DNA from: Shigella phage JK42
Sequence record: MK962756
Length of the DNA: 64,000 nucleotides
Direction: 5' to 3' (one strand)
Shown: one piece after another, positions 1 through 64,000 of the stretch
How positions within the stretch are numbered: the first letter of the stretch is position 1
How the letters are laid out: every line of letters begins with the position of its first letter
Translations under genes and position numbers: made by a program
The notes under the pieces: generated by a model
The model's database searches: none
Told to the model about the DNA's origin: nothing
The model's input: only the letters and a program-made list of their open reading frames with translations

Positions 1-2214
1 TTATTTGGCCGCTTCCACGGCCTTCATGAATTTAACGATTTGAGCGACCTGTTCTTTTGAAAGAGTACCACGTCGTCCCATGTAGTCTGACACAATATGA
101 TAATTGGTTTCGAATTCAATAACCATTTTATCATCATTATCGTAAGCATTATCTTTAAGCTTATCGAAAATTTTAGCACACAATTCTAACTTCTTATTCA
201 GGTCTGTATTAGTAGCACCTGCGAATCGATTCCATCCCCAACGATTATTTACTGTTGAGAGTTTTGCAAAGTCTTTACTGATTTCTTTGTTCTTAGAGCT
301 AAAATACTTACTAAGGAAGTTAAGCTCTTCATTACGAGTAATATGATTCAAATAAGGCTGTGCTCTACGACTTGGTGATACATACTCATCATAATCCACT
401 TTATCGATTAGCGTAATATAGTCATTAATTGATTTTTCGAACAAGCATTCTACTTCACCAAGTTTACGAACTTTCTTAGCAATCTGTGGACGAACTACAG
501 TGAACTCTTTAATACCTGACAAATCAGCAATACGGGTCAAGAAATTGGAGTCATAGTTCAACCAACCTTTATCTGCGTCAAGACATTCAGCATTAGAACG
601 ATTACGAACTATAGCATAACCTTGGATTTCATCAGCTTCACTCGCTGGAATAAAGAGATCTTCTGATACCCAAACATCGTTTTCATTCTTAAAGAACCGA
701 TGAGCACTCGGGGATTTAGGACGAGGCCCATTAGAACGAGTCTTGACTTCAATCCATGGCTTAACGATTTGTAAAAGCTCTGAAGTCTTGTACATGTTAA
801 TGTTGTCGCCATCAAAGATAACTTTAAGACGTTCCAGAAGTTTCATTGCATCTTCGTCTGTAGGGTCAACGAATAGTACGCTTTTACCAAAACCGCGTGG
901 AACTTTACCGGTTAATTTAACCTCGTCTTTAGACATTTCAATTGAATTAAGAGCTCGCATTAATGGAACGCGTCCCTTAACGTCGTCAATAACAATTTCA
1001 ACGTTTTTAATGTTAATGCCAATCAGACTGTTAATTGAAATAGTTGTCGATGAGCTACCACTTTCACGAATACGACGAAGACGAGGGGATTCAACGATAT
1101 CGTATACGACACCAAGATTACACCACTCAGGCCCCATTTTAAAACGTTTGTACAACTCAGAATAAGTTAGTTGTTCTTTAGAGTATTTCAGTGATTCAAT
1201 ATTAGACCCAGCCTTTTCCATGTATTTACGAGCGGTATAACCAAGAGAATCAATTTCACGGAACACATGACGCGGGTATTTACAATCAATCCATTTCTTA
1301 GAATCTTCAGCGAACAATTTAGCATCGATTTCTGCAACGCGTTTATGGATATTTGCTACTGTACGTTTATCAAATGACAATGCTTCACGAGACGGGGCTA
1401 CATCTAGTTCACCCATAGGGAATTTAATATAAGCTGTAGTGCATCGCGTCATCATCCATGTTTGTTCTTTAATAACACTTCCGATTGGATATACAATACC
1501 ACCATAAACAGCCATGATATTACCACGTTCACCCCATGGAGCTTCCTTGGCCAAATATACATCGTCAAATTCAGGAAAGTATTTAATATCTTTAACACCA
1601 CGAACTTCTGCAATATCACCTAGAGGACGCATAACATATGCAATTTCGGATGCGAACTTTTCAAAATCTTCCGGGTTAACCGGTACAACTACTTCTACAC
1701 CCGTACGGTCATCAGGGCCCATCTTATCTACAAAGGTTGGCTTAATTTGTGGACCCGTGTCATCTTGGTAGATTACGTAACCACGAACTTCACCGTTGTG
1801 ATAAGACGTAAGGTTAAACGTATCGGTATATGCTAGTGGAGCTTTAGAGCCGAGTCCGAATCCACCAATGAAATCGTTACTCGATGTTTTAGTTGAAGCA
1901 AAATATGAGTTATAGATTCCTGGCTCTTCATCATTACCTCGAATGGTGAAATCGCTCATACCAGGACCAAAGTCTCGAACTACAAAACGTGGGTCTAAAC
2001 GACCTGGAGCCTGAACAATAAACTTATCAGTGCAACCATTAAGAATTTGTCCATCAATACAGTTTGTGATTAATTCACGTACACAAGCCAATTCTTTGTT
2101 TGTATAAAGGTCATTAGACAAAATCTTATAAACTTTGCTATTGCCTTGAATAGTGAATGCTGTGCTTTTACCACCAGAACCAATAATCGTTTCTTTAGCC
2201 GTTTCAATAATCAT
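1..2214 (-). CDS. rIIA: rIIA membrane-associated protein (GHKL-type ATPase-like N-terminus)
   Basis: 737-aa complete ORF with stop at 1..3; N-terminal sequence and length match remembered T4 rIIA (725 aa); first gene of the canonical T4 map. Confidence 0.85.
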   Translation of the reverse strand: MIIETAKETIIGSGGKSTAFTIQGNSKVYKILSNDLYTNKELACVRELITNCIDGQILNGCTDKFIVQAPGRLDPRFVVRDFGPGMSDFTIRGNDEEPGIYNSYFASTKTSSNDFIGGFGLGSKAPLAYTDTFNLTSYHNGEVRGYVIYQDDTGPQIKPTFVDKMGPDDRTGVEVVVPVNPEDFEKFASEIAYVMRPLGDIAEVRGVKDIKYFPEFDDVYLAKEAPWGERGNIMAVYGGIVYPIGSVIKEQTWMMTRCTTAYIKFPMGELDVAPSREALSFDKRTVANIHKRVAEIDAKLFAEDSKKWIDCKYPRHVFREIDSLGYTARKYMEKAGSNIESLKYSKEQLTYSELYKRFKMGPEWCNLGVVYDIVESPRLRRIRESGSSSTTISINSLIGINIKNVEIVIDDVKGRVPLMRALNSIEMSKDEVKLTGKVPRGFGKSVLFVDPTDEDAMKLLERLKVIFDGDNINMYKTSELLQIVKPWIEVKTRSNGPRPKSPSAHRFFKNENDVWVSEDLFIPASEADEIQGYAIVRNRSNAECLDADKGWLNYDSNFLTRIADLSGIKEFTVVRPQIAKKVRKLGEVECLFEKSINDYITLIDKVDYDEYVSPSRRAQPYLNHITRNEELNFLSKYFSSKNKEISKDFAKLSTVNNRWGWNRFAGATNTDLNKKLELCAKIFDKLKDNAYDNDDKMVIEFETNYHIVSDYMGRRGTLSKEQVAQIVKFMKAVEAAK

Positions 2215-2226
2215 ATTTTTCTCTCA

Positions 2227-2427
2227 TCACAAGTTACGTTTAAAAATTTCTGCCACTTCGAGAAGTTCTTCTTTAGTAGCTGTATCGGTTTGTATTTTAT
2301 ATCGAATTTCTTTAAAGCGTTCTTTAAAGGACTCTGCTGACTCGATATCAAAAAATCTTTGGATAAGCCGGAATTCCCGGAGCACTGCTTTATCAAAAAG
2401 TTCCAAGTCCACGTTATATGTTCTCAT
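2227..2427 (-). CDS. small hypothetical protein at the rIIA.1 position
   Basis: 66-aa ORF directly downstream of rIIA on the same strand; assigned by position only. Confidence 0.45.
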   Translation of the reverse strand: MRTYNVDLELFDKAVLREFRLIQRFFDIESAESFKERFKEIRYKIQTDTATKEELLEVAEIFKRNL

Positions 2428-2452
2428 AATATTCTCTTCAGTAGATTCCTAG

Positions 2453-2503
2453 GGCACTATTACTAAAGACCATATAATCTATCATCTTATGTGTAATAGT
2501 GCC
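2453..2503. repeat. 11-bp perfect inverted repeat (GGCACTATTAC ... GTAATAGTGCC) with 29-nt A/T-rich loop
   Basis: Read directly: arms at 2453-2463 and 2493-2503; lies between the glycosyltransferase stop and the rIIA.1-like start. Confidence 0.4.
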
Positions 2504-2519
2504 TCAGGCTATTCAGGAT

Positions 2520-3620
2520 TTACGCTGTGAAGATTTTATCCCACATCGCAACAACTGCATCTCGGTTATACTTCTTCCATACTGCTTCAGCACGTTTAAC
2601 TCGAGCTTCGTATGTGTCAGTGAATTCTAATACAGCTTTTGTGTAAAGCGCAACTACTTCTTTCTTAGGAGTAGATGAATCAATTTCTACACGCACAGTA
2701 TCTGGGTCGTATTCAAATGTCGCATGAGGATAATCCTTAAAAACTAACTGGATTACAGGGACACCTTTAGAGATGGCTTCAATAGAACTATTCTCTACCG
2801 TACCTGTGTCAGGACAAGTATTAATAAGTGCTTTAGCTGTTTTAAGACGTTCCATGATTTCACTGTGTGGAGCATCAATAATAACAGGATATTTAGCCGG
2901 TGGCGCCCATTTGCTTGGACAGTATCCTGCACCATTTTCGCCTAGTGCTTTAATCGCTTCAAGAGCAACATCAGTACGACGCATTTTAGTGTCATAACGT
3001 TGTGCACTAATAATCAGATCCGTCGCCGGAAGAACTTCTGGCTTTTCAGTCAAACAAATAACCGGATAATCTTCGGCTTCAAACAACGGATTTGCTCGCC
3101 AATAATCATAATCAATTTTGTCAGTCAGACCTGAAGTCATATAACAATATTTACGTTCAAATTCACGGAAGGCTTTAGTAGGAGCATAACTCTTACCACC
3201 ATTCTTATGAATTTGAATAGTCTGGTCCCAAATTTGAACAATGCCACGAGATACCGGTTCAAATGGTGTTGCCATAAAATTCTTATGAACTTTAGAGAGA
3301 CCTGCGTCTTTAATTGCCTGAACGGTTAGTTTAGTCGGTTCCATAGTAACAACAAAATCGTATTCATGAATGCCGGCTAGTTCAACAATCTTACGAGCCA
3401 TAGTATAACTCATACCTAGACTGAATTTAGTCAGATGACCAACAGGATGATGATTAACCTTCCAATCACCAAATGTGTCATTATCAAAGCCGATATAATC
3501 AATATCAGCACCGATGGACACAAGATATTTCAACACATTTAAATGTACTGCTTCAAGACCACCTTGTACACGTTCTGGGTTAAATGGGACTGCGCGAGAT
3601 GGGATAAACATAACTTTCAT
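2520..3620 (-). CDS. GT-B fold glycosyltransferase (GT4-like); candidate DNA hmC sugar transferase
   Basis: 366 aa; N-terminus MKVMFIPSRAVPFNPERVQGGLEAVHLNVLKYL and C-terminal ...TGTVENSSIEAISKGVPVI resemble retaining GT-B enzymes; inserted between rIIA.1 and gene 39 where T4 has gene 60/mobA. Confidence 0.6.
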   Translation of the reverse strand: MKVMFIPSRAVPFNPERVQGGLEAVHLNVLKYLVSIGADIDYIGFDNDTFGDWKVNHHPVGHLTKFSLGMSYTMARKIVELAGIHEYDFVVTMEPTKLTVQAIKDAGLSKVHKNFMATPFEPVSRGIVQIWDQTIQIHKNGGKSYAPTKAFREFERKYCYMTSGLTDKIDYDYWRANPLFEAEDYPVICLTEKPEVLPATDLIISAQRYDTKMRRTDVALEAIKALGENGAGYCPSKWAPPAKYPVIIDAPHSEIMERLKTAKALINTCPDTGTVENSSIEAISKGVPVIQLVFKDYPHATFEYDPDTVRVEIDSSTPKKEVVALYTKAVLEFTDTYEARVKRAEAVWKKYNRDAVVAMWDKIFTA

Positions 3621-3646
3621 AATTAAGCCTTATTAAAATTAAAATG

Positions 3647-3664
3647 AAGCTCCCGAAGGAGCTT
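3647..3664 (-). terminator. hairpin AAGCTCC-CGAA-GGAGCTT followed on the minus strand by a U-rich tract
   Basis: 7-bp stem with 4-nt loop overlapping the gene 39 stop codon; minus-strand reading gives hairpin then CAUUUUAAUUUUAAU. Confidence 0.5.
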
Positions 3665-5480
3665 AGGACATCCATTCTTTACGAAGTTCTGAATCATCAC
3701 CCATCAACATTTCAAAGAGTTCTTTCCAATTTTCAGGAAGTTTAACTACGTCGTACACAGGGTTCTGAATCATTTCACGATATTCTGACTTTTCAAGGGA
3801 GCCTAATCCCTTGATGTATCTAATACTATGCTTAGGCAGTGTATCTTTAACTTCTTCATACTCAGCTACAGTATAAAACCATTTTTGAGTTTTGCCAATT
3901 TGTGCAATAATTACAGGTGTTTTAACAAAGCGAATACGTCCTTGTTCAAACAATTCAGGCCAATTACTAAAGAAAGCAAGCAAAGCCGGATAAATACTTC
4001 CAAGGCCGTCATGATCGGCATCGGTCATAATTGCAATATTACGGTAGTTCGTATTCTCTGCCTTTTCACCAAGAATAAGACCTGTGATAGCACAGATATC
4101 AAAGAGCTCTTTGTTCTTCATCATATCAGCATATGACATACCCCAGCTATTCATCACCTTACCACGTAATGGGAATCCACCGTGTAGTTCACGGTCACGA
4201 ACATCAATGAGATAACCAATTGCAGAATCACCTTCTGTTAAGAACAATGTCGTATCTGCATCTTTACCACATTGGTTAGCTTTAATATGCTTATGAACCT
4301 TAGCTTTAGTTGCCTTTTTAGCTGCTTTAGTTTCTGCAGCCTTTTCTGCCGCCAATTTACGAGCTAATGCTGCTTCAACAATAGGCATAATCAAGGCTTC
4401 GTTTTTAAGAAGTGCCTGAGCAATTTTCTTAGCATCTAATTGGATATGATTACGAATATCACCATACGTTGACGTTAAACGTTCTTTAGTCTGAGAATCA
4501 AAACGCATGTTGCTCATGTCTCTAATAAACATCAACATTGTGAGACATTCTTTAACACGAGCTTTAGTGACTTCAATACCCTTATATTTCTTTTTAATAC
4601 CGGGCAAAAGATGTTCGCAGATATCATCCATTACACATTCAACATGATGACCACCATTTTTAGTATGGATGTTATTCACATAAGTTAAATGACGGAAGCC
4701 ATCTGGTGATGTTGTGAATGCTATAGAGACTTTATCATTTTCTTGAATGATGTTATCTTCACCAAATTGTTTAGCAAATCGTTTAAAATTACCATCAACC
4801 TTTTTACCATTAAATGTGAACTTGATATCAGGATAAACGACTGCCAATGTTTGAAGTCTGTCTAAAGTAATATCTAAATAAATTTGAGATAAATTATGCT
4901 CTTCAAATGAAGAGAAATCAGGAGTGAAGATTACTTTAGTGCCTTTACATTTAGATTTCTTAGAAGACCATGATTTGTTTTCCATTCCGTTTGAACAGTT
5001 AACAGTGATTTCATTTTCGCCATCTGACGTGATGCCTGTAAACAACGTAGAGAAGATATTAGTTAAACTACTCCCGACGCCGTTCATACCACCAGTCTTG
5101 CGTTCAGAATCATCACCAAAGTTACCACCAGCCTTTGGAATAGTCCAGGCTGCTACAGGCCCAGGAATTTGTTCACCTGTTTGGTCGGTAACTAAACCTT
5201 GAGGAATACCACGTCCGTTATCTTCCACCGAAACTTGATTATTTTTAATTTGCACATCAATTTTATTTGCAAACTTAAATGATGTACGAATAGATTCATC
5301 AACCGAGTTGTCAATAATCTCATCGATTAATTTAACCAGACCAGGAACATATTCAACTTGTTGATATTTACCAAACAAAAAACGCTCATGTGCTTCTTTA
5401 GCAGAAGAACCAATATACATACCACTACGTTTCTTAATATGTTCTACATCTGACAATACCTTAATTTCATTTTTAATCAT
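3663..5480 (-). CDS. 39: DNA topoisomerase II large (ATPase, GyrB-like) subunit, fused 39/60 form
   Basis: 605 aa, GyrB-like sequence (…KKRSGMYIGSS…); the length fits the unsplit form of gp39 and no gene-60 bypass element is present. Confidence 0.9.
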   Translation of the reverse strand: MIKNEIKVLSDVEHIKKRSGMYIGSSAKEAHERFLFGKYQQVEYVPGLVKLIDEIIDNSVDESIRTSFKFANKIDVQIKNNQVSVEDNGRGIPQGLVTDQTGEQIPGPVAAWTIPKAGGNFGDDSERKTGGMNGVGSSLTNIFSTLFTGITSDGENEITVNCSNGMENKSWSSKKSKCKGTKVIFTPDFSSFEEHNLSQIYLDITLDRLQTLAVVYPDIKFTFNGKKVDGNFKRFAKQFGEDNIIQENDKVSIAFTTSPDGFRHLTYVNNIHTKNGGHHVECVMDDICEHLLPGIKKKYKGIEVTKARVKECLTMLMFIRDMSNMRFDSQTKERLTSTYGDIRNHIQLDAKKIAQALLKNEALIMPIVEAALARKLAAEKAAETKAAKKATKAKVHKHIKANQCGKDADTTLFLTEGDSAIGYLIDVRDRELHGGFPLRGKVMNSWGMSYADMMKNKELFDICAITGLILGEKAENTNYRNIAIMTDADHDGLGSIYPALLAFFSNWPELFEQGRIRFVKTPVIIAQIGKTQKWFYTVAEYEEVKDTLPKHSIRYIKGLGSLEKSEYREMIQNPVYDVVKLPENWKELFEMLMGDDSELRKEWMS

Positions 5481-5529
5481 GTTGTCTCCTCGTTATGAAG
5501 GTATTCTATCATCCGAAATCTAAAGCAAA

Positions 5530-5545
5530 AAGGGCCGAAGCCCTT
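5530..5545 (-). terminator. hairpin AAGGGC-CGAA-GCCCTT plus U tract
   Basis: 6-bp stem with 4-nt loop overlapping the stop of the 140-aa ORF; minus strand continues UUUUGCUUU. Confidence 0.5.
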
Positions 5546-5966
5546 ATTTAAATTTAATTTTCTGAAGTGCATCAATTGCAGCCAAACGCCCTTGTTCACT
5601 TTTAACTGTAATGACCACATCACCTGATACGATCACCGAACCATCAACAAATTCTATAGAGCCTTTTTTGAAATCTACGGCTGTATCTGATTCAGGAACT
5701 TCTTCAAAGAATTTAAATTCTGCACCGTAAATTAGAATATCACCTTGCATACTAATGATTGTACGTCCAGGTCCATCGGTTTCAGCGGCAATCATTGAAA
5801 CACCGTAACCAATCATCTCTTCCACAATAAAATCTTTGGACAATAAAGTAGTATGCAGATTAGTATTAAGACGTTTACCAGTCGTATTAAGAATTCTCAA
5901 GAAATTATCTTCCTGTCCTTTGATAATACGATATTTCTTACCAACTTCAAAACCTTTAAAAGACAT
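5544..5966 (-). CDS. hypothetical protein
   Basis: 140-aa ORF between terminator hairpin and coupled small ORF; no recognised motif. Confidence 0.5.
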   Translation of the reverse strand: MSFKGFEVGKKYRIIKGQEDNFLRILNTTGKRLNTNLHTTLLSKDFIVEEMIGYGVSMIAAETDGPGRTIISMQGDILIYGAEFKFFEEVPESDTAVDFKKGSIEFVDGSVIVSGDVVITVKSEQGRLAAIDALQKIKFK

Positions 5967-5968
5967 AA

Positions 5969-6148
5969 TTAACCCTTCTTAAGTAAGTCGTAAAAACCAC
6001 CGTTCACATGTTTAGGAGCAGAAACCCGACGAGTAGACAGACGATGACATTCAGGGCAAACATCGTTTTCTCGTTCAGAAATTCTTTTAATTTTTTCATA
6101 TTCATGACCACAATCTTCAGATTGACATTTATAGTCGTATAACGGCAT
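5969..6148 (-). CDS. small zinc-ribbon protein (FmdB-like CxxC...CxxC)
   Basis: Hand translation: [59 protein letters not shown]; start overlaps upstream stop (TAATG), stop abuts next ATG; below the ORF-track length cutoff. Confidence 0.5.
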   Translation of the reverse strand: MPLYDYKCQSEDCGHEYEKIKRISERENDVCPECHRLSTRRVSAPKHVNGGFYDLLKKG

Positions 6149-6579
6149 TATTGTTCCTTAAAATGTGCTTTCAACATTTGATATAAAGACCATGCCTGGT
6201 CGTTATTTTCGATAGTAATCTTCATCACAGGAAATTCAGACAATTCATCAAGTTCACCAGAATCTTGCTCTTCGGACGCTTGATATGGATTTCCAACTTC
6301 GTCAAAGAATTCTGCTTCATTCGTGGAGAGCCAGATAAAGTTTTCATCAAGGATATCACCACCTGTTGCGTATCCAACCATGCCGGTAGATGTCACAATT
6401 TTAGTAGGACGACCAAGATGGTCAACATCTAATACTTTAAATGGTTCCATGCCAAGACGTCGTGCATAAATCCCATTATCAGTGTGGTCTTTAATAAACT
6501 CTTCTTGGGCACGTTTATCTTTAAATTGGTACCATGAGTTAACGCGGAATTTATTAGCCATTAGTAAGTTTCCTTCCAA
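6148..6579 (-). CDS. hypothetical protein
   Basis: 143-aa ORF, acidic C-terminal half. Confidence 0.5.
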
Positions 6580-6833
6580 TAAGTTGTACCATTTTCAGTG
6601 ATTTCACGGAAGATACCATAGATAGGCATTTCATCACCGAGTTTTTCGTAAACGTAAACCACTTCAGTGTAGCATAAAAATTCGGTCCAGTTTTTCTGTA
6701 CAACAACTAAATCAGGATTAAACAGAACATCTTCAAACTCATCGATGTTTGAATCAGTAGTTACGTTTTTAATGATTTGACGTTTCATAATATTCTCCTC
6801 TTGTTTTGATATGTCTATAGTATCATAGACCAT
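6561..6833 (-). CDS. hypothetical protein
   Basis: 90-aa ORF in the gene chain. Confidence 0.45.
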
Positions 6834-6845
6834 AGTTGTTGTACA

Positions 6846-7370
6846 TCATTTTAGCAAAATAAAATCAACTTGTTCTGCTAATGAACGTCTGAACATTAAT
6901 TGACAACTTCCGAGTATGAAATCAGGTGCTTCATAGACCGCGATGTAGTATCCTTTAGCTTTCAAGAGTTCAACATCCACCTGGTCATCAAACCATGCAT
7001 AAACCGCGTCAACACTTTCAAATCCAAAATAGAACCCTTGAGCCCAATCTTCACTCAATTCAAATGTGTGCTCAATTCTATAGTATCTTAAGATATTTTG
7101 TTCAAGGAGTTTGTCTTCATTTACTGTAGGACGATTAGGGACATTATAGTTGTCGCCGTGATGGTAGAAGTTACCTGAGAGTATTCCATGCTTATCAAGG
7201 AACTCCCATGTTTCTTCAGAGTTGTCAGTGCCTGACCAACCGTACGGCGAGCGAGGTTCTTTATTCCAAGAGGTTTCCCAAATTCTGACGGCTTTACCGT
7301 CTTCGATAGCAATTCCGGGTAATGATTCACGTTGAGTACAAAAACTACGTTCTACGCGGTAAACTAACAT
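6846..7370 (-). CDS. hypothetical protein
   Basis: 174-aa ORF with an early-promoter-like element just upstream (7391-7426). Confidence 0.55.
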   Translation of the reverse strand: MLVYRVERSFCTQRESLPGIAIEDGKAVRIWETSWNKEPRSPYGWSGTDNSEETWEFLDKHGILSGNFYHHGDNYNVPNRPTVNEDKLLEQNILRYYRIEHTFELSEDWAQGFYFGFESVDAVYAWFDDQVDVELLKAKGYYIAVYEAPDFILGSCQLMFRRSLAEQVDFILLK

Positions 7371-7390
7371 ATTATTCTCCTCTGGTTGAT

Positions 7391-7426
7391 ATGGTTATAA
7401 TATCAAAACCAGAGGAGAAGTAAACT
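7391..7426 (-). promoter_or_regulatory. sigma70-type early promoter (GTTTAC -35; A/T -10)
   Basis: Plus strand shows ttataatatc ... gtaaac; minus strand reads GTTTAC, ~16-17 nt, TATTATAA; sits in the intergenic gap. Confidence 0.4.
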
Positions 7427-7429
7427 ACT

Positions 7430-7849
7430 TTATGCAAAAGATGCTTGGCTATATCCTTTGATTTGGAATTCAGGAACTACCATGAACTGTCCGGCGAAAA
7501 CGATGTTATAAAGCTTAACACCATCTTCAACCCATTGGTCTGAAATAAAACCAGCGACTTGATTCGTTGTCCATGGAGACCCATCAGTTGCGGCAGCAAT
7601 AGTAAATTCATGATCTTTTACAACTAAAACTGACCTGCACAGTTTCCATTTGAATGCTTTTTCTTCTGGTTCAATGAACTGACTTGAGACGTAACCAATG
7701 TTACCATTAACATCTCGAACTTTAACTTCGTTACGTCCAAAAACCGGATCACTCACAGAAAGAACTTCAACCAACTTCCCGGCAACTTTAGAGCGAGAAG
7801 CAACAGATACATATACGTAATCACCTGTAGAGAGATTTACAATATTCAT
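7430..7849 (-). CDS. hypothetical protein, tandem paralog A
   Basis: 139 aa; shares ASRSKxAGKLVEV, FKWxLC and GFISDQWVEDGxKLYNIVF with the adjacent ORF. Confidence 0.55.
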   Translation of the reverse strand: MNIVNLSTGDYVYVSVASRSKVAGKLVEVLSVSDPVFGRNEVKVRDVNGNIGYVSSQFIEPEEKAFKWKLCRSVLVVKDHEFTIAAATDGSPWTTNQVAGFISDQWVEDGVKLYNIVFAGQFMVVPEFQIKGYSQASFA

Positions 7850-7858
7850 AATAATTCC

Positions 7859-8320
7859 TTAAGCTTTACGAGGAGACACATAGCGAGTGATTTCAGATTC
7901 TTTAACAACTCGGAAGTCACCTAAGAATACGATATTGTATAACTTTTCACCATCTTCAACCCATTGGTCGCTAATGAAGCCACACATAGTATCAGTTTTG
8001 CTTGAACCGTATTCATCGATGAAGTCAAATTCTTTATCAGTCTGGAATTCAACACCTTTACACAAGGCCCATTTGAACTGTGTAGTAGGCTCAACGATAT
8101 CGCTTGAAGCAAAGTGGGCACTTACACGAGTTTCCAAGAATTTAGGACTTACATAGGCGAACTGAGTTTCAGTTTTTCCAGAACTAGGAATGATTCGAAC
8201 TTTAACTTCTTTAATACGGCCCATGCCATTAGTACGAAGTCCTACTACTTCAACCAGCTTTCCTGCAGCTTTAGAACGAGACGCTGTCGATACACGCTTA
8301 ATTTCACCAATATTAATCAT
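7859..8320 (-). CDS. hypothetical protein, tandem paralog B
   Basis: 153 aa; paralog of 7430..7849 (same conserved blocks). Confidence 0.55.
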   Translation of the reverse strand: MINIGEIKRVSTASRSKAAGKLVEVVGLRTNGMGRIKEVKVRIIPSSGKTETQFAYVSPKFLETRVSAHFASSDIVEPTTQFKWALCKGVEFQTDKEFDFIDEYGSSKTDTMCGFISDQWVEDGEKLYNIVFLGDFRVVKESEITRYVSPRKA

Positions 8321-8351
8321 ATTTTTTTCTCTCTTTGTTTAAGTTGAATTC

Positions 8352-8380
8352 ATTATACTCCATCCATCCTTGGTTGTAAA
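8352..8380 (-). promoter_or_regulatory. early promoter TTTACA-N17-TATAAT, copy 1 of a repeated 31-bp element
   Basis: Plus strand cattatactccatccatccttggttgtaaac; minus strand gives -35 TTTACA, 17-nt spacer, -10 TATAAT. Confidence 0.5.
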
Positions 8381-8386
8381 CCGGTT

Positions 8387-9064
8387 TTATCGCTGTTTTA
8401 CACTTAACGGGTCAGGATTCTCAGGGACATCTTCAAGGCCAAGCGCATAACGCTGAGCATATTTTAACATCAAAATATCTTTAGCACAATCATGAATACT
8501 ATCATGGGCAACGAATCCTTTTAGCGTACCCATCGGTAATGGACACATACTTAATCCTCGTGTCAACGAGTAAGCTTCGATTGCCGTACGAATATCACGT
8601 TGAGCCCAGAATTTAACCGGTTCTAATTTATCAGTATCAATATCTGGTTCAAGAACACCTTCATCACGATAGAGGTCACGAATCAAATCGACCAAGATCG
8701 GGAAGTCAAAGCTCATACCACGGCACCACATCTGTGATTTCCATTGGTCAACTTTATTAGCTCGACAATAATCTAAAAAGATTTTAATGCCTTCAAGCGT
8801 AGTGACATCGTCTTCAGACGGAGCCAGGTTTTTACGCGCTTCTGCTGACTGTTCTTTCCACCATTTCATAGTGGATTTAGCGAAAACTCGCTTCCCTTTC
8901 TGAGAAGCTAAATTAAATTTAATTCGCTTACCTCGTTGAACAAGTTCTTCAAATGATTCAACAACTTCAGGGTCGGAATTATATGCAATAACCGCAAGGT
9001 CAATAACAGCCGCTTTTGATGTATTGCCGAATGTTTCAAAATCTATAATAACATCAGTGCTCAT
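8387..9064 (-). CDS. dexA: exonuclease A (DEDDh 3'-5' exonuclease)
   Basis: 225 aa; N-terminal ...IIDFETFGN... exonuclease motif; size and position after dda as in T4. Confidence 0.8.
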   Translation of the reverse strand: MSTDVIIDFETFGNTSKAAVIDLAVIAYNSDPEVVESFEELVQRGKRIKFNLASQKGKRVFAKSTMKWWKEQSAEARKNLAPSEDDVTTLEGIKIFLDYCRANKVDQWKSQMWCRGMSFDFPILVDLIRDLYRDEGVLEPDIDTDKLEPVKFWAQRDIRTAIEAYSLTRGLSMCPLPMGTLKGFVAHDSIHDCAKDILMLKYAQRYALGLEDVPENPDPLSVKQR

Positions 9065-9073
9065 AATTTTCTC

Positions 9074-10387
9074 TCAAATAAAATGGACGTCAAAACGACC
9101 ACGAGTTGTGCCGACATACAATAACTGTTTAGCTAATTCTGAATCAGCATAATGGATACACGGTGTATAAACAAAGGCCGTGTCAACAGACATACCCTGG
9201 GCCTTATGGAAGGTTGATACTGGTAGTGCCTTCACCTTAGTGAACATACGTTTAGCATCCCAGAATTCGCTCCATGGAGCTTTACCGCCTTTATTCCAGA
9301 ATTTGTATGTTTCTGCGGTCTTAGCCAAAAACAAATTGAATTTATAAAGCTCTTCTTCAGAAGAAATAACCTTTATATCTTCGCGGATGTATTCTTCATC
9401 ATCCCCATATGTTTCTACTGTAAGATTCCAGTATCGTATCATATATTCGCCTGAAACACCACGTGCTTTAACGAATGTAGACGTTTCTACAGCATCTCGA
9501 ATACGAACGAATTGCCCATTATTGAAAAGCATTTCAGTCATATTTTTGCCATCTAGCTTGTACGTCTTAGTAAACGGCTCTTGTAGAACAATGACTTCGT
9601 CTTTAATAAATGGTTTTTCTGTTTCAAGAAGTTTTCGGCGAATAATTGAATTTAACTTGTCCACCGACTTATTTGTGAATGCCATCATTCGATTTTCGAA
9701 AAGGTCTTCAGGAGTTTTAACGACGTTAAAATAGTTCATCATATACGATTTAAGGTCTGTATATCCGTGAACACCGTGTCCATCAACTACTTTATCGTAA
9801 ATCCATTTGCCATTACGAATATCAGTCGCAACATCAATAATTGGTGCATTGCTACGTTTAACTTCTGTAAGGTTGCATTGCACGAAGTCTTTGTGAGTGA
9901 AGAAAGGACTTAGATATGCAGTTGATTCGCCTGGGTCTACCGGTCGAATCTGGCATCGGTCGCCGATTCCAATTACTGTGCACCATTTAGGGATACTAGC
10001 TAACATTATTTTAAACAGAGAACGGTCGCACATTGACGCTTCATCAAATAACAGTACACGACACAAGGCTAAGTCGGGAACCTTTTTCTGTTCAAACAAT
10101 ACGTTTTCTTCGTATGTAGTTGGGTTGATTTTAAGAATGCTATGAATAGTCGATGCTTCTTGACCTGCAAGTTTGCTTAGAACCTTTTTAGCAGCATGTG
10201 TAGGGGCTGCTAAAATAATACCTGATTCTCCGGCAGAAATAAGAGCTTCAACGATGAATCTAGTAAGGGTTGTTTTACCTGTACCAGCAGGCCCATTAAT
10301 AGTTACATGATGTTTCTTTTCTTTAATAGCGTTCATAACAACGTTGAAGGCGTTTTTCTGGCCTTCAGTCAAATCATCAAATGTCAT
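9074..10387 (-). CDS. dda: Dda DNA helicase (SF1B)
   Basis: 437 aa; MTFDDLTEGQKNAFNVVMNAIKEKKHHVTINGPAGTGKTT... matches remembered T4 Dda closely, including Walker A. Confidence 0.92.
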   Translation of the reverse strand: MTFDDLTEGQKNAFNVVMNAIKEKKHHVTINGPAGTGKTTLTRFIVEALISAGESGIILAAPTHAAKKVLSKLAGQEASTIHSILKINPTTYEENVLFEQKKVPDLALCRVLLFDEASMCDRSLFKIMLASIPKWCTVIGIGDRCQIRPVDPGESTAYLSPFFTHKDFVQCNLTEVKRSNAPIIDVATDIRNGKWIYDKVVDGHGVHGYTDLKSYMMNYFNVVKTPEDLFENRMMAFTNKSVDKLNSIIRRKLLETEKPFIKDEVIVLQEPFTKTYKLDGKNMTEMLFNNGQFVRIRDAVETSTFVKARGVSGEYMIRYWNLTVETYGDDEEYIREDIKVISSEEELYKFNLFLAKTAETYKFWNKGGKAPWSEFWDAKRMFTKVKALPVSTFHKAQGMSVDTAFVYTPCIHYADSELAKQLLYVGTTRGRFDVHFI

Positions 10388-10695
10388 CGTAAAGTCCCTG
10401 CAATTGGAATACTAACAATATGGCCTGTGTCCAGAATTCGTTGATACAATCTTTGCGTCTCCGCATCTAGTTTAACGTGTTTCATTTCAAGCTTATTAAA
10501 CCAGAACTTACGCGGAGTTTCGACCATTCTTAGAACTCCCATTTTTAAATCTGTTTTATACTGTGTTTTCAAAGTATCGAAAACTTTATCTGCAATATCC
10601 TTTCTAAAAAATACTGCAGGACGATGTTCATCAAGTGGAACTGGGACAGTAAATCCTTCCATATCTCGATAAACTATTGCATATACATAAACCAT
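10384..10695 (-). CDS. hypothetical protein at the dda.1 position
   Basis: 103-aa ORF overlapping the dda start by 4 nt. Confidence 0.5.
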   Translation of the reverse strand: MVYVYAIVYRDMEGFTVPVPLDEHRPAVFFRKDIADKVFDTLKTQYKTDLKMGVLRMVETPRKFWFNKLEMKHVKLDAETQRLYQRILDTGHIVSIPIAGTLR

Positions 10696-10697
10696 AA

Positions 10698-11444
10698 TTA
10701 ACCTTTAATCAGTTGGAATAATGATGCGCTAAGTGGTAAGCCACGTTTCAATTTTAATTTACCAATGAAACCAATCTTTTCAAAACGTTGCAGACCTTGG
10801 ATAACTTTATCATATGTATCGAAAAGCGATTCAGCGTCAGTTAATTTAGTTTTAGTTTTCCAGTCAGAGCCTTTAAGAAGAACGTTGAGTTTAGTAAGTT
10901 CATGGCCTTCTGCTTGATGTGAGCCATTAATGCGTGCTTTCAAAGCAACAATTCTAAGTTTAGATTCGTTAGATAAAGGTTGATTTTTCATCATGTTCGC
11001 CATATGCTTAACACGATTTTCACGTTTTGCTCGGATTTTTAAAATAGTATCATAAACCTTTTTAATTTGGGCCCATTTCTTCTCGTCGAGATTAAGTTTC
11101 TCTACTTTACAGGCAGAAGGATTAGCGATACGTCTTGCAACAGCGTCACGTTTCTCAATAAGTTCTTCTAATGTTAAATCAGAACGAGCCGTGTTATATT
11201 TTTTCTTAACCGGGATAACATTACCTTTAATGTAGCCGATATCGTTATTAAAACGTTCTAAGGATAATTTCTCACCTTCAACAGAGTTATTGAAAGATTC
11301 ACCTGAGTAAGCGCAGACCTTTTGATCAAGAATGTTTTTAAGGTAATTAAAGTCTAAGTTAAAATCCTTAGAGCGTCTCTTCGCAGAAGCTCTGGTGTGG
11401 TCAAGACGACGATTGATTTTGTTAATTTTATTATTTGATAACAT
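10698..11444 (-). CDS. srd: Srd-like protein (by position)
   Basis: 248 aa, basic and helical; position between dda.1 and modA as in T4; no motif-level confirmation. Confidence 0.45.
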   Translation of the reverse strand: MLSNNKINKINRRLDHTRASAKRRSKDFNLDFNYLKNILDQKVCAYSGESFNNSVEGEKLSLERFNNDIGYIKGNVIPVKKKYNTARSDLTLEELIEKRDAVARRIANPSACKVEKLNLDEKKWAQIKKVYDTILKIRAKRENRVKHMANMMKNQPLSNESKLRIVALKARINGSHQAEGHELTKLNVLLKGSDWKTKTKLTDAESLFDTYDKVIQGLQRFEKIGFIGKLKLKRGLPLSASLFQLIKG

Positions 11445-11597
11445 AATATTTTCCTCTGTCTTACGGACGTTAAGGTCATTTAGCTGATAAGCTTATAATA
11501 TCATGCCCTCAGGTAGTGTACACTCTTTTTTCGTAAAATGCTTTAATTTTTTATGTGTTATAATGGTTCTGAGTTCCATCCGGTTATTCCAATTCAG

Positions 11598-12206
11598 TCA
11601 GTAACTGACAATAGACAGATTCCAGATTGTATAACGTCCATCTTGAATAATAGAATCTACACGCAGTGTAGTCCCTATAGGGAGCATAAATTCACATTCG
11701 TCGGATATAAGTCTAGCATTAGACCGTCTTGTCGCTTCAGGGAAAGCTCCATTGAACTCACAAGATGGCGCAGCCAGAATCATGTTAAGCATATGTTCAC
11801 GGAAGTTGAAAGCAAATGGTGCATCTTTGATGCAGAACATATTAAATGTTCCGTAAAAATTATACGAAGCAAAGTTACGTGCTACACCGAACACTGGGCT
11901 GAAGCTCATTACTCTGTCAAATTTAATAATACTACCAATGCCTTTATCATCAAGTGTGGCCATAGTTTTCTTAGAGATTCCACGATACATTGTCTCAGGA
12001 ACAGAAGACGTCCAATTTCTACGAACGATTGAACTTAACTCCTGTTGAATACAGTCTGGCTTGTTTTCCATACACTGCCAAAGGATGCTTTGTTCATTAT
12101 CGTTGAATTGACTATCAATTTCGTACTGCAATACATCTTGATATTCGGGGTTTTGAGCACGACGAACCATTTCTTCAATTTCACACTCGTTATACGGCAT
12201 AAACAT
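11598..12206 (-). CDS. modA: ModA-like ADP-ribosyltransferase
   Basis: 202 aa; paralogous to the next ORF; T4 gene order srd-modA-modB; contains YRG ... S-rich ... E pattern. Confidence 0.6.
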   Translation of the reverse strand: MFMPYNECEIEEMVRRAQNPEYQDVLQYEIDSQFNDNEQSILWQCMENKPDCIQQELSSIVRRNWTSSVPETMYRGISKKTMATLDDKGIGSIIKFDRVMSFSPVFGVARNFASYNFYGTFNMFCIKDAPFAFNFREHMLNMILAAPSCEFNGAFPEATRRSNARLISDECEFMLPIGTTLRVDSIIQDGRYTIWNLSIVSY

Positions 12207-12263
12207 TTAGGTTTCTCCTGTGGTTGATAAAGGTATAATATCATCATCGGAAGAGTTTGTACA

Positions 12264-12845
12264 CTAAAAATTCAACATTTTCAAATGAATGATTTTGTAT
12301 AATCGAGATAAAGGGTCATATTCTAAGTCTTCAATTTCCACAATCTCAAATCGAGAGATGCCTGAGACCATGTACTCTTGTTCAGATTCAATCATATCTA
12401 GTACATCGATACGAGTTTCTTCCATAACATGCTTAGGGTTCTTTCCGGCGAGTACAATGTTAACCATATTTTGGTAGTAATCAAAAATGAATGGAGCATT
12501 CCTGAGACTAAGAATAGTGTACGTCTGATATTCCCATCTCCCGGAGAATTGACGAGCTGTACTGAAATCAGTTGTGAACGACGTTACTCGTCCAGGAGAC
12601 CAATGGCAACCAACAGAAAGAAGTGAAAGACGTTCTACTTCTTCTGGAGTTACACCCCGGTAGAGTTCTACTGGTACTGTAGAAGTCATATGCTTACGAA
12701 CAAGATGGTCTAATTCATAGTGGAAATCCGGGTCTTCCTTAGAATCGGTGCAAGCCCAGAGAATGTTTTGTTCTTGGCGGGTGAATTTACTATCAATAAG
12801 ATTTGTTAGATATTCACGTTCTTGAAGTTCAGATTGACATGTCAT
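12264..12845 (-). CDS. modB: ModB-like ADP-ribosyltransferase
   Basis: 193 aa; shares blocks with the modA-like ORF (QNILWxC, VPxxLYRG); early promoter upstream at ~12869-12906. Confidence 0.6.
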   Translation of the reverse strand: MTCQSELQEREYLTNLIDSKFTRQEQNILWACTDSKEDPDFHYELDHLVRKHMTSTVPVELYRGVTPEEVERLSLLSVGCHWSPGRVTSFTTDFSTARQFSGRWEYQTYTILSLRNAPFIFDYYQNMVNIVLAGKNPKHVMEETRIDVLDMIESEQEYMVSGISRFEIVEIEDLEYDPLSRLYKIIHLKMLNF

Positions 12846-13061
12846 GATAGACCTCCATTTAAAGATAAGCCTATCATAACACGAGAGGAGGGAATGTAAA
12901 CTACTTTTTAAGCTTTCCTACTAAAGGACCATCAGGACCAGGTTGTTCTAACATGAATAAGGATGCTTTAAAAAGCAATGTCAGCCCTTTCACCATTCGA
13001 TACCATGTCTCAAAGTCTTTTTCCTTGATTTCTAGTAAGAATTTCTCTTTCAATTTCTCTT

Positions 13062-13250
13062 TCATTTCCAAGGGCTCCATGGTGGAGGGTCATCATAATA
13101 AGAGGCGAGGTCTTTCAGGACATCTAATGGTAAACTAAAGCCATGACGCTGTATAATACTATCTAGTTCATCAACAAGTTCACTACGATGCACTTTAGGA
13201 GCCTCAACTTCAGGCTCGTCAAACATACTCATAAGGTCCATATTATTCAC
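13062..13250 (-). CDS. hypothetical acidic small protein
   Basis: 62-aa ORF ending ...PPPWSPWK. Confidence 0.4.
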   Translation of the reverse strand: MNNMDLMSMFDEPEVEAPKVHRSELVDELDSIIQRHGFSLPLDVLKDLASYYDDPPPWSPWK

Positions 13251-13707
13251 CTAAATAAAAACTAGGCTGCTCGGAGAATGTTTCTAGCGCTACACCTTTT
13301 GTCTTAAAAAATTTCCAAATAGCTCGTTGCAAATGGGTTAAATCTGCTAATGATGTAATAAAGTATTTTTTGGCAAAATACTTGTGGTCTCGCTTTTCAA
13401 ACAAGTCTAAACGCTTTTCAGGATTCGCATAAACGGCATTTTCTGTAGATTCATACCCTAAGTCCTTTATGCCTTCTTCAAGACTAAACGGAGAATTTTT
13501 AGAATGAGTAATAGCTCCAACTCGCTCTACACGAATTTTGTAACCTTTAGGAATCTGCAATTTGCAGAATTCTTCTACGATATATTGCGGATTATTTAGA
13601 CTTTTGTTAATGAGAATAGCTATTTCTAGTGGAGTCTTATCTTCTACTGGTATATGTTTAAACGACTTGGCTTCAAGCAAATACATTTTAAATAACATAG
13701 CATCCAT
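13243..13707 (-). CDS. hypothetical protein (mrh-region position)
   Basis: 154-aa ORF; positional guess only. Confidence 0.45.
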   Translation of the reverse strand: MDAMLFKMYLLEAKSFKHIPVEDKTPLEIAILINKSLNNPQYIVEEFCKLQIPKGYKIRVERVGAITHSKNSPFSLEEGIKDLGYESTENAVYANPEKRLDLFEKRDHKYFAKKYFITSLADLTHLQRAIWKFFKTKGVALETFSEQPSFYLGE

Positions 13708-13913
13708 TATAATTTCCTCGATGGTTCACCCATATAAAGTTTTACAATACGTTCGCCTTCATCTTCGACGAGCTTTTCTTCATGTTTCTGGAATTCTTTA
13801 GCCATATTCTCTTCAAGAACATCCAGCCAATCTTCTGGACCGACACCATCGTCCCAGCTTTTAAACCATTTAACTATCTTGTTCATTCGCAGCTCCCTGA
13901 GCTTGAACCACAA
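13707..13913 (-). CDS. hypothetical protein
   Basis: 68-aa ORF, start-stop coupled with neighbours. Confidence 0.4.
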   Translation of the reverse strand: MWFKLRELRMNKIVKWFKSWDDGVGPEDWLDVLEENMAKEFQKHEEKLVEDEGERIVKLYMGEPSRKL

Positions 13914-14096
13914 TCAGAATAACTTGACCCAGAATCACCAGGCCAAGACGATACGTATGAATGATTATAACTTGAAGAGCTTGAAGCATTAACCTGTTTT
14001 GTTTTTGGACGAACAACTTCTTCCATCATTCCGTCACCGATATATTCCCAACTTTTTTCGTGTGTATCAGGAATAGGCATCATACCTTCGCCTGGT

Positions 14097-14324
14097 TTAA
14101 CAGCAAACAACTTCTTCAGTATCGTAAGCATTAATTGTTCCTCGAACAAAACGAACACCACCGTCATCCCAGCGGATTTCGGCATTAAATTTGACGTCTT
14201 CACCATCCATCATGAATGAGTGTACGACTACATCATCGTAATATCCAAGACCGTATTTCAACGAAACTTCTTGAGCAATCAAAGCACCTAATGTGTTATT
14301 AGGTTTAATCCAACGATTTAACAT
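14097..14324 (-). CDS. hypothetical protein (shortened from ORF-track 14097..14432)
   Basis: Internal ATG at 14324..14322 is preceded by GAGGAG; the longer ORF would run through the soc terminator hairpin. Confidence 0.45.
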   Translation of the reverse strand: MLNRWIKPNNTLGALIAQEVSLKYGLGYYDDVVVHSFMMDGEDVKFNAEIRWDDGGVRFVRGTINAYDTEEVVCC

Positions 14325-14398
14325 ATTGTTCTCCTCTTGAGTAAGTAAGAATATCTTAACACAGTTTTTAGTGGTTGTAAACTGTAGAAACAAAAAAA

Positions 14399-14416
14399 GG
14401 AATCCCGAAGGATTCC
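14399..14416 (-). terminator. intrinsic terminator GGAATCC-CGAA-GGATTCC plus U7
   Basis: 7-bp stem, 4-nt loop, followed on the minus strand by UUUUUUU; 9 nt downstream of the soc stop. Confidence 0.65.
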
Positions 14417-14424
14417 TTGAATTA

Positions 14425-14661
14425 TTAACCACCTATTTGTGTAGGCGTAAACATTGCAGCATTCTTAGTTTTCCAGTCAGCTGCATCAGAAACTACAGTA
14501 GAATATGCCGCCTTTTCAGAAGGAAAGGTCTGATAATGAGAATCTGCAATCCGATGTTCGTTTGAATAAATTTCAAACGGTACAGAAACTTCCATACCTT
14601 TAACTTCTTTACCTTCACCAGCCGGACGTGTAAAGGTTTTGATATTAACGTAACCACCCAT
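14425..14661 (-). CDS. soc: small outer capsid protein Soc
   Basis: 78 aa; GYVNIKTF...HYQTFPSEKAAYSTV matches remembered T4 Soc. Confidence 0.8.
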   Translation of the reverse strand: MGGYVNIKTFTRPAGEGKEVKGMEVSVPFEIYSNEHRIADSHYQTFPSEKAAYSTVVSDAADWKTKNAAMFTPTQIGG

Positions 14662-14692
14662 AATTAACTCCTTTGTTGTTTAATTACAGGTG

Positions 14693-14700
14693 TATTTATA
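14693..14700 (-). promoter_or_regulatory. late promoter motif TATAAATA
   Basis: Plus-strand tatttata, i.e. TATAAATA on the minus strand, ~32 nt upstream of the soc ATG; soc is a late gene. Confidence 0.45.
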
Positions 14701-14706
14701 ACTTAA

Positions 14707-15228
14707 TCAGTAACCATTATCCTGACGTTCAAAGTTGTGTTGGTTTTTCAAGTAGTAAAGTTTAAAGATTTCTTCAGCCGAAAGACCTAGACCTTGGAAC
14801 ATATTTAGAACGAAATGCAGAATATCAATCATTTCAAATTTAATTTCAAGCTGGTCTTCAGGAGACAGTTCATCGATACGACGATTTCGATATTCAGCAT
14901 GTTGTGCCTTCCACGGCTTCCATACACTGCTGGCGGCTTTTTCACCATTGCTCATACCGCCAAGTGAAGTCAGCAGTTCACGGAATTCATCGTCAATATA
15001 ATCTTTCTGATTCCGCAGCCAATCAACAACATCACCAGCAGTGGCCAAATCATCAGGATGTTTGTTATGTTCAGGCTTGTCATTTGCCAGACGAACCTGT
15101 AAAGATTTCTGCATATCAAGCATTACCTGCAATGGGTCTTTATCTTCGTGAATCAGAGCATTAAAATAAGCTTCTTCTGCTTTATCAACACCAGAAATAA
15201 GTTGTGAACATTCGTTAAAGTGTGCCAT
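14707..15228 (-). CDS. 56: dCTPase/dCDPase (MazG-like dCTP pyrophosphatase)
   Basis: Matches remembered T4 gp56 (MAHFNEC...DPLQVMLDMQ...IDDEFRELLTSLG...YYLKN); start taken at the second ATG, the upstream in-frame ATG is part of an AAAGGA ribosome-binding context. Confidence 0.85.
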   Translation of the reverse strand: MAHFNECSQLISGVDKAEEAYFNALIHEDKDPLQVMLDMQKSLQVRLANDKPEHNKHPDDLATAGDVVDWLRNQKDYIDDEFRELLTSLGGMSNGEKAASSVWKPWKAQHAEYRNRRIDELSPEDQLEIKFEMIDILHFVLNMFQGLGLSAEEIFKLYYLKNQHNFERQDNGY

Positions 15229-15316
15229 TATTTTTCCTTTCAATTCAGTATAAGAGAGTTAATTCTACCATTAATTTTATAAAGCGTAATAAATAATAGG
15301 TAACTAAGGAGATATT

Positions 15317-15514
15317 ATGTTTAAACTTCCATCGTTAATCAACGCTATTAAAGGCAATAAAAAGAAAACTGCTATAGCTGCAATAGTTGTAGGTGGCATT
15401 ATTTCATGGAACTTCGGGATTGCACCGTTGTTAGTTGCCCATGGTGTTATGGTTCCTTCTGTTCCTTTGGATACTGTAGTTGATTTGGCCTTTGCTATTA
15501 TAGGGCTTGTTTAA
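15317..15514 (+). CDS. small hydrophobic (membrane) protein, plus strand
   Basis: 65 aa, largely hydrophobic; strong SD TAAGGAGA 6 nt upstream of ATG; convergent with gene 61, divergent from gene 56. Confidence 0.45.
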   Translation: MFKLPSLINAIKGNKKKTAIAAIVVGGIISWNFGIAPLLVAHGVMVPSVPLDTVVDLAFAIIGLV

Positions 15515-16533
15515 ATCTTCGAATAACGAGATAATCTCATTTTAGCATGCAACCCACTTGAAATATTCTGTTTCATATATTCTAAAATTTCTTGTGGTGT
15601 TGCATTTTCTTTCATTACCATATCATTCACATCCTTTGATCTCCATGGAGCTCGGTCCCAGAACATGACACGTTCGCCTGCATCAACTAATCGCTTCATG
15701 CGAGCTATAGTATCTGGATGCCTAGGTTCATTATCCATTACCCATACCCGACGTTCTTTAAATGGTACCACATCTAAATCTATCGAGCCGCCTGTAATAG
15801 CGATTGCATTGGGTATGAATAAACTATCAATAGGGCCTTCCATTACCCAGACGTCCCCTTCCTTAACACGTTCAACACCATAAATTTTTGTTGCAGACTC
15901 AAACGCTTTAATAGTGATATATTTCTGAGGAGCATCTTTACGAAGTGCACGTCCTTGGAATGACTCGGCCTTCCCATCTTTATTAAAAATAGGAATAACT
16001 AAACGTGGTTCGGGAATCTCTTTCTTATACGTACCAGGTTGAATCTTGTTGACCAATTTGGGCCATTCTAATGTGAACCATAATCTGTTCCACGATTCTT
16101 TAGGAATACACCGAGACTTAACATATTTCACAATAGGATGCTCTTCAGGCAACTTGTCCAGACGAGAACAAGACGGCAAAGAATTTATAGTCTTTTTCTC
16201 CGGTTCTGGTTTATGTTCATGAACCTTTTCAATCTTTGGTTCCATTCTAGCTTTTTCTTTACGAACTTCCATTAGATATTCGCGATAAAGCTCTTCATCA
16301 TACTCTTTTAAGTATCCGGAAATTGTATTGTGGTATTGACAGTTATAGCAATGTACATTACCAGGAGTACCACCGTAATACCATCCGCGGGCTTTCATTG
16401 CATCTGTCTGGGAGTCGCCACAAACTGGACAACGAAACGTTAATTTAAATGTGCTTGAATTATTGATTTGTCTAAAACGAGGGAGGTGAGAAAACGCACG
16501 ATAAGCAAATTCATTATCTATCCATTCAGCCAT
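15511..16533 (-). CDS. 61: DNA primase
   Basis: 340 aa; N-terminal zinc ribbon CPVCGD...CYNCQYH; matches T4 gp61 in length and position. Confidence 0.9.
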   Translation of the reverse strand: MAEWIDNEFAYRAFSHLPRFRQINNSSTFKLTFRCPVCGDSQTDAMKARGWYYGGTPGNVHCYNCQYHNTISGYLKEYDEELYREYLMEVRKEKARMEPKIEKVHEHKPEPEKKTINSLPSCSRLDKLPEEHPIVKYVKSRCIPKESWNRLWFTLEWPKLVNKIQPGTYKKEIPEPRLVIPIFNKDGKAESFQGRALRKDAPQKYITIKAFESATKIYGVERVKEGDVWVMEGPIDSLFIPNAIAITGGSIDLDVVPFKERRVWVMDNEPRHPDTIARMKRLVDAGERVMFWDRAPWRSKDVNDMVMKENATPQEILEYMKQNISSGLHAKMRLSRYSKI

Positions 16534-16572
16534 AGTATTCTCCAGAGGCCTTAAATTAATAAGGCCATCTTA

Positions 16573-17067
16573 TCACAACTTATTAATATTTACTTTAATT
16601 CGCTTTCTTTTCTTGGAAGGAATTTGTTCGGGACCTTTATTTACAATTGCACCTGTAGTAGTTCCTGATGCAATAGCTTGAGGGCTGCCACCTGAATCGC
16701 CAGCAACCATATCCTCAAATAAAGGGAGCTCTTTAAATATTTCTTTCTGTTGTTCTTCCGTAATGTTATAGCGTGAAGCTACAGCACTCCAGGCAGACAT
16801 CATTGAGGCCATTCCATTAAGACCTGGAACAGTGCTCATCATTCGCTTCATTGAACGAACTGAAGCATGAAAAGGTGTATAAGCCGCTTTCTCTTCAGGA
16901 GTAGAAGGACGTTTAAGAACACTTCCACGTTCATCGATGATTTTGGCTTCGTATGCTTTCCATTCGGTAAAAGGTTTTTGCATTAGTCGAATAAACTTAT
17001 ATGCGTAAACAGAATCTATTGCAGTGTTAATAATACCCATAGGTACCTCCTGAGTATATTTAATCAA
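16573..17067 (-). CDS. hypothetical protein (61.1 region)
   Basis: 164-aa ORF. Confidence 0.5.
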   Translation of the reverse strand: MIKYTQEVPMGIINTAIDSVYAYKFIRLMQKPFTEWKAYEAKIIDERGSVLKRPSTPEEKAAYTPFHASVRSMKRMMSTVPGLNGMASMMSAWSAVASRYNITEEQQKEIFKELPLFEDMVAGDSGGSPQAIASGTTTGAIVNKGPEQIPSKKRKRIKVNINKL

Positions 17068-17257
17068 TTACAAAGATTGCTTTGTCACCATTTATATCTG
17101 TGACTTCATATGTAGTGCCTTCATACTGTGGAATATTCCAAATTACACCATCATTAGCTTTTACGCTAATATGGCATTGGTGTTTTGAAACAACTTCATA
17201 ATCTTCAAAACTTGTAAAAACACTAATTTTAGAACCAGTGCAAATTGCAGTAGTCAT
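17060..17257 (-). CDS. hypothetical small protein
   Basis: 65-aa ORF. Confidence 0.4.
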   Translation of the reverse strand: MTTAICTGSKISVFTSFEDYEVVSKHQCHISVKANDGVIWNIPQYEGTTYEVTDINGDKAIFVID

Positions 17258-17258
17258 T

Positions 17259-17918
17259 TTAACCTCGATTCATAAATGCATTAAATATTTGGTCATCAAC
17301 AGAAATTTCTAATTCGACTTCAATTGCTTCAGCCTTTTCTTCAGGTGGTAATTCGTATCCACACACTACAATTTTTTCATCGATATCAAAATATATAGAA
17401 GCAATACGATTAATGTTATTTTCAGTTAAGTCCAAATCAACATCAACATCTTTTTGGCCTACACTTAGAGGATAACTAATACGGGTTATTTTATTATCTT
17501 TAACAAAGAGTCCACCAACATACTCTGTACTACGTTTGAAGTTTACACGTTTCCGAATTGAAAGATATGATACATCTTTACCGTGAGCTCGGCTCATAGG
17601 ACATAATGAATAGCTAGAATAAGAGATGTCAAATCCTACACCTTCAATATGAGCCAACGTGTCATGATTAAACCAATTATAATCATATGCCAAATCCATT
17701 ATATTGTAATATGTGAAAGGCACAGGATTAACATCATATGTTGTACCTTTAAAATCTGCCCAGGCAACGATTTCGTTATCTTTAACAATTACAAAAATTA
17801 CACCAATATGGTATCCGTTATTATTTTCATTCGGCGTTATATTATAACATTGTGCATTAGGAAATTTACCATATTTAAATGGCGCATTTTTGTGCATATA
17901 ATAAATCATATTATTCAC
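17259..17918 (-). CDS. hypothetical protein
   Basis: 219-aa ORF. Confidence 0.5.
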   Translation of the reverse strand: MNNMIYYMHKNAPFKYGKFPNAQCYNITPNENNNGYHIGVIFVIVKDNEIVAWADFKGTTYDVNPVPFTYYNIMDLAYDYNWFNHDTLAHIEGVGFDISYSSYSLCPMSRAHGKDVSYLSIRKRVNFKRSTEYVGGLFVKDNKITRISYPLSVGQKDVDVDLDLTENNINRIASIYFDIDEKIVVCGYELPPEEKAEAIEVELEISVDDQIFNAFMNRG

Positions 17919-18204
17919 CTGTGATTTCGGTTACGATATCTTTGTTATCGAAATTAGGGTCACAATACAAAACATAGTTGTACTGCATGATACCGCCAGA
18001 CTTAAGTTGTTCAACAACTTTATTAACCATATTAGGACGGTCTCGTTTAGTGATGTTCATGATATCAGAGAAGATTTGTTGTTCAACATCTTCTTGATTT
18101 GCAGTCATTGACCACTCACAGAGGTCTTTATCATAACCTGCCGTAACTGGAGCCGGTGCACATGATACTGCAAGTAAGATTGCTGCCAATGATAACTTTT
18201 TCAT
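17911..18204 (-). CDS. sp: Spackle periplasmic protein (superinfection exclusion / lysis inhibition)
   Basis: 97 aa with signal peptide; GYDKDLCEWSMTA...IMNI.KRDRP...LKSGG.MQYNYVLYCD matches remembered T4 Sp. Confidence 0.75.
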   Translation of the reverse strand: MKKLSLAAILLAVSCAPAPVTAGYDKDLCEWSMTANQEDVEQQIFSDIMNITKRDRPNMVNKVVEQLKSGGIMQYNYVLYCDPNFDNKDIVTEITGE

Positions 18205-18267
18205 TTTAACTCCTTAGTTGATTTGATAGGACTACTATACTATAGTCCATCTATAATGTAAACAAGT

Positions 18268-18516
18268 TTATTCTTTTTCGCGAATAATAATTACTTGTTG
18301 AGGCTGCTGAGCCGATTTCTTTTCGGCAACGATAGACCAAATTAAAGTTCCAATCCAACCAACCATCGTCCAGTTAAAGAGTAAAGATACAAAGAAGATT
18401 GCTGTTGTGCTTTTTGTGCCACGAATAAGTGCGATTACCCAAGGCAACATGTAAATGATGATTGAACCAATACCTGCGATTAAAACTGCTACTGAACTAG
18501 CTACGAATAATTCCAT
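18268..18516 (-). CDS. small membrane protein (two predicted TM helices)
   Basis: 82 aa, two long hydrophobic segments. Confidence 0.5.
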   Translation of the reverse strand: MELFVASSVAVLIAGIGSIIIYMLPWVIALIRGTKSTTAIFFVSLLFNWTMVGWIGTLIWSIVAEKKSAQQPQQVIIIREKE

Positions 18517-18577
18517 GTTAATTTCCTCTTGATTTGTTATGTTTATAGTATCTTGTTTTAACTTTGGTGTAAACCAA

Positions 18578-18946
18578 TTAATTAAATTTGTTTAAACGTT
18601 CAATACACTGGACGTAGTTATTCGCGATTTGTTTCTGGGTAGGCTCTTTACCAGTTGTTTCAACATAGCGAATGAATGCGATTTCAGTAGCCTGTAGACA
18701 ATGTTCTTTAACGCGTTGTTCTTTTGACAATGCTACGGTATCAGAGTCACGATAACGTTGAGCATGGGCATCAGCTTGAATCATTCGATTACCTACAGTA
18801 ACCGGGTCTTCCACTTCAACTTTAGGTTGGTCGTACTGTTTAACATTCGGATTGTAAATCAATTGGCCGACGTTATTAGGGATAAAGCCATGGGCACCAC
18901 ATCCGGTTAATCCAAACACCATTGCTAAAGCGATTAATTTTTTCAT
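18578..18946 (-). CDS. putative lipoprotein
   Basis: 122 aa; signal peptide with lipobox LTGC; early promoter upstream (18978-19014). Confidence 0.55.
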   Translation of the reverse strand: MKKLIALAMVFGLTGCGAHGFIPNNVGQLIYNPNVKQYDQPKVEVEDPVTVGNRMIQADAHAQRYRDSDTVALSKEQRVKEHCLQATEIAFIRYVETTGKEPTQKQIANNYVQCIERLNKFN

Positions 18947-19017
18947 TTCAATTTCCTCTGTAGTTGATAGAAAGATAGTAACACAGTATGTGGGGCTTGT
19001 AAACAGTTATTTTAAAA

Positions 19018-19206
19018 TTATCGAAAATCTGCTTCGAAAACTTTCTCGTCATTAACAAATGCTTTAACTAATGCTTTGTTCACTTCAGCAAGTTGTACCG
19101 TAACCCACTCGATTTCTTCGCGATCACCTGATAACATGATATCTTTAGTGAACATCTCACCGCTTTTAAACCAACCGATAAAAGTAACTTTAGTTAATTT
19201 GCTCAT
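19018..19206 (-). CDS. dmd: Dmd-like antitoxin (discriminator of mRNA degradation)
   Basis: ...VTFIGWFKSGEMFTKDIM...AEVNKALVKAF... resembles remembered T4 Dmd; start taken at the internal ATG overlapping the upstream stop (ATGA). Confidence 0.55.
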   Translation of the reverse strand: MSKLTKVTFIGWFKSGEMFTKDIMLSGDREEIEWVTVQLAEVNKALVKAFVNDEKVFEADFR

Positions 19207-19520
19207 ATTTCCTCGCAAAATGCCCATTCAGCGTGATAAACTGTAGCGCCTTTAGTATCATTCATTTGAACTACATCTACCGGAGAAATTACTCGATAGA
19301 GACGTGGTTCACCTCCATAAGAGCGTGCTGCTCGTCCTGCATAAATCTTTGCTAAACCGATATCTTCAGTAAAGAATACACGATCCAAGTTTTTCTTACG
19401 TCCAGTTTCAGACAGAACTCCTGTTTCTTCAGGAGGACAAAGCATGTTTTCGATGTTAGCTGAACTACTTGAACCGTGATAAAAAATCTTAAATTCTGCT
19501 TTACAATCGATGGTTTTCAT
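19203..19520 (-). CDS. hypothetical protein
   Basis: 105-aa ORF with early promoter upstream (~19543-19583). Confidence 0.45.
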   Translation of the reverse strand: MKTIDCKAEFKIFYHGSSSSANIENMLCPPEETGVLSETGRKKNLDRVFFTEDIGLAKIYAGRAARSYGGEPRLYRVISPVDVVQMNDTKGATVYHAEWAFCEEI

Positions 19521-19575
19521 TTTGTTCTCCAGTAGTTGATAGGTCTATAATAACACAACTACTGGAGAAGTAAAC

Positions 19576-19950
19576 TTAAAAACGTAATTTAGATATATCC
19601 GCGTTGATTTCGTTTTGGTTTGCGTCGTATGCAATTAAACGAACCGCTTTAGATGGGTCATTCAATGCATAGAAATGATGGAACATTGCTCGAACGATAT
19701 CACCATTTACGAGTTCTACCTGGATAGGAGAACCTTTTTCGAGTTGGAAATGTTCATAAGCTTTGATGGTTCGTAGATAATCAAGTTTTTGATTTCCAGC
19801 TCCAACTATTTGTACGATACGTTTGCCTGTGTTTTCCATACGAGATACAATAGTTTTAGGAGCAAGAATAACGTAGGTTGCCAGCGGAGAAACTACTTCA
19901 ACAGTTGTGTTTTCGGTGATTGCAGTAAAAATTGCTTGAGACATATTCAT
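19576..19950 (-). CDS. hypothetical protein
   Basis: 124-aa ORF with early promoter upstream (~19979-20010). Confidence 0.5.
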   Translation of the reverse strand: MNMSQAIFTAITENTTVEVVSPLATYVILAPKTIVSRMENTGKRIVQIVGAGNQKLDYLRTIKAYEHFQLEKGSPIQVELVNGDIVRAMFHHFYALNDPSKAVRLIAYDANQNEINADISKLRF

Positions 19951-20015
19951 AATGTTTTCCTCTTGGTTTGTGTAAGTACATCATATCATGCCTAGAGGAA
20001 GATGTAAACCCCGAA

Positions 20016-20033
20016 AGGAGACCGAAGTCTCCT
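20016..20033. terminator. hairpin AGGAGAC-CGAA-GTCTCCT; T-tract follows on the plus strand
   Basis: 7-bp stem; plus strand continues TTTTTATT (canonical for the plus orientation); minus strand continues UUCGGGGUUU (weaker); immediately 3' of gene 41. Confidence 0.4.
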
Positions 20034-20038
20034 TTTTA

Positions 20039-21481
20039 TTAAAATTTTAACTCATTGGCTAAGCTATCTAGGTCAGCACGTGTTGCTTTGGCTTTACCTA
20101 CGCGTTCCGTACGATTCACCTCTGCCTGACGCATCTGAGCACCTGCGTTTTCATTTACTGTGTTAGGTGTGTTCATGCCTTCTTGCTCAATCTCAACCCA
20201 TTTCTGATTGCCTTTACGTACACCCATCAGGAATTTATTCCACTTATTCTTATCGCCGTATCGTGATTTGATTTGTTTGATAAGTTGTTGTTCAGCTTGT
20301 GCAAGTTCTTCGGTTTCAATTACAGCCAACATGAAATCTGCCGTTGCTGGTAAACCTGCTGATTCTGCGATATCACTCATGTTCATGTCTGAAGCATCCC
20401 ATGCTGCACGTCCTACTTGAGCTGCAGTCCATAGAACTGTTTCAGATTCTACTGCTAATGCACGAAGTTCTTCTGCGATAGCTTTAACTAATGTGTAGCT
20501 ATTTTCAGTGTAAACTCTGATACGACAAGACCCACAAATACCTAAGTAATCAACCATGATTACAGATGGCACAAAGTTCTTCTTAAGTTTTAACTCATTA
20601 AGCAATGCACGGAATGTATTAGCATTAGCTCCGCCAGTAGGATACTGTTTAACTACTAAACGTCCTAATGTTGTTTTTGAACGCCATTTTTCCATCTTGG
20701 CTTTATATTCAGCATAAGATACGTTACCATCATCGATATCATCGAGTGATACGTCAAGCATGTTTGCATCTATACGCTTAGCACAAACTTCTTCAGCCAT
20801 TTCCATGGAAATATAAAGAACATTATGCCCTGTTTGAAGATAATCTGCAGCAAGTGAACAAAGGCCTAAAGATTTACCGACGTTAACACCAGCCATTAAA
20901 ACGTTTAGTGTACCGGTTTCAGCACCACCTTTAGTGATTTTATTCAAAATGTTTAATTTGAACGGGACCTTACGTGCTTTATTTAGATAAGAAAGCCAAC
21001 GTGCTTCATAGTCTTCCATCCAGTCATGCCCAACATAACTATCGAACGAAATTGAAAGTGCTTGACGCATAATATCAGGAATAGCTCCTACGTCAGGCAT
21101 TTTCTTGTTACGTTGTTCTGGAGGTAGTTCAGCATTAGACTGAATCTCAATGATTTTGGATGTAGCATTATACATCGCTTTTTGCTGGACATATTTCTCA
21201 GTTTCTTTAACCAACCATTCGTGGTCTTCAGGAGTATCAGCCAATTTTTCAATTAGGTCTGAAGTTCCTTTATATTCGGCTTCAGTTAAAGAACTGTTAT
21301 CTAAAGCCACCTTTAACGCATTGATAGATGGCATTGCATTATATTCGTTAACGTGGCTCTTTATAATTTTAAAGACATTTTTTGCCGGTCCACGCTCAAA
21401 ATACTCAGAATCCATATAAGGCCAGACCTTAGAAAAATAAGCCTGGTCGTATACTAGATGAGACAAAATAATTTCTACCAC
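20039..21481 (-). CDS. 41: replicative DNA helicase (DnaB-like)
   Basis: 480 aa; MVEIILSHLVYDQAYFSKVWPYMDSEYFE... matches remembered T4 gp41. Confidence 0.92.
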   Translation of the reverse strand: MVEIILSHLVYDQAYFSKVWPYMDSEYFERGPAKNVFKIIKSHVNEYNAMPSINALKVALDNSSLTEAEYKGTSDLIEKLADTPEDHEWLVKETEKYVQQKAMYNATSKIIEIQSNAELPPEQRNKKMPDVGAIPDIMRQALSISFDSYVGHDWMEDYEARWLSYLNKARKVPFKLNILNKITKGGAETGTLNVLMAGVNVGKSLGLCSLAADYLQTGHNVLYISMEMAEEVCAKRIDANMLDVSLDDIDDGNVSYAEYKAKMEKWRSKTTLGRLVVKQYPTGGANANTFRALLNELKLKKNFVPSVIMVDYLGICGSCRIRVYTENSYTLVKAIAEELRALAVESETVLWTAAQVGRAAWDASDMNMSDIAESAGLPATADFMLAVIETEELAQAEQQLIKQIKSRYGDKNKWNKFLMGVRKGNQKWVEIEQEGMNTPNTVNENAGAQMRQAEVNRTERVGKAKATRADLDSLANELKF

Positions 21482-21490
21482 GATAACTCC

Positions 21491-21853
21491 TTAAAAGAAT
21501 TTAAATTTTTTCTTGGTTCGTTCATTAAAAGCTTGTTGTACTTGCATTGTAACACATTTTTCAACGTGTGGTGCAAGTTCTGCTTTTCTGTCCTGGTCAA
21601 GAACTGCAAAGTCCATTACGATTTTACCATCAACCCAGTCTAGTTTTGTAATATAGACTATATGATGGGAACCGTCTTCAAGTGTAATCAGAATCTCTTG
21701 AATGACATTTTCCATTGCTGAACGGATAATTTTAAGAGATTCATTAAACACTCGTTCTTTGCGAATGTCTTCCCCTTCCGAAGAAGGGGATTCATCAACG
21801 ATTTCTAGATTTAAATCATCGAGATTATTCATCGAAATCTTCCATTTCGTCAA
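21491..21853 (-). CDS. 40: gp40-like protein (by position)
   Basis: 120 aa between 41 and uvsX as in T4; no motif confirmation. Confidence 0.45.
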   Translation of the reverse strand: MTKWKISMNNLDDLNLEIVDESPSSEGEDIRKERVFNESLKIIRSAMENVIQEILITLEDGSHHIVYITKLDWVDGKIVMDFAVLDQDRKAELAPHVEKCVTMQVQQAFNERTKKKFKFF

Positions 21854-22997
21854 GGTCGTTTTCTATATCTGCTGCAGATGGAGCATCAGAAGTTTTAACC
21901 GGAACTTTAGTTGTTGCTTTGCAATTAATAAGGTCGTTAACAGCGTCATCAACTTCTTTAATAGAAGAGATAGCACCTAGTTTATATTTAGTTTCAATTG
22001 CATCTCGGAAAGGTTTGTGTTTAAACAAAGGTCCCCAGAATTCTACACAATCAGTAGCTTTAGCACGCCATGATTTCTCTTCACGAATCATTTCACCTGT
22101 TTCTTCGTCAAGGAATTCACGAGCATACCACCCAGCTTTAGGCTTAACTACAAAACCAATTTCAGTTGCCATTTCTAACAAGCCACTGAATGGGTCGATA
22201 CCACCATCAAAATTAACTGTGATTGGGAAAGTAGATTTCTCTTTAACTGTACGAGATTTTTCTGCTTTCAGTGTGAAATCGTACCCAGTCAATTCTGTAC
22301 CTTCTTTAACCTGACGTTTAGAGATAAAGAATACAGTGTTAGCCGAGTAAAGAATACCTGTACCACCGCCCATAATCTCTTTAGGATACAATCCGCCGAT
22401 TTCCATTGCTGTATGGTTAATTGCAACACACGGAATATCTTTAATAGTCAGATAAGGAGTCACAATGCGGAACAAAGATTTAAGTGCCTTAGCACGAGAC
22501 ATATCACCTACAACTTTCTCGTTCAACGCATCTTCGGTTTCTTTCTTAGATGCAGTATTACCGATTGAATCGATAAAGATAATAACTTTATCACCGCGTT
22601 CAATCGCGTCAAGCTGATTAGTCATATCAACTTTAAGTTGTTCGACAGATTGAATCGGAGTATGAACTACACGGTCTAAATCAACACCCATTGAACGAAA
22701 ATAAGATTCTGAAGCACCGAATTCTGAGTCATAAAACAAACAGATTGCATCTTTATATTTCTTCATATATGCTGCAACCATGGTCAGCCCAAACAATGTT
22801 TTAAAGTGTTTAGAAGGAGCAGCAAAAATAGTTAAGCCTGATTGCAACCCGGCATTCAGTGCACCACCTAGTGCAATATTCAACATCGGAATACGAGTAG
22901 GGACTTCATCACGATTATTAAACAGCTTAGACTTAGTCAAGTCTGCAGTCATTTTAGAAGTAGAAGCTTTAATCAGACGAGATTTTAAATCAGACAT
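21825..22997 (-). CDS. uvsX: UvsX recombinase (RecA-like)
   Basis: 390 aa; MSDLKSRLIKASTSK... and ...GWYAREFLDEETGEMIREEKSWRAK... match remembered T4 UvsX. Confidence 0.92.
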   Translation of the reverse strand: MSDLKSRLIKASTSKMTADLTKSKLFNNRDEVPTRIPMLNIALGGALNAGLQSGLTIFAAPSKHFKTLFGLTMVAAYMKKYKDAICLFYDSEFGASESYFRSMGVDLDRVVHTPIQSVEQLKVDMTNQLDAIERGDKVIIFIDSIGNTASKKETEDALNEKVVGDMSRAKALKSLFRIVTPYLTIKDIPCVAINHTAMEIGGLYPKEIMGGGTGILYSANTVFFISKRQVKEGTELTGYDFTLKAEKSRTVKEKSTFPITVNFDGGIDPFSGLLEMATEIGFVVKPKAGWYAREFLDEETGEMIREEKSWRAKATDCVEFWGPLFKHKPFRDAIETKYKLGAISSIKEVDDAVNDLINCKATTKVPVKTSDAPSAADIENDLDEMEDFDE

Positions 22998-23095
22998 TGT
23001 ATTTTTCCATAGGCATCATTATATTTTACTCATGTTTAAAAGATAAGATGATTATATACTAAGGGTTATACAGCATTTAAAACTTTAAATGGCTC

Positions 23096-23644
23096 TTAAC
23101 GAGCCCATTTGATAATTTCTGTAATCAAATAATTACGTTCGCTTGCATTAAATCCTATAACTTTGTTAGCACCATCATGATTAAGTAATTGATACGTTTG
23201 GATTTTGTTATGAATTGCAAACTCTTCAAAATGTGAAATGACTGTATTAAAACCGAATGAAGACAAAGTAATAAGGTCGTCTTCAAAACTTTCAGTCATT
23301 TCGTTACGTGTTAAAATAATTGTGAACACATCATGGTTTTGGCAAAGACGAACATAGTCCTGTTCATAAACGTCAAGAATCGAGTCCGCATCTTGTCGAA
23401 TACGTCCATAAACCCAGTTACTAATATATCCACGGTCTAACAGATAAATCTTAGTAGGGTCTAAATAATTCAACATCGTTTCGAAACAGCCAACTTCATT
23501 TCGAGACTTAACATCGAAACGTCCATCAACTGTTCGTTTAGGGAAATCAATCTTTACATATCTTTCACTAATTTCCATTATGTCATTAATGAAAGTTGTT
23601 TTACCAGCATTATCCGGGCCATCTACTAAAATAATTTTAGCCAT
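23096..23644 (-). CDS. P-loop nucleotide/nucleoside kinase-like protein
   Basis: 182 aa; Walker A ILVDGPDNAGKTT in the thymidylate-kinase/deoxynucleoside-kinase style; occupies the T4 beta-gt locus. Confidence 0.5.
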   Translation of the reverse strand: MAKIILVDGPDNAGKTTFINDIMEISERYVKIDFPKRTVDGRFDVKSRNEVGCFETMLNYLDPTKIYLLDRGYISNWVYGRIRQDADSILDVYEQDYVRLCQNHDVFTIILTRNEMTESFEDDLITLSSFGFNTVISHFEEFAIHNKIQTYQLLNHDGANKVIGFNASERNYLITEIIKWAR

Positions 23645-23645
23645 T

Positions 23646-24545
23646 TTATTCCTCGATTACGACATCTTCATATTTAGGTATATTATACGGCGAAGAAATT
23701 AAAGCATTAAAGTAGATGAACTCACCAAGACCTGGATGGAATACTTCTTCAGGATTTTCGAAATATTGAATTTTCGGACGTCCTTTAAGAATTTGATAGT
23801 ACTCAGTTTTAGTTGGTTTAAAAATTCGAATCAGCGCTTCTTCAGGATACTTATTTCTGTCGAAGCTATTATTTGGATCGGTTATATAAAGCGGTTGACC
23901 TAATTGAATTGCGCATTCAACAACTTGTTCAAAACGATAGCATGGGTCACTAATTCGAAATGGATGAAAAATACCATCTAGATGAATAGGAGCCAAATCA
24001 CCTACAAGACGCTGCATGATGGAAGGACGTATAACTTTCTGCGTTACGATAATCTTATTACCATCTGCACCAGCGTTAACCAGCACTTCTTTTTGACGTT
24101 CATTCAACACAGTAGTTTGAAGTGAACGATTAACCGACAACATATCGGTTTTTAAGAATTCGTCAATATAAAAACGTGGTTTATTAGGGTCTGCAGTGAT
24201 ATTGAAATTGAATTCCACATCAAAAGCGCCGTCATATCCAGTGATATCTGTGATTAGAAAATCACAATCATAATAAGCAATTAATGAATCAACCACAAAT
24301 TCATTTTCAGACCAGAAATATTTACGAGTGTTATACGCGTTATCTTTATACCATAATGGAACAAACTTAAATTCTGGAAAAAGACGTTCGCATTCTTTAA
24401 TATCAGATGCATTACGTGGATATGTAATCACATCACCCGGATTAGCACGGTGCAAATGAAGTTGGAAGTTGCCATCCTTAAGGATAGCATACTGTCCAGT
24501 TTCATAAGACCGCATACTCAAGATAGGTACGCGGAAAATAGCCAT
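23646..24545 (-). CDS. hypothetical protein (beta-gt positional replacement)
   Basis: 299-aa ORF between the kinase-like gene and gene 42; no recognisable motif. Confidence 0.5.
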   Translation of the reverse strand: MAIFRVPILSMRSYETGQYAILKDGNFQLHLHRANPGDVITYPRNASDIKECERLFPEFKFVPLWYKDNAYNTRKYFWSENEFVVDSLIAYYDCDFLITDITGYDGAFDVEFNFNITADPNKPRFYIDEFLKTDMLSVNRSLQTTVLNERQKEVLVNAGADGNKIIVTQKVIRPSIMQRLVGDLAPIHLDGIFHPFRISDPCYRFEQVVECAIQLGQPLYITDPNNSFDRNKYPEEALIRIFKPTKTEYYQILKGRPKIQYFENPEEVFHPGLGEFIYFNALISSPYNIPKYEDVVIEE

Positions 24546-25261
24546 TAGTCAAGGAATCCTTTAACATAATCAAAATCACGTTCAAACACATGGGCACTTA
24601 CCATGGTATGAGTATAATCACCAACTTCTACACCACATTCATTAGCGATATAATGAAGTAATTTTCCTTGGAGATAAAAATCCAACTGCATAACAACAGC
24701 ACAGTTCTGAGAACGCATATGACAGTGGGTATAAAGCTTACCATCACGAATATAATAAGTCACTGAGTCAGTACATGGATATTCAAGCGTTTCGTCCGAA
24801 TCAAGCAAAGCCTGATCAGAACTTTCTAGAATTTGGAACACAACTCTTCGAGAGTTAGGCTTCTCTTTAAGTTCTTTTAGAAGAGCTGGTAATTGAGCCG
24901 CAATGCGAGGACCATAGAAAGTGTTGAAGTTCGCCGGCAAAACATCTGATTTTGGTTTAGAAATAAATTTAGCGACATTAGGATATGCCTTAAACGCTTC
25001 TTCTGCGTTGGTACCACCAGAAATCATAAACTTCCAGAAGTCTTCGGCATATTCATAAGAGATGCGGTTAATACGTGGGTCGGTCATTTTGAATGATGAT
25101 GGAGTGTCAACAACTACTGTCATAGACCCAATTTCATTACAACGTCCAATACGAGAATCAGTTACGAATTCCGGGTTTTCTAAAATTTCACGATTGACTG
25201 CTTTAAATGCGGTTTGAAAATCTGCGGCTTTGATATATTTCATTGTGTTATGTTTTCCCAT
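24545..25261 (-). CDS. 42: dCMP hydroxymethylase (thymidylate-synthase fold)
   Basis: 238 aa; SRRVVFQIL...YPCTDS...YIRDGKLY...HMRSQN aligns by eye with the T4 gp42 / thymidylate synthase active-site region. Confidence 0.7.
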   Translation of the reverse strand: MGKHNTMKYIKAADFQTAFKAVNREILENPEFVTDSRIGRCNEIGSMTVVVDTPSSFKMTDPRINRISYEYAEDFWKFMISGGTNAEEAFKAYPNVAKFISKPKSDVLPANFNTFYGPRIAAQLPALLKELKEKPNSRRVVFQILESSDQALLDSDETLEYPCTDSVTYYIRDGKLYTHCHMRSQNCAVVMQLDFYLQGKLLHYIANECGVEVGDYTHTMVSAHVFERDFDYVKGFLD

Positions 25262-25302
25262 GTTTACCTCAATACAATTATTATATACTCAATTCGTAAA
25301 GC

Positions 25303-25542
25303 TTATTTGAATTTCTTGGCAATGTTGATATAACGTAAAGCTTCAGCATCGATACTTCCAAGAACACTATGAAGAAATGCATCAGCGTAGTATTCCAATT
25401 GAACAGGTTCTTTAATCACTTTAGCCGCTTTAGTTTCAAACAGGCCCATCAGGGCCTTTTTAAGAATTTGTTCATTAGTGTTCAGTTTCATAGTCAAAAT
25501 CTCTTCATTAAGTTGGTGGTTAAAAGTTTTTCTAGAAATCAT
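25303..25542 (-). CDS. hypothetical small protein
   Basis: 79-aa ORF. Confidence 0.4.
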   Translation of the reverse strand: MISRKTFNHQLNEEILTMKLNTNEQILKKALMGLFETKAAKVIKEPVQLEYYADAFLHSVLGSIDAEALRYINIAKKFK

Positions 25543-26714
25543 TCCGGGTACCTCAAAGCGTCATCAGAGTTAGTTATATCAATAATAGATATAGAGTTTT
25601 CTGCTAACCCGTTTTTAGATAATTGACGTTTATAATATCTTTCACAATATGTACACGTCGTCCCGCAGATTTCATTAGCACAATCGAAATCTGGATGTCT
25701 GAACCACCTTTTTTCTAAAAAGCCATCTAACAAAGAGGTTTCAATATTTACTGTATGTGAAAACTCAGTTTCGTTTTCAAGAGTGAAAATAGTCTCTAAA
25801 GGCTTCCACAGTTCTAACAAATTACCTTCAAACTTTTCAGAAGCGTATGCTTCAAGAACTTTCAAAATGTAGTCTGTGCTACCTGTACGTCCTGAAACTT
25901 TGAATTGAGTGATACCAATATCATTATAAAGTTTCAAATCTTGAGGACGAACAAAACGAGTTCTCAGCCAGTTAAATGGGTCTGTATCACGAGCTTTAAT
26001 GCAGTGTTGCATTGGATATCCATTTAAGGATTTAGCATCATCAGCGGTAACATCAGTACTATGGAAAATATAGCAAGAGTCACGATAGCTACAATGTGTT
26101 GTATACCCTTTACCAGCATTAGAACAGAACTCATTTACAAGAACTTCAAATATTATATTGTTCTTATTGCAAAACTCTGCTGCACGCTTCAGGAAAGAAA
26201 CTGAACGGTTCTTATGAATTCCACAGCAGACCTTTTTGATATTATATTGGTCATGCAAGTATTTGATTTGAGTTACAGCATCGACATGTAGAATTGTTGA
26301 AACTTCAATCTCAATGTCTTTATTGACTTCACGAACAATTTCCATAACAACAGGGTTAGCGATAGTAATACGCCATACGCCTATTGACCAAAGATACTGA
26401 ACATAATCCTGAATAGCTTTCTTCTTCCACTCAACTAGTTCTCTTTTTGAACCAGGATTTATCGTGTTGAGTGTATAGTTAAAGCAAATACCTAATTCGT
26501 TACAACGTTTAACGTAATCTTCTAACATCTTTTTGTCAACGTCAGGAAGCCTAAAATCAGGTCTGGCTGCTACAAAAGCCATTTCTCTTGTAGAGCCGTA
26601 TACTTCGTTTATCAAGCTATTAGGATAAGTTTTATTGAGCTCTACGATTTTATCAAGAAGAGCTAAATCAAAATTCGTTCCGATTTTAAAAGTATTCATT
26701 TTTTTGCATCTCAC
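25539..26714 (-). CDS. Cys-rich protein with C-terminal CX4CX3CX2C cluster (possible Fe-S enzyme)
   Basis: 391 aa; ...FCSNAGKGYTTHCSYRDSCYIFH... and ...DFDCANEICGTTCTYCERYY... ; the CGTTCTYC segment fits the CX3CX2C pattern with an aromatic residue before the last Cys. Confidence 0.45.
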   Translation of the reverse strand: MRCKKMNTFKIGTNFDLALLDKIVELNKTYPNSLINEVYGSTREMAFVAARPDFRLPDVDKKMLEDYVKRCNELGICFNYTLNTINPGSKRELVEWKKKAIQDYVQYLWSIGVWRITIANPVVMEIVREVNKDIEIEVSTILHVDAVTQIKYLHDQYNIKKVCCGIHKNRSVSFLKRAAEFCNKNNIIFEVLVNEFCSNAGKGYTTHCSYRDSCYIFHSTDVTADDAKSLNGYPMQHCIKARDTDPFNWLRTRFVRPQDLKLYNDIGITQFKVSGRTGSTDYILKVLEAYASEKFEGNLLELWKPLETIFTLENETEFSHTVNIETSLLDGFLEKRWFRHPDFDCANEICGTTCTYCERYYKRQLSKNGLAENSISIIDITNSDDALRYPE

Positions 26715-26755
26715 GTTAATTGATGCGATGGTTTTTGCAGGTCTTACTTAAATTA

Positions 26756-27157
26756 TTATAGATTTGGTTTATATGATTTAAATGTTTCGAATTCGCCTTT
26801 ATTCATAAGAGCTTTGAATTCATCAGGACGCATAGCTTTGTCGTCGATAATCCAATCATATACTGGTTTATGTGTTAGCAAATTATGGTACTTCAAACCA
26901 ATGTTTTCCAAGTTCTGAATCAGACTTGGGAGAATGTCAATTGCTATACGACCAGGACCTACTGACTTCATACCACGAGCAGTGTAAAGCGTTATGGTAT
27001 GCCCTGCATCATACAGGGCATTAATGGCAGACACCATTTCGACGTCTGGTTTGAAGTTCACGTAATCACGATTGTTATTCCATTCCGTGATGCAATCATC
27101 GACATCAAAACAAAGATTAAGCATGTTTTCTACACGGTGCATTAGATTCGTTCCCAT
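26756..27157 (-). CDS. HAD-superfamily phosphatase-like protein
   Basis: 133 aa; motif I-like FDVDDCIT, later T, K and IIDDK acidic motif. Confidence 0.5.
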   Translation of the reverse strand: MGTNLMHRVENMLNLCFDVDDCITEWNNNRDYVNFKPDVEMVSAINALYDAGHTITLYTARGMKSVGPGRIAIDILPSLIQNLENIGLKYHNLLTHKPVYDWIIDDKAMRPDEFKALMNKGEFETFKSYKPNL

Positions 27158-28827
27158 TGATGAGTGATATCGCCACCGATTGGACGATAGGAAACACCAG
27201 TTTCTTTATCAGTTAGTACCCATTTACCAGGATTTTTTGTAATCAGAGTAGCCGTTACAGGTTCTGCTACGTCATAACTAATAGAGCCGTCCTGAAGTAC
27301 ACGGCCCATGTTACGTAATTGCTTAGTCAGAAGTTCCATACCTTTATAATATGCGGCTACCGCTTTAAGTGGATTATTCTTGAAATAACCACCTAATGCA
27401 ATCCAGATAATTGCCACTGCCAAATGATGATACTCGTTAAACGAACTCATCTTTCCATATTTGTAAACTAATGGATTGATGTTAATAGTCACATTACAAG
27501 TTGTTTCATCAATAGTAAACTGCCCCCAGGTCGGATTAGCATTGAATTCATCATAACCTGAAACAGCATAAAGCACTTTAGCTTCATCATACAATTTTGG
27601 CCCGTAAATCTTGGTTTCGCCAAAATATCCACGAGGGTCGATAAACTTGACTTCGCCGTTATCAGTAATCATAGTATTACTGAAGTTCGGGTCACCATGA
27701 ATAACAGAGTACTGTCCCTGAGAACGGTTATGATAACGAATAAGGTGTTCTAAAGCTTGTTTCAGCATTGGCTTCAGACGTCCAATCTTAGTGTAGTTCA
27801 CATGTGTGATTTTACCAAATGAATCAATCAATGGTTGAATGCTTTCACAACGATCAATAACTTTCGTATAGAATTCTTTAGTGAAATCACGACGAACAGT
27901 TTCAGGACTTACAAAATAAGTGTCTGTGCTGAATTTCAGTGCATCTAAAATTGCATCAATAATTTGTGGACGAGCAAGACTTGATTTTGATTTAATATAT
28001 TCAAATGCCGGCTTACCTTTAATGCGTTCCATTTCAAAGTTATTTTCATTAACAGAAACTAACTGAGGAACTGAATCTGATTTCACTTTCAAATACCACG
28101 AAATCTCATCTTTCTGAAGAGCTCGACCATGTTCGGTTAATGCGAATTTAGTTACAGTTTCTTCGCCAATTTCAACTGCATTAAAACTACGATTAAGTTC
28201 ACGAACTTCATGAGCCTTTTCAAGTTTAGGCATATCACCTAAATCAATTATATTCATAAGCTCTGATTTATTGAATGCGCTGCCGTAAAGGAATTCTACG
28301 AAATCACGTCCTTTGCAGTATTCATGAATTTCCTCATCGGTAGAACCCATATAGAATTCCCAGTCTTTGAACTGATAAATTCCTACAACATTACCACCTG
28401 TTGAACCTACGTTAGTGATATTTTCACCGTCGAAATTATATCGACATTCGTCACCCTTAACATAGATTGCGTTAACATTCCAAGACCATGAACCAAAATC
28501 AGGAATAATATCACACCAGTTAACAATTACATTATGGCCGTCTAAATCTTTGTGTAATTTAGCAAGAGCATAAGCAGAACCATACGCTTCATCAACTGTA
28601 CGAATAGTCACATTGAACCCTTCTTGCTCACAATAAGCTCGAACAGTTTCAGCAAATTTTGAATGAACTACTACAATAATTTCATCTGCGCCAAGGTCAG
28701 AATAAATTGTATACAAATTGCTCAGAATAGTGTCTTGTTTATAATTAACAAGCACCTTAGGAATATGATGCGTTATTGGATACAAACGAGTTGCCAGTCC
28801 AGCACCAAGAATAACAGCTTTTTTCAT
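27142..28827 (-). CDS. bifunctional sugar-1-phosphate nucleotidyltransferase (N-term) / APH-fold anomeric sugar kinase (C-term)
   Basis: 561 aa; N-term MKKAVILGAGLATRLYPITHHIPKVLV resembles RmlA/MurU-type NTases; C-term ...VIHGDPNFSNTMITDNGEVKFIDPRGYFG is the HGDxxxxN...D kinase motif of APH/choline-kinase/AmgK-type kinases. Confidence 0.7.
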   Translation of the reverse strand: MKKAVILGAGLATRLYPITHHIPKVLVNYKQDTILSNLYTIYSDLGADEIIVVVHSKFAETVRAYCEQEGFNVTIRTVDEAYGSAYALAKLHKDLDGHNVIVNWCDIIPDFGSWSWNVNAIYVKGDECRYNFDGENITNVGSTGGNVVGIYQFKDWEFYMGSTDEEIHEYCKGRDFVEFLYGSAFNKSELMNIIDLGDMPKLEKAHEVRELNRSFNAVEIGEETVTKFALTEHGRALQKDEISWYLKVKSDSVPQLVSVNENNFEMERIKGKPAFEYIKSKSSLARPQIIDAILDALKFSTDTYFVSPETVRRDFTKEFYTKVIDRCESIQPLIDSFGKITHVNYTKIGRLKPMLKQALEHLIRYHNRSQGQYSVIHGDPNFSNTMITDNGEVKFIDPRGYFGETKIYGPKLYDEAKVLYAVSGYDEFNANPTWGQFTIDETTCNVTININPLVYKYGKMSSFNEYHHLAVAIIWIALGGYFKNNPLKAVAAYYKGMELLTKQLRNMGRVLQDGSISYDVAEPVTATLITKNPGKWVLTDKETGVSYRPIGGDITHQWERI

Positions 28828-28868
28828 GTTGAAGTCCTCATTGGTAAGTAGGAGTATTGTACACTATT

Positions 28869-29012
28869 CTAGTTAAAGCATTCATACTTTGCTTGTAGTC
28901 CAATCATAATCCATCCAATTACAAGTGTTGGAATCATTACCGGAGCCGTTAAGCTCCAGTAGATAGTCATGACAAGCATCAATAGTAAAAGTCCTATTGT
29001 TATTGCTTTCAT
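28869..29012 (-). CDS. small predicted membrane protein
   Basis: Hand translation: MKAITIGLLLLMLVMTIYWSLTAPVMIPTLVIGWIMIGLQAKYECFN (47 aa); start overlaps the SIS gene stop (ATGA); below the ORF-track cutoff. Confidence 0.3.
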   Translation of the reverse strand: MKAITIGLLLLMLVMTIYWSLTAPVMIPTLVIGWIMIGLQAKYECFN

Positions 29013-29644
29013 TGTTCGCCTCGTAACATGGCACCTAGTGCACCGCCTGGATGGAACTTAAGGAAATCATTAGAGGTAAATCCACGTTCAGACGAAAGGT
29101 TGATAGCAAACGTATCGATAAGTGCTAACAACAATGTAGTGGACATCGTCGGAGCTAAAGAGTTCTCGTCAACTTCTACCGCGATACCGGTGCAGAACGT
29201 ATAATCAAAAAGAGCTTCGTATTCTTGTGGAATGTCAGGGTTACAATGTAACAGAATCTGTTTAACCTGAGGACGAATCATACGAAGATGTTTAGCAACA
29301 CCTATCATTTCTTCAGTTTTACCAGAACGACTAATATGAATCAACACGTCATTAGGCGCAATAAATCCTGCGTCACCATGAGAATAATGCCCGGTGTTCA
29401 AATACATGCTAGGAATACCTAGTGAAGCAAAAGTCTCGGAAGCTTTAGTTGCGATATTAGCATTCTTACCAACACCTGTAATAATTACCCGGCTTTCATA
29501 ATTACTAAGTCCAGGGCGTCGAAGAGTTTCTAGAATAGCATTATAACGAGCAGGGTTTTGACTAATTACTTTAGCCATAGTGGCAAGAGATGAAGCTTGT
29601 TTTACGATTGCGTCAATAGCGATAGTAATAGGAGTAGTTTTCAT
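29009..29644 (-). CDS. SIS-domain sugar-phosphate isomerase, KdsD/GutQ-like (arabinose-5-phosphate isomerase) without CBS domains
   Basis: 211 aa; VIITGVGKNANIATKASETFASLGIPSMYLNTGHYSHGDAGFIAPNDVLIHISRSGKTEE aligns with the remembered KdsD SIS core (GMGKSGHIGKK...HGDLGMV...ISNSGES). Confidence 0.7.
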   Translation of the reverse strand: MKTTPITIAIDAIVKQASSLATMAKVISQNPARYNAILETLRRPGLSNYESRVIITGVGKNANIATKASETFASLGIPSMYLNTGHYSHGDAGFIAPNDVLIHISRSGKTEEMIGVAKHLRMIRPQVKQILLHCNPDIPQEYEALFDYTFCTGIAVEVDENSLAPTMSTTLLLALIDTFAINLSSERGFTSNDFLKFHPGGALGAMLRGEQ

Positions 29645-29684
29645 ATTTCTCTCATTTAATTAGTTGGCCGTCCTTGGCATTATA

Positions 29685-30114
29685 TCAAAAATCAAACATA
29701 TCGAACAGAGATGCTTTCTTCTCGTAATCGAGTTTAGCTGCTGATGTGAATCCTTCAAGTGGTTTAATAAATGTCTTCTCAAGGAGAACAGTGTAGTCCA
29801 TCCAATGAAGTACATCGTCTTTAATTAAATCTGTGATTTCAGTACCAGAAGGCCATGCGATACATTTATCACCGAATGGGTTTCCTTCACGTAAAGGCAG
29901 AACATATACTTTTTCACCTTCTACAACTTGTGGTGCATCAATATTACCTTTGATAGCTCGGTTATATGTCAGAATTCCACGTATATGGAACGGGCATTTA
30001 GGACCCGGGAATCCACCTACGTCGTATTTAGCAATGTTATTCGCAGAAGATACCGACGCGATGCTAATATAATTCAATTGACGGAATTCTTTTTCAAACT
30101 CTTTAAAATATTCT
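29685..30114 (-). pseudogene. detached 3' segment of gene 43 encoding the polymerase C-terminal region and clamp-binding tail
   Basis: In the polymerase frame this segment encodes ...EGFTSAAKLDYEKKASLFDMFDF, the expected gp43 C-terminus; separated from the main ORF by the duplication. Confidence 0.6.
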
Positions 30115-30502
30115 ACTTCATTGGATGGCTGATGTGAATCCTTCAAGTGGTTTAATAAATGTCTTCTCAAGGAGAACAGTGTAGTCCATCCAATGAAGTA
30201 CATCGTCTTTAATTAAATCTGTGATTTCAGTACCAGAAGGCCATGCGATACATTTATCACCGAATGGGTTTCCTTCACGTAAAGGCAGAACATATACTTT
30301 TTCACCTTCTACAACTTGTGGTGCATCAATATTACCTTTGATAGCTCGGTTATATGTCAGAATTCCACGAATATGGAACGGGCATTTAGGACCCGGGAAT
30401 CCACCTACGTCGTATTTAGCAATGTTATTCGCAGAAGATACCGACGCGATGCTAATATAATTCAATTGACGGAATTCTTTTTCAAACTCTTTAAAATATT
30501 CT
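29740..30502. repeat. 375-bp direct repeat, two copies (29740-30114 and 30128-30502), joined by a 13-bp spacer
   Basis: Read directly: copies identical except one mismatch (t/a near 29986/30374); the spacer acttcattggatg is the reverse complement of catccaatgaagt found inside the repeat; period 388 bp is not a multiple of 3. Confidence 0.9.
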
Positions 30503-32784
30503 TGTAATGATTCTTCACCTTCTTGAAGCATACGACGAATACATTCTTTAAGAGCTTTCTGTACTGCTTTAGGGGTCGAAGATTTCTGAGTCTCTAGACC
30601 CATGATTTTGAGTTTAGGCTCAGCGTATCTGGTTCCTTCCATATCCCACACGTTTAATGCATAACGTTTCTTACCAGTCCAGAATCCACCAATACCTTTA
30701 GAACCGAGCGGAGGACCAGCGATAGCTTCTCGGTCCATGAACATTAAGTGTTGTTTATTGTTCATGTATTCACACATTTCACGGAAACCTTTATCAATAG
30801 CTGGTTCCATACGTTCACGAGCGAACTTATCTAAGAAGTCTACCCAATGGTTGGTATCACGGAATTTAGATTCACCAACCTTATCAATAATTTTATCTGC
30901 AGATACGTAAATGGAGTCTGTATCACCATATAGAACGAAAGCTTCACCTTCTGTACCACAAACTTCATTCAGATATTCATTAACTTTACGTTCAATCCAC
31001 TGTAAAGCCATTTGTCCGAATGTTGTGATTGCAGTAGCATTACGCAAATCATAATAACGGAACCAAACGTTGCCAAGTGCACCATAAAGTGAGTTGATAA
31101 GCAATTTACGGTTAATTTGTGCGGTCATACCTGCAACTTCAGTACGTTGAGCTCTAAACAACATTTCATTAAGAGATTTAGCAGACAACTTTTTAATCTT
31201 TTCTTTAATCTCATCACTGAAGTCGAAACGATAATCAACATCTAATGGTTCGTCAACAGAAAGATTAGGATTATGCAATGCCTCTTTAATTATTTCGCCG
31301 TTACGTTGAGCCGCAAGCATGTAACCTTTATGTTCTTTACGTTGATTAAAGACCTTAGTGATTTCAGTTGGAACTACACCATCACGGTCTTTATAATACA
31401 TCATGCCGTTAGGAGAGCAACTGTACACATCTGAAGGACGTTCAGCGATTGCGTTAATATAATCATGCAGTGGAGCTACTTTAAACGTTCCTGCTATTGT
31501 TTCCGGGCTAATATTCACTTGGCGAATAATACTTGGATACAGAGATGTAAGGTCGAAACTCATTACATATTTGTATCGATTTGGAATAGGTTCCTTAACA
31601 AAAGCGCCAGGATAAGGTTGAACCGGGTGAGAACGACCTTGTGGAATCACCTTGTTTTGTTCTTTAAGGCTATTAAAAATAATAGCATCCCAAGTTTTAA
31701 TTGGACTGAACACAGATTGAATCTGAATTTTAGCATAATAACCCATGTCCAAGCTCAAGTTGATGAACTGACGCTTAGAATCAATTTGCAATACACGATA
31801 CACGTCGATAATGTTATAAGAAATATATCGTTGGTGATTGCTTTCACGAAGCTTAGAAATAGGGCCGTCATATTTCAGTTTACCAACGTTCAATTCAAAT
31901 TCTGAAATGTAATCCAGAGAATACGACGGTTGATTGGTAAAAGAGAATTTTTTGTAAAGGTCAATGTAATCAAGAACAGAGATACCGAACAATGTAATGA
32001 TTTCACGAGAACCATACATGTTTTCGATAACTTTAACACGAGTTTTACGATGTGGCGATAAACGTTTCGCAGTAGATTCGCCAAAAATATTCTTGATTCG
32101 GTTATACACATATGGAATATCAAATGACTCAACGTTCCATCCAGTCAAAATGACAGGAGTTTTCTGTTGCCAGAAGTTGAGATATTCCATCAACAATTCT
32201 TTTTCGTTATCGAACGGCATATAAATGATTTTATCGATAATTTCAGATGGAACTTCATCACCGCCTTGTTCTTGAAGCTTAGCAGCGATTTCAATAGACC
32301 ATTCTTCTACATTACCATATGGAGAATTCAATAGATCAAATACGTAGAACCTGTCGTCAATTGAGTCATAATGGGTGATAGCATCAATCGGATGTTTTGC
32401 TTGTGACGGCTCAGGGAACCCATCCGGAGATGTTACTTCGATGTCGAAGTTAGCCACACGAATTTTTGTATGGTCGTATTTGATTTCATAGTTATAAGTG
32501 TCAGACAAATACGCCAATTTGAAATCGTCCATGCCAAGTGCTTCAAGTCCGATATCTTCCATGCGTTTAATCCATTGGGAGGCATCACGCATATTAGCGA
32601 ACAGCTTACGAGTACACGGCTTACCGTAGATATCGAAATATTTCGTAGCCTGACTTTCTGGACAATGAGCAAACAGTGATGGTTTATATTCTACTTCACG
32701 AGTACGTTCACGGCCATTAGAATCGATGTAACGTTCAAAAATTGAATCACCAATCTGTTCAACCGTTAAGTAAAATTCTTTCAT
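30118..32784 (-). CDS. 43: DNA polymerase (family B), C-terminally truncated by the duplication frameshift
   Basis: 888 aa; MKEFYLTVEQIGDSIFERYIDSNGRERTREVEYKP... matches remembered T4/RB69 gp43; the ORF ends ...EGFTSAIQ instead of the clamp-binding tail. Confidence 0.9.
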   Translation of the reverse strand: MKEFYLTVEQIGDSIFERYIDSNGRERTREVEYKPSLFAHCPESQATKYFDIYGKPCTRKLFANMRDASQWIKRMEDIGLEALGMDDFKLAYLSDTYNYEIKYDHTKIRVANFDIEVTSPDGFPEPSQAKHPIDAITHYDSIDDRFYVFDLLNSPYGNVEEWSIEIAAKLQEQGGDEVPSEIIDKIIYMPFDNEKELLMEYLNFWQQKTPVILTGWNVESFDIPYVYNRIKNIFGESTAKRLSPHRKTRVKVIENMYGSREIITLFGISVLDYIDLYKKFSFTNQPSYSLDYISEFELNVGKLKYDGPISKLRESNHQRYISYNIIDVYRVLQIDSKRQFINLSLDMGYYAKIQIQSVFSPIKTWDAIIFNSLKEQNKVIPQGRSHPVQPYPGAFVKEPIPNRYKYVMSFDLTSLYPSIIRQVNISPETIAGTFKVAPLHDYINAIAERPSDVYSCSPNGMMYYKDRDGVVPTEITKVFNQRKEHKGYMLAAQRNGEIIKEALHNPNLSVDEPLDVDYRFDFSDEIKEKIKKLSAKSLNEMLFRAQRTEVAGMTAQINRKLLINSLYGALGNVWFRYYDLRNATAITTFGQMALQWIERKVNEYLNEVCGTEGEAFVLYGDTDSIYVSADKIIDKVGESKFRDTNHWVDFLDKFARERMEPAIDKGFREMCEYMNNKQHLMFMDREAIAGPPLGSKGIGGFWTGKKRYALNVWDMEGTRYAEPKLKIMGLETQKSSTPKAVQKALKECIRRMLQEGEESLQEYFKEFEKEFRQLNYISIASVSSANNIAKYDVGGFPGPKCPFHIRGILTYNRAIKGNIDAPQVVEGEKVYVLPLREGNPFGDKCIAWPSGTEITDLIKDDVLHWMDYTVLLEKTFIKPLEGFTSAIQ

Positions 32785-32865
32785 TTAATTTCCTTTAGAC
32801 GAGTTATTGTCTTTTGTTTGTTGATGAACTTATTATACTCCAAATGGGACCGAAGTCCCATTGCT

Positions 32866-33243
32866 TTAATTACCAATTGTATATTTTGCTTTCAAAGTCC
32901 AGTCATCTTTCTGTTTAAAAGATATAACACGGAAGTTATTAGTCAGGCCAAACAGATCTTCACGAGCAGAGTCTTCAATAACAATCAAGCCCCAGTCTTC
33001 AAGCAACTGAGCAATCGAATCACGTCGTTGGTAGTCTTCACCATCAATATCAACCTGACGTCCGTCCATACGCAACATTTCTTTAAAGTGGACGATGTAG
33101 TATTTACCTTGCTTTTGGAGGATATGACAGGACTGATAAAGAACTTTATCCTTGTTATTAGCGATGCCCATACGGGTCAAAGTCTCTTTGACTTTCAGAA
33201 AATCTTCAGGGTTCTTCAATTTAATTTCAATCATTTTTACCAT
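32866..33243 (-). CDS. regA: RegA translational repressor
   Basis: 125 aa; ...[35 protein letters not shown]...[11 protein letters not shown]... matches remembered T4 RegA. Confidence 0.9.
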
Positions 33244-33800
33244 TCCAATGCTAATTTTTTAAATTGTTTTTGTTCTTTCACATTTTTTGTAACTTCTTTG
33301 AGAAACTCATCAGTGACCATGGCCTTCAGTTCTTTAAGGACTATTGGCAACTTGTTATTTTTTTCAAGGAGCCGCTTATACTCGGTAGCATCATTCATGT
33401 TGATTGTGTAATGTTTCATCAACAGTTTGATAACTAGTAACTCTGAAGTGTCTTCAACTAGTTTAGCCCATTTAGAGAATCGACGACCACGCGGAATTGC
33501 AGCCATCATATAGTTGAAGTGCGCTTCATCACTTAATTCAGAACCGACTAAGTTCATCATGTAAACAGCTGGCATACATTCCGGGAACTGGGATAATGAG
33601 TTCTCAACCATAAATTTTGAGTAGTCGACCTGAGCAATTGACATAGATTTCTTTTCATTAATAGCATTAATGATTTTAAAGAATTCATTCTCAGGTTTTT
33701 CTTTAAACATATCAGCACATTTTTGAATCGCATCAGCGTCATTAGACTTCCATGCAATTTGGTGCTCGTTAAGCTGGACGTCATCATCGAATAAGTTCAT
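33237..33800 (-). CDS. 62: clamp loader small subunit
   Basis: 187 aa, same length as T4 gp62; position between regA and 44. Confidence 0.8.
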
Positions 33801-33801
33801 A

Positions 33802-34764
33802 TTATTTCCAAGTTAGTTCGCAGGTCAGTTGAAGAAGCATATACATAACATGTAATTCAATATTACTTGCTAATCCATGAAACTTATTATTTTCGCCTGC
33901 AATTTCATAAAGCGAAATAATACTTTTACCTGGTGCAACTTTGTCATAACACTCAGAAACTAATTTATCGATGAACCATGAATAATCTGCGGCATATTTT
34001 GGAGCTAATGCACGAAGCTGTTTGATATCTTTGTTCTTCATTGCTTCGATAACATCAGAGACTGTGCCACGGTCATTAGTTACGATAGACAAAATACCCG
34101 CATCAAGAACACCTTTAGATGAGTACTGGTCTAATTGGCCAATTGTACGACGAAAGTCCGGGAAGTTCTTTTTAACCAGAGCTGCAACAACTTTCATATC
34201 AGCGATTTCGATATTTTCGTTCTTACAGATTTCAACCATGCGATGAATCATTTTCTTCATCATTGAGATTTTATCTTCTTCGGTTGGACGTCCGAATTCG
34301 ATAACTCGACAACGACTACGTAACGGTTCGATAATTCCATCGATGTTGTTGGCAGTAATAATAATAGAACAGTTACTAGAGAATTCTTCCATGAATGTAC
34401 GAAGGTGACGTTGTGATTCGGCGAGGCCACTACGGTCAAATTCATCAATAACAATAACTTTAGGCTTGCCTTCCATTGAGACTGAACGAGCGAATGCAGT
34501 TAACGGACCACGCACAAAATCAATCTTACAATCAGAACCGTTGACGAACATCATTTCGGCATTGATATCATTACATAATGCTTTTGCTACGGTTGTTTTA
34601 CCTGTACCAGGAGATGGAGAGTGTAAAATAATATGAGGAAGTTTTCCTTTAGATACTAAAGACTTGAATGTTTCATGGTCATACGCAGGCAGAATACATT
34701 CGTCAATGGAAGAAGGACGATATTTCTGTTCTAGAATGTGTTCTTTGGAATTGATAGTAATCAT
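33802..34764 (-). CDS. 44: clamp loader AAA+ ATPase subunit
   Basis: 320 aa; Walker [11 protein letters not shown]; Walker B VIVIDEFD; position. Confidence 0.9.
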
Positions 34765-34839
34765 GTAATTTTCCTCATTATCATTAAACTGGAGGATTTC
34801 TCCTCCATAATCGTATCACAATAAACGTAAAGCTTTGAC

Positions 34840-35526
34840 TTAGAAGTCGTGAGTAGAATCGGCTTCCATCGCAATAACATAACTTACTTGAGAGCTTTCA
34901 AACTTAGCTGCAACTTTATCACCAGCTCCCCACAACATTACTTTATAGTTACCTGGCTGGATTTTCATATTAGCCATATTGATTACGAAGTTAAAGTTAT
35001 TAGAACCGTCATAATCAGTAAGAGTCAAAGAATACTTAGGACGAGTTAGTCCGGAATCTTCAACTTTATTATAGCCATTGATAACAATTTTACCATCTTT
35101 ATTTGTAATAGCAATTGTATCAATCTGAAGTCCACGTGAAACTCGAAGCAATTGTTGAAGGTCTTCAGCTTTAATTTCAGTAATCACAGAAGCCACTGGG
35201 AATTGAATTGGCTTATTAGGAAAAACAATGGTGCTCTTGTCAGCGGCAGGCCAATAAACTGTGGAACGTGTATCTGCAATTTTAATATTGCCATCAGTAT
35301 GCATTGAAATTTCGGCATCATCAGACACTAGACTCAAAATGCTTAAGAAGCTATTCAAATCATAAAGTGCTACGTCAAAATCAATTTCATCAGAGATATT
35401 TGCTTCCGCATAAGTGGTGCCATTAACTGCACGAGTCATAATAAATTTACCTTGACTCAGCAGAATGCCAGAGTTAATAGAGGCAAAGTTTTTCAGAATA
35501 GCGATAGTATCTTTAGACAGTTTCAT
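34840..35526 (-). CDS. 45: sliding clamp
   Basis: MKLSKDTIAILKNFASINSGILL... matches remembered T4 gp45; start taken at the second ATG. Confidence 0.88.
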   Translation of the reverse strand: MKLSKDTIAILKNFASINSGILLSQGKFIMTRAVNGTTYAEANISDEIDFDVALYDLNSFLSILSLVSDDAEISMHTDGNIKIADTRSTVYWPAADKSTIVFPNKPIQFPVASVITEIKAEDLQQLLRVSRGLQIDTIAITNKDGKIVINGYNKVEDSGLTRPKYSLTLTDYDGSNNFNFVINMANMKIQPGNYKVMLWGAGDKVAAKFESSQVSYVIAMEADSTHDF

Positions 35527-35568
35527 TTTATTTCCTTTCAAGACAATTCAAAGTTTATAACAAATTTA

Positions 35569-35985
35569 TTATGCAGCAACCATCTGCTTTTTAATAGCTT
35601 CAGGCAGTGATTCAATATATTCTGGAATTTTAGAAGCAACAATTTCGCCAGCTGCAATTAGTTGTTCGTCGGCATCAACACAGTAAAAATCTTCAAGGCG
35701 TTCAGAACCGTCTTTATCAAGAACGATTTTAGCACCTGCTTCGATAGAATCTTTATAGTGCTTACGCATCAAATGAATCCACATATCCGACACATCGTTA
35801 TCAATAAAACCATAAATCATAAAACGAGTTTCTTGTGGCAAAGATTGGAGTTTTTTAGCACTTGCGTCATCACAATGCAGGACCCATGCTTTACGAACAC
35901 GATTATGGTTATGCGGGTTAGCGTCAGTACGGATAGAAGTAACTTTCAGATCAGCAGCGGTAAAACCTTTAGCAGTAGTAAACAT
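35569..35985 (-). CDS. rpbA: RpbA-like RNA polymerase-binding protein (by position)
   Basis: 138-aa ORF between 45 and 46. Confidence 0.45.
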   Translation of the reverse strand: MFTTAKGFTAADLKVTSIRTDANPHNHNRVRKAWVLHCDDASAKKLQSLPQETRFMIYGFIDNDVSDMWIHLMRKHYKDSIEAGAKIVLDKDGSERLEDFYCVDADEQLIAAGEIVASKIPEYIESLPEAIKKQMVAA

Positions 35986-35997
35986 ATTATTTCTCTC

Positions 35998-36198
35998 TTA
36001 TTCGTAGAAGTCGGTAACTGTCCATGCGGAATTGCGATTAGACATTATTTTATTATACTCATCTTTAAAAGCAGATTTGAGCATTTGTTCAGTGACAATA
36101 TGTTCTTCACCTGAAAACGTATTGGTCAAAACATATTTTTTAATTTCAGGGACAACGAGAAGATGTTGTCCAGTTGAATACTCCATGTTGTTCTCCAT
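35998..36198 (-). CDS. hypothetical small protein
   Basis: 66-aa ORF. Confidence 0.4.
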   Translation of the reverse strand: MENNMEYSTGQHLLVVPEIKKYVLTNTFSGEEHIVTEQMLKSAFKDEYNKIMSNRNSAWTVTDFYE

Positions 36199-36240
36199 TT
36201 AATTTGATGTGGTCATTATAACCACATCGTGTTAAAGCGT

Positions 36241-37929
36241 TTATGAAACAGTCATTACAGTAAATCGTCCAACTTTGCTCATTTGCAAATGTTGTCCATA
36301 ACGTTGAGGGTCATGGTCCCTATGAGAAATAATGAACACGTTAGTATTTTGTAAACTTCCAAGAATGGTATCTATAGCCTTAACAGCTTCAGAATCAACT
36401 GCCCCATCAAAAACCTCATCAAGAATCAGAGTGTTGATTTTAACACCAGAGACCTTTTCAGCAATATCTCGCCATGTAAACAACAACGCGATATCAATGC
36501 GTGCTTTTTCACCTTGACTAAATGAAGCATAACTAAAATCTTCACGACCACGTGATTTTATAGATTCATTGAATTCTTCATCAATAGAAAACACGTAATC
36601 GGCTTCCATAATTTTAAGATAATGGTTAATCTGCTTGTTGAACAGAGGCACATATTTTTTAATGATAGCACCTTTAATACCAGAATCTTTTAACATATCT
36701 GTGATAATACCACGATGGTATTTTTCAAGAACGATATCCGATTTTGTTTTAATGATTTTATCAAGTTCTTTTTGAAGCAAAGCTATCTCATCGGCATGGT
36801 CGATAAATTCTGCTGAGGCTTGCTCTATTGCAGCTTTAACTTTCTTAGCTTTATCAATAGTGGCAATCATTGCTTGTTTCTTGGTACGAATATCAGATGC
36901 AAGGTCCTGCTTAGTCTTAACATTAGCTCTATATTCATCAACTAGGACACTCAGGTTATCTCTGTGACATGTAAGTTGCTCGAATGAGTGATTACATTCG
37001 TGAAGCTTATCGGTAATCTTAGAGACAATAGGGTCACCCTGGTGCAACTGTGATGCGCAAGTAGGACATGTACCGCCATCGTGATACATCTTAATAACTT
37101 TGTTGTATGAGTCGATTTTAGATTTAATCAAGAATGCTTCTTGTCCTATCTTGTTGAATGCCTCAGTAGGGTCTTCATCAAGAACGATATTAAGTAGTCG
37201 CTCATTAGCTTCTTCGATTTCTGCTTTTAATGAACGAGCTTCTTTGGCTAGGTCGTCATACATATTCTGTAGACGCGCTACATTATCACCAGATAATTTC
37301 TTTTGACGTTCGATATTCTCGTTATAAATCTTAATTTGTTGGATAACACCATCTTTCTTAGCATCGAGAACTTGTCCCTGGGAATTAAGTTCTCGAACTT
37401 GAGACTTATTGATTTTATCCATTTCAGCGAGTGTGCCGACTTCTAAAAGGTCTTCGACAAGTTTTCTACGAGCAGGGGTGCTAAGAGCCATGAAAGGGGT
37501 ATACCCTGCCGTCCCAAGCACAACGATCTGTTTAAAAGACGCGTATGACATTCCGATGCTACGTTCAAATTCTTCTTGGAAGTCACGACTGCTGGCAGAT
37601 TCATCGAGACGAACACCGTCAACGGAGATTTCGAAAATATTGGGCTTTTGGCCGCGTCTAATGAAGTATTTTTTATCATCGAATTCCATCCAAAGCTCAA
37701 CTAAGAGCTCTTTCTTGTTCGTGCTATTAATGATTTGTCCTTTCTTAACATCACGAAATGGTTTACCGAAAAGTCCGAAAGTAATGGCTTCTAACATCGT
37801 AGATTTACCACCGCCATTTTTACCAGTGATTAATGTCTTTTGGACTTTATCTAATTGGATATCAATAGGATTCCCACCTACCGACATGATGTTTTGATAA
37901 CGAACACGATTTAATTTAAATGATTTCAT
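36241..37929 (-). CDS. 46: recombination endonuclease subunit (Rad50/SbcC-like ATPase)
   Basis: 562 aa; Walker A GKNGGGKST, coiled-coil middle, CPTC zinc hook, C-terminal ABC signature region. Confidence 0.88.
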   Translation of the reverse strand: MKSFKLNRVRYQNIMSVGGNPIDIQLDKVQKTLITGKNGGGKSTMLEAITFGLFGKPFRDVKKGQIINSTNKKELLVELWMEFDDKKYFIRRGQKPNIFEISVDGVRLDESASSRDFQEEFERSIGMSYASFKQIVVLGTAGYTPFMALSTPARRKLVEDLLEVGTLAEMDKINKSQVRELNSQGQVLDAKKDGVIQQIKIYNENIERQKKLSGDNVARLQNMYDDLAKEARSLKAEIEEANERLLNIVLDEDPTEAFNKIGQEAFLIKSKIDSYNKVIKMYHDGGTCPTCASQLHQGDPIVSKITDKLHECNHSFEQLTCHRDNLSVLVDEYRANVKTKQDLASDIRTKKQAMIATIDKAKKVKAAIEQASAEFIDHADEIALLQKELDKIIKTKSDIVLEKYHRGIITDMLKDSGIKGAIIKKYVPLFNKQINHYLKIMEADYVFSIDEEFNESIKSRGREDFSYASFSQGEKARIDIALLFTWRDIAEKVSGVKINTLILDEVFDGAVDSEAVKAIDTILGSLQNTNVFIISHRDHDPQRYGQHLQMSKVGRFTVMTVS

Positions 37930-38180
37930 ATGTATTCTCTTCGAATGAAGTCCTCTACATATTTTAACATGTCATCTCTATCAGCAAAATATTCATCTAG
38001 TTCCGCATACATAACAACACCTGGTGCATACTCGCAAGTAACATACATTGTTCCAAAGAAACGAGGAGTTGATTCCTCGTAATTCTCAGTCCATTCAACG
38101 ATACCAATATAACCGTCACCAATACTAAATTCATGACGATGGATTTCATAATCAGTCTTCGCCATTATACGCATCCTCAA
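37926..38180 (-). CDS. hypothetical small protein
   Basis: 84-aa ORF. Confidence 0.4.
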   Translation of the reverse strand: MRMRIMAKTDYEIHRHEFSIGDGYIGIVEWTENYEESTPRFFGTMYVTCEYAPGVVMYAELDEYFADRDDMLKYVEDFIRREYI

Positions 38181-38409
38181 TACACGCTTCAGCCATTTTA
38201 AGAATAGAGCCGGGAGTATCGTTGTCCATTATATTAAAGCTAAATTCAATAGCCCAGTCGGTGCAGACATGAACTGCTTTAACTTCATTGCCTTCAACGC
38301 GTAATGGCTCAATCCAATACTTGATAGTGTTCTCGAATCCATCATCGTCTTTAACGTCCATTTCAACTTCAAGTCCAAGCCCAGCATTATTAAATTCATC
38401 TAAAGTCAT
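38152..38409 (-). CDS. hypothetical small acidic protein
   Basis: 85-aa ORF. Confidence 0.4.
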   Translation of the reverse strand: MTLDEFNNAGLGLEVEMDVKDDDGFENTIKYWIEPLRVEGNEVKAVHVCTDWAIEFSFNIMDNDTPGSILKMAEACIEDAYNGED

Positions 38410-39425
38410 TGTGTTGCCTCAATATAAAGTTCGTTGGAATATTTGACCAGCGCTTCTCTGTCTTCGTCTGAGATATCTGGAATCGCGTCAATATATTCTT
38501 TAATGATATCTTGAAGTGATTTAATCTCGATTTCCTGGTCATCATCAGATTCAACACTGTTATCAACTTTAGAAACCATACGAAGAGAGTGAACTACTTT
38601 TTCAAGTTCAGATTCAAACTTAGTCAACTCTGAATCAATTTCTGATACTATAACACGTACGGCTAGATTAGTATAATCAGAATAATTAATTTTGCCTTTA
38701 AACGGATAAGTGATTCGTCGATGCCATGTTGTTTCATTAGGAATAAATTCCATACGTTCAACATCAGTGTCAAATACCCAGAATCCGCGTGGGTCGTTCT
38801 CATCGCCTGCAGTAAGGGTCCATGGTGTCCCAATATATTTGACGTTAGCAGCTTCAGAGATTGTGTGGAAGTGGCCGGACCAGACTTGTTTATAGGTCTT
38901 TAAGAAATCAGGTTCAAGCCCATGAGACTTCATTCCTTTATAGAAATAAAAGCCATTCAGTTCCCAGTGCCCAACACAATACGCTGCGGAAGAAGTCTTG
39001 ATGTGCTCTAAGATTTCACCTGTATTTTCTTCACACATCCATGGAACGATATCAATCAGACATCCGTCAAAATCTACAGTAGTTGGATGTTCATAAATAG
39101 TAAAGTTTTCAAATTGAGTTAACAATTCAGAAACAGTGTTAGGTGTTATTGTATTCTTAAACGCCATGTCATGGTTTCCTATCGTGACATGAACGTGAAT
39201 GCCTGCTTTAGAAATCATATCAACGATTTCACGATTGAATTCCATTGTACGATGTGTTATTGCTTTACGGACGTCAAACCAATCACCGTACTGAATCCAA
39301 GTTTTAATCCCGTGTTTCTTAGAGTATTCAATTGCTTGACGAATACCATCACGTTGAATATCTTGAACCCATGGGTCGTCTTGTTTGACTCCGATATGGA
39401 AGTCGCCTAAGTGCAAAATTTTCAT
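38406..39425 (-). CDS. 47: recombination endonuclease subunit (Mre11/SbcD-like)
   Basis: 339 aa; MKILHLGDFHIGVK... phosphoesterase motifs GDWFD, GNHD; matches remembered T4 gp47. Confidence 0.9.
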   Translation of the reverse strand: MKILHLGDFHIGVKQDDPWVQDIQRDGIRQAIEYSKKHGIKTWIQYGDWFDVRKAITHRTMEFNREIVDMISKAGIHVHVTIGNHDMAFKNTITPNTVSELLTQFENFTIYEHPTTVDFDGCLIDIVPWMCEENTGEILEHIKTSSAAYCVGHWELNGFYFYKGMKSHGLEPDFLKTYKQVWSGHFHTISEAANVKYIGTPWTLTAGDENDPRGFWVFDTDVERMEFIPNETTWHRRITYPFKGKINYSDYTNLAVRVIVSEIDSELTKFESELEKVVHSLRMVSKVDNSVESDDDQEIEIKSLQDIIKEYIDAIPDISDEDREALVKYSNELYIEATQ

Positions 39426-39477
39426 ATTATTTCCTCATTAGTTAATTCATTTTATCATCCATTTATAAAGCAAAAAA

Positions 39478-39495
39478 GGAACTCCGAAGAGTTCC
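39478..39495 (-). terminator. intrinsic terminator GGAACTC-CGAA-GAGTTCC plus U6
   Basis: 7-bp stem; minus strand continues UUUUUUGCU. Confidence 0.55.
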
Positions 39496-39668
39496 TATCC
39501 ACATAGTACACCGTACAGAGGCTCATTTGAACTTTTAAATCGAATGGGCTTGTATGTAATAGTTCCTTCGGCTTTAGCTTTATCATAAGACTCTTTAAAA
39601 CGTCTCATTCTTTCTGCTTTGCCTTTACGGATTTTATCGAAATTTTCAGAAGTCGGGATGTTCGTCAT
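39495..39668 (-). CDS. small hypothetical protein
   Basis: Hand translation: MTNIPTSENFDKIRKGKAERMRRFKESYDKAKAEGTITYKPIRFKSSNEPLYGVLCG (57 aa); stop abuts the terminator. Confidence 0.3.
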   Translation of the reverse strand: MTNIPTSENFDKIRKGKAERMRRFKESYDKAKAEGTITYKPIRFKSSNEPLYGVLCG

Positions 39669-39707
39669 GCATAAGCACCTCTCAGAAAATACCTAAATCG
39701 ATTTCTC

Positions 39708-39914
39708 TCATCGTTTCCACCATTTCTTAACTTGAAATGAATCGACCCATACGAGTTGTTTTGGGTCTGCCTTTACAATAGGCGGACAAATTTCTGTAAT
39801 AGAACCGTCGTGATATTCCTTTTCAGAAATTTTAACGCAAAGAGGACCACTCAATTTAAGGGTGAACCCTGCGTTCAGCTTCAGACGTTTAAACTTTGTT
39901 TGAACTAGCGCCAT
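39708..39914 (-). CDS. hypothetical small protein
   Basis: ORF-track 39708..39929 shortened to an internal ATG to avoid overlap. Confidence 0.35.
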   Translation of the reverse strand: MALVQTKFKRLKLNAGFTLKLSGPLCVKISEKEYHDGSITEICPPIVKADPKQLVWVDSFQVKKWWKR

Positions 39915-40212
39915 TAATGATGTCCTCAATAGCCTGACGAGTAGTAATCCACTGGATTTTAATTAACTTGTCATTATATGGTTGTCGTAGAATATCCCGA
40001 GATTTCTTAATAGCATATTCATAAGCTTCGAAGTTGTTTTGAATTGCTGCTTCTTGAGCATGAGCATAAAGACGGTTTAGTTCAAAACGATTCTTTTTAA
40101 GAATCTTTTCAGATTTTTTACGTGCTTCAGCTTCATTTTTCTTTTGGATTTCTTGTAGCATTTTAGCTACTGCATCTTCTGCTTCTTTATTTTCAATAAT
40201 CTCGGTAGTCAT
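39889..40212 (-). CDS. hypothetical protein
   Basis: 107-aa ORF, Lys/Glu-rich. Confidence 0.45.
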   Translation of the reverse strand: MTTEIIENKEAEDAVAKMLQEIQKKNEAEARKKSEKILKKNRFELNRLYAHAQEAAIQNNFEAYEYAIKKSRDILRQPYNDKLIKIQWITTRQAIEDIINGASSNKV

Positions 40213-40213
40213 A

Positions 40214-40423
40214 TTATCTCATTAAATTAAAATAAAAACGTCCGTCCTCTTCAATACAGAACTCGTACTCAACCGGGGTCCCATTTATCGAAAATGACAC
40301 GTCATGTGGGTTCAAAGGGTCGATGTCAAAATTAATTTTAAATTCTCGACCCAACAGTTTTACCAAATAAGGGATTGCTTCGTCAAAAGGTTCTTCTAAG
40401 TAGTTAGAGATGTCAATTGTCAT
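40214..40423 (-). CDS. hypothetical small protein
   Basis: ORF-track 40214..40507 shortened to an internal ATG near the gene 55 stop. Confidence 0.35.
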
Positions 40424-40970
40424 CCTCATATAAAAAATCCAAACTAGGCGAATCGCTAACAACTTCCTTCTTTTCAGCCCCAGGAGCTTTATAAGCGGAT
40501 TCTTCATAATGCGTCATTTTATCGTAGATGTCTTGAATAAACGTTTCATCTACCAACGCTACCATATCATCGTCATGACTGTCGTAGACATTATGAACGA
40601 AGTAACTATATTTCTTTGCAACTTCCTTACGTTCTTTTTTGATACGTTGGACAAAAGCATTAAAACAAGCTCGAGTTATGTATGCATGTGGGTTATTGTA
40701 CTTAGTTTCGTCGAAATTATGAAGTCCCTTAATAGAGGCTTCAATCCCATCTGCAATCATCTCCTGCTTCCAAGACTGGGTATATCCTGAAAAGTTGAAA
40801 CGTTTGGACAGGCCTTCGGCGATAAGCATAATTGCTAAACCGATGGTATCATTCTGACGAATAATTTTGTTTGGGTCTTTATTATTTAAGAGCTCCTTTT
40901 TCCACTCGATTATAGCGGCGAGAAGCTCTTTATTATTCACATAGTTATTTTTAGGTTTTTGTTCAGTCAT
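40413..40970 (-). CDS. 55: late-transcription sigma factor
   Basis: ...[74 protein letters not shown]... matches remembered T4 gp55 nearly residue for residue; start set at the Met aligning with the T4 start. Confidence 0.88.
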
Positions 40971-41042
40971 AAGTACCTCTTGGCTCAATTCATAGGTCTA
41001 TTATATCATAATATTTAGAGACCTATCTTAAAGCACGAGATA

Positions 41043-41312
41043 CTATCGGAGCAAACAATAAGCCTGAAACACTTTTTCCATTAAACGTTTGAACTCATGG
41101 ATATCGATATAAAGCTCAGTAAGACCGGCATTATAAAGAAAATCTAAAAAGTTCTCATGTGTTTCGTTATAGTCGCCTTCGTTTAATTGAGATACATGAG
41201 TTTCCCAAAAACCAACACCTTTAACGAATGGAAAATACGTGACTTTCATGTATTCGTCAACATAAAATTCGCCCAGCTTTTCTTCAGTTATACTGATTCG
41301 AGTTAATTTCAT
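41043..41312 (-). CDS. hypothetical small protein
   Basis: 89-aa ORF. Confidence 0.4.
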   Translation of the reverse strand: MKLTRISITEEKLGEFYVDEYMKVTYFPFVKGVGFWETHVSQLNEGDYNETHENFLDFLYNAGLTELYIDIHEFKRLMEKVFQAYCLLR

Positions 41313-41536
41313 TCTAGTTCCTTTGCTGCTTCAAGAGCAGCATCCAGCGAATCAAATTGGTCAACGAAATCAATATTCAACGCATCGTCAACCGTAGCAT
41401 ATAACCACCATTGTTTGAATTCGTATTCTAGAATAAATCCAGGACCTTCAATCTGAGGAAGACCTAGACTATTTGTACCAACTTCGTAACCAGCTAGACG
41501 CAGGTCATTAATCAAAGTTTCTGTTAATACGCTCAT
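41309..41536 (-). CDS. hypothetical small acidic protein
   Basis: 75-aa ORF. Confidence 0.4.
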   Translation of the reverse strand: MSVLTETLINDLRLAGYEVGTNSLGLPQIEGPGFILEYEFKQWWLYATVDDALNIDFVDQFDSLDAALEAAKELE

Positions 41537-41913
41537 TTTACCGCCTTAACAATTTTAAGGTCAACGAATTTTTTCTTACGTTGATTTTTCATACGACGGA
41601 TAGTCTTTTCAGAGATTTCATGTTTCTGATAAGCTTTAGATTCAACACCAAATGCAGCAACGTCAAATTCAGAAAGAATATATTGTACTAGAATTTCACG
41701 AATAGAATTACGTCCAATTTTCTGGTTGTGTTTTTGCATGATTTCATAAAGACGGAATTCCCATGCGTCAAGAACTTGAGGAGTAACAATATTGCCAGAT
41801 TCCAGAAGAGCAACAACTTTATCGAAAGCGAAAGAATTAACTACGTTTTTGATTTTAGTAGACATATTATTTTCCTCGGTTATTTTATTATCCAACGAGA
41901 GAATTATACTCAT
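41533..41913 (-). CDS. hypothetical protein
   Basis: 126-aa ORF, basic C-terminus. Confidence 0.45.
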   Translation of the reverse strand: MSIILSLDNKITEENNMSTKIKNVVNSFAFDKVVALLESGNIVTPQVLDAWEFRLYEIMQKHNQKIGRNSIREILVQYILSEFDVAAFGVESKAYQKHEISEKTIRRMKNQRKKKFVDLKIVKAVK

Positions 41914-41931
41914 CTCTCAAGAGTTTGTATA

Positions 41932-42171
41932 CTATTTTTTAAGCATGAAAAGTAAGTAATTTGTATCACGTGGAGTAATATCAACACCCATATCAAAGAT
42001 GCCTTTATAGATTGGGTATTTGTTTTCGGTTGTATCGAAGCTGAAACTATTTCCATCACATCTAACAGTAATAGCATCTGTTAAAATGTCATACTCAATC
42101 CTAACAATTGAATCCCCAATTTTAACGTCGAGGTGTTTTTTGAATTTGATAAAATCTAATTCTTGGGCCAT
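41932..42171 (-). CDS. hypothetical small protein
   Basis: 79-aa ORF. Confidence 0.4.
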   Translation of the reverse strand: MAQELDFIKFKKHLDVKIGDSIVRIEYDILTDAITVRCDGNSFSFDTTENKYPIYKGIFDMGVDITPRDTNYLLFMLKK

Positions 42172-42234
42172 GATATTTTCCTCATTTTAAGACGATAGGA
42201 AGTCATGTTATTATCTTCCTATCGTTGTACATTA

Positions 42235-42447
42235 TTAACCGAACTTTTTAGCGCCTTTCCAGCCTTCGTACATAACTGCGCAAGTCAATAGCACGGCATG
42301 TTGGCATTCTTTGTATTTGTAAATCCAGAACCAGCGTAAAAAGTCTTCATCCTCAACACCGTTGAGTTTCATATTGGCAAAGAATTCGGCACGTTCTTCA
42401 CGAAGCTTTTGCGATAACATAGATTCAGGATTCATTTTGTGTTCCAC
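42235..42447 (-). CDS. hypothetical small protein
   Basis: 70-aa ORF. Confidence 0.4.
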   Translation of the reverse strand: MEHKMNPESMLSQKLREERAEFFANMKLNGVEDEDFLRWFWIYKYKECQHAVLLTCAVMYEGWKGAKKFG

Positions 42448-42566
42448 GCCCCATTTTCATCGATGAACTTAATCCAGTCATTTACAGACCATTTAGTTGT
42501 ATCACCCTTTGGATTAACATTTAAAGTATATAATCCCTGCTTAAAAAGCATTCGTTTGATATTCAT
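42432..42566 (-). CDS. hypothetical small protein
   Basis: ORF-track 42432..42659 shortened to the internal ATG at 42566, which has GAGGA upstream. Confidence 0.3.
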   Translation of the reverse strand: MNIKRMLFKQGLYTLNVNPKGDTTKWSVNDWIKFIDENGAWNTK

Positions 42567-42573
42567 AATTTCC

Positions 42574-42867
42574 TCAACTGTAACGATAACATTCGTTAGC
42601 TTTACGTTTGGCTTCAGTATGAGAAGTATTATAATCATACTCTTCTTTACTGTAAACATCTTTTTTCAACTTACGAACTTCTTTGCGGAGTTGTCGATTC
42701 ATTTCGTTCTTGACTTCAGAATCAACGCCTTTCATACGTTTCCATTTATCTGAGCGGAAGATGTTTTCAACCATGTCTTTGTGGCTAACACCGTCAGGAG
42801 CTTTACGCTTACCAAAATAGTCGTAATCGCGAACTTTCAAATCTTTACGACGATATGTTTTACCCAT
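42574..42867 (-). CDS. hypothetical basic protein
   Basis: 97-aa ORF, Lys/Arg-rich. Confidence 0.4.
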   Translation of the reverse strand: MGKTYRRKDLKVRDYDYFGKRKAPDGVSHKDMVENIFRSDKWKRMKGVDSEVKNEMNRQLRKEVRKLKKDVYSKEEYDYNTSHTEAKRKANECYRYS

Positions 42868-42874
42868 AAGTACC

Positions 42875-43123
42875 TCAGAGGTTGATTGATACGATGCGTT
42901 TGATAAAATTCACTTCACTTACTGAAAGGTCTTTAAGACCGATTGATTCTAAACGCTGAGTAAGCGTCAACATCGGGATATAATCCCAATGAGTTTTATT
43001 TGCTTGATAAGTACGAACGCCATTAGCAATTTCAACATGCAAATCGGAAATGGTAATGAATACCGGATGCTCGTCGTTAACTTTAAGGGTTAGAACAACC
43101 TTCTTTGAATCTAAACTAATCAT
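42875..43123 (-). CDS. hypothetical small protein
   Basis: 82-aa ORF. Confidence 0.4.
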   Translation of the reverse strand: MISLDSKKVVLTLKVNDEHPVFITISDLHVEIANGVRTYQANKTHWDYIPMLTLTQRLESIGLKDLSVSEVNFIKRIVSINL

Positions 43124-43302
43124 GGCTTAATTTCCTTCGCAATTGAACAGAAGATACCACGGTCACAAAGCATTTCACCAATTTCTGGATATTTGATTGA
43201 ACGGTACCAAACATCCAGGCTTGAAACTCTGGTTATCTGTACGGCATTACCATTGACAGAATAGTACTGGTCAACCTTAATTTCTTTATCTTCAATTGTC
43301 AT
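43120..43302 (-). CDS. hypothetical small protein
   Basis: 60-aa ORF. Confidence 0.4.
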   Translation of the reverse strand: MTIEDKEIKVDQYYSVNGNAVQITRVSSLDVWYRSIKYPEIGEMLCDRGIFCSIAKEIKP

Positions 43303-43453
43303 TTTATTTTCCTCTATAGTAGATGGTTTATAATCTTAACACATTTATTGAGGATGTAAACTGTTTTATGAAAATATTTTTTGATTTGAGAGGGGCACAA
43401 GGAGGTAGTGAAGTGAAGATTCCAATGGATTATATTAGAAATGAGATAAAGAA

Positions 43454-43472
43454 GACCAGGCGGCACCTGGTC
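43454..43472 (-). terminator. hairpin GACCAGG-CGGCA-CCTGGTC
   Basis: 7-bp stem overlapping the stop of the nrdH-like gene; a moderately U-rich tract follows on the minus strand. Confidence 0.4.
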
Positions 43473-43797
43473 AATCTTCTATGATATCAGAGTCATATCC
43501 TAATGAAATCAAGGACTTTTTAAACTCTGCAATATTCTTTTGTTTCTTATCATTTAAAAATATGACAGGATAACGAATATTAAGTGAAGTGAATCCTGCA
43601 CGTTTAGCAAGAGATACGATTAAAGGACGGTCATATTCAATCTTACCATTATTAGTGAGGACTTTATAAAATGTATAAGGAGCATTGAGCTCCTTTAAAA
43701 GTTTTGTAACAGTATAACATCCTGGACAACGTCCAACTTCTTCAGGGATGCCATAAATTTCAATCTTGTTCTTTAAGTTCGAGTTTTGTTCCACGAG
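43471..43797 (-). CDS. nrdH: glutaredoxin-like protein (CPGC redox motif)
   Basis: Contains IEIYGIPEEVGRCPGCYTV...; position upstream of nrdG/nrdD as for T4 nrdH; probable GTG start at ~43797 with AAGGA upstream. Confidence 0.5.
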   Translation of the reverse strand, partial: LVEQNSNLKNKIEIYGIPEEVGRCPGCYTVTKLLKELNAPYTFYKVLTNNGKIEYDRPLIVSLAKRAGFTSLNIRYPVIFLNDKKQKNIAEFKKSLISLGYDSDIIED

Positions 43798-44077
43798 AAA
43801 TAATTCCTTGGTAAGCCCAATAAGGAGGATTAACAGAATCCTCACCAGAGTTTTCTTCAGGAAAATAAACCTGGATAACGAAGCCGGATTCATCAAAGGT
43901 AAAATAAACCGTAGGCAGTTCACCTAACAAATCGGCACGAGCGTTGATTTCTTCGAGGTCTTGTTCACGTCCAGCCCAGAAGCTTGGGTTCAGACTACAT
44001 TCATAGAAATAATAGTCATTACCGAACATATCAAAACCATTCCAACTCTCTACTACATACCGCTCAAAACTAATCAT
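43760..44077 (-). CDS. hypothetical protein
   Basis: 105-aa ORF. Confidence 0.45.
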   Translation of the reverse strand: MISFERYVVESWNGFDMFGNDYYFYECSLNPSFWAGREQDLEEINARADLLGELPTVYFTFDESGFVIQVYFPEENSGEDSVNPPYWAYQGIISRGTKLELKEQD

Positions 44078-44079
44078 AA

Positions 44080-44295
44080 TTAAGCCTTTTTATCAAGAAC
44101 AGAATTCAGTTTATTAGTAATTTTGTCCAAACGTTCATTGAATTCGCTGGAGGATAAACCCTTTTCTGGAGAAATTAAACTAATCACGAAAAATACACCA
44201 GTAAAAGGAATAAGAAAAATAGCTCCAACTGCCATAAACAAAAAGAACGTTACAGTTGTAAGAAAATCAGCTAAACCTTTACGAAATTTGTACAT
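44080..44295 (-). CDS. small membrane protein
   Basis: 71 aa with a long hydrophobic segment. Confidence 0.45.
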   Translation of the reverse strand: MYKFRKGLADFLTTVTFFLFMAVGAIFLIPFTGVFFVISLISPEKGLSSSEFNERLDKITNKLNSVLDKKA

Positions 44296-44405
44296 ATTTA
44301 CCCTTAATTAACTAAGCATTGATAATCATTAAACTATATTGCGAATAAAATTCTGGACCAAAACGAAAAATCATATCATTTATAGTATCCATAATGTAAT
44401 TCAAT

Positions 44406-44876
44406 TTAATCATGTTTCCACACCCCATCGGTATTTGACCAAAGTCGCTGATTATCTGATCCTCGCCACAGCTTTTTAGTCGGAAGATTTTTCTCATACT
44501 TCCCATCAATAATAACATCAACATATTTAAGCATTTCTAGTTGTTTAATATCTTCAAACTTATATCCTGTCCACAACCAAATGCTTTTATTGGGATAAAG
44601 ATTTTTTACTGTTTGAGCAATGCAATGAATAACATCTCGGTTATCAGGATAGAGAGGGTCACCTCCGGTTATAGTTAATCCTTCTATATAATCATTATTC
44701 AAACATTCAATTAACTGTTCTAGTGTTTCACCAGTGAATGGAACACCATTTCTAGCATTCCATGTTGATTTATTATAACACCCTTCGCATTTATGCAAAC
44801 AACCCGTAACGAAAAGAACGACCCTGCATCCAGGGCCATTCACAAAATCGCAAGGATAAAATCTATCATAATTCAT
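44406..44876 (-). CDS. nrdG: anaerobic ribonucleotide reductase activating protein (radical SAM)
   Basis: 156 aa; Cys cluster CLHKCEGCYN and overall NrdG-like sequence. Confidence 0.88.
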   Translation of the reverse strand: MNYDRFYPCDFVNGPGCRVVLFVTGCLHKCEGCYNKSTWNARNGVPFTGETLEQLIECLNNDYIEGLTITGGDPLYPDNRDVIHCIAQTVKNLYPNKSIWLWTGYKFEDIKQLEMLKYVDVIIDGKYEKNLPTKKLWRGSDNQRLWSNTDGVWKHD

Positions 44877-46690
44877 TGGTGTTTAACCCTATGCATGATT
44901 TCTTTATTTTTACCGAGATTAAATCCGCGTTCGTTCGGATTTCCCAAATAACCACATGTTCTTCTTATTGTGTTCATCTTTTTAGGATCAGTTTCTCCAC
45001 AAATAGAACAAACAAATCCGTTTTCAGTAGGAGTCATTTCATGGGTACTTCCACATGTAAAACATTTATCCACTGGCATATTAACACCAAAATAATCTAA
45101 ATGTTGTGCAGCATAATCCCAGACGGCCTCAAGTCCCTTTAAATTGTTTTTCATATCTGGAAGTTCAACATAAGAAATGTGACCACCTGTCGCTATGAAA
45201 TGATATGGCGCTTCACGAGAAATCTTTTCAAACGGAGTAATATTTTCTTCTACTGAAACATGGAAACTATTAGTGTACCAACCTTTATCAGTAACATCCT
45301 TTACACTTCCATATTTTTCTGTATCAAGTTTACAGAAGCGGTAACAAAGGTTTTCAGCAGGAGTAGAATACAAACTAAAAGCAAATCCAGTTCTTTCGGA
45401 CCACTGTTTAAGATGAGCATTCATTTTAGTTAAAATTTCTTGCCCAATATCACGACCGACAAGAATATTCAATTCGTGAATACCAATGTATCCTAAAGAC
45501 ACTGAACTTCTACCGTTTTTAAATAACTCAATTATGTCGTCATCAGGTTTAAGACGAACCCCGAATGCACCTTCTTGGTAAAGAATAGGAGCAACAGTCG
45601 CTTTAACTCCTTTTAAGGAACTAATTCTACACATCAAAGCTTCAAAACACAGATCCATTCGTTCATTGAACAATTCGATAAATTTCTGTTCATTGAACTG
45701 TGTTCCAATATAAGAATCTAGCGCAATACGAGGAAGATTTAATGTTACAACACCGAGATTATTACGTCCATCAAGAATTTCATTACCAGTCGAATCTTTC
45801 CATACGCTCAAGAAACTACGGCAACCCATCGGAGAAACAGGAACTGAAGAACCGGTAATAGCTTTATTATTCTTAACCGAAATAATGTCAGGATACATTC
45901 TTTTGCTTGCACATTCTAACGCAAGTTGTTTAATATCATAGTTTGGATCATCTTTATAAAGATTAACACCTTCTTCAACAAACATAACAAGTTTAGGAAA
46001 AATAGGAGTTATTCCATCACGACCAAGACCTTTAATGCGGTTTTTAAGAATTGCCTTCTGAATCATTCGTTCAGTCCAGTCAGTTCCCGTACCAAATGTA
46101 ATTGTTACAAAAGGCGTTTGTCCGTTTGAACTAAAGAGAGTATTTACTTCGTATTCATAAGCTTGGAATGCGTCATAGACATCTTTTTCTGTTTTAGATT
46201 GAGCATAATTCAACGCATCAGCGATTTGCCATTTTTCTGCATCTTCAACATGTTTAGCGTATGTGCGTTTAACATAAGGAGAAAGAACTTTATCTACATT
46301 CGCAAATGTAGTTCCGCCATACTGGTGTGAAGCAACTTGTGCGGTAATTTGTGCCATAATTGCAGTAGCAACACCAATCGATTTAGGCGTTTCAATTTGA
46401 GCATTGCCTAATTTAAATCCGTTCTCAAGCATTCCCTTTAAATCTACTAAACAGCAATTAGTAAAAGGCAATGATATACTGTAATCTAAATCGTGAAAAT
46501 GAATTAACCCGGCATTATGAGCATTTACAATATGGCTCGGAAGAATACTACAAGCGATATGTTTAGAAACAATACCGGCCATTAAATCTCTTTTTGTTGG
46601 AAAGACACGAGAATCTTTGTTGGCATTTTCGGTATTTAATTCTTTATCTTTATTTGAAATAAAATTTAAAACATCTTTCTCTAAAGACAT
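44873..46690 (-). CDS. nrdD: anaerobic ribonucleoside-triphosphate reductase
   Basis: 605 aa; C-terminal zinc ribbon CFTCGSTHEMTPTENGFVCSICG and glycyl-radical region RTCGYLG; uninterrupted (no intron). Confidence 0.9.
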   Translation of the reverse strand: MSLEKDVLNFISNKDKELNTENANKDSRVFPTKRDLMAGIVSKHIACSILPSHIVNAHNAGLIHFHDLDYSISLPFTNCCLVDLKGMLENGFKLGNAQIETPKSIGVATAIMAQITAQVASHQYGGTTFANVDKVLSPYVKRTYAKHVEDAEKWQIADALNYAQSKTEKDVYDAFQAYEYEVNTLFSSNGQTPFVTITFGTGTDWTERMIQKAILKNRIKGLGRDGITPIFPKLVMFVEEGVNLYKDDPNYDIKQLALECASKRMYPDIISVKNNKAITGSSVPVSPMGCRSFLSVWKDSTGNEILDGRNNLGVVTLNLPRIALDSYIGTQFNEQKFIELFNERMDLCFEALMCRISSLKGVKATVAPILYQEGAFGVRLKPDDDIIELFKNGRSSVSLGYIGIHELNILVGRDIGQEILTKMNAHLKQWSERTGFAFSLYSTPAENLCYRFCKLDTEKYGSVKDVTDKGWYTNSFHVSVEENITPFEKISREAPYHFIATGGHISYVELPDMKNNLKGLEAVWDYAAQHLDYFGVNMPVDKCFTCGSTHEMTPTENGFVCSICGETDPKKMNTIRRTCGYLGNPNERGFNLGKNKEIMHRVKHQ

Positions 46691-47502
46691 AATTCTAATT
46701 TATCCTTTTGAAATTCTTCGTCTAAATATGGGTTCCAACCCATTTTAAACCTTTTGATGAAATTATCAATTCTAAATTTCGGTAAGTTTAAATCCGCAAA
46801 AATAGATGATTTACTTTTAAAATCTGGACCTAAATAATCATATAAAATTTCTGCGTATTTTAACCATAATATATAAGTACCAGATTTAATTGCTCTCGGA
46901 GTTTTCCAAGGTTTTACGCCGTACATCGGATTTCCACTTCCTTTATGCCTGATAGAAGATGAAATTCCAATTTTAATTTTAGCTTCCTTTGTGTGCGAAA
47001 ATCCATGATGTGGATTTTCTTTCCAGTATTTTTTAGAAGCTTCTGATATTTTCTTTCTGGCTAAATTAGTATGATGCTTTCCATAAAATCCATGATTTTT
47101 ACCTTTATTACGATTTCTTTTAATCATGGTTATTGATTGCTTTTCTCTAGTTTCTTTAGAAGGAGAAACACCGTACGTTGTAAATTGACCATTAGCATAT
47201 GCTAAATTAAAATACTCTTTATTCCATATATCTTTTTCTATATTCTTTTGAAATTCAGCTTCAATGCTAGTTATTTGTTCATCTCCGACTAATTGAAAAT
47301 ATAATATTTCAACTTTCGGTGTTTCTTTCAACAGAGCTTTTTGAAATTCGGAAGATGACGAAGACGAATAATAAAATTTACCATTTTTATCAATAATATT
47401 CGTTCCGTCAAAAGTGCAATTGGTTTTACTTCCAATATAATAATATGGCGGGGTTTTAGCATTAATTCTACTAATAAATGATAGTTTATATACTACATTC
47501 AT
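46681..47502 (-). mobile_element. free-standing GIY-YIG homing endonuclease (Seg-like)
   Basis: 273 aa; N-terminal VYKL...YYIGSKT GIY-YIG-type motif, basic C-terminal region; wedged between 49 and nrdD, overlapping both. Confidence 0.55.
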
Positions 47503-47972
47503 TTTAAACTCTTTCTAAGCTGCTTTTTGAATGAAGCTATTAATTGTGTTTTAGTATCAGATTCATTATATTCAAATCCTCTTTGAAGCATCTCAGCCAT
47601 CATTTCCTCTTTACCTAGTCTTGAGAACTCTTTAGTTTTGTCTGGAACAAAATTAGGATGGATATTATTATCAGAATAATCTTGTTTCAAATAAGCAAGA
47701 AGAGATTCAAGCCATTCGAGGTAGTCGACATCACGACCTTTAAGACCAGAACGGTTGAACTTATGCTTCATTTGGCCTTCTGCTGCGTTGCACAGATTAC
47801 AGAGTAACCCACGAACTCTACCTGCTTTTGGCCCGTTTAATTCGTGGTCGTGGTCAAGATGGTTACCTTGAACATCAGGGTCTAATTCACGGTGGCAAAT
47901 AGGACACTTACCATTCTGTGCATCATAAAATTTTTGTTTTTCTTCTTTATATTTTGCGCCTGATAATAACAT
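47499..47972 (-). CDS. 49: endonuclease VII (Holliday junction resolvase)
   Basis: 157 aa; MLLSGAKYKEEKQKFYDAQNGKCPIC...HLDHDHELNGPKAGRVRGLLCNLCNAAEG... matches remembered T4 gp49. Confidence 0.92.
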   Translation of the reverse strand: MLLSGAKYKEEKQKFYDAQNGKCPICHRELDPDVQGNHLDHDHELNGPKAGRVRGLLCNLCNAAEGQMKHKFNRSGLKGRDVDYLEWLESLLAYLKQDYSDNNIHPNFVPDKTKEFSRLGKEEMMAEMLQRGFEYNESDTKTQLIASFKKQLRKSLK

Positions 47973-48007
47973 GATAAACCCTTACCTTAAATAGATAAGG
48001 GTATTTA

Positions 48008-48433
48008 TTAACTTAAACGTCTTTCTAAATATTCAATGTATTCTGCGGCTGCTTGCATCAGGTTACCTTCATAGCCGTCGTTATTTTCTTGTCCGGCTAA
48101 TTTAGCTAATGCATAAGAAATTCGTTCACCTTCGAATTCACCAAGTTTACTACCTAGCACATCCGAAATATCAGCCGAATCAATTTCTTCAAGTTCATCT
48201 ATTGAATGTGATTCCCAGAAGCACCAAAGAGAAGTATCACGGTCATAGATGCAAAGTTTCTCACCAGTGTTCAACATCACTTCAATAATGCCATGGTCGC
48301 CATAACCATCTTCGGTCGTAGTACCAATTACCTTGATGATTGTATCTTTCTTTAATTCAGGAAACTTATCTTGGAGTTCTTCGTCATCTTTAACAATCTT
48401 GAACCACTTACCACGTGTGTCAGAAATATTCAT
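48008..48433 (-). CDS. hypothetical acidic protein
   Basis: 141-aa ORF. Confidence 0.5.
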   Translation of the reverse strand: MNISDTRGKWFKIVKDDEELQDKFPELKKDTIIKVIGTTTEDGYGDHGIIEVMLNTGEKLCIYDRDTSLWCFWESHSIDELEEIDSADISDVLGSKLGEFEGERISYALAKLAGQENNDGYEGNLMQAAAEYIEYLERRLS

Positions 48434-48434
48434 A

Positions 48435-48632
48435 TCAATATCCTCTATAAAAGTTGCGATGCGTGCGTTTCGCTTTGCGAAGCTGACGTTTAGTTGGTCG
48501 AACCGTAAATGGTCGTCCGGAGAAAAAATTTGGTTCAGTTTTAATCAACACATACCAATCGTGTTCGCCACTTTTTAATAAACGGTATAACAATTTAACT
48601 TGCATAATAATCTCTTCCCATTTCCAAATCAA
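48435..48632 (-). CDS. hypothetical small basic protein
   Basis: 65-aa ORF. Confidence 0.35.
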   Translation of the reverse strand: MIWKWEEIIMQVKLLYRLLKSGEHDWYVLIKTEPNFFSGRPFTVRPTKRQLRKAKRTHRNFYRGY

Positions 48633-48733
48633 TCATATCGTTTACTGTAGGTTCATCATAACACGTTTCTTCGTCGTTGTAAACTGTTTCGACGTCTGGC
48701 TCGACTGTCTCCCATCGAGCCGAATACCATGGC

Positions 48734-49090
48734 TTAACCCCGGAGTTTATTGAGCTCTTCATAATCAATCCAGGATTCTAGCCCTGACGGCAGGTCACAT
48801 TCAATGTTCCACAGAAGCTCTTCAATGGCTTGCAGGCGATTATATTCTTCAACGGTAATGGTAACCATTGGTGCAACCGGTTCTGCCTTTTTAACCATCA
48901 TGTCGTTCATCAGGACGTAAAGGTCATCACGAACGACAGTGTCGTTCCATCCCCATGATTTGGCTTCGTAAGCTAATGATGAAGGGAGCACATTTAAAAC
49001 TTCAATAATAGTTGGAGCATCAGGACCAAGTTCATTGGCACAAACTTCGTATACATCTTGGAAATCTTTAAGATTTAATGAATATGTCAT
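48734..49090 (-). CDS. hypothetical protein
   Basis: 118-aa ORF. Confidence 0.45.
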   Translation of the reverse strand: MTYSLNLKDFQDVYEVCANELGPDAPTIIEVLNVLPSSLAYEAKSWGWNDTVVRDDLYVLMNDMMVKKAEPVAPMVTITVEEYNRLQAIEELLWNIECDLPSGLESWIDYEELNKLRG

Positions 49091-49108
49091 TTAAAATTTT
49101 CTCGCAGG

Positions 49109-49405
49109 TTATTGTTCTACCCATGAACAAGAGACTTCAAAATCAGGACCACCGTATTCCCAGTGATATTCACCAACAGGAATCCAGTCACCGTGCTCGT
49201 TTTCTTCATAGTCCTCAGGCTCAAGGCCAACGAATCGCCATTGGACACCGATGATTCGATTACCCATCATTACTCGAAATTCGCCCCATGGATTATCTAT
49301 AGCATACTGAATATCGTTCTTGGCACGAGAGCACATTTCTTGATATAATAAAGCTTCTAATTCACCCTGGTCATAAGGGCCAGGGAAAGTTAAATCAATA
49401 CTCAT
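49109..49405 (-). CDS. hypothetical protein
   Basis: 98-aa ORF. Confidence 0.45.
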   Translation of the reverse strand: MSIDLTFPGPYDQGELEALLYQEMCSRAKNDIQYAIDNPWGEFRVMMGNRIIGVQWRFVGLEPEDYEENEHGDWIPVGEYHWEYGGPDFEVSCSWVEQ

Positions 49406-49665
49406 TTAAAATATTCTCGTAGTTGGTCAAATCCACCAATGTGACTTCCGTCAGGAGCAAACACCTGAGGCATAGTCAATCCAACTTGTGATTCACGTCC
49501 AAGCTTAACCAGAAGCTCAGTAATTTTCTCATCATCGAACACACCTTTTTCCGGCATAACATTAATGAATTCGAATGGTTGTTTCTTAACAGTCAGCAAT
49601 CGTTTCGCATTATCACAATAAATGCATTTATGAATAGTAGAGTCATACCCGTACACTTTAAACAT
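49402..49665 (-). CDS. nrdC: thioredoxin/glutaredoxin
   Basis: MFKVYGYDSTIHKCIYCDNAKRLLTVKKQPFEFINVMPEKGVFDDEKI... matches remembered T4 NrdC; start at the second ATG. Confidence 0.85.
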   Translation of the reverse strand: MFKVYGYDSTIHKCIYCDNAKRLLTVKKQPFEFINVMPEKGVFDDEKITELLVKLGRESQVGLTMPQVFAPDGSHIGGFDQLREYFK

Positions 49666-50071
49666 TATTTTTCCTTTCATCGATTAAATATGCAATGCCA
49701 AATACAATACATGTAATAAAACCTGTGATACAGATAGAAACCAACAATACTGTACCAAAGAACCAAATCAAGTTATCTTTGGTAGTTTGTTTGATATCCA
49801 TCTCACGAATTTCTATAGCTATCGTATCACCTTTATTCAGAAGAGTATAAAACGACGGTGATACACGCCTGTCAAAAACTCGTCCTTGCTCATCTTTATA
49901 GACTGCAATAAATTCTAATTTAGAATATTTTCCTGTAGATTGACCTGAGATTAATTCCACTACCTCCACAGGAATTACTTTAGTTTCCATGTAAGTATTC
50001 TGGCTGTTCCAAATGAATGGAATAATAGCAAAAACTAAAGCTGTGATAAAACAACGAAGGCTATATCTCAT
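49658..50071 (-). CDS. membrane protein (two TM segments)
   Basis: 137 aa; N- and C-terminal hydrophobic helices. Confidence 0.45.
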   Translation of the reverse strand: MRYSLRCFITALVFAIIPFIWNSQNTYMETKVIPVEVVELISGQSTGKYSKLEFIAVYKDEQGRVFDRRVSPSFYTLLNKGDTIAIEIREMDIKQTTKDNLIWFFGTVLLVSICITGFITCIVFGIAYLIDERKNNV

Positions 50072-50376
50072 TATAATGTTCTCTCAAATTTGTGGAAGCA
50101 TTTACGGCATTTCAATTTCAAGTTATCACTGGTCCAGTTAACCAGTTGGACTTGGATAGTTCCACATTCCGGGCATGGATGTTTTGCTGCCGATTTGGCA
50201 GCATTTTCACGTCGTTCAACCATTTTCATTATTTCGTTCCATGCTGGAGGAACAAACTCTTCTTCACCGTGGATTTTATCTCGCTGAACAAATTCAATCT
50301 TTGAACTATCATCAATAAACTTAACCAAGCCATGATTAGTGCTCATATCAATATCCTCTAAAAGACGTAGTTTCAT
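50071..50376 (-). CDS. zinc-ribbon protein
   Basis: 101 aa; C-terminal CPECG...CRKC. Confidence 0.45.
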   Translation of the reverse strand: MKLRLLEDIDMSTNHGLVKFIDDSSKIEFVQRDKIHGEEEFVPPAWNEIMKMVERRENAAKSAAKHPCPECGTIQVQLVNWTSDNLKLKCRKCFHKFERTL

Positions 50377-51326
50377 TATAACACCTCAATGGCATTTCGT
50401 AAACCATCCGCTTTCGCATTCAGAGCTTTTAACGATTTAGTTTGTTCTGCAATCTGGGCTTCGACTTCTTTCAGACGAGATTTGAGATATTCGCGTTCTT
50501 CTCTTAAGTTATCAACTTTTTCTGCTTTAGGCTCTTTAATAGGCTTAGGCTTATACTCGTTAGGGTTCTTCAACTTAATTTGAATGCGAGAACTGTATAA
50601 CATTGAACCATTATCTTCGGTTTCATCATACATTTCTACCACGTCCATGATTCTTAACATCATGCGAAGTTTATAAGACAGCGAACGAATGGTTTTATTG
50701 TGCTTCTTAATTTCTTCAGCTTTCATGGTGCCGAGATTACGTGAGTAATAATAAGGAACCTGAATATCAATTGATAATGATGCGGTACCATTACCGGTTG
50801 GTTTGAACACTGCAGTAACCCAATCTTTAGCATGAACTGTATTTGTACGATCATCGCCGCCTGTGAATAATTTACGAGAATGTTTAAAAAGCATATTCAC
50901 TTGGTTATTGAATTCACAAGCAAATTTATCAGCAAATTTAGTTTCAGGAATGGTAGTTAACCAATCAGCCAAATGAGTCTTTTTAACATCATTAACAATA
51001 GTGAATTCAACCAAATCGGTTTTAGATGTCACAGATTTAATAAAGCTCGGCTTCATAAAGTTTTTAATGTTATCGCGAGCTACAGTAGAAGATAATAAAC
51101 GAGAACGTTTGAACCATTGAAGCAGTGTCCCTAATGAATGAGAATATGCATTTTGAGTATCTTTACAGATATGATTTTCTTGGCCTATGTATGTACCAAA
51201 ATCTCGAAGAATACCACTTACTACATCTCGGTGTGGAACATCAAATCCTAGTACACCAGAAGCACGTTGGGCATGAACGTTAGCGATAAGGCCTGCAAAG
51301 TATTCAATGTAATGTGAACGTGTCAT
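50376..51326 (-). CDS. hypothetical protein with C-terminal coiled coil
   Basis: 316 aa; C-terminus ...REEREYLKSRLKEVEAQIAEQTKSLKALNAKADGLRNAIEVL; driven by repeated promoter copy 2. Confidence 0.5.
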   Translation of the reverse strand: MTRSHYIEYFAGLIANVHAQRASGVLGFDVPHRDVVSGILRDFGTYIGQENHICKDTQNAYSHSLGTLLQWFKRSRLLSSTVARDNIKNFMKPSFIKSVTSKTDLVEFTIVNDVKKTHLADWLTTIPETKFADKFACEFNNQVNMLFKHSRKLFTGGDDRTNTVHAKDWVTAVFKPTGNGTASLSIDIQVPYYYSRNLGTMKAEEIKKHNKTIRSLSYKLRMMLRIMDVVEMYDETEDNGSMLYSSRIQIKLKNPNEYKPKPIKEPKAEKVDNLREEREYLKSRLKEVEAQIAEQTKSLKALNAKADGLRNAIEVL

Positions 51327-51355
51327 AATATTTTCCTCTCGTTAAGATAAATTCA

Positions 51356-51384
51356 TTATACTCCAACCATCCTTGGTTGTAAAC
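51356..51384 (-). promoter_or_regulatory. early promoter TTTACA-N17-TATAAT, copy 2 of the repeated element
   Basis: Plus strand attatactccaaccatccttggttgtaaa; spacer contains the inverted repeat CAACCA-TCCT-TGGTTG. Confidence 0.5.
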
Positions 51385-51388
51385 TGAT

Positions 51389-52348
51389 TTATGATTTTAA
51401 CGCATTCATTGCGTTAAAAAGTTTAGAATACTGCAACTGGAGATTCGTTACAACACTTTGAGCATCACGAAGCTTAGCTTGTGCTTTGTCAAGTTCAACA
51501 GACAGTTGGTCCATAGTGGCCTTGATTTGATTGTAATGGTAATCTTCGACCGGAAGAAGGTCATTAGAAACATTTAGTTTTACTGCAGACAGTTTGCACA
51601 CATTTGGCAAACCTTTAAACATTGATTTACCCGAAGTAGAATAAGCACTTAGGACTTCGGCCTGTTCAATTGGGGTCCCAGTAAGCGATGCTTCAAACAA
51701 TGCATTTTCCTTTTTAAGATTTTGATAGTATTCAGAGTCTTTGTGCCACCACGGCGCAGGAACCTTTTTACCAATAGATACACGAGCCTGGATAGCGATA
51801 TTGCCCTTATTCTTGATAGGGTCGATAATATTAAGCTCACGAGAATAAATTGCTTTAATCTGGTGAATATTATCACCTAAAACTTCCAACGCTTGGTGGA
51901 ATACACGAGCAACGTTATCATTCTTAGGTTTATACGTGAGAGTGAACTCGTTCTCACTGATAACCATGATTTCCAACTTATCGTAAGTATATTTCAAATG
52001 TTTCATGTTAATTGCTTGAGGACGAATACGAGAAGCAATGGCCATCAGATTGTTAAGGTTATTCCGGAACTGCTTAGCGAAATATTGTCCTTCACCGCCA
52101 ATACAAAAATTACGAAGTTTCTGTTTGGCCAATAAACGGCTGAACTCGCCATTTTTAATGAACTCTTTAACGGGTGTGTTAGTAACGCATTCAAATTGAG
52201 TAAACTTACGAGAAGTAATCCCATAATATGAACAGATTTCCTCAATCTCTTCAGGAGTCTTTACAGGCATACGGATAGGATTAGGTCCTGGAGTATATGC
52301 GTTCGAGGTAAATTCTTTGATAAGTTCTCTACGTGTAATAAAAGCCAT
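51389..52348 (-). CDS. hypothetical protein with C-terminal coiled coil
   Basis: 319 aa; C-terminus ...LSVELDKAQAKLRDAQSVVTNLQLQYSKLFNAMNALKS; driven by repeated promoter copy 3. Confidence 0.5.
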   Translation of the reverse strand: MAFITRRELIKEFTSNAYTPGPNPIRMPVKTPEEIEEICSYYGITSRKFTQFECVTNTPVKEFIKNGEFSRLLAKQKLRNFCIGGEGQYFAKQFRNNLNNLMAIASRIRPQAINMKHLKYTYDKLEIMVISENEFTLTYKPKNDNVARVFHQALEVLGDNIHQIKAIYSRELNIIDPIKNKGNIAIQARVSIGKKVPAPWWHKDSEYYQNLKKENALFEASLTGTPIEQAEVLSAYSTSGKSMFKGLPNVCKLSAVKLNVSNDLLPVEDYHYNQIKATMDQLSVELDKAQAKLRDAQSVVTNLQLQYSKLFNAMNALKS

Positions 52349-52374
52349 TTTATATTCCTCATGTTGAAAAATTT

Positions 52375-52403
52375 ATTATACTCCAACCATCCTTGGTTGT
52401 ACA
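52375..52403 (-). promoter_or_regulatory. early promoter TGTACA-N17-TATAAT, copy 3 of the repeated element
   Basis: Plus strand attatactccaaccatccttggttgtaca; identical spacer palindrome. Confidence 0.45.
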
Positions 52404-53399
52404 TCATTCCTTAAGAAGTTTTACTACCTGAATAAGATTAGCTCGTTCTGTTTTATTTTTACCATTTAAGCCTGCTAATCGTGAGATTTCATCGTCAGTC
52501 TGTTGAATAGTTACATTAAGTTCGTTAATCAAAGCTTCAAAGTATTTGATTTGCTCAGCATGTTTTGATTCAAATTTCTGAACCGGAATAACGTCTTGGT
52601 TCAGTTCATCAATAAGGTCTTTAAGAGCATCTTCTTGGTTGATATCATATTCAACTTCTTTTATTTCTTCAACGAGCTCGTCTTTATATCTAACGTCTTT
52701 TAGTCCTGGAGCTGGTCCTGAAATCTCTTCTTTAAGAGTACAAACATACCCAATACGGTATCCAACGCCGTCTCGCTTGATATCAACTTCGTCGATAAAT
52801 CCACAATGTTTAAGTCCAGAGCCGATTATGTCAAAATATCCTTGACGTCGTCCTTCAAACGTTACACGAACTACTAAGACGGTTTTGCCACCGACCTTTT
52901 GAAGCTCACATTTATAAAAGTTTGTTGAACCTGAATAACATGGATGAGTTTTAAAGTTCATCTGACGATCTAGGCCCATTTGTAAACGTGCTGTTACGGC
53001 CATAAAACGTGTTTGGTTCTCGTTAAGATGAGCAACAATCCATTTCAAAGGCATTTTACCCTGTTCACGGCCGAACAAATCAGTACGTCCTAGATTACGC
53101 AGGATGTTGTTAGAGTTAATCATCGACAGAACGTTAAGTTTATTCAGCGCGCTGAAGATTCCATCAGCCATTGATTTTCCATAACCTTTACACGCTTTAA
53201 TAAGTGCTCGCGGCAGATTAGTATAGATTTCAGACGGCATATGAAAATCAAATTTACTAGTCAGTAATTGATGAACTTGGATAGCAATTTGCTCATAATT
53301 AAGTGCTCTGCGATCGTTATGGTCTTTAAACCATACTTTAATCTGTGAAGCACATAAACCGTTAATTTCATGTTTTACCGCATCAGATGTAATGCTCAT
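52404..53399 (-). CDS. hypothetical protein with C-terminal coiled coil
   Basis: 331 aa; C-terminal heptad-like region. Confidence 0.5.
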   Translation of the reverse strand: MSITSDAVKHEINGLCASQIKVWFKDHNDRRALNYEQIAIQVHQLLTSKFDFHMPSEIYTNLPRALIKACKGYGKSMADGIFSALNKLNVLSMINSNNILRNLGRTDLFGREQGKMPLKWIVAHLNENQTRFMAVTARLQMGLDRQMNFKTHPCYSGSTNFYKCELQKVGGKTVLVVRVTFEGRRQGYFDIIGSGLKHCGFIDEVDIKRDGVGYRIGYVCTLKEEISGPAPGLKDVRYKDELVEEIKEVEYDINQEDALKDLIDELNQDVIPVQKFESKHAEQIKYFEALINELNVTIQQTDDEISRLAGLNGKNKTERANLIQVVKLLKE

Positions 53400-53461
53400 A
53401 ACTATTTCCTCAGATTGAATTGGAACTCAAAACCATTATAACCCGTCCTTGGGTAAAGCGT

Positions 53462-53989
53462 TTATGCGTGAACCGTCTTTAAACGTTCTTCAAATTTCCG
53501 AAGAGTACTAATACGTTCTGCTTTCTGTTTTGTATAGTTTGCAATACGTTCTGAAGTGAGAGCGTATCGTTCGTTTACTGTTTCTTTCATGAAGTCAGGG
53601 ATTTCACGAGAAGCTTTAATTTCATCAAACTTATCGAGTACTGCCTGGTCTTCAGCAATTAAATTTTCGTACATCTCGATATCTTTCTTGATGAAGTCGA
53701 TATCTTCCTGGGTTACTTTGGATAAACGAGATGCTTTATCCTTTTTGTACTGCTCGTTAGTTTCACGAGACCAGAATAATGTACGTTTTTTGTTAGTGTT
53801 TTTGTAGACTTCCACAATTCCAACTGAATCGATGATAACAATCCAATTCCAGCGAGATTTGAAAATCTGACCTCCGTCCACGGTAATCTCGTTACCATAA
53901 GCAATGTCATTAAAGAACTTACTTTGTGCTTCAGATTTAAATTTACCGTCGTTATAATTTACCAGGTTGAAAATATCTTTAGCGTTCAT
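53462..53989 (-). CDS. hypothetical protein
   Basis: 175-aa ORF; early promoter upstream at ~54011-54045. Confidence 0.5.
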   Translation of the reverse strand: MNAKDIFNLVNYNDGKFKSEAQSKFFNDIAYGNEITVDGGQIFKSRWNWIVIIDSVGIVEVYKNTNKKRTLFWSRETNEQYKKDKASRLSKVTQEDIDFIKKDIEMYENLIAEDQAVLDKFDEIKASREIPDFMKETVNERYALTSERIANYTKQKAERISTLRKFEERLKTVHA

Positions 53990-54047
53990 GTTTTACCTCC
54001 AGTAGTTGATAGGTCTATAATAACATAACCATAGACCTTGTAAACAA

Positions 54048-54335
54048 CTAAAAGAAACTTTTTTCGGTATTTTTTCCACTGAACCAAACAGACTTCGGGA
54101 TTTTTTGTAATTTTTCAGATTTAAGTTTCTCTTCCTGTTCTTTCTTATATACACCCTTGTCGTACTGGAGCATCTCTATGGCATTCTTTTGCAAACGATC
54201 TAAGGTAATTAAGGCTTTAGTTTTTCCTTTCAAGGAAGAATCCTGGCGAACCTCCTCGCTATATTGCATTGTAGAACTAACCATACGATGAGCATAGAGT
54301 TCGACTGCGGCTTTAATTTTTTGCATAAAATCCAT
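54048..54335 (-). CDS. hypothetical small protein
   Basis: 95-aa ORF. Confidence 0.4.
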   Translation of the reverse strand: MDFMQKIKAAVELYAHRMVSSTMQYSEEVRQDSSLKGKTKALITLDRLQKNAIEMLQYDKGVYKKEQEEKLKSEKLQKIPKSVWFSGKNTEKSFF

Positions 54336-54472
54336 AACATATCCTCTTTGATTTGTACATCATTATTTTAAATATTTCTATGCCCTCAGTAGGTTCCTGG
54401 TGTCCTTCTTTGAGGTAAGCCATATGATTATTCATCTTTATGGCTTTTGTTACCTCAGAACTTCCTATAAGC

Positions 54473-55474
54473 TTATTTCAGTAAAGTTACTTCAGAGATT
54501 TCCTCCCAACCATCTTTATCAGTTGAAATAAAATCTGCTACATAAAGAGCCGTACGTAATGATACATTGCGAAGACGAGATACGTTAGCCTTCATCCAGG
54601 ACAATGCTTTATACGTTTCTGCATCCGTCAGACCACGTTTCTGCATCATGTCAGTAGATAATATTACATCTTCAACTCGAACCATAATCTCTTCATTAGA
54701 GTGTACTCCAAGGTCGAGATACACTGAACGAGATACTAAAGCTTGAAGATGTGGAGCAAGTTTCGAACCCCGTTCTAACTCTTTATCGATATCAACGTTT
54801 GTAATGAAAACGATAGTACCTTCAAACTCAAATTCTTTATCAATACCCTTATCCTCGAGATAAGATGACGCAGTGCTCCAACAAACTTTGCGTTTATCTC
54901 CGGTATCTAATGCTGCTTTAAGAAGGTTCAGGATGTCCATATCTGAGAATACGTCAACGTCATCGATTAAGAGAACGCTGTCTGCATCACGGTTGAGCCA
55001 AAGTTGTTCGTAAAGGCCAATACCAGAGATTTTACCATTAATGCTTTTGTATTTGATGAAACCATTATCATTAGCATTATTAAGTGCTTTATCCAGAGAA
55101 TACGTCTTACCAATACCAGCTGCACCTGAAATAATGAGTGAACGAATTTTGCCATCGATAATACCATTCGTCATCATGTTCATTACTTTAAAGCGTTTGT
55201 TGATACGGGTTTTCATATCTTCAGTGCTTTCAACAACTGCAACTGGTGATGTCTCAACTCCTTCCGTTACGATGTCTGATTTGAAGACCCATACTCCACG
55301 TTCAGAACCATCAATAATAACGAAAATTTTACCATCACCTAAGTGGGAACATTCAGGATTAAGCTTTGCCGGGAACCATGTCTTTGTGGCAACATAAGAA
55401 CCAGAGATTTCGTTATTACGATAGATACCTTTTTTGATTTGAACGTTGAACATTTTATTCTCCAATTTACTCAT
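54473..55474 (-). CDS. P-loop ATPase (AAA-like)
   Basis: 333 aa; Walker A GAAGIGKT, Walker B-like VLLIDDVD. Confidence 0.55.
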   Translation of the reverse strand: MSKLENKMFNVQIKKGIYRNNEISGSYVATKTWFPAKLNPECSHLGDGKIFVIIDGSERGVWVFKSDIVTEGVETSPVAVVESTEDMKTRINKRFKVMNMMTNGIIDGKIRSLIISGAAGIGKTYSLDKALNNANDNGFIKYKSINGKISGIGLYEQLWLNRDADSVLLIDDVDVFSDMDILNLLKAALDTGDKRKVCWSTASSYLEDKGIDKEFEFEGTIVFITNVDIDKELERGSKLAPHLQALVSRSVYLDLGVHSNEEIMVRVEDVILSTDMMQKRGLTDAETYKALSWMKANVSRLRNVSLRTALYVADFISTDKDGWEEISEVTLLK

Positions 55475-55552
55475 TTCGTTTCGATAGGTCTATAATAACA
55501 TATCCTAAAAGCATGTACACTACTTTTTTTAAAAATATTTTAACCCCCTAAA

Positions 55553-55568
55553 GGGACCCGAAGGTCCC
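55553..55568 (-). terminator. hairpin GGGACC-CGAA-GGTCCC
   Basis: 6-bp GC-rich stem 6 nt past the stop of 55574..55840; weak U tract. Confidence 0.4.
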
Positions 55569-55573
55569 CGCAT

Positions 55574-55840
55574 TTACTTATCGCACTTAGCAACATAATT
55601 AGGCATATCACAGAATACGGAGCGAGTAACTATTCGTCCCTTTGACCATGCTTCAGTTGCTTGTCCGGCCGTGCTATTAATATAGCTTGATTTGATATTC
55701 TCAATACCCTGAGAATGTGATGCATTTACCGAACCGTTGGAAGGCCCAGAAGACTGGTTACCACCAGCTCCTGTACCTGTGGTAGCACCAACAGAGAATG
55801 CCATCATTACTGCGAATAAACCAATTACTAATTTTTTCAT
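55574..55840 (-). CDS. secreted small protein (signal peptide)
   Basis: 88 aa; N-terminal MKKLVIGLFAVMMAFSVGA; TATAAATA late motif ~33 nt upstream. Confidence 0.5.
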   Translation of the reverse strand: MKKLVIGLFAVMMAFSVGATTGTGAGGNQSSGPSNGSVNASHSQGIENIKSSYINSTAGQATEAWSKGRIVTRSVFCDMPNYVAKCDK

Positions 55841-55871
55841 ATTTACCTCAAGTTAAGAGTTATTTATCTAC

Positions 55872-56861
55872 TTATTTATAGTAAGAATTATGATTTTCGA
55901 GATAGACTTGCTCAAGGAAATCATCCCAGAAACTCATATCTACTTTTTGTTGCATACCGTTCTTAGCGGCTTGTTCTGACGCATGTTCAACTTGGTCAAC
56001 GATATCTTCTAGGAATTCTTGTACAGTTTTAAACGTATGTTTACCAAGCTTAACATCGAGAATAAATGGAGCATCCTGAAGTGGGTAAACCAGGTCGCCG
56101 GTTTTGTAAATTTCCAATAATTGAAGTCCACCACGACATGCATGACTCAATGCTTTCCAGTCAATACCTTCGTTGGCTTCTGCCTTACGAGCACGTTCGC
56201 CATAGTTCTCTTCCAGTTTAACCAGGATGGCATTGAACTCTTTATTGGTTAACGTATCTTGGAATTTACGGTCTAACAGATTATAGAATGTTTGCTTACC
56301 TGTTTTCTCGTTTTCGGTTTCAACCCACGAAGCAAATTCACCTACGGGCAGAACATTCTTCATATGTGATAAACGAATTACTGCACCATTATCAAAGTAT
56401 TGTCCCCATTCATTAGAACGTTTAAGGGCTTGACGAAGAACAGCCAGTCGAGAACCCTTAACACCGTATTTAGAAGCTTGCTTACGGACATACCCTAAAT
56501 AAGATTTCATGTTAGTGGTATAGAAACGAGACCTGTTATCTTGAATATACTTCCATACATCAGGCAAATCAGATTTAACTACTAGACTTTGTGGAGTGTG
56601 AAGCATATCTAATGCGACGGTTTCACCATCCGCAGCTAGTTTAAAGAAATATTTGAGACTATACAACTCATGGTCCACGTCGTCTTTTGTGTTCTTAGAA
56701 GATGTGTTATTCGTGTTCTTGCTCATGTGTTCTTTAACGTTACCGGTCAAGATATCACGAGCATGAGGGACATAAATTTCTTTAAAATCGACATCAGATT
56801 CAGGAGTAGACGTTCCATAAAGGTGGCTACCAAAGTAGCCTTTCATAATTGTTTTCATCAT
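55872..56861 (-). CDS. polymerase-beta-type nucleotidyltransferase-fold protein
   Basis: 329 aa; N-terminal ...GYFGSHLYGTSTPESDVDF... fits the GS-x9-13-DxD minimal NTase motif; helical C-terminal domain. Confidence 0.5.
   Translation of the reverse strand: MMKTIMKGYFGSHLYGTSTPESDVDFKEIYVPHARDILTGNVKEHMSKNTNNTSSKNTKDDVDHELYSLKYFFKLAADGETVALDMLHTPQSLVVKSDLPDVWKYIQDNRSRFYTTNMKSYLGYVRKQASKYGVKGSRLAVLRQALKRSNEWGQYFDNGAVIRLSHMKNVLPVGEFASWVETENEKTGKQTFYNLLDRKFQDTLTNKEFNAILVKLEENYGERARKAEANEGIDWKALSHACRGGLQLLEIYKTGDLVYPLQDAPFILDVKLGKHTFKTVQEFLEDIVDQVEHASEQAAKNGMQQKVDMSFWDDFLEQVYLENHNSYYK
55873..55880 (-). promoter_or_regulatory. late promoter motif TATAAATA
   Basis: Plus-strand tatttata upstream of the secreted-protein gene. 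Confidence 0.4.
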
Positions 56862-57331
56862 TTAGCCTTATATTCAAGAGTAGGACAGACTTTTTCTTTA
56901 CGAGCTTTAAGGTATTCACCTATTAATGATTTCTTACGTTCAATAGGCTCAAGTCCATTTTTAATTCGTTCTTGGTTTTGCGCAATGAGCTCAATTTCTT
57001 TATAATATTTTCTGTCGTTATATTTGTCTAACAGCCAAGACGGACCAATTACTAACCCTGTAGCAATAAAAGCCATGACTGCTACAATTAAAATGCCTAC
57101 ACCAATTGAGGCCGGAACTAATGTCCATAGACTGCTAAAAACAAAGAATTTAGTTAAAATTTCCTGGCCAATAATTGTGACTGCTGCTAAAATCGCAAAT
57201 CCAATAATTGAAACAGCCAATACCGGGATTAACGTTTTCCAAAAATAAGCACACAACGTTTTCGGGCGATTCCATGTACTATTGAACGCGGCATAAATTT
57301 TAAAGTGCCAAGAGTTTTCATTGATAATCAT
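56858..57331 (-). CDS. membrane protein (multiple TM segments)
   Basis: 157 aa with several long hydrophobic stretches. Confidence 0.5.
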   Translation of the reverse strand: MIINENSWHFKIYAAFNSTWNRPKTLCAYFWKTLIPVLAVSIIGFAILAAVTIIGQEILTKFFVFSSLWTLVPASIGVGILIVAVMAFIATGLVIGPSWLLDKYNDRKYYKEIELIAQNQERIKNGLEPIERKKSLIGEYLKARKEKVCPTLEYKAK

Positions 57332-57340
57332 AATAATTCC

Positions 57341-57871
57341 TTATTTCAAAGTTGGGATAATAGAATCGAGATAAGCTTTAAGAGCAACTGCTTCATCTTT
57401 GTCTAATGTAATGATATGCTGACGAAGGTCATCAATTTGGCGAATAACTACGACATCACCGTCTTCATAAGAAGGATTAACGCCTAGGACTGTTGTATAG
57501 TCAGGGCGGTCCTGATTTGTAATAAAAGCATTACGGCATTTAGCCCATTGAAGTTTGGCCTTTTTGGCAGTTTCAGATTCTATGAATTCTTTCACCTTAG
57601 TGACGAATGTTTTCCAATTATTGATAGAAAGGCATTCATCTTCTGTTTCGATATTAACCCCACTATAAAGACCGTGATAAAAACGAACTTGAAGGTCTTC
57701 ATCAATGTTAATTACAGATGCATGGCCGGGCGGATTGAGTTTCAAAATCTTGTCCAGTTCCATAGGAAGAATAGTAACAGCATCATCTTCTTGTGTCAGA
57801 ACGTAAGCATAACCACGTTTTTCGATACATAAATCGCCAAACAACTCGGTTGTTTCAATTACAGTTTTCAT
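57341..57871 (-). CDS. hypothetical protein
   Basis: ORF-track 57341..57883 trimmed to the first ATG (the track start is TTG). Confidence 0.5.
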   Translation of the reverse strand: MKTVIETTELFGDLCIEKRGYAYVLTQEDDAVTILPMELDKILKLNPPGHASVINIDEDLQVRFYHGLYSGVNIETEDECLSINNWKTFVTKVKEFIESETAKKAKLQWAKCRNAFITNQDRPDYTTVLGVNPSYEDGDVVVIRQIDDLRQHIITLDKDEAVALKAYLDSIIPTLK

Positions 57872-57872
57872 A

Positions 57873-58052
57873 TTATTCACCAATTAAAGTTTCAACAAAA
57901 TTCACCAAAGCATTCTGGCAAGCGTCAACCTGATTTTCATAAAAATCTCCGTTATCATTTACCGCATGATAAGCTACATCATTCAAATCTGAATCAGCTT
58001 CACGTAAGTCACGGATAAGGTCCATCAATTTATTAGCTTGTTCACGGGTCAT
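57873..58052 (-). CDS. small hypothetical acidic protein
   Basis: Hand translation: MTREQANKLMDLIRDLREADSDLNDVAYHAVNDNGDFYENQVDACQNALVNFVETLIGE (59 aa); coupled to the upstream small ORF by ATGA. Confidence 0.3.
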   Translation of the reverse strand: MTREQANKLMDLIRDLREADSDLNDVAYHAVNDNGDFYENQVDACQNALVNFVETLIGE

Positions 58053-58159
58053 TTTACCATACTCGTTTCAATAAGATTCACTATGCCGTTTACCATGTTA
58101 TAAGTAAACATCGGATAATTGTATTGTACTACAACATAAGCGATAAGCAAAAGTTTCAT
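58049..58159 (-). CDS. small hydrophobic peptide
   Basis: Hand translation: MKLLLIAYVVVQYNYPMFTYNMVNGIVNLIETSMVK (36 aa); GGAGA 5 nt upstream; early promoter at ~58171-58210. Confidence 0.3.
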   Translation of the reverse strand: MKLLLIAYVVVQYNYPMFTYNMVNGIVNLIETSMVK

Positions 58160-58216
58160 TTTGTTCTCCGTTTGTTTTGATAGGACTACTATAACATAGT
58201 CCTACCAAGATGTAAA

Positions 58217-58450
58217 CTACCGATTGTGTTTTAAATGTTGATAAAGTTCTTCAACTTGTTTAGGGTCCAAAACAATTAAGTCATTTTCTTGACGAAGATA
58301 AATCCATCCCTTATCCCCAGGGCCATTTTTACAAAACATCACCACCATATCATCATCTTCAGCGCTTTCAGGTAAAAGTTCAAGTACACCGTCTTCAGAT
58401 TTTCCAGTATAATCGTAAAGCATAATATCCTCACATAATCTCGTTAACAT
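58217..58450 (-). CDS. hypothetical small protein
   Basis: 77-aa ORF. Confidence 0.4.
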   Translation of the reverse strand: MLTRLCEDIMLYDYTGKSEDGVLELLPESAEDDDMVVMFCKNGPGDKGWIYLRQENDLIVLDPKQVEELYQHLKHNR

Positions 58451-58679
58451 ACATTTGCAATTCGGTGTGGGCTTCGGCCATCTTTTTCATAGCTCTGTTA
58501 ATGTCGATGTCTCCATCTTCGCAACCATGAGCATTTTCCCAATCAGATACCGCATTAGCGTACTCTTCAATCAAAAACATTAACTTAGAAATTTTTTCTT
58601 TACGTGACATAACGTTCTCCTCTAGTAAGTAAGGTTTACTATAACACAACCTGAGGAGAAGTAAACTGATAGATGCCAA
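58431..58679 (-). CDS. hypothetical small protein
   Basis: 82-aa ORF; early promoter at ~58631-58669. Confidence 0.4.
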   Translation of the reverse strand: MASISLLLLRLCYSKPYLLEENVMSRKEKISKLMFLIEEYANAVSDWENAHGCEDGDIDINRAMKKMAEAHTELQMYVNEIM

Positions 58680-58680
58680 A

Positions 58681-58704
58681 AAGCCCCGACCTTTCGGAAG
58701 GGGC
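58681..58704 (-). terminator. intrinsic terminator AGCCCC-(12-nt loop)-GGGGCT plus U5
   Basis: 6-bp GC stem; minus strand continues UUUUUGG; immediately after the stop of 58704..59015. Confidence 0.55.
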
Positions 58705-59015
58705 TAGTAAATTAGATAGATGTAGGCTCTAATTTTATTTTCATGAACTCGGCAAATTGTCTGGCAGTTTTTAATGCCTTGTTCATGACATTCAAATGCA
58801 TCATCACAGGGACTATTTTTGTAATGCTTTGCCATATACTTATAGAATTTTTCAGAATTCTCGACATTTTGAATTTCAAACAAAGTATATACGTTTTTAA
58901 TCCCTGATTCCATAAAGTTATCAAAATATGGGTCAATATGCGCAGTACCAACGATAGGAGTTGTTGCTGCAAAAAACCCCAGCATCGCTATGACAGCTAT
59001 CGCTCTTAAGGCCAT
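58704..59015 (-). CDS. secreted Cys-containing small protein
   Basis: 103 aa; signal peptide MALRAIAVIAMLGFFAATTPIVGTA; four Cys in the mature part. Confidence 0.5.
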   Translation of the reverse strand: MALRAIAVIAMLGFFAATTPIVGTAHIDPYFDNFMESGIKNVYTLFEIQNVENSEKFYKYMAKHYKNSPCDDAFECHEQGIKNCQTICRVHENKIRAYIYLIY

Positions 59016-59027
59016 ATAGGCCTCCTG

Positions 59028-59240
59028 TTAATTTTGGCCAGTATTTATTTTTCGCCTTTGGACGGCCTTAACATCTGCGAGGTATTTTTCCAGCTTGCGC
59101 TTGCGTGTATAATCAGCTTTAGAACCAGTTTGACGGATATCCTCGTTTAAATGAGAAATAGAATGTCCTAATTCTCTTCGGATTTCATCTAATTGGGTTA
59201 CAGTAAGATTACGAAGTTGTCTTTCGTTTAATTGCTGCAT
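59028..59240 (-). CDS. hypothetical small basic protein
   Basis: 70-aa ORF; TATAAATA late motif at 59265-59272. Confidence 0.45.
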
Positions 59241-59264
59241 ATATACCTCTTGGTTAGATATTAG

Positions 59265-59272
59265 TATTTATA
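59265..59272 (-). promoter_or_regulatory. late promoter motif TATAAATA
   Basis: Plus-strand tatttata ~25 nt upstream of the 59240 start; overlaps the tk stop. Confidence 0.4.
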
Positions 59273-59849
59273 ACAACCCTGTCAAATCATTCCAATGCTT
59301 CCGGCATAATGACACATATCTATCGGTATCACCAATTTCAATTTGACTGCCATCTGTAATTGGAAGTCCGTCTTCCGTGACTCTAGCTACCATTGTGGCC
59401 TTTTTACCACAATGACAGACACCTTTAAGTTCAACAAGCTTATCGGCAATAGCCATTAATGCTTGAGAACCTTCAAATAGATTACCTTTAAAATCTGTTC
59501 GTAGTCCATATGCCATTACCGGCACATTGTACACGTCAACAATACGACTAAGTTGATACACCTTTTCAGTAGTTAAGAACTGAGCTTCGTCAACAAATAC
59601 ACAATGAATATCCTTTTGTGCTGCAGCCCATTTATAAAATTCAAAGATATCCATGTCTTTTGTAATTATATTGGCATCCTGACGAATACCAATACGAGAG
59701 ACTATTTCACCTTTTGAATCGCGAGTATCAATAGCCGGTTTAAGAACTAATACACCCATGCCACGTTCTTTATAGTTATGTGCAGCAGTAAGTAATGAAG
59801 CAGACTTACCAGCGTTCATAGCGGCATAGGTAAAAATTAAACTAGCCAT
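59268..59849 (-). CDS. tk: thymidine kinase
   Basis: 193 aa; Walker A AAMNAGKS, zinc ribbon CHCGKKA...CRKHW; typical type II TK. Confidence 0.9.
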   Translation of the reverse strand: MASLIFTYAAMNAGKSASLLTAAHNYKERGMGVLVLKPAIDTRDSKGEIVSRIGIRQDANIITKDMDIFEFYKWAAAQKDIHCVFVDEAQFLTTEKVYQLSRIVDVYNVPVMAYGLRTDFKGNLFEGSQALMAIADKLVELKGVCHCGKKATMVARVTEDGLPITDGSQIEIGDTDRYVSLCRKHWNDLTGLL

Positions 59850-59858
59850 AAGAGTCCC

Positions 59859-60041
59859 TTATAGTGAATTCACATAGTCAATGAGTTCTTGTTCTTTCCT
59901 GTCAAATGATTCCAACAATGCTTGATATTCTTCGTCCGTCAAAGGAGCATATTCATCGTACGCATTGGTGGCTGCTTGCTCATCCAATAGGTCATGGATA
60001 AGTTCGAACAGTTTAGTTTTCTCTTCTTTAGTCAATTTCAT
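59859..60041 (-). CDS. hypothetical small acidic protein
   Basis: 60-aa ORF. Confidence 0.4.
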   Translation of the reverse strand: MKLTKEEKTKLFELIHDLLDEQAATNAYDEYAPLTDEEYQALLESFDRKEQELIDYVNSL

Positions 60042-60265
60042 TTAGGTTCACCTTCTTTAACGAAATCTGGGTAAGGGTAAAATCCTGAGTAAAACCCTTC
60101 ACCTTTATGATTGCTACAACCTTTGTTCGAACAGTAACACCAATAATCAAAATCACAAGCCATTTCGTCATTGCATAAAGCAAAAACTACAGGCCATTCG
60201 CATTTTTCGCATTTAGCACCTGTAAGAATTTTTGTTTGACTCATAGCCATGTCACCTTTAAGCAA
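60038..60265 (-). CDS. small Cys-rich (zinc-binding?) protein
   Basis: 75 aa; CEKCEW...C...C...CYC...C cluster. Confidence 0.4.
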   Translation of the reverse strand: MLKGDMAMSQTKILTGAKCEKCEWPVVFALCNDEMACDFDYWCYCSNKGCSNHKGEGFYSGFYPYPDFVKEGEPK

Positions 60266-60468
60266 TATTCTTCTACATGTTGTTTACGGCCTTTCTTATC
60301 AATAAAGGTATATTCAACGAATGTTCCGATGTAGTCTTTATCTACATCATGTGGACTATTAATTGGACATTTAGTACGACAAATGCGTTCCCATTGACGA
60401 ATAATTACTGCCTTATTCTTTGGATCGTATGGATGTGGATAATGTATATTCATAATAACGGTTCCCAA
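60241..60468 (-). CDS. hypothetical small protein
   Basis: 75-aa ORF. Confidence 0.4.
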   Translation of the reverse strand: MGTVIMNIHYPHPYDPKNKAVIIRQWERICRTKCPINSPHDVDKDYIGTFVEYTFIDKKGRKQHVEEYCLKVTWL

Positions 60469-60947
60469 TCAACAATCACAATTTCTAGTTTAGTAGAATA
60501 CGTATCTAAAATCTCTTCGATGACATCCCAGTTTCCACCACCAATACCTGCACCAATTCTTGGCATATAAATTACAGGCTTTATTATCTTATTCTTTCCG
60601 AATTCATTTAATTCTATTATACAATTCATTAAAGCAGAGTACTCAAAATTAGGTCCCGGCTCAAACTGTGTATAAAGATTAAAGCAATAAGCTTTATGGG
60701 TCTTAAAATATTTTTCATAAACCGAATAAGTCCCGAGTTTAGACTTGTCTCCGAATTCGGTTTGAAGTTTATCGGCTTCTAAAATTTTTGGATAAGCCTT
60801 TGCTAATTGGCCTGCTACACCGGCGCCCATTGTATGAAAACAATTACACCCATGAGCAATATTATTACCTTTAGAAAACAGGGCGACAATATCGCCCTTG
60901 ATATAGTTTTTAATCACTTGCTGCAAGTCCTCTATTATAAGAGTCAA
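60450..60947 (-). CDS. macro-domain protein (ADP-ribose binding/processing)
   Basis: 165 aa; NIAHGCNCFHTMGAGVAGQL fits the macrodomain N-x6-GGGVA-type motif; later IGAGIGGG glycine-rich loop. Confidence 0.65.
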   Translation of the reverse strand: MTLIIEDLQQVIKNYIKGDIVALFSKGNNIAHGCNCFHTMGAGVAGQLAKAYPKILEADKLQTEFGDKSKLGTYSVYEKYFKTHKAYCFNLYTQFEPGPNFEYSALMNCIIELNEFGKNKIIKPVIYMPRIGAGIGGGNWDVIEEILDTYSTKLEIVIVDWEPLL

Positions 60948-61257
60948 CTAGACGGTCCACCATAGAATTGCATGCTGCCTTATCTTTAGGTTCCGCCACC
61001 GAGCATTCTAATATTTGCCATTTTTTATAGTATCTTTTAATTAAGGTAGACGCCTTGAACCTACTAGACGCCCCGTCTTTTTCTCCGTCTTTATACGCAT
61101 ATAACAATTTTTGTGAAAAATCTACTTTACACTCTTGACTTTTACCACAGTAATCAGACGCCGTTCTGTTTGTATACTCCGTTACATCAGTATATGTAGT
61201 ATTAGCAAGAGCGTTAAATGAAACCAAGCCAACTATTAAAGCCAACATTTTGGTCAT
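60910..61257 (-). CDS. secreted Cys-containing protein
   Basis: 115 aa; signal peptide MTKMLALIVGLVSFNALA. Confidence 0.45.
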   Translation of the reverse strand: MTKMLALIVGLVSFNALANTTYTDVTEYTNRTASDYCGKSQECKVDFSQKLLYAYKDGEKDGASSRFKASTLIKRYYKKWQILECSVAEPKDKAACNSMVDRLVDSYNRGLAASD

Positions 61258-61796
61258 TCTTTTATTTCCAGTAGTTTATTTGATTTAAGGTAATTAGCCT
61301 TTTCTAGGACTTCAGAAGCATATTTACTTCCGGCACTTGTCTTCCATCCCGCATTATATGAGGATATAGCTTTTCTTATATCCCCGTTATGTATATTTAA
61401 CCAATAAGAAAATTCGATATAAGCCCATCTGGCTGAATTAGACCGCTTAGATAGCATTTTCTTAATTTGGGCATCAGTCATATTATAACCAAGCTGGTTA
61501 ATTCTTGCCCTCATTGTCGGTAGATAATTTTGGAACATTCCATACGCATGGTGACCTTTCTTATCTTTAAGATTAATACCGGCAGATGATTCCTGCCATA
61601 GTATTGCGGCCATTATGTATCCAAGTCCTTTCTTATGCATATTTTCATGCGTTTTAAATTTTCCATCCTTAGAAAACTGTTCCCCAAACTGATAAGCATA
61701 ATTCAAGTTATCGAGTTGGACATTACTAAAAGTATGCTCGGAGCTATGTGCTGATAATGAAAGAGCAAATAGACCAGCGAGTAGTGCTTTTCTCAT
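61254..61796 (-). CDS. secreted lytic-transglycosylase-like protein
   Basis: 180 aa; signal peptide; ...IMAAILWQESS...AYGMFQ resembles the SLT-domain catalytic ES and GLMQ-type motifs. Confidence 0.5.
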   Translation of the reverse strand: MRKALLAGLFALSLSAHSSEHTFSNVQLDNLNYAYQFGEQFSKDGKFKTHENMHKKGLGYIMAAILWQESSAGINLKDKKGHHAYGMFQNYLPTMRARINQLGYNMTDAQIKKMLSKRSNSARWAYIEFSYWLNIHNGDIRKAISSYNAGWKTSAGSKYASEVLEKANYLKSNKLLEIKE

Positions 61797-61804
61797 GTTT
61801 ACCT

Positions 61805-62263
61805 CTAGATTTTAATCACTGCTTTAGAAGCTTTTCCTGGTAGTCGTTTGTTGTTAATAATAGCCATTCTGCATTGAAGAGTCTTCATTTTGAATGCCGG
61901 ATTTTCGCGACAAACTGTAAGTCCTAACCAAAGATTTCCATCAGTTATTTCTAAACGACCCGGGCGATATTCGACACCTTCGACAAAATCTTCATCAACA
62001 TCTGGACGTGCCGGCATTGATAAAAATTCTGCAACTTCTTTAACATGATTTTTTACTTTATGAAATAATTCAAAAACGTAATTCTCATCTATTTCTCTCT
62101 GGATGGCACGATCTAAGAGATGTTGAGAATACTTGATATGAAAGCCTGGTAGTCCAAGAGACTTTGCAGCATCTTTTATACCGGCATTTATTTTGCGGAA
62201 CTCCGTTTCAAAGATTCGACGGAGTTTATTACGGCGGATAAAAACGTCTGAATTGATAGTCAT
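61805..62263 (-). CDS. regB: RegB site-specific endoribonuclease
   Basis: 152 aa; MTINSDVFIRRNKLRR...HIKYSQHLLDRAIQREIDENYVFELFHK...RLEITDGNLWLG...QCRMAIIN..RLPGKASKAVIK matches remembered T4 RegB. Confidence 0.9.
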   Translation of the reverse strand: MTINSDVFIRRNKLRRIFETEFRKINAGIKDAAKSLGLPGFHIKYSQHLLDRAIQREIDENYVFELFHKVKNHVKEVAEFLSMPARPDVDEDFVEGVEYRPGRLEITDGNLWLGLTVCRENPAFKMKTLQCRMAIINNKRLPGKASKAVIKI

Positions 62264-62324
62264 TTTGATTTCTCCTCTAGTTGACAGGTCTATAGTAACA
62301 CAACTAGAGGAGAAGTAAACTACT

Positions 62325-62540
62325 TTATTGATAAAATGGAGTTAAAGCCCAAGATTCTTTAGATACCATATTGGCGAAATGCCTCATCTCTTCGATTTGG
62401 CGTCGACGCTGGTCAGCATAGTCTTCTTCGCCTTCTTCCTTACAATCTTCAAGGTCTTCTTCAAGATACTTTAAGTATTCACTACAAATTTTGTTGACCT
62501 TTTCTTGAAAGTCCAATAACCCAGTAATAGTAGAAGCCAT
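62325..62540 (-). CDS. hypothetical small acidic protein
   Basis: 71-aa ORF. Confidence 0.4.
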   Translation of the reverse strand: MASTITGLLDFQEKVNKICSEYLKYLEEDLEDCKEEGEEDYADQRRRQIEEMRHFANMVSKESWALTPFYQ

Positions 62541-62806
62541 TAGTATTTTTCCTCAGGTCGAAATACTGCACGACACGCCCACATGCTGGCTTCTTTTAGA
62601 TGTTGCTTAGCATACTTAAGAGCCTGCACTGCATCCATATCTTCTTTGGTTTGTTGCTCTGTTTCATTTTCTTTCAAGATATATGCTTCTTCAATCAGAG
62701 CATCAAACAACAATCCAAGACGGACTTCTGCATCTTTAATAGCGTTCACTTTACCGATTTTATCATCGGTATGCGGCTTGTAGCCTTTGATGTCTTCAAT
62801 CGACAT
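62540..62806 (-). CDS. hypothetical protein
   Basis: ORF-track 62540..62974 shortened to the internal ATG at 62806, which has GAGGA upstream. Confidence 0.4.
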   Translation of the reverse strand: MSIEDIKGYKPHTDDKIGKVNAIKDAEVRLGLLFDALIEEAYILKENETEQQTKEDMDAVQALKYAKQHLKEASMWACRAVFRPEEKY

Positions 62807-63020
62807 AAGGAATTTCCTCATCGGTGGCAAGGTCATATTCGACCAATTGGATAGGCTCATTAATACCATATCCACGTACAGTGATATCAGTTGTCGGATA
62901 GTTTCCAGTAATATCACCCATTCTAAATGATTCAATGAATGATTGCTCGCCTGAGCAACTAAACCAGGCGGCAAAACATTTTAAAACATCTTCAGACCCT
63001 TCTATAATCAATTTAGCCAT
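62796..63020 (-). CDS. hypothetical small acidic protein
   Basis: 74-aa ORF. Confidence 0.4.
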   Translation of the reverse strand: MAKLIIEGSEDVLKCFAAWFSCSGEQSFIESFRMGDITGNYPTTDITVRGYGINEPIQLVEYDLATDEEIPYVD

Positions 63021-63382
63021 TATAGACTCTCAGTAAAGGTACGAGCGATAACGTCGCGCTGCTGTTCTGGAGTCAGAGAGTTAAAGCGAACTGCATAACC
63101 GGATACACGGATGGTCAGCTGCGGATATTTTTCTGGATGCTTAACTGCATCTTCTAGAGTTTCACGACGCAGAACGTTAACGTTCAGATGTTGACCACCT
63201 TCAATTTTAACTTTAGGGTGATGTTCAATTTCAATTTCACGGGCATGCAAACCGTAGAAAATTTCCGGGTCTACAATAGCGTCTTCTTTAAAAGTCTTAG
63301 AGACAATAATCCGGGCTTGAGTACCGTCTTCAAAATAAATAGTGCCTTTGTGTGTGCCTTCAAGAATTTGATATGCTTTCAT
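63020..63382 (-). CDS. autonomous glycyl-radical cofactor (GrcA/YfiD-like)
   Basis: 120 aa; C-terminal ...[16 protein letters not shown]... is the glycyl-radical signature (RVSGY). Confidence 0.7.
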
Positions 63383-63388
63383 ATAACC

Positions 63389-63687
63389 TCAATTAGAAAA
63401 TAAATTTATCCAAGTTTTTTCTTTAATCAAAAATGGGTCGGAATTAAACGCCATTAAACTTTGAGTGATTAATCCCTTAAATGGCCCATCAATAAATTCC
63501 ATTTTGAAATGTGGAATACTAGTCATCAGTCGTGCATTAGGAGCAGTACAAAGAACCTGCTGACCTGCGAACGGACCTTTAGTCAAACGATATCGTTTAG
63601 GTTTAAAATGGTAAATCTCATAATTTTCTACAAGAGCCCTTTTATTGCATACCGGGCTATTATAACAATATTCAAAAACTTCAATAG
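63389..63687 (-). CDS. hypothetical protein
   Basis: ORF-track 63389..63760 shortened to the ATG overlapping the upstream stop (ATGATGA). Confidence 0.4.
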
Positions 63688-64000
63688 TGGTCATCATTGC
63701 ATTCCAATCACAAAAAATTGAGGACGAGCAATACCGCCGTTGCAATATTTGCTTTTGCAACAGTGTTGGACTGTTTTAATATGTACATTGTAAATCTTAT
63801 CCATATCAGGAGCTTTAATAGGCTCGTCAATTATATACAGAATACGAGAAAGCGTTAATCCACGGAATTTAGAACCTTCATTGCCAATAAAACTACGAAC
63901 AGAATCAGTAAATAAACGGAATCGAATATCGTCGCTAGAATAACGAGAAAATTCTTTTTCAATGTTGCCAGCAGAAATTTTAGCATAAGCTGAAGTATTA
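63682..64000 (-). CDS. hypothetical protein, 5'-truncated by the window edge
   Basis: Open minus-strand frame from the window end to a TGA at 63682-63684; C-terminus ...HCCKSKYCNGGIARPQFFVIGMQ. Confidence 0.4.

Follow-up and report, generated by a model that had tools for sequence, protein, structure and literature searches.

The interval between genes 47 and 55 spans positions 39426-40412 (987 nt) of the window, by which we mean the whole 64-kb stretch of DNA that was analyzed. An earlier note on this sequence had given exactly these coordinates and had described the interval as holding only a terminator and four ORFs of 57 to 107 aa. Our ORF map and terminator scan agree with that description: the interval contains only four small minus-strand ORFs and one intrinsic terminator. 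The ORFs account for 89% of the 987 nt, and the longest codes for 107 aa. Gene 55 bounds the interval upstream (stop codon at 40413-40415) and gene 47 bounds it downstream in the direction of transcription (ATG at 39425-39423, minus strand). The genes of the locus are as follows.

38406..39425, minus strand: gene 47, SbcD/Mre11-like recombination nuclease subunit (76% amino acid identity to T4 gp47 over 339 aa; Metallophos domain; annotated as 47 in close relatives)
39495..39668, minus strand: a-gt.2 ortholog, 57 aa, basic (Pfam DUF5486, E = 4.5e-28; 95% identical to RB69 a-gt.2, 76% to T4 a-gt.2)
39708..39914, minus strand: a-gt.3 ortholog, 68 aa (PHROG 1648, E = 1e-34; 98.5% identical to RB69, 71% to T4 a-gt.3)
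39889..40212, minus strand: a-gt.4 ortholog, 107 aa (Pfam DUF2654, E = 1.6e-27; 99% identical to RB69, 58% to T4)
40214..40429, minus strand: a-gt.5 ortholog, 71 aa, or 69 aa if the start is at 40423 (Pfam DUF5491, E = 5e-13; 100% identical to RB69, 47% to T4)
40413..40970, minus strand: gene 55, late sigma factor (91% amino acid identity to T4 gp55; annotations of relatives)

The locus is organized as in Mosigvirus, with the order 47, a-gt.2, a-gt.3, a-gt.4, a-gt.5, 55 and high identity to RB69. Gene order, gene sizes, and terminator and promoter sequences match those of RB69 (RB69p066-p071), and the four small proteins match RB69p067-p070 at 95-100% identity. Positions 38400-41000 are 99.0-99.2% identical to many Mosigvirus genomes, and a comparison of the whole window with NicPhage gives 98.2% identity over 62.9 kb. 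This check places the window firmly in Mosigvirus.

Judged by their sequences, the four small ORFs are orthologs of genes that T4 carries besides a-gt and are not replacements for it. The RB69 and mar005P1 records annotate them as a-gt.2 to a-gt.5, names that are positional (from T4) and not functional. The a-gt.5 start, MRMTIDIS, aligns with MRLTINLS of T4. It shares 17 nt with the 3' end of gene 55, an arrangement suggestive of translational coupling between the two genes. AlphaFold2 predicted a-gt.3 and a-gt.5 with low confidence (pLDDT 43 and 60), and Foldseek matched nothing in the PDB at E <= 0.001. From its sequence, the a-gt.4 ortholog is probably mostly helical; a-gt.4 is also mentioned in one comparative-genomics paper. 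Word-index searches for homologs of the small ORFs returned 2-5 clusters each.

We considered the idea that a-gt.2 to a-gt.5 have an accessory role in DNA hypermodification generally, such as targeting or regulating whatever sugar transferase is present, which would make this still a modification locus. In Tequatrovirus and Jiaodavirus these genes lie in close linkage with a-gt, and the arabinosylating Mosigvirus phages have kept them. However, the gene with which they show conserved linkage, including the 17-nt overlap, is gene 55 rather than a-gt. Even a Krischvirus and an Acinetobacter phage have homologs of a-gt.4 and a-gt.5 directly after gene 55. Homologs of a-gt.3 and a-gt.2 are present in genera that lack a-gt (those of a-gt.3 occur in Karamvirus and Winklervirus as well as in Jiaodavirus), and Pfam, PHROGs and NCBIfam assigned no domain of known function to the small ORFs. 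An accessory role is thus unlikely, and we favor the reading that these genes make up the usual closing part of the transcription unit of gene 55.

A predicted terminator and middle promoter ahead of gene 47

The 69-nt spacer ahead of gene 47 contains a TTCG-loop terminator fused to a predicted MotA-box middle promoter. It carries the following features.

39496-39472, minus strand: intrinsic terminator with an 8-bp stem, AGGAACTC-TTCG-GAGTTCCT followed by TTTTTT (scan and folding)
39466..39475, minus strand: MotA box TTTTGCTTTA (consensus match; overlaps the terminator T-tract)
39449..39454, minus strand: predicted sigma-70 -10 element TAAAAT of the gene 47 middle promoter (homologous to the T4 PmobB -10; kept in RB69, VR7 and JS98)
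39436-39433, minus strand: Shine-Dalgarno sequence GAGG for gene 47

The terminator shows the sequence features of Rho-independent termination, a stable hairpin and a U-tract downstream of a stop codon, and its 5' arm overlaps the stop codon of a-gt.2. It folds at -13.9 kcal/mol (z = -3.4), and 0 of 200 shuffles folded as well. RB69 has the identical sequence, T4 has a homologous hairpin after a-gt.2, and in most other genera sampled an equivalent TTCG hairpin lies ahead of gene 47 (or 47.1). A search of Rfam at E <= 1 over 39000-41200 found no structured RNA.

The MotA box has the consensus (a/t)(a/t)(a/t)TGCTTtA and lies 12 +/- 1 bp from the -10 element (PMC2988021). The match in the window, at 39475-39449 (minus strand), reads TTTTGCTTTA, 11 nt, TAAAAT. 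No other such site occurs on the minus strand between 38300 and 41200, and the regular expression used here also recovers PmobB and P47 of T4. Both are mapped middle promoters (Hinton 2010), and the PmobB start site at 38682 was mapped experimentally (Hinton 2010, Table 1). The gene 47 promoter would start transcription near 39443. The motA gene is annotated in the relative NicPhage, at a position outside this window.

We also evaluated a late promoter candidate. The T4 late promoter consensus is TATAAATA, which TATAAATG at 39467-39460 resembles. We do not claim a late promoter at this site because it reads TATAAACG in RB69.

Homology to T4 suggests that both the terminator and the middle promoter function in this phage. 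The gene 55 transcription unit would then run through a tail of a-gt.5, a-gt.4, a-gt.3 and a-gt.2 and be closed by the intrinsic terminator. The U-tract of the terminator passes straight into the MotA-box promoter, from which transcription would restart into genes 47 and 46. The promoter homologous to T4 PmobB appears to feed gene 47 directly here.

Searches for glucosyltransferase genes

The earlier note held that no ORF of the interval has glycosyltransferase features and that beta-gt is missing. We searched the window by tblastn with T4 a-gt, T4 b-gt, RB27 ba-gt and a-gt from the Jiaodavirus Mineola. The best E-value of the a-gt, b-gt and ba-gt queries anywhere in the window was 0.14 (best values for a-gt, 0.14-1.5), and none matched within the interval. 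With T4 b-gt and RB27 ba-gt as queries, the window yielded no match at E < 1; this covers the 42-uvsX locus, the place of these genes in T4 and RB27. The top score of an HMM built from T4 and Mineola a-gt was 3.1 bits for six-frame fragments of the interval, and over the window as a whole it did not exceed 2.5 bits. Domain and family searches of the interval were likewise negative for glycosyltransferases. Pfam at E <= 1 returned DUF5486, DUF2654 and DUF5491 only, NCBIfam returned zero matches, and PHROGs returned only families of unknown function plus a single 'head maturation protease' label, which we take to be an annotation artifact. Both statements of the earlier note therefore hold.

A highly divergent, split or degraded a-gt might in principle be hidden in the small ORFs or in other frames of the interval, and the earlier note had named such a gene as the case that would overturn its claim. 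Profile searches of the six-frame fragments did not detect one. The best a-gt HMM score, 3.1 bits (E = 0.08 in the 48-fragment set), fell on the a-gt.5 frame, and tblastn, Pfam, PHROGs and NCBIfam were all negative. A gene for a-gt takes up about 1,200 nt and has to encode a two-domain GT-B fold (two Rossmann domains, ~300-400 aa), whereas the ORFs here code for 57-107 aa. ORFs orthologous to genes that T4 carries beside a-gt make up 89% of the interval, and only 7 nt of it are non-homologous to T4. We regard a hidden a-gt as vanishingly unlikely.

Genome-wide absence was tested on the complete 170-kb genome of the 98%-identical NicPhage; for the phage itself, the search covered the 64-kb window. 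We found no a-gt, b-gt or ba-gt in the NicPhage genome (best E = 0.04), and tblastn with T4 b-gt and RB27 ba-gt against it gave a best E-value of 0.83.

The a-gt slot in T4 and other genera

We aligned the interval to T4, in which, as the earlier note had stated and the T4 annotation agrees, a-gt lies between genes 47 and 55. In a blastn comparison, window positions 39305-39427 correspond to positions 3328-3450 of the T4 sequence (L003) and positions 39435-40600 to 5677-6788. A single 2,226-bp cassette (47.1, a-gt and mobB) is missing from the window, and 7 nt stand in its place.

39428..39434, minus strand: junction, the only 7 nt without a T4 counterpart (blastn against T4)

The two phages have homologous genes 47 and 55 on the flanks, a homologous block from a-gt.2 to a-gt.5 and, directly after a-gt.2, a homologous TTCG hairpin with a MotA-box promoter (PmobB in T4). 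They differ in that T4 carries the extra 2,226 bp between this promoter and gene 47, made up of mobB, a-gt, a second hairpin/promoter module (P47) and 47.1. In phages of the T4 type, the a-gt cassette sits between a PmobB-like promoter and a second, similar terminator/promoter module, with the homing endonuclease gene mobB also part of the cassette in T4.

The sequence 'AAAATGAATTA' is common to the window and the start of T4 mobB and could be read as a mobB remnant or deletion scar. We rejected this interpretation on the evidence of VR7 and JS98: neither has mobB, yet 'TAAAATGAA..AACT' lies downstream of the -10 element in both. By this comparison, 'TAAAATGAA..AACT' is best described as conserved promoter or leader sequence.

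The gap might instead be a recent deletion or an assembly artifact peculiar to this sequence. One feature elsewhere in the window does look assembly-like, a near-exact 375-nt tandem duplication in gene 43. However, the uninterrupted 47-55 stretch is present in 146 independent phage records, including RB69. The a-gt.2-promoter-47 junction also occurs in the Gaprivervirus VR7, in the Dhakavirus JS98 the promoter leads into 47.1-47, and the promoter sequence is conserved in both. There is next to no chance that the gap is private to this sequence.

We compared the slot across T4-like genera. Among the genomes sampled, a-gt occupies the slot only in Tequatrovirus and Jiaodavirus (e.g., Mineola). 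The slot holds no glycosyltransferase in the sampled genomes of Gaprivervirus, Dhakavirus, Karamvirus, Winklervirus, Krischvirus and Acinetobacter phages; VR7, JS98, Pet-CM3-4, CHI14, Konradin and Aragogtheria all lack one there. VR7 and JS98 resemble the window in having no a-gt, the same a-gt.5 to a-gt.2 block, and a promoter of the form TTTTTTGCTTTATA...GATAAAATGAA..AACT..GAGGA that leads into 47 (VR7) or 47.1-47 (JS98). They differ from it in that their small proteins share only 30-61% identity with their counterparts in the window and in that JS98 keeps 47.1. In phage records overall, a-gt was found in 657, with ~504 at >= 80% identity and 143 at 60-80%. Records named for Escherichia include 348 with a-gt and 500 with the 47-55 region, and the gap of ~152 matches the ~153 Mosigvirus-like records.

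The history of a-gt can be read in more than one way. T4 and Mineola share 67% identity in a-gt and 70.5% in the flanking gp47, values that fit equally well with old vertical inheritance followed by several losses and with an old transfer. PmobB-like modules upstream and P47-like modules downstream surround a-gt in T4 and RB27, and hairpins surround it in Mineola. It is possible, though we hold it as doubtful, that a-gt is a mobile cassette lying between two modules of a TTCG-hairpin terminator and a MotA-box middle promoter, and that recombination between these flanking modules may excise or insert the transferase cleanly. Such recombination would leave an intact a-gt.2-promoter-47 junction across whole genera.

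A related model exists for composite promoter-early/stem-loop (PeSL) cassettes, which have been proposed to shuffle as modules in T4-type phages (PMC2839356, PMC4122927). Like PeSLs, the a-gt slot has a short composite terminator/promoter motif repeated on either side of a variable gene cassette. The a-gt gene of T4 and RB27 is flanked by similar modules of a hairpin, (T/A)GCTTTATA and a -10 element. The two differ in that PeSLs were defined with early promoters in hyperplastic regions, whereas the promoters here are predicted to be of the MotA-dependent middle class. If a-gt is a mobile cassette, the PeSL shuffling model would extend from early to middle promoters, and the Mosigvirus junction would be an excision footprint left after the lineage switched from hmC to 5-hydroxycytosine. 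The comparison documents the a-gt slot as a clean cassette site bounded by terminator/middle-promoter modules, which is relevant to engineering T4-like phages with swapped DNA modifications.

The a-gt-less layout is the normal one for RB69-like phages (Mosigvirus) and has been described before (RB69 annotation; Petrov 2010; Thomas 2018). The RB69 annotation and a 2010 review covering T4-related genomes already recorded that RB69-type phages have no glucosyltransferase genes, and the observation carries little weight as a discovery.

Arabinosylation genes and DNA chemistry

The earlier note took the absence of a-gt and beta-gt as support for a glucosylation-independent DNA modification strategy. 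The empty slot on its own proves little, because it is the common state outside Tequatrovirus and Jiaodavirus. In CC31, for example, a-gt is missing although b-gt and ba-gt are predicted to be encoded (Petrov 2010). The positive evidence for glucosylation independence is a predicted arabinosylation cluster elsewhere in the window. Orthologs of RB69 gp3, gp45, gp46:47, gp48, gp50, gp51, gp52:53, gp55 and the dCTPase gp56 are all present in the window at 96-100% amino acid identity. The main genes are listed below.

2520..3620, minus strand: GT-B glycosyltransferase, ortholog of RB69 ORF003c/gp3 (99.2% identical to RB69p003; near-identical to PDB chain 9iqz_H, E = 2e-248)
23646..24545, minus strand: putative first DNA arabinosyltransferase (RB69 gp46:47), GT-B, intact 299-aa ORF
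24545..25261, minus strand: predicted thymidylate-synthase-family 5-hydroxy-dCMP synthase (RB69 gp48; 99% identical to RB69p048, 25% to T4 gp42; Pfam Thymidylat_synt)
25539-26714, minus strand: U32-like protein (RB69p050; Pfam U32)
26756-27157, minus strand: phosphatase (RB69p051)
27142-28827, minus strand: fused nucleotidyltransferase/kinase (RB69p052:53; Pfam NTP_transferase)
29009-29644, minus strand: SIS arabinose-5-phosphate isomerase (RB69p055; Pfam SIS)

The predicted 5-hydroxy-dCMP synthase gene stands where T4 has gene 42, and the activity has been demonstrated for the RB69 enzyme (PMC13326640). The arabinose-precursor genes (25539..29644, minus strand) are 97-99.7% identical to RB69p050, p051, p052:53 and p055, and their roles were proposed in PMC13326640 (Table 1). 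RB69 gp3 is the proposed second arabinosyltransferase (PMC6024577, PMC13326640). Its ortholog at 2520-3620, outside the 47-55 interval, would be the functional counterpart of the missing a-gt. PDB chain 9iqz_H is titled 'Glycosyltransferase subfamily 4-like...'; literature searches with the PDB codes 9IQZ and 9IR0 found only unrelated iridium chemistry and no structure paper.

These assignments suggest a pathway in which the thymidylate-synthase homolog would produce 5-hydroxy-dCMP and the two GT-B glycosyltransferases would add one or two arabinose units from a phage-made nucleotide-arabinose donor, with the enzymes acting in the proposed order. This phage would have no need for a-gt because hydroxymethylcytosine is not made. 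DNA glycosylation itself does not appear to have been abandoned, given the two predicted GT-B enzymes encoded at 2520-3620 and 23646-24545. The window phage would differ from T4 in making and arabinosylating 5-hydroxycytosine, whereas T4 makes and glucosylates hmC.

The chemistry of the genus agrees with this prediction. Arabinose on cytosine was identified in 2018 (Thomas 2018) and refined in 2026 to mono- and di-arabinosyl-5-hydroxycytosine. DNA of the Mosigvirus type has been shown chemically to carry arabinosylated 5-hydroxycytosine instead of glucose (PMC6024577, PMC13326640, PMC13390438). RB69 DNA contains both the mono- and di-arabinosylated forms (PMC13326640), and NicPhage DNA contains 5-ara-dC and 5-ara-ara-dC in a ratio of 1:4 (PMC13390438). 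Together, the gene cluster in the window and the DNA chemistry of the genus support the glucosylation-independent reading.

We also weighed the alternative that a-gt or another DNA glucosyltransferase has been relocated and that the phage still glucosylates its DNA. Accessory genes do shuffle among T4-like genomes, CC31 illustrates the loss of a-gt with predicted retention of other glucosyltransferases, and the visible part of the genome is limited to 64 kb. However, neither the window nor the complete NicPhage genome, with its 98.2% identity, contains an a-gt, b-gt or ba-gt match, and BlastP found no glucosyltransferase in RB69 (Thomas 2018). The hmC acceptor would not be made, the gene 42 homolog being a predicted 5-hydroxy-dCMP synthase, and it is arabinose, not glucose, that is found on NicPhage and RB69 DNA. 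Relocation is very unlikely.

We conclude that the window very probably derives from a Mosigvirus in which the a-gt-less 47-55 interval is the usual last part of the gene 55 unit and the genes for cytosine arabinosylation lie elsewhere in the window. RB69-like phages have no glucosyltransferase between 47 and 55, very probably because their cytosines carry arabinose, attached through those genes, and the a-gt cassette is absent here as it is in most other T4-like genera. The observations behind this conclusion are the gene content and orthology, the indel boundaries, the conservation of the terminator and promoter, and the lack of any a-gt, b-gt or ba-gt homolog; no evidence contradicts the conclusion on gene content. 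Assignments of this kind are relevant to genome-based prediction of sensitivity to modification-dependent restriction systems.

The window differs from RB69, with which it shares the arabinosylation set at 96-100% identity, by point differences only. The split genes p046/p047 and p052/p053 of the RB69 record are single intact ORFs here. The RB69 46/47 split has been attributed to a sequencing error (PMC13326640), and the intact ORF in the window agrees with that correction.

Gene content of the interval between genes 47 and 55

The earlier note had described the interval between genes 47 and 55, the site of the alpha-glucosyltransferase gene (a-gt) in T4, as holding only a terminator and four ORFs of 57 to 107 aa. 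Every detail was borne out, and the bounds of 39426-40412 are exact. The minus strand carries every gene in this part of the window. Four ORFs, which are 95-100% identical to RB69 a-gt.2 to a-gt.5, fill 89% of the 987-nt interval, and the only non-coding stretch of any length, 69 nt, runs from the a-gt.2 stop codon to the gene 47 ATG.

Features of the interval and its flanks (percentages are identities to the T4 counterpart)
38406-39425, minus: gene 47, 339 aa, 76%
39436-39433, minus: Shine-Dalgarno GAGG of gene 47
39475-39449, minus: predicted middle promoter, TTTTGCTTTA-N11-TAAAAT
39496-39472, minus (coding strand): predicted intrinsic terminator of canonical form, AGGAACTC-TTCG-GAGTTCCT then TTTTTT
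39495-39668, minus: a-gt.2 orthologue, 57 aa, Pfam DUF5486, 76%
39708-39914, minus: a-gt.3 orthologue, 68 aa, no Pfam match, 71%
39889-40212, minus: a-gt.4 orthologue, 107 aa, Pfam DUF2654, 58%
40214-40429, minus: a-gt.5 orthologue, 71 aa, Pfam DUF5491, 47%
40413-40970, minus: gene 55, 91%

T4 has a-gt plus the same four genes, and the four ORFs are therefore no stand-in for a-gt. Their names reflect position in T4 and nothing functional.

We found no glycosyltransferase among the four ORFs. Pfam (E <= 1) returned only DUF5486, DUF2654 and DUF5491, PHROGs placed the ORFs in families of unknown function, and NCBIfam gave no match. An a-gt gene takes up about 1,200 nt, and only 7 nt of the interval fail to align with T4. 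Across the whole 64 kb, tblastn with T4 a-gt, b-gt, 47.1 and the homing endonuclease gene mobB reached a best E of 0.2, in agreement with the earlier claim that beta-gt is missing; Mineola a-gt and the T2-type ba-gt of RB27 reached 0.14. To catch a split or divergent a-gt, we ran a profile of the a-gt proteins of T4 and Mineola unfiltered; its best scores were 3.1 bits against all six-frame fragments of the interval and 2.5 bits over the whole window. The complete genome of the Mosigvirus NicPhage, which matches the window at 98.2% identity across 62.9 kb, likewise held no match to a-gt, b-gt or ba-gt (best E = 0.04).

The junction ahead of gene 47

Alignment with the T4 locus (L003, blastn) gave two blocks, 39305-39427 with 3328-3450 and 39435-40600 with 5677-6788. 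Seven nt of the window (39428-39434) replace 2,226 bp of T4, which consist of 47.1, a-gt and mobB (an HNH homing endonuclease gene); the T4 annotation thus places a-gt where the earlier note had put it. RB69, the type member of Mosigvirus, has a layout identical to that of the window (annotated 47, a-gt.2, a-gt.3, a-gt.4, a-gt.5, 55).

Just downstream of a-gt.2, T4 and the window are homologous, with a TTCG-loop hairpin followed by TTGCTTTATAAAT and TAAAAT. The terminator hairpin folds at -13.9 kcal/mol (z = -3.4), and none of 200 shuffles was as stable. The predicted promoter fits the published MotA-box consensus and spacing (PMC2988021). A MotA-box/-10 regular expression that picks up both T4 PmobB and T4 P47 found this one site only on the minus strand of 38300-41200. 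The T4 counterpart of the module is PmobB, a MotA-dependent middle promoter with a mapped start site at 38682 (Hinton 2010, PMC2988021, Table 1), and by likeness to PmobB we predict a transcription start near 39443. Rfam (E <= 1) found no structured RNA in 39000-41200.

A second, similar module follows a-gt in T4 and the T2-type phage RB27 (hairpin AAGGGCTTCGGCCCTT, then TAGCTTTATA, then GATATAAT) and in T4 is the mapped promoter P47 (PMC2988021). Two terminator/middle-promoter modules therefore flank the a-gt cassette, whereas Mosigvirus has one, directly before gene 47. Gaprivervirus VR7 shares the a-gt.2-promoter-47 junction of the window, while Dhakavirus JS98 reads a-gt.2-promoter-47.1-47; the promoter sequence is common to all three. 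We rejected AAAATGAATTA in the spacer as a remnant of the mobB start because it also follows the -10 in VR7 and JS98, which lack mobB.

The T4 late-promoter consensus is TATAAATA, which TATAAATG at 39460-39467 (minus), overlapping the 3' end of the MotA box, resembles. We did not retain it as a late promoter: RB69 has TATAAACG at this position and T4 has TATAAATT, and TATAAATG is therefore probably a mere piece of middle-promoter spacer.

The flanking modules resemble the PeSL elements proposed for modular shuffling in T4-type phages (PMC2839356, PMC4122927). PeSL elements are defined for early promoters, whereas the a-gt modules are middle promoters, and any recombination between the two modules is hypothetical. 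Between T4 and the Jiaodavirus Mineola, a-gt is 67% identical, and the flanking gp47 and gp55 are 70.5% and 79% identical. These values would fit long co-residence of a-gt in both lineages with loss elsewhere; an old transfer of the cassette into a conserved slot would fit them equally well.

Distribution of a-gt and of the small genes

The region 38400-41000 is 99.0-99.2% identical to many Mosigvirus genomes (among them vB_Eco_mar005P1, APCEc01, JK45, NicPhage, AlbertHofmann) and is present uninterrupted in 146 records. Only small ORFs separate genes 55 and 47 in Karamvirus Pet-CM3-4 and Winklervirus CHI14, and only two do so in Krischvirus Aragogtheria and Acinetobacter phage Konradin. In several cyanophage and Ackermannviridae-like records, annotations for gene 47 and for a sigma factor coincide with the gp47 match or adjoin it, an indication that the two genes lie close together there.

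T4 a-gt matched 657 records by tblastn, about 504 of them with an identity of >= 80% and 143 with one of 60-80%; by the organism names among the matches listed, these classes are Tequatrovirus and Klebsiella/Raoultella Jiaodavirus, respectively. Mineola carries a-gt in the same slot between two TTCG hairpins, without mobB or 47.1. The 47-55 region occurs in 500 Escherichia-named records and a-gt in 348; the difference of about 152 agrees with the roughly 153 Mosigvirus-like records. Petrov et al. (2010, PMC2993671) tabulated a-gt as "T-even type phages only", reported gene 42 and 56 homologues and no glucosyltransferases in RB69 and JS98, and found a-gt absent from CC31, for which b-gt and ba-gt were predicted. 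We conclude that the empty slot is not unusual. It is the standard published Mosigvirus organization; because several genera share the slot, on its own it says little about DNA chemistry.

Linkage of the small genes is conserved with gene 55, not with a-gt. In all genera sampled, a Krischvirus and an Acinetobacter phage among them, gene 55 is followed by homologues of a-gt.4 and a-gt.5; those of a-gt.3 and a-gt.2 occur in Karamvirus, Winklervirus and Jiaodavirus. In the window, a-gt.5 starts within the last 17 nt of gene 55 (40413-40429). The annotated overlap is equal in T4, RB27, VR7, JS98, Mineola, CHI14, Konradin and Aragogtheria (eight genera or types), which suggests conserved translational coupling of a-gt.5 to the late sigma factor. 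AlphaFold2 models of a-gt.3 and a-gt.5 had pLDDT of 43 and 60, and Foldseek found no PDB match at E <= 0.001. Homologue searches for the small ORFs were shallow; as speculation, their products may be small accessory proteins of the early or middle phase, made together with the late sigma factor.

The Mosigvirus and T4 versions of a-gt.2 lack a zinc-ribbon-like CxxC...CxxC extension at the N-terminus, which the homologues of Jiaodavirus (L006, 3674-3931), Karamvirus (L007, 3158-3406) and Winklervirus (L008, about 3060-3296) carry. In CHI14 the last 22 codons alone are annotated, and the open frame runs on upstream.

The arabinosylation gene set and other differences

The earlier note had read the missing glucosyltransferases as support for a glucosylation-independent DNA modification. 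This interpretation is correct, as judged by the gene set below and published chemistry, and it is established knowledge. RB69 DNA carries arabinose, not glucose; BlastP found no a-gt, b-gt or ba-gt homologue in RB69, and ORF003c (366 aa) was proposed as an arabinosyltransferase (Thomas et al. 2018, PMC6024577). The revised structure is mono- and di-arabinosylated 5-hydroxycytosine, with 5-hydroxy-dCMP made by the thymidylate-synthase homologue RB69 gp48; gp46:47 and gp3 were proposed as sequential arabinosyltransferases, together with a gene set for nucleotide-arabinose synthesis (Lee et al. 2026, PMC13326640). NicPhage has 5-ara-dC and 5-ara-ara-dC at 1:4 (Durham Collection paper, PMC13390438). 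The RB69 arabinosylation genes are all in the window, at 96-100% identity.

Counterparts of RB69 arabinosylation proteins in the window
2520-3620: gp3, near-identical to solved PDB chain 9iqz, annotated GT4-like glycosyltransferase
14710-15228: gp56 dCTPase
23096-23644: gp45 kinase
23646-24545: gp46:47, single intact ORF
24545-25261: gp48, only 25% identical to T4 gp42
25539-26714: gp50, Pfam U32
26756-27157: gp51
27142-28827: gp52:53, fused, Pfam NTP_transferase
29009-29644: gp55 arabinose-5-phosphate isomerase, Pfam SIS

T4 a-gt puts glucose on the hydroxymethyl group of hmC; JK42 would make no hmC, and an a-gt gene would therefore have no substrate. Glycosyltransferases as such appear not to have been abandoned, since the window encodes two predicted GT-B enzymes at other sites.

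The 2520-3620 product, a putative second arabinosyltransferase, is essentially identical to the protein solved in PDB 9iqz and 9ir0 (369-residue chain). The RB69 reference annotates p046/p047 and p052/p053 as split genes; each pair is one intact ORF in the window (299 and 561 aa), and the first of these lends support to the published reading of the RB69 46/47 split as a sequencing error.

Gene 43 (DNA polymerase) contains a near-exact 375-nt tandem duplication at its 3' end (29740-30114 and 30128-30502, with a 13-nt junction). The frame is split into an 888-aa ORF that ends prematurely (30118-32784) and a 172-aa ORF with the true C-terminus (29685-30203), whereas NicPhage has one copy of the unit and RB69 an intact annotated 903-aa gene 43. 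The duplication could be an assembly artefact or real; if real, the polymerase would lose its C-terminal tail, which binds the sliding clamp. An insert of about 870 nt (46632-47497), absent from NicPhage, separates the gene for the anaerobic ribonucleotide reductase from gene 49, and its ORF (46681-47502, minus, 273 aa) has a NUMOD3 motif typical of homing endonucleases.

What the first reader, a model, noticed from the sequence alone, without database searches (positions are those of the whole stretch)
46681..47502. Free-standing GIY-YIG homing endonuclease between gene 49 and an intron-less nrdD
A 273-aa ORF with a GIY-YIG-like N-terminus (VYKL...YYIGSKT) overlaps the nrdD start by 10 nt and the gene 49 end by 4 nt. 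nrdD is one continuous 605-aa ORF, unlike T4 where I recall an intron carrying an endonuclease. This looks like an intergenic Seg-type insertion and marks a likely hotspot of mosaicism.
Basis: partly seen in the sequence, partly recalled or inferred. Interest (0 to 1): 0.4.

Follow-up and report, generated by a model that had tools for sequence, protein, structure and literature searches.

The report
Seg-type homing endonuclease beside nrdD
This is an ordinary selfish "homing endonuclease" gene wedged between two conserved genes of a T4-like phage; it travels with a rewritten first 222 bases of the neighbouring nrdD gene, which shows roughly where the enzyme probably cuts rival phages.

Summary
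A 273-aa ORF (46681-47502, minus strand) overlaps the gene 49 stop by 4 nt and the start of an intron-less 605-aa nrdD by 10 nt.

What it is:
- A free-standing Seg-type GIY-YIG homing endonuclease gene (HEG) of the SegG-like subfamily.
- It is neither SegG itself nor SegH.
- Domains: a divergent GIY-YIG domain, NUMOD3 repeats and a C-terminal region that aligns with SegG's only in the multiple alignment.

Evidence that it is mobile:
- 49 of about 679 phage records with this junction carry it, in both Mosigvirus and Tequatrovirus.
- Copies are 96.6-99.8% identical, while flanks are as low as 73-88%.
- It is under purifying selection (pN/pS mostly about 0.13).

New here: all 48 records with a full-length copy carry a divergent nrdD 5' segment, with 63 fixed differences in nt 4-222 and none from there to nt 270. 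The only endonuclease-less record with that segment (OLB35) starts NrdD with the endonuclease's own first seven residues, a deletion scar. A distant metagenomic relative retains a 55-codon nrdD remnant upstream of the endonuclease gene. I therefore infer cleavage of endonuclease-less nrdD at about nt 165-225.

Databases already annotate the gene as a homing endonuclease. I found no experimental study. It is a new member of a known kind, of modest interest.

The parts
46681..47502 (-). Free-standing Seg-type homing endonuclease gene, 273 aa. The exact protein is deposited as QEG06198.1, named 'SegG homing endonuclease [Shigella phage JK42]'.
47188..47502 (-). Divergent GIY-YIG catalytic domain (aa 1-105). 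Family-conserved residues are Y5, Y22-I23-G24, K26, Y44, S47, E81 and N99.
46918..47151 (-). Linker with NUMOD3 DNA-binding repeats (aa about 118-195).
   Evidence: Pfam NUMOD3 E 5e-8, two stretches. The family profile hits the I-TevI DNA-binding domain 1i3j, E 1e-4.
46684..46917 (-). C-terminal region (aa 196-273), presumed target-recognition module. It lines up with the C-termini of T4 SegG, P0002 and P0004 in the multiple alignment. Its last codons (FQKDK) carry the AAGGA Shine-Dalgarno-like sequence for nrdD.
   Evidence: Alignment, although pairwise BLASTP against SegG finds no significant C-terminal match. 58% identical homologue in L058. Low model confidence, pLDDT below 50.
46469..46690 (-). 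Endonuclease-linked allele of the nrdD 5' end (nt 1-222, codons 1-74). Inferred to be the obligatorily co-converted, probably cleavage-resistant segment. The homologous stretch of endonuclease-less phages is the predicted target region.
   Evidence: 63 fixed differences between alleles within nt 4-222 and none from nt 223 to 270. The allele is found in 48 carrier records and in one scarred endonuclease-less record only.
44873..46690 (-). nrdD, intron-less, 605 aa. The downstream host gene and probable target gene.
47499..47972 (-). Gene 49 (endonuclease VII). Its last ~100 nt are mostly 94-100% identical across the close relatives compared, carriers and non-carriers alike (81-82% in L017 and L018), and act as the left homology arm.
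47565..47590 (-). T4 middle-promoter-like motif (MotA box TGCTTCA, 13-nt spacer, TATAAT) inside the gene 49 3' end. It probably drives the endonuclease-nrdD-nrdG unit.
   Evidence: Motif found. Present at the same place in T4 and in every Mosigvirus and T4-type locus fetched. Function is inferred from the motif only.
46703..46707 (-). AAGGA, the candidate ribosome-binding site of nrdD, embedded in the endonuclease gene's 3' end.
   Evidence: Sequence read. The equivalent CAAAAGGA precedes nrdD in L058.

Best explanation
The ORF encodes a free-standing Seg-type homing endonuclease. It has an N-terminal divergent GIY-YIG nuclease domain of the SegG-like subfamily, a NUMOD3 linker and a C-terminal DNA-recognition module.

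Inferred expression: it is transcribed with nrdD and nrdG from the promoter region in the gene 49 3' end. It has taken over the ATGA start/stop overlap that nrdD uses in endonuclease-less phages.

Inferred mechanism: in mixed infections the enzyme cuts the endonuclease-less nrdD allele within its first ~225 nt, most likely around nt 165-225, just upstream of the PFTNCC-coding sequence. The break is repaired from the endonuclease-carrying genome, using the conserved gene 49 3' end on one side and nrdD downstream of codon 75 on the other. This copies in the endonuclease gene together with its own diverged, presumably resistant, nrdD 5' segment (intronless homing with co-conversion).

Shown: gene structure, family, fold, selection, distribution and linkage to the nrdD allele.
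Inferred: nuclease activity, cut position, resistance of the linked allele, and promoter use.
For: Family and fold:
- PHROG 7504 'homing endonuclease' E 1e-33 and NUMOD3 E 5e-8.
- 40% identity to T4 SegG over aa 1-126. The review PMC2988022 lists SegG as an active GIY-YIG enzyme.
- hhalign of a 136-sequence family profile against canonical GIY-YIG gives probability 91.6%, E 8e-7. It aligns Y5/Y22-G24/E81/N99 with I-TevI Y6/Y17-G19/E75/N90, and each is conserved in at least 134 of 136 representatives.

Functional constraint:
- All 7 copies examined are intact, with pN/pS 0.04-0.32, mostly about 0.13.

Mobility:
- 49 records carry the gene at 96.6-99.8% nt identity, in both Mosigvirus and Tequatrovirus.
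- About 630 other records with the junction have gene 49 abutting nrdD.
- Gene 49 in several carriers is only 73-85% identical to the window.
- GC is 28.7% against 35-37% for the neighbouring genes.

Target inference:
- 63 fixed differences confined to nrdD nt 4-222.
- The linked allele occurs in 48 of 48 full-length carriers and otherwise only in OLB35, whose NrdD begins MNVVYKL, the endonuclease's own N-terminus.
- L058 has gp49, then 55 codons of the resident nrdD, then an endonuclease homologue, then a complete nrdD.
Against: - There is no biochemical or genetic test of this protein, and I found no paper on it.
- Pfam PF01541 gives no hit. Foldseek against PDB is not significant. phmmer and the family profile do not reach the I-TevI catalytic domain by sequence.
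- The canonical catalytic Arg (I-TevI R27) has no counterpart. Only K26 (99%) and R12 (81% R/K) are conserved basic residues. Active SegG shares all of these features, and SegG, SegH and I-TevII also fail PF01541.
- The cut-site inference is purely comparative. The linked nrdD segment could be hitch-hiking donor sequence rather than an immunity allele.
- From memory, the abstract of Sandegren et al. 2005 says SegH and Hef cut endonuclease-carrying DNA too. That paper was not readable here.
- L058 is a single metagenomic contig whose endonuclease gene is frameshifted. OLB35 is flagged UNVERIFIED.
Confidence: 0.75

Rival explanations
1. It is an active homing endonuclease, but its target is not the nrdD 5' end. 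The target would lie in gene 49, further into nrdD, or at a distant site. The linked nrdD 5' segment would then be passive hitch-hiking sequence from the original donor lineage.
For: - Free-standing endonucleases can cut hundreds to thousands of bp from their own gene (PMC2988022).
- The gene 49 3' end is nearly identical in carriers and non-carriers, so a site there is not excluded if the enzyme tolerates self-cleavage.
Against: - Hitch-hiking alone should decay by recombination. Yet linkage is perfect in 48 of 48 carriers across two genera, and it stops abruptly at nt 222, with synonymous sites included.
- The nrdD remnant in L058 ends at codon 55, inside the block.
Confidence: 0.13
2. It is a decayed or catalytically dead endonuclease gene. 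It would be retained only because it now carries nrdD's translation signals and sits in the operon, or because it was domesticated as a NUMOD3 DNA-binding regulator of nrdD/nrdG.
For: - No Pfam GIY-YIG hit, and no Arg at the canonical position.
- One source names it 'NUMOD3 domain-containing DNA-binding protein'.
- The nrdD ribosome-binding site lies inside its 3' end.
Against: - Purifying selection acts over the whole ORF, and all seven copies examined are intact.
- Tyr, Tyr, Glu and Asn are invariant across 136 family representatives.
- The gene is sporadic, and near-identical copies occur in diverged backgrounds of two genera, which indicates recent spread rather than vertical retention.
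- It can be lost or truncated without apparent harm, as in OLB35 and FL18.
Confidence: 0.08
3. The ORF is a conserved, non-mobile structural or metabolic gene of this phage group that merely resembles an endonuclease.
For: None beyond its fixed position in the 49 records that carry it.
Against: - It is absent from about 93% of records with the same junction, including the closest endonuclease-less relatives WFK, L005 and L006.
- Its family, fold and residue evidence all point to a nuclease.
Confidence: 0.02

Closest known systems
T4 SegG (gene 32.1; free-standing GIY-YIG homing endonuclease between genes 59 and 32)
   Same: - Same catalytic-domain subfamily: 40% identity over aa 1-126, E 5e-27.
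- Same conserved residues, and the same lack of a Pfam GIY-YIG hit and of the canonical Arg.
- The C-termini line up in the multiple alignment around shared WKT and GW-P motifs.
- Both are free-standing genes in the orientation of their neighbours. SegG is experimentally active and drives co-conversion from a distant cut site (PMC2988022).
   Different: - Different locus (49/nrdD rather than 59/32), and therefore a different presumed target.
- 273 aa against 210 aa, with an added NUMOD3 linker that SegG lacks.
- Pairwise BLASTP finds no significant similarity beyond the N-terminal domain.
- It is not an orthologue, although one GenBank record names it 'SegG'.
SegH (phages LZ2 and others; GIY-YIG endonuclease between nrdD and nrdG, in the place of T4 mobC)
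   Same: A Seg-type endonuclease with NUMOD3 repeats associated with the same anaerobic ribonucleotide reductase operon. The two co-occur in F26 and FL18.
   Different: - It sits at the other end of nrdD.
- Only NUMOD3-level similarity: 26% over 101 aa, E 0.002.
- Its catalytic domain is of a different GIY-YIG subtype, with a weak SegE_GIY-YIG Pfam hit.
I-TevI (td intron endonuclease; the structural reference for GIY-YIG homing enzymes)
   Same: - Aligned Tyr/Tyr/Glu/Asn.
- A NUMOD3-type minor-groove helix in the linker.
- The same modular layout of nuclease, linker and DNA-binding domain.
   Different: - I-TevI is intron-encoded and cuts close to its insertion site.
- It has R27, a zinc finger and a helix-turn-helix domain that are not detected here.
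- The spacing between the GIY and YIG tyrosines is 17 residues here (Y5 to Y22), against 11 in I-TevI (Y6 to Y17).
SegF and 'intronless homing' / localized marker exclusion (Belle et al. 2002, as summarised in PMC2988022)
   Same: The proposed mechanism: a cut in a neighbouring conserved gene of the endonuclease-less phage, followed by repair that co-converts the sequence between the cut site and the endonuclease gene. The endonuclease-linked nrdD block is the expected footprint.
   Different: A different protein and locus. Here the footprint is inferred from database genomes and not from crosses.
Other mobile elements that hit nrdD: the I-TevII intron, MobC, and the intein in L042
   Same: They target the same roughly 3-kb 49-nrdD-nrdG segment.
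   Different: - Unrelated insertion sites.
- Different enzyme types (HNH, or an intein) or only a distant GIY-YIG subtype.

Membership tests
GIY-YIG nuclease superfamily | 'GIY' tyrosine on the first beta-strand | tested here: met
   V4-Y5. Tyr is present in 133 of 133 family representatives and aligns with I-TevI Y6.
GIY-YIG nuclease superfamily | 'YIG' motif on the second beta-strand | tested here: met
   Y22-I23-G24. Y and G are present in 135 of 135 representatives and align with I-TevI Y17-V18-G19.
GIY-YIG nuclease superfamily | Conserved catalytic Arg in the helix after YIG (I-TevI R27) | tested here: not met
   No Arg or Lys column at the aligned position. The region is replaced by a beta-hairpin-like insert. 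K26 (134 of 135) and R12 (81% R/K) are the only conserved basic residues. Active T4 SegG shares this state.
GIY-YIG nuclease superfamily | Metal-binding Glu (I-TevI E75) and Asn (N90) | tested here: met
   E81 is conserved in 134 of 136 and N99 in 136 of 136 representatives. They align with E75 and N90.
GIY-YIG nuclease superfamily | GIY-YIG alpha/beta fold | tested here: met
   [not shown]
GIY-YIG nuclease superfamily | Match to the curated family model (Pfam PF01541) | tested here: not met
   No hit at E up to 1. As controls, SegG, SegH and I-TevII also miss PF01541 while I-TevI hits it. NCBIfam TIGR01453 'group I intron endonuclease' gives E 6e-5, below its cut-off.
GIY-YIG nuclease superfamily | DNA cleavage leaving 2-nt 3' overhangs | not testable with these tools
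   Needs enzyme assays.
Free-standing (Seg-type) phage homing endonuclease genes / intronless homing | A stand-alone ORF between conserved genes, not inside an intron or intein, in the same orientation as its neighbours | tested here: met
   It lies between gene 49 and nrdD, with overlaps of 4 and 10 nt. T4 and most relatives have the two genes abutting.
Free-standing (Seg-type) phage homing endonuclease genes / intronless homing | Sporadic presence among close relatives, with the gene more conserved than its flanks | tested here: met
   49 of about 679 records with the junction carry it. The gene is 96.6-99.8% identical, against 73-97% for flanks. It occurs in two genera.
Free-standing (Seg-type) phage homing endonuclease genes / intronless homing | A co-converted flanking tract linked to the endonuclease gene | tested here: met
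   nrdD nt 4-222 carries 63 fixed differences, with perfect linkage in 48 carriers.
Free-standing (Seg-type) phage homing endonuclease genes / intronless homing | Site-specific cleavage of the endonuclease-less allele and preferential inheritance in mixed infection | not testable with these tools
   Needs cleavage assays and phage crosses.
SegG orthologue (as one GenBank record names it) | Same locus (59/32) and full-length similarity to T4 SegG | tested here: not met
   Pairwise similarity is confined to aa 1-126 (40%). The locus is 49/nrdD, and an extra NUMOD3 linker is present.
SegH | Sequence identity to LZ2 SegH and the nrdD/nrdG position | tested here: not met
   26% identity over 101 aa, restricted to the NUMOD3 region. 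SegH lies between nrdD and nrdG. In the window nrdD and nrdG overlap directly.
NUMOD3-containing nuclease-associated DNA-binding modules | NUMOD3 motif above the Pfam threshold | tested here: met
   PF07460 scores 33.1 bits against a cut-off of 20.4, in two stretches. The family profile matches I-TevI 1i3j residues 24-76.

The most novel reading that the evidence does not exclude
The SegG-like clade is a distinct catalytic variant of the GIY-YIG fold. It has at least 146 representatives at the 50%-identity cluster level. It would lack the canonical Arg and instead use an invariant Lys next to YIG (K26), and/or an Arg (R12) on a helix inserted between the GIY and YIG strands.

This particular element would also act as a natural 'cleave-and-rescue' cassette: the nuclease plus a recoded, resistant 5' end of its target gene. 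Its activity would occasionally delete nrdD outright, as in FL18.
Probability: 0.3. Interest if true: 0.45.

Novelty: new member of a known kind. Interest (0 to 1): 0.3.

Why it matters
This adds an uncharacterised Seg-type endonuclease, and a previously undescribed insertion site (49/nrdD), to the T-even catalogue of homing endonucleases.

The comparative footprint gives an unusually precise and cheap experimental prediction. Three observations converge on a cut in endonuclease-less nrdD at about nt 165-225:
- the 222-nt linked nrdD allele;
- the deletion scar in OLB35;
- the 55-codon nrdD remnant in a distant relative.

It also documents that one ~3-kb operon is hit by at least five different mobile elements. 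That is useful for studies of marker exclusion and phage-phage competition, and for anyone engineering or comparing therapeutic Tequatrovirus and Mosigvirus phages. It does not change how these systems are understood.

Tried and rejected
- **SegH identity.** Tested because T4-family literature places a seg gene next to nrdD. Rejected: SegH lies between nrdD and nrdG and shares only NUMOD3 similarity.
- **Foldseek against PDB with the full-length model.** Not significant.
- **The C-terminal 80 residues.** They model poorly (pLDDT below 50), so no fold claim is made for them.
- **RNA structure hiding the endonuclease gene's start.** None found (z -0.21). A weak structure at the nrdD start (z -1.85) is not convincing.
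- **Terminators.** The intrinsic-terminator scan of 46300-48500 found none. The sigma-70 promoter scan was at background level.
- **The primary SegH/Hef paper (PMC1275590).** Not held. Statements about it rest on the review and on my memory of its abstract.
- **IMG/VR scan with the protein.** It returned only two loci. The phage GenBank collection was far more informative.
Full report
**Observation.** The ORF list shows a 273-aa ATG-initiated ORF at 46681..47502 on the minus strand, beginning MNVVYKLSFISRINAKTPPYYYIGSKT.
- Upstream is a 157-aa protein at 47499..47972 that is T4 endonuclease VII, gene 49 (Pfam Endonuclease_7 and Endonuc-dimeris).
- Downstream is a single 605-aa NrdD ORF at 44873..46690 (Pfam NRDD, E 3e-171), followed by nrdG.
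- The overlaps are 4 nt (ATGA) with gene 49 and 10 nt with nrdD.
- With the ORF's own base composition (28.7% GC), the chance of 273 stop-free codons is 6e-12.
- In T4, gene 49 overlaps nrdD directly by 4 nt. T4 nrdD is split by the I-TevII intron, and mobC lies between nrdD and nrdG.

**Whose genome.** The 4.1-kb region is 96.8% identical to Escherichia phage MM02, a Mosigvirus. The exact protein sequence is deposited as QEG06198.1, 'SegG homing endonuclease [Shigella phage JK42]'. Other records call it 'homing endonuclease', 'hypothetical protein' or 'NUMOD3 domain-containing DNA-binding protein'.

**What the protein is.**
- Pfam finds only NUMOD3 (E 5e-8) and no GIY-YIG domain. PHROGs places residues 1-125 in phrog_7504, 'homing endonuclease', at E 1e-33.
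- The closest characterised protein is T4 SegG, 40% identical over residues 1-126. In the multiple alignment the C-termini also line up around shared WKT and GW-P motifs. Pairwise BLASTP finds no significant similarity beyond the N-terminal domain.
- It is not SegH. SegH of phage LZ2 lies between nrdD and nrdG and shares only NUMOD3-level similarity.
- An AlphaFold model built on 28 homologues is confident for residues 1-105 (pLDDT about 90) and poor for the C-terminus.
- An exhaustive search with residues 1-112 found 146 cluster representatives at E up to 1e-3.
- A 136-sequence profile of these aligns to a canonical GIY-YIG profile (I-TevI, SegH and six PF01541-positive proteins) with 91.6% probability, E 8e-7. 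It pairs Y5, Y22-I23-G24, E81 and N99 with I-TevI Y6, Y17-V18-G19, E75 and N90.
- In the family, Y5, Y22, G24, K26, Y44, S47, E81 and N99 are essentially invariant.
- The canonical Arg (I-TevI R27) has no counterpart. K26 and R12 are the conserved basic residues.
- This is a property of the whole SegG-like clade. SegG is listed as experimentally active (PMC2988022 Table 1). SegG, SegH and I-TevII all miss PF01541 as well. The Pfam miss is therefore not evidence of inactivity.
- A family profile also matches the NUMOD3 minor-groove helix of the I-TevI DNA-binding domain (1i3j, E 1e-4).

**Is it a live gene?** Seven copies (the window, MM02, AV118, F26, TadeuszReichstein and two IMG/VR contigs) are all intact 822-nt ORFs. 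Pairwise pN/pS is 0.04-0.32, mostly about 0.13. That indicates purifying selection on the protein.

**Distribution.**
- The 822-nt gene occurs in 49 phage records at 96.6-99.8% identity, always next to gene 49.
- A chimeric query of 400 nt of nrdD 5' end plus 400 nt of gene 49 3' end finds 679 records with the junction. Carriers span about 1620 bp, and all others span about 808-810 bp, meaning the genes abut.
- Carriers belong to both Mosigvirus (MM02, AV118, FL18) and Tequatrovirus (F26, TadeuszReichstein).
- In a 100-nt sliding comparison the endonuclease gene is 92-100% identical in all carriers. Gene 49 drops to 73-85% in AV118, F26, TadeuszReichstein and G8, which carry the T4-type gene 49 allele.
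- The last ~100 nt of gene 49 are mostly 94-100% identical across the close relatives compared (81-82% in L017 and L018), T4 included. This stretch contains a MotA-box-like middle-promoter motif, TGCTTCA-N13-TATAAT, which is present at the same place in every T4-type and Mosigvirus-type locus.
- In more distant T4-like phages the junction is also tight, or nrdD is absent downstream of gene 49.

**The linked nrdD segment, the main new result.**
- In endonuclease-less phages the first ~300 nt of nrdD are only 63-81% identical to the window, while the rest of nrdD is 90-100% identical. In carriers the same stretch is 93-100% identical.
- Codon by codon, the two allele classes differ by 28-32 non-synonymous and about 25 synonymous changes in codons 2-75. 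After that they are indistinguishable.
- There are 63 fixed differences in nt 4-222 and none from nt 223 to 270. The last cluster is at nt 202-222, directly upstream of the sequence encoding PFTNCC. From memory, that motif contains the active-site Cys79 of T4 NrdD; this was not checked here.
- A search with this 225-nt block finds it at 80% coverage or more in exactly 49 records: the 48 full-length carriers plus OLB35.
- OLB35 has no endonuclease gene, but its NrdD begins MNVVYKL, the endonuclease's own first seven residues, fused in register to the linked nrdD allele. This is the scar of an 812-bp deletion of the endonuclease gene. The record is flagged UNVERIFIED.
- The mobile unit is therefore about 1.03 kb: the endonuclease gene plus nrdD nt 1-222. 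It is bounded by the conserved gene 49 3' end and by nrdD from codon 75 on.

**A distant relative that shows the join.**
- The nearest non-identical homologue (P0002, 58% identity, same C-terminal module) lies on a metagenomic T4-like contig, L058, whose gp49 is 64% and NrdD 68% identical to the window's.
- The order there is gp49, then a 55-codon remnant of a resident-type nrdD 5' end, then the endonuclease homologue, then a complete nrdD with its own start inside the endonuclease gene's 3' end.
- The remnant's ATG overlaps the gene 49 stop, and its stop overlaps the endonuclease ATG. In this assembly the endonuclease homologue is frameshifted after about residue 47.
- This is what a break in nrdD near codon 55 would leave if repair were homologous on the nrdD side and illegitimate on the gene 49 side.
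- Taken with the nt-222 boundary, it brackets the predicted cut at about nt 165-225 of endonuclease-less nrdD. This is an inference and has not been shown.
- A second relative (P0003) has the same catalytic domain (57%) with a different C-terminus. It sits next to gene 5, which is the usual domain shuffling of these enzymes.

**Mechanism proposed.** The gene occupies the exact ATGA start/stop overlap that nrdD uses in endonuclease-less phages. nrdD in turn has acquired a new start preceded by AAGGA inside the endonuclease gene's last codons. No RNA hairpin masks the endonuclease start. The gene is probably transcribed from the conserved middle-promoter-like element in gene 49 and translated by coupling to gene 49. 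During co-infection it would cut endonuclease-less nrdD. Double-strand-break repair would then copy in the gene and the resistant nrdD 5' end. This is the 'intronless homing' and marker-exclusion route described for SegF and SegG (PMC2988022).

**Rivals.**
- The target may lie elsewhere, with the nrdD block merely hitch-hiking.
- The protein may be a dead or domesticated DNA-binding protein.
- It may be a non-mobile conserved gene.
- These are scored at about 0.13, 0.08 and 0.02, for the reasons given in the report sections.

**Comparison and novelty.**
- It works like a T4 Seg enzyme and belongs to the SegG-like branch of GIY-YIG. It fails two membership tests (the canonical Arg and the Pfam model), exactly as SegG does.
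- It is not an orthologue of SegG or SegH.
- Searches of the held literature found reviews and SegH/MobC work on the nrdD/nrdG junction, but nothing on an endonuclease gene at 49/nrdD.
- GenBank records already annotate it as a homing endonuclease.
- It is therefore a new, uncharacterised member of a well-known kind.

**Mosaicism hotspot.** The 49-nrdD-nrdG segment hosts at least five mobile elements across relatives:
- this endonuclease gene;
- the nrdD intron with I-TevII or a 56% homologue;
- an intein-like insertion exactly within PFTN|CC in L042 (the Pfam support is weak);
- MobC or a MobC-like gene;
- SegH.

F26 carries three of these at once. FL18 has lost nrdD altogether: the endonuclease gene is fused after about nt 605 to the last ~18 codons of nrdD, followed by SegH.

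**Verdict.** The finding is ordinary for T-even phages, but it now comes with a precise and testable target prediction. Interest is 0.3.

Noticed in passing
L057 (Escherichia phage OLB35, MH992122.1) 2700-2724, minus strand: A phage without the endonuclease gene whose NrdD starts MNVVYKL, the endonuclease's own N-terminus, and then continues with the endonuclease-linked nrdD allele. This looks like an 812-bp in-register deletion of the endonuclease gene. The record is flagged UNVERIFIED.
   Followed up: partly
L058 (Logan SRR27536177 contig) 1718-4712: A distant T4-like contig with gp49, then a 55-codon remnant of a resident nrdD 5' end, then a 58%-identical endonuclease homologue (frameshifted after about aa 47), then a complete nrdD. 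It suggests a break and illegitimate join near nrdD codon 55.
   Followed up: partly
L050 (Escherichia phage FL18, PP400780.1) 2614-4105: nrdD is deleted. The endonuclease gene (nt 1 to about 605) is fused in frame to the last ~18 codons of nrdD and is followed by SegH, 99% identical to LZ2 SegH. This may be a deletion between the two endonuclease-associated regions.
   Followed up: partly
L053 (Escherichia phage F26, OP870145.1) 825-5322: Three endonuclease genes surround one nrdD: this one at 49/nrdD, an I-TevII homologue (56%) in an nrdD intron, and SegH (99.6%) at nrdD/nrdG.
   Followed up: partly
L042 4468-7245: A 925-aa NrdD with a ~320-aa insertion exactly inside the PFTN|CCLVDL motif. 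It is probably an intein, but the Pfam Intein_splicing hit is only E 0.003 and below the cut-off. The insertion is adjacent to the boundary of the endonuclease-linked block.
   Followed up: partly
window 47565-47590, minus strand (inside gene 49): A MotA-box-like middle-promoter motif, TGCTTCA-N13-TATAAT. It is conserved at the same place in T4 and in all Mosigvirus-type and T4-type loci fetched. It lies in the stretch of gene 49 that stays mostly 94-100% identical across otherwise diverged gene 49 alleles.
   Followed up: partly
L059 4001-4822: A 273-aa protein with the same SegG-like catalytic domain (57%) but an unrelated C-terminus. It is inserted directly after the gene 5 baseplate lysozyme gene of another T4-like phage, an example of domain shuffling with retargeting.
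   Followed up: no
L050 and L055, the nrdD 3' end next to segH: The NrdD C-terminus next to SegH in FL18 reads ...PWNLGKMKEMVKRVKHA, against ...GFNLGKNKEIMHRVKHQ in SegH-less phages. This hints that SegH also travels with a diverged piece of nrdD, at the 3' end.
   Followed up: no
window 48008-48433 compared with relatives: The pin (protease inhibitor) region upstream of gene 49 is highly mosaic. The window's Pin is only 48-50% identical to that of T4 and several carriers, and some relatives lack a match altogether.
   Followed up: no

What the first reader, a model, noticed from the sequence alone, without database searches (positions are those of the whole stretch)
50376..53399. Three consecutive ~320-aa genes with C-terminal coiled coils and no recognisable domains
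ORFs of 316, 319 and 331 aa lie in series; each ends in a heptad-rich, Lys/Glu/Gln/Ala/Leu-dominated C-terminal segment, and two of them are driven by the repeated promoter. They do not resemble T4 proteins I can recall and look like an accessory early-gene block, possibly host-takeover or anti-defence proteins.
Basis: inference. Interest (0 to 1): 0.5.

Follow-up and report, generated by a model that had tools for sequence, protein, structure and literature searches.

The report
T4 nrdC.3/.5/.6-type accessory gene paralogs
The three genes are this RB69-like phage's versions of T4 genes nrdC.3, nrdC.5 and nrdC.6, fast-evolving related accessory proteins with coiled-coil tails, and the T4 nrdC.5 copy is already known to disarm the bacterial Dsr1 defence, so they are plausible but unproven anti-defence genes rather than something new.

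Summary
Three minus-strand ORFs of 316, 319 and 331 aa lie in series. A and B have strong heptad tails and C a weaker, interrupted one. A and B share an identical 27-nt promoter repeat.

The claim that they do not resemble T4 proteins is wrong. The window is a Mosigvirus (99.5% identical to Shigella phage JK45), and the genes sit in the T4 nrdC cluster:
- A is NrdC.3 (56% identity).
- B is NrdC.5 (Pfam DUF7235; about 25% identity).
- C is NrdC.6 (about 33-37% identity).

Profile comparisons built from 11-14 phages show that NrdC.3, .4 and .5 are paralogs and that NrdC.6 is a probable distant one. Single-copy relatives sit next to nrdC in Klebsiella and probably Enterobacter and Acinetobacter T4-like phages.

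These genes diverge far more than their neighbours and are exchanged as alleles. They also recombine with each other, duplicate internally and decay.

T4 nrdC.5 is published as overcoming the Dsr1 SIR2 defence, and the T4 nrdC.1-6 block is deletable. The best reading is a host-range/anti-defence paralog array: a conserved scaffold and coiled-coil tail carrying a variable beta-region. The mechanism is inferred only, because the AlphaFold models were poor.

The parts
50376..51326 (-). Gene A, 316 aa: ortholog of T4 NrdC.3 (phrog_1435; homologues tagged PF26897). Basic (pI 9.4), soluble.
   Evidence: ORF. 56% identity and E 4e-122 to T4 NrdC.3. phrog_1435 at 1.3e-105. An HMM built only from NrdC.4-type proteins hits it at 6.7e-13. 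pI.
50379..50528 (-). Coiled-coil tail of A (residues 267-316), the best conserved block of the protein
   Evidence: Heptad score 0.82, reached by 0 of 200 shuffles. Helix 275-315 in the AF2 model. 72% identity to T4 NrdC.3 over residues 281-316, against 56% overall.
51355..51383 (-). Early-type sigma-70 promoter upstream of A (TTTACA-17-TATAAT). It holds the 27-nt repeat, with a small hairpin CAACCA/TGGTTG in the spacer.
51389..52348 (-). Gene B, 319 aa: divergent member of the NrdC.5 family (Pfam DUF7235, phrog_2351). pI 9.3.
   Evidence: ORF. DUF7235 at 2.6e-124, and T4 NrdC.5 matches the same model at 5.3e-126. BLASTP to T4 NrdC.5: 25% identity, E 9e-12. RB69 annotates the homologue as NrdC.5.
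51392..51544 (-). Coiled-coil tail of B (residues 269-319)
   Evidence: Heptad score 0.90, reached by 0 of 200 shuffles. Helix 268-318 in the AF2 model. 51% identity to T4 NrdC.5 over residues 281-319, against about 25% overall.
52375..52403 (-). Second copy of the repeated promoter, upstream of B (TGTACA-17-TATAAT)
52404..53399 (-). Gene C, 331 aa: divergent ortholog of T4 NrdC.6 (phrog_2257; homologues tagged PF26899). pI 7.6.
   Evidence: ORF. phrog_2257 at 4.4e-127, and T4 NrdC.6 matches the same family at 6.4e-126. 37% identity over 139 aa, E 3e-19, to T4 NrdC.6. Full-length alignment.
52407..52568 (-). C-terminal helical tail of C (about residues 278-331), a weaker and interrupted heptad pattern
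   Evidence: Heptad score 0.6, reached by 11 of 200 shuffles. 60% identity to the tail of Sf22 NrdC.6, against about 33% overall.
53435..53460 (-). MotA-box-like middle promoter upstream of C (CGCTTTA-N13-TATAAT), sharing the CCAAGGAYGG core with the A and B promoters
   Evidence: Sequence, motif. The same element precedes nrdC.7 in T4 and the nrdC.7 or nrdC.6 position in the ten other T-even loci. Promoter function is inferred from the T4 middle-promoter consensus, not shown.

Best explanation
Identity (shown). The three ORFs are the Mosigvirus alleles of T4 nrdC.3 (A), nrdC.5 (B) and nrdC.6 (C). They belong to one fast-evolving, Straboviridae-restricted family of proteins of about 36 kDa. 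Members share an N-terminal helical region with motifs such as 'LS..A..LrNF' and 'F..N...L..AsRL', a small helix plus beta-sheet core, a disordered linker, and a conserved C-terminal coiled-coil tail of about 50 residues. E. coli T-even phages carry 3-4 copies in a row next to nrdC. Klebsiella and, probably, Enterobacter and Acinetobacter T4-like phages carry one.

Function (inferred). These are dispensable early/middle accessory proteins that set host range by neutralising bacterial immune proteins. The conserved helical scaffold and coiled-coil tail would oligomerise the protein. The hypervariable beta-region would be the surface that binds a host target. B would then be a candidate inhibitor of Dsr1-type SIR2 NADases, made before the late proteins that trigger the defence and probably acting by direct binding, like its family member T4 NrdC.5. 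A and C would be aimed at other, unknown targets. Repeated promoter cassettes and recombination exchange alleles among phages.
For: Identity and synteny.

Paralogy, using local hhalign on family alignments from 11-14 phages:
- NrdC.3 vs NrdC.4: E 6e-11.
- NrdC.4 vs NrdC.5: E 1e-5 locally; collinear over 263 columns in global mode.
- NrdC.3+.4+.5 vs NrdC.6: E 2.4e-4, improving to 4.8e-5 when the Klebsiella member is added and to 1e-7 when the Enterobacter intermediate is also added.
- All unrelated or cross-family reversed decoys score E >= 0.087.
- An HMM built only from NrdC.4 proteins hits A at 6.7e-13.
- The AF2 models of A and B give the same order of secondary-structure elements.

Arms-race signature:
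- Flanking genes are 78-91% identical to T4, but A, B and C are 56%, 25% and 37%.
- Within one species (window vs phage moha) dS is 0.57 for B and 0.43 for C, against 0.02-0.16 in the flanks, which indicates allele replacement.
- In B and C the tail is the best conserved block and the beta-region among the least; in A the tail is second to a helical block.
- Phage Manna carries a natural NrdC.6-N/NrdC.4-C hybrid joined at a 10-nt microhomology.
- Sf22 has an internal duplication, T4 nrdC.6 a frameshift, and T2 apparently split genes.

Function:
- T4 nrdC.5 expressed from a plasmid restores plating of a deletion mutant on MG1655 carrying dsr1 from ECOR17 (PMC9391042).
- T4 nrdC.1-6 is deletable (PMC9825161).
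- A and B have early-type promoters.
Against: - No experiment exists for this phage or for any NrdC.3, NrdC.4 or NrdC.6 protein.
- B is only about 25-28% identical to T4 NrdC.5, and its beta-region is almost unalignable with it (2% identity over residues 161-200). The Dsr1 specificity may therefore not transfer.
- How T4 NrdC.5 acts is unknown; direct binding is an assumption.
- Both AlphaFold2 models are of low confidence (pLDDT 41 and 49), so the shared fold and the 'variable binding surface' are not structurally established.
- The NrdC.6 link rests partly on one bridging sequence (EnC07), which could bias the profile.
- dN/dS between alleles is 0.15-0.20, which is purifying overall and not clear positive selection.
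- A and B are basic (pI 9.3-9.4), which would also fit nucleic-acid binding.
Confidence: 0.6

Rival explanations
1. Host-takeover proteins unrelated to immunity. On this reading they are basic, oligomeric proteins that bind host or phage nucleic acid, or a host enzyme, to redirect metabolism or transcription early in infection. The anti-Dsr1 effect of T4 NrdC.5 would be an indirect consequence, for example altered timing or NAD metabolism.
For: A and B have pI 9.3-9.4. They have early promoters. They lie in a cluster otherwise linked to nucleotide metabolism: NrdC thioredoxin, the NrdC.10 AAA ATPase and the NrdC.11 nucleotidyltransferase. The mechanism of NrdC.5 is unpublished.
Against: A core takeover function would be expected to be conserved. 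Instead these are the most divergent genes of the locus, are swapped as alleles, are frequently truncated, and are deletable without loss of viability. No nucleic-acid-binding domain was detected.
Confidence: 0.22
2. Inter-phage competition or selfish cassette genes. On this reading the genes are 'morons' spread by the promoter cassettes. They would give superinfection exclusion or defence against competing phages, or no benefit at all.
For: They sit in a hyperplastic region with repeated promoter elements similar to those reported to mediate modular shuffling (PMC2839356, PMC4122927). The alleles are mosaic.
Against: The genes stay at a fixed syntenic position next to nrdC in at least seven genera. 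dN/dS of 0.15-0.20 shows selection on the proteins. One member has a demonstrated counter-defence phenotype.
Confidence: 0.1
3. Structural, scaffolding or replication-associated coiled-coil proteins.
For: There are only weak sub-threshold matches of the coiled-coil tails, for example Phage_scaffold at E 0.23 and Mer2 at E 0.014.
Against: All such hits are far below the gathering thresholds and confined to the heptad tail. There is no PDB, NCBIfam or PHROG structural match. The promoters are early or middle, not late. The T4 block is deletable.
Confidence: 0.04

Closest known systems
T4 NrdC.5 (Pfam DUF7235 / phrog_2351), the gene that overcomes Dsr1 of E. coli ECOR17 (Srikant, Guegler and Laub 2022, PMC9391042)
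   Same: B and T4 NrdC.5 both match DUF7235 along their full length (2.6e-124 and 5.3e-126). They hold the same position in the nrdC cluster, have the same size and architecture, and their coiled-coil tails are 51% identical.
   Different: Overall identity is only about 25-28%. The N-terminal 60 residues and the beta-region are essentially unalignable. A phmmer search of 1.84 billion representatives with B did not reach the T4-type branch. Activity against Dsr1 is untested for B.
T4 NrdC.3 and NrdC.4 (phrog_1435) and T4 NrdC.6 (phrog_2257), uncharacterised T4 ORFs
   Same: A is the NrdC.3 ortholog (56% identity) and C the NrdC.6 ortholog. Gene order and translational coupling to nrdC.2 are the same.
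   Different: This phage lacks nrdC.4 and nrdC.1, and it has its nrdC.7 homologue moved next to nrdC. C keeps the full coiled-coil tail, which the T4 reference nrdC.6 has lost through a 1-nt deletion.
DSAD1 of Bacillus SPbeta-type phages, which inhibits DSR2 (PMC10973363, PMC10981675)
   Same: It works in a similar way. It is a phage protein that counters a defence-associated sirtuin NADase; according to those papers, DSAD1 binds the DSR2 sensor region.
   Different: The target (DSR2, not Dsr1) and the phage lineage differ. No sequence comparison was made here. The binding mode of NrdC.5 is unknown.
PeSL/PmSL promoter-stem-loop cassettes of T4-like phages (Arbiol 2010, PMC2839356; Comeau 2014, PMC4122927)
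   Same: Repeated early (TTTACW-N17-TAYWAT) or Mot-type promoters flank variable ORFs in hyperplastic regions. They could act as recombination points.
   Different: Here the small conserved hairpin lies inside the promoter spacer. It is not a terminator-like stem-loop beside the promoter. Recombination at these sites was not demonstrated.

Membership tests
NrdC.5 family (Pfam DUF7235 / phrog_2351), gene B | Full-length match to the family HMM above the curated threshold | tested here: met
   415 bits against a gathering score of 30, residues 15-318 on profile positions 1-307. phrog_2351 at 1.1e-99. T4 NrdC.5 matches the same models.
NrdC.5 family (Pfam DUF7235 / phrog_2351), gene B | Syntenic position between nrdC.6 and nrdC.4/.3 in the nrdC cluster | tested here: met
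   RB69 annotates the homologue as nrdC.5.
NrdC.5 family (Pfam DUF7235 / phrog_2351), gene B | Counteracts the Dsr1 SIR2 defence (the only known activity of the family, shown for T4 NrdC.5) | not testable with these tools
   Known only from plating assays in PMC9391042. It needs phage genetics.
NrdC.3/NrdC.4 family (phrog_1435), gene A | Full-length HMM match and orthology to T4 NrdC.3 | tested here: met
   phrog_1435 at 1.3e-105. 56% identity over 316 aa. An NrdC.4-only HMM hits A at 6.7e-13.
NrdC.6 family (phrog_2257), gene C | Full-length HMM match and homology to T4 NrdC.6 | tested here: met
   phrog_2257 at 4.4e-127. BLASTP E 3e-19. The tail is 60% identical to that of full-length Sf22 NrdC.6.
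Proposed NrdC.3-.6 superfamily (all three genes are paralogs) | Significant, collinear profile-profile similarity between the families, above decoy level | tested here: met
   For A and B: F3-F4 E 6e-11; F4-F5 E 1e-5 locally and collinear over 263 columns in global mode; unrelated and cross-family reversed decoys E >= 0.087.
Proposed NrdC.3-.6 superfamily (all three genes are paralogs) | The same similarity for the NrdC.6 branch (gene C) | tested here: inconclusive
   F345 vs F6 gives E 2.4e-4 (probability 44%). With KP182 added it is 4.8e-5 (68%). With the bridging EnC07 sequence it is 1e-7 (94%), but adding that sequence may bias the profile. F3-F6 and F4-F6 compared directly are not significant.
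Proposed NrdC.3-.6 superfamily (all three genes are paralogs) | Shared three-dimensional fold | tested here: inconclusive
   The AF2 models of A and B have pLDDT 49 and 41. Only the order of secondary-structure elements agrees. The Foldseek results are uninformative.
Coiled-coil proteins | Heptad periodicity of hydrophobic residues over at least 28 residues, beyond chance | tested here: met
   A and B: 0 of 200 shuffles reach the observed score. C is weaker, at 11 of 200. The score is home-made, not COILS or MARCOIL, and the oligomeric state is unknown.
PeSL (promoter-early stem-loop) cassettes | Repeated early promoter combined with an adjacent terminator-like stem-loop, flanking variable ORFs | tested here: inconclusive
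   The repeated promoter flanking variable ORFs is present. The only conserved hairpin lies inside the spacer, and no terminator-like site was found next to these promoters.

The most novel reading that the evidence does not exclude
NrdC.3, .4, .5 and .6 may form a Straboviridae-wide superfamily of modular counter-defence proteins. A conserved helical scaffold and coiled-coil oligomerisation tail would display a rapidly swapped beta-domain. Each paralog would disarm a different bacterial immune sensor, for example members of the TPR-sensor group that includes Dsr1 and Avs7. The tandem array in E. coli T-even phages would then be an expandable anti-immunity arsenal, diversified by recombination between paralogs and at promoter cassettes.
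Probability: 0.3. Interest if true: 0.65.

Novelty: new member of a known kind. Interest (0 to 1): 0.4.

Why it matters
If the reading is right, the locus offers two or three ready candidates for new phage counter-defence proteins (A, C and T4 NrdC.4), alongside a natural allelic series of the one known anti-Dsr1 protein. The conserved tail, the variable beta-region and the natural domain-swap hybrid suggest a simple design for mapping specificity. That would help explain host-range differences among therapeutic T-even phages, and it would help work out how Dsr1-type sirtuin defences are switched off. It does not change any general concept. Accessory, fast-evolving anti-defence genes in T4 hyperplastic regions are already an established theme.

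Tried and rejected
- Direct BLASTP among A, B and C found nothing. hhalign on shallow alignments of close homologues (Neff about 1.5) also found nothing. Paralogy became visible only with alignments built from 11-14 phages.
- My first pairing by gene order (B with T4 NrdC.4, C with T4 NrdC.5) gave no similarity. The correct partners are NrdC.5 and NrdC.6.
- The large protein searches returned only close T-even relatives. phmmer of B against 1.84 billion representatives gave 2 hits.
- The AlphaFold2 models of B and A were of low confidence (pLDDT 41 and 49). Foldseek against BFVD found only the NrdC.3 homologue, and against PDB found nothing meaningful. I left the third fold search unused for that reason.
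- PDB profile searches with all three families found nothing below E 0.2. NCBIfam and PADLOC gave only chance-level hits to the tails. Rfam found nothing in 49-56 kb.
- The single BLAST cluster joining NrdC.3/.4 with NrdC.6 turned out to be caused by one chimeric protein in phage Manna, not by general similarity.
- Aeromonas and Cronobacter loci fetched through NrdC.10 are not syntenic and hold no family member.
- I considered DNA-mimic anti-restriction proteins and rejected the idea, because A and B are basic rather than acidic.
- I considered comparing NrdC.5 with the major capsid protein, to test mimicry of the reported Dsr1 trigger, but did not run it because it seemed too speculative.
Full report
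OBSERVATION

The three ORFs exist exactly as described, on the minus strand: A at 50376-51326 (316 aa), B at 51389-52348 (319 aa) and C at 52404-53399 (331 aa). Each has an ATG start and a purine-rich ribosome-binding site.

A home-made heptad-register score with shuffling controls gives a strong signal for the last 50 or so residues of A and B; 0 of 200 shuffles reach the observed score. C is weaker, with 11 of 200 shuffles reaching it, because its helix is broken at AGLNGKNK. K/E/Q/A/L are enriched in the tails. The AlphaFold2 models, poor as they are, end in a single helix of 40-50 residues.

The repeated promoter is real. An identical 27-mer, TACAACCAAGGATGGTTGGAGTATAAT, lies upstream of A and B, and a third copy lies at 8352-8378. 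Shuffled sequence gives none. Upstream of C there is instead a MotA-box-like element, CGCTTTA-N13-TATAAT, which shares the CCAAGGAYGG core.

WHAT THE GENES ARE

The window is a Mosigvirus (RB69-type T-even phage), 99.5% identical to Shigella phage JK45 and to vB_Eco_mar005P1. The genes lie in the T4 nrdC cluster. Reading in the direction of transcription, the order here is NrdC.11, an 88-aa ORF, NrdC.10, NrdC.9, NrdC.8, C, B, A, NrdC.2, an NrdC.7 homologue, then NrdC.

- A is the NrdC.3 ortholog: 56% identity, E 4e-122.
- B pairs with NrdC.5, not with NrdC.4 as gene order first suggested: 25% identity, E 9e-12. B and T4 NrdC.5 both match Pfam DUF7235 over their full length at about 1e-125. RB69 annotates its copy as NrdC.5.
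- C pairs with NrdC.6: E 3e-19, and both fall in phrog_2257.

PARALOGY

Pairwise BLAST and shallow profiles show nothing. PHROGs already places NrdC.3 and NrdC.4 in one family.

I fetched the locus from ten further T-even genomes of Tequatrovirus, Mosigvirus, Dhakavirus and Gaprivervirus, built family alignments, and compared them with hhalign:
- NrdC.3 vs NrdC.4: E 6e-11.
- NrdC.4 vs NrdC.5: E 1e-5 locally, over the long helix and the beta core. In global mode the alignment is collinear over 263 columns from the shared N-terminal 'TR.EyI..F' to the last residues.
- NrdC.3+.4+.5 vs NrdC.6: E 2.4e-4.
- Unrelated neighbours (NrdC.10, NrdC.11) and cross-family reversed-sequence decoys never beat E 0.087.

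An HMM built from NrdC.4 proteins alone finds A at 6.7e-13, and no further paralog exists in the window.

The two AF2 models have the same order of elements: N-terminal helices, a long helix, three strands, a helix, two strands, a disordered linker and the tail helix.

I conclude that A and B are paralogs, linked through NrdC.4. C is a probable, more distant one (my estimate is about 0.8).

DISTRIBUTION

The exhaustive phmmer search with B found only two cluster representatives among 1.84 billion. The word-indexed searches found only T-even relatives.

I followed the much more widely conserved neighbour NrdC.10 (1311 phage records) into other genera. That gave proteins of the right size, each encoded close to nrdC:
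- Klebsiella Jiaodavirus KP182: 324 aa, hhalign E 5e-8.
- Enterobacter Karamvirus EnC07: 353 aa, E 1.4e-5.
- Acinetobacter Lazarusvirus DLP1: 343 aa, E 8e-5 locally and collinear in global mode.

Adding EnC07 to the NrdC.6 set raises the link to the other families to E 1e-7. A bridging sequence can bias such a profile, so this figure needs caution.

The Aeromonas and Cronobacter loci are not syntenic and lack the family.

The family is therefore Straboviridae-wide, single-copy in several genera and expanded to 3-4 copies in the E. coli T-evens.

EVOLUTIONARY BEHAVIOUR

Between this phage and T4, the flanking proteins are 78-91% identical: NrdC 91%, NrdC.8 83%, NrdC.10 78%. A, B and C are 56%, 25% and 37%.

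Within each protein the C-terminal tail (72%, 51% and 60% identity) and a helical motif block are the best conserved parts: the tail leads in B and C, the helical block (87%) in A. In B and C the beta-region is among the least conserved, down to 2% in one 40-residue block of B.

Against phage moha, which belongs to the same species, synonymous divergence is 0.57 for B and 0.43 for C, compared with 0.02-0.16 in the flanks. dN/dS is 0.15-0.20. This pattern points to allele replacement by recombination under continuing purifying selection.

The locus also shows repeated structural accidents:
- Salmonella phage Manna encodes an in-frame hybrid of the NrdC.6 N-terminal 260-odd residues and the NrdC.4 tail. 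nrdC.5 is deleted, and the junction lies at a 10-nt microhomology inside a shared 'QQ..DEI' motif.
- Sf22 NrdC.6 carries an internal tandem duplication.
- The T4 reference nrdC.6 has a 1-nt deletion, and its intact tail is still readable in another frame.
- T2 annotates split nrdC.4 and nrdC.6 genes.

FUNCTION

Srikant, Guegler and Laub (eLife 2022, PMC9391042) reported a T4 deletion mutant that cannot plate on ECOR17. Deleting the host dsr1 gene rescues it. [quoted passage not shown]

Yuan et al. (NAR 2022, PMC9825161) recovered viable T4 lacking nrdC.1-6. A 2026 preprint reports that the TPR sensor of Dsr1 recognises phage major capsid proteins (PMC12803255). I found no paper on NrdC.3.4 or .6.

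The best-supported reading is therefore that these are host-range or counter-defence accessory genes. I infer, but have not shown, the following:
- The conserved scaffold and coiled-coil tail oligomerise the protein.
- The variable beta-region binds the host target.
- B is a candidate Dsr1-type inhibitor, made early, before the late proteins that trigger the defence.
- A and C have other targets.

Points against this reading: there is no experiment on this phage, B is very divergent from T4 NrdC.5, the mechanism of NrdC.5 is unknown, and A and B are basic (pI 9.3-9.4), which would also fit nucleic-acid binding.

COMPARISON WITH KNOWN FAMILIES, AND NOVELTY

No relative has a solved structure. 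There is no match in NCBIfam or PADLOC. The fold searches were uninformative because the models are poor.

The genes are members of known but uncharacterised families (DUF7235, phrog_1435, phrog_2257), and one T4 member has a known phenotype. The superfamily link, the modular conservation pattern and the natural hybrid appear not to be described in the papers I could search. They are refinements rather than a new kind of system.

I rate this a new member of a known kind, of moderate interest (0.4).

Noticed in passing
window 51365-51376, 52385-52396, 53441-53452, 8362-8373, about 29677 (all minus strand); L001 and L003-L011: A short inverted repeat lies between the -35 element (or MotA box) and the -10 element of the nrdC-cluster promoters. 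Its loop, AAGGA(T/C), is invariant. Its stem co-varies between phages and genes: AACC/GGTT, AGCC/GGCT, CCAC/GTGG, TACC/GGTA, ACCC/GGGT, ATCC/GGAT and TTCC/GGAG. The early-type copies are followed by GGAG (the RegB motif) just before TATAAT. Co-variation suggests a selected structure in DNA or in read-through RNA. Rfam has no match.
   Followed up: partly
L001 (T4 NC_000866) about 9990-10260, minus strand: The T4 reference nrdC.6 carries a 1-nt deletion relative to Sf22 (GAGCTAAATATT becomes GAGCTGATATT). The deletion truncates the protein. The original coiled-coil tail (ISIQQYDDEIFRLSGLSSKAKSEREKLIKIVDLLKS*) is still intact in another frame and ends just before the nrdC.5 ribosome-binding site.
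   Followed up: yes
L004 (Salmonella phage Manna) 5501-6538: A natural in-frame chimera joins the NrdC.6 N-terminal domain to the NrdC.4 linker and tail (96% identical to T4 NrdC.4 over the last 83 aa). nrdC.5 is deleted. The junction lies at the microhomology TGATGAAATT within a 'QQ..DEI' motif shared by the two paralogs.
   Followed up: yes
L010 (Shigella phage Sf22) 4543-5772; L009 (T2) 5378-6268 and 7416-8355: Sf22 NrdC.6 is 409 aa because about 130 residues of the beta-region and the start of the tail are duplicated in tandem. The T2 record annotates nrdC.6 and nrdC.4 as two pieces each, which may be pseudogenes or sequencing errors.
   Followed up: partly
window 49658-50071 (-): This 137-aa predicted membrane protein is a homologue of T4 NrdC.7 (41% identity, E 4e-27). 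It sits between nrdC.2 and nrdC, not between nrdC.8 and nrdC.6 as in T4. nrdC.1 and nrdC.4 have no counterpart here. The MotA-type promoter that precedes nrdC.7 in T4 precedes C directly in this phage.
   Followed up: partly
window 54473-55474 (-) and 55872-56861 (-): The NrdC.10-like P-loop/AAA protein has only weak matches to AAA_22, nSTAND and clamp-loader families. It is far more widely conserved than A-C: 1311 phage records, including Klebsiella, Acinetobacter, Aeromonas and Vibrio phages and jumbo phages. The NrdC.11-like ORF next to it corresponds to the T4 gene annotated as a nucleotidyltransferase.
   Followed up: no
window 55574-55840 (-): An 88-aa ORF with an N-terminal signal-peptide-like segment (MKKLVIGLFAVMMAFSVGA...) lies between the NrdC.11 and NrdC.10 homologues. 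T4 has only a short gap of about 114 nt at that place.
   Followed up: no
window 53462-53989 (-): The NrdC.8 homologue (175 aa) is 83% identical to T4 NrdC.8. A 2026 paper on DRT1 lists T4 nrdC.8 among the genes down-regulated in DRT1-expressing cells and treats it as a nucleotide reductase, which its sequence does not obviously support; Pfam shows no reductase domain.
   Followed up: no
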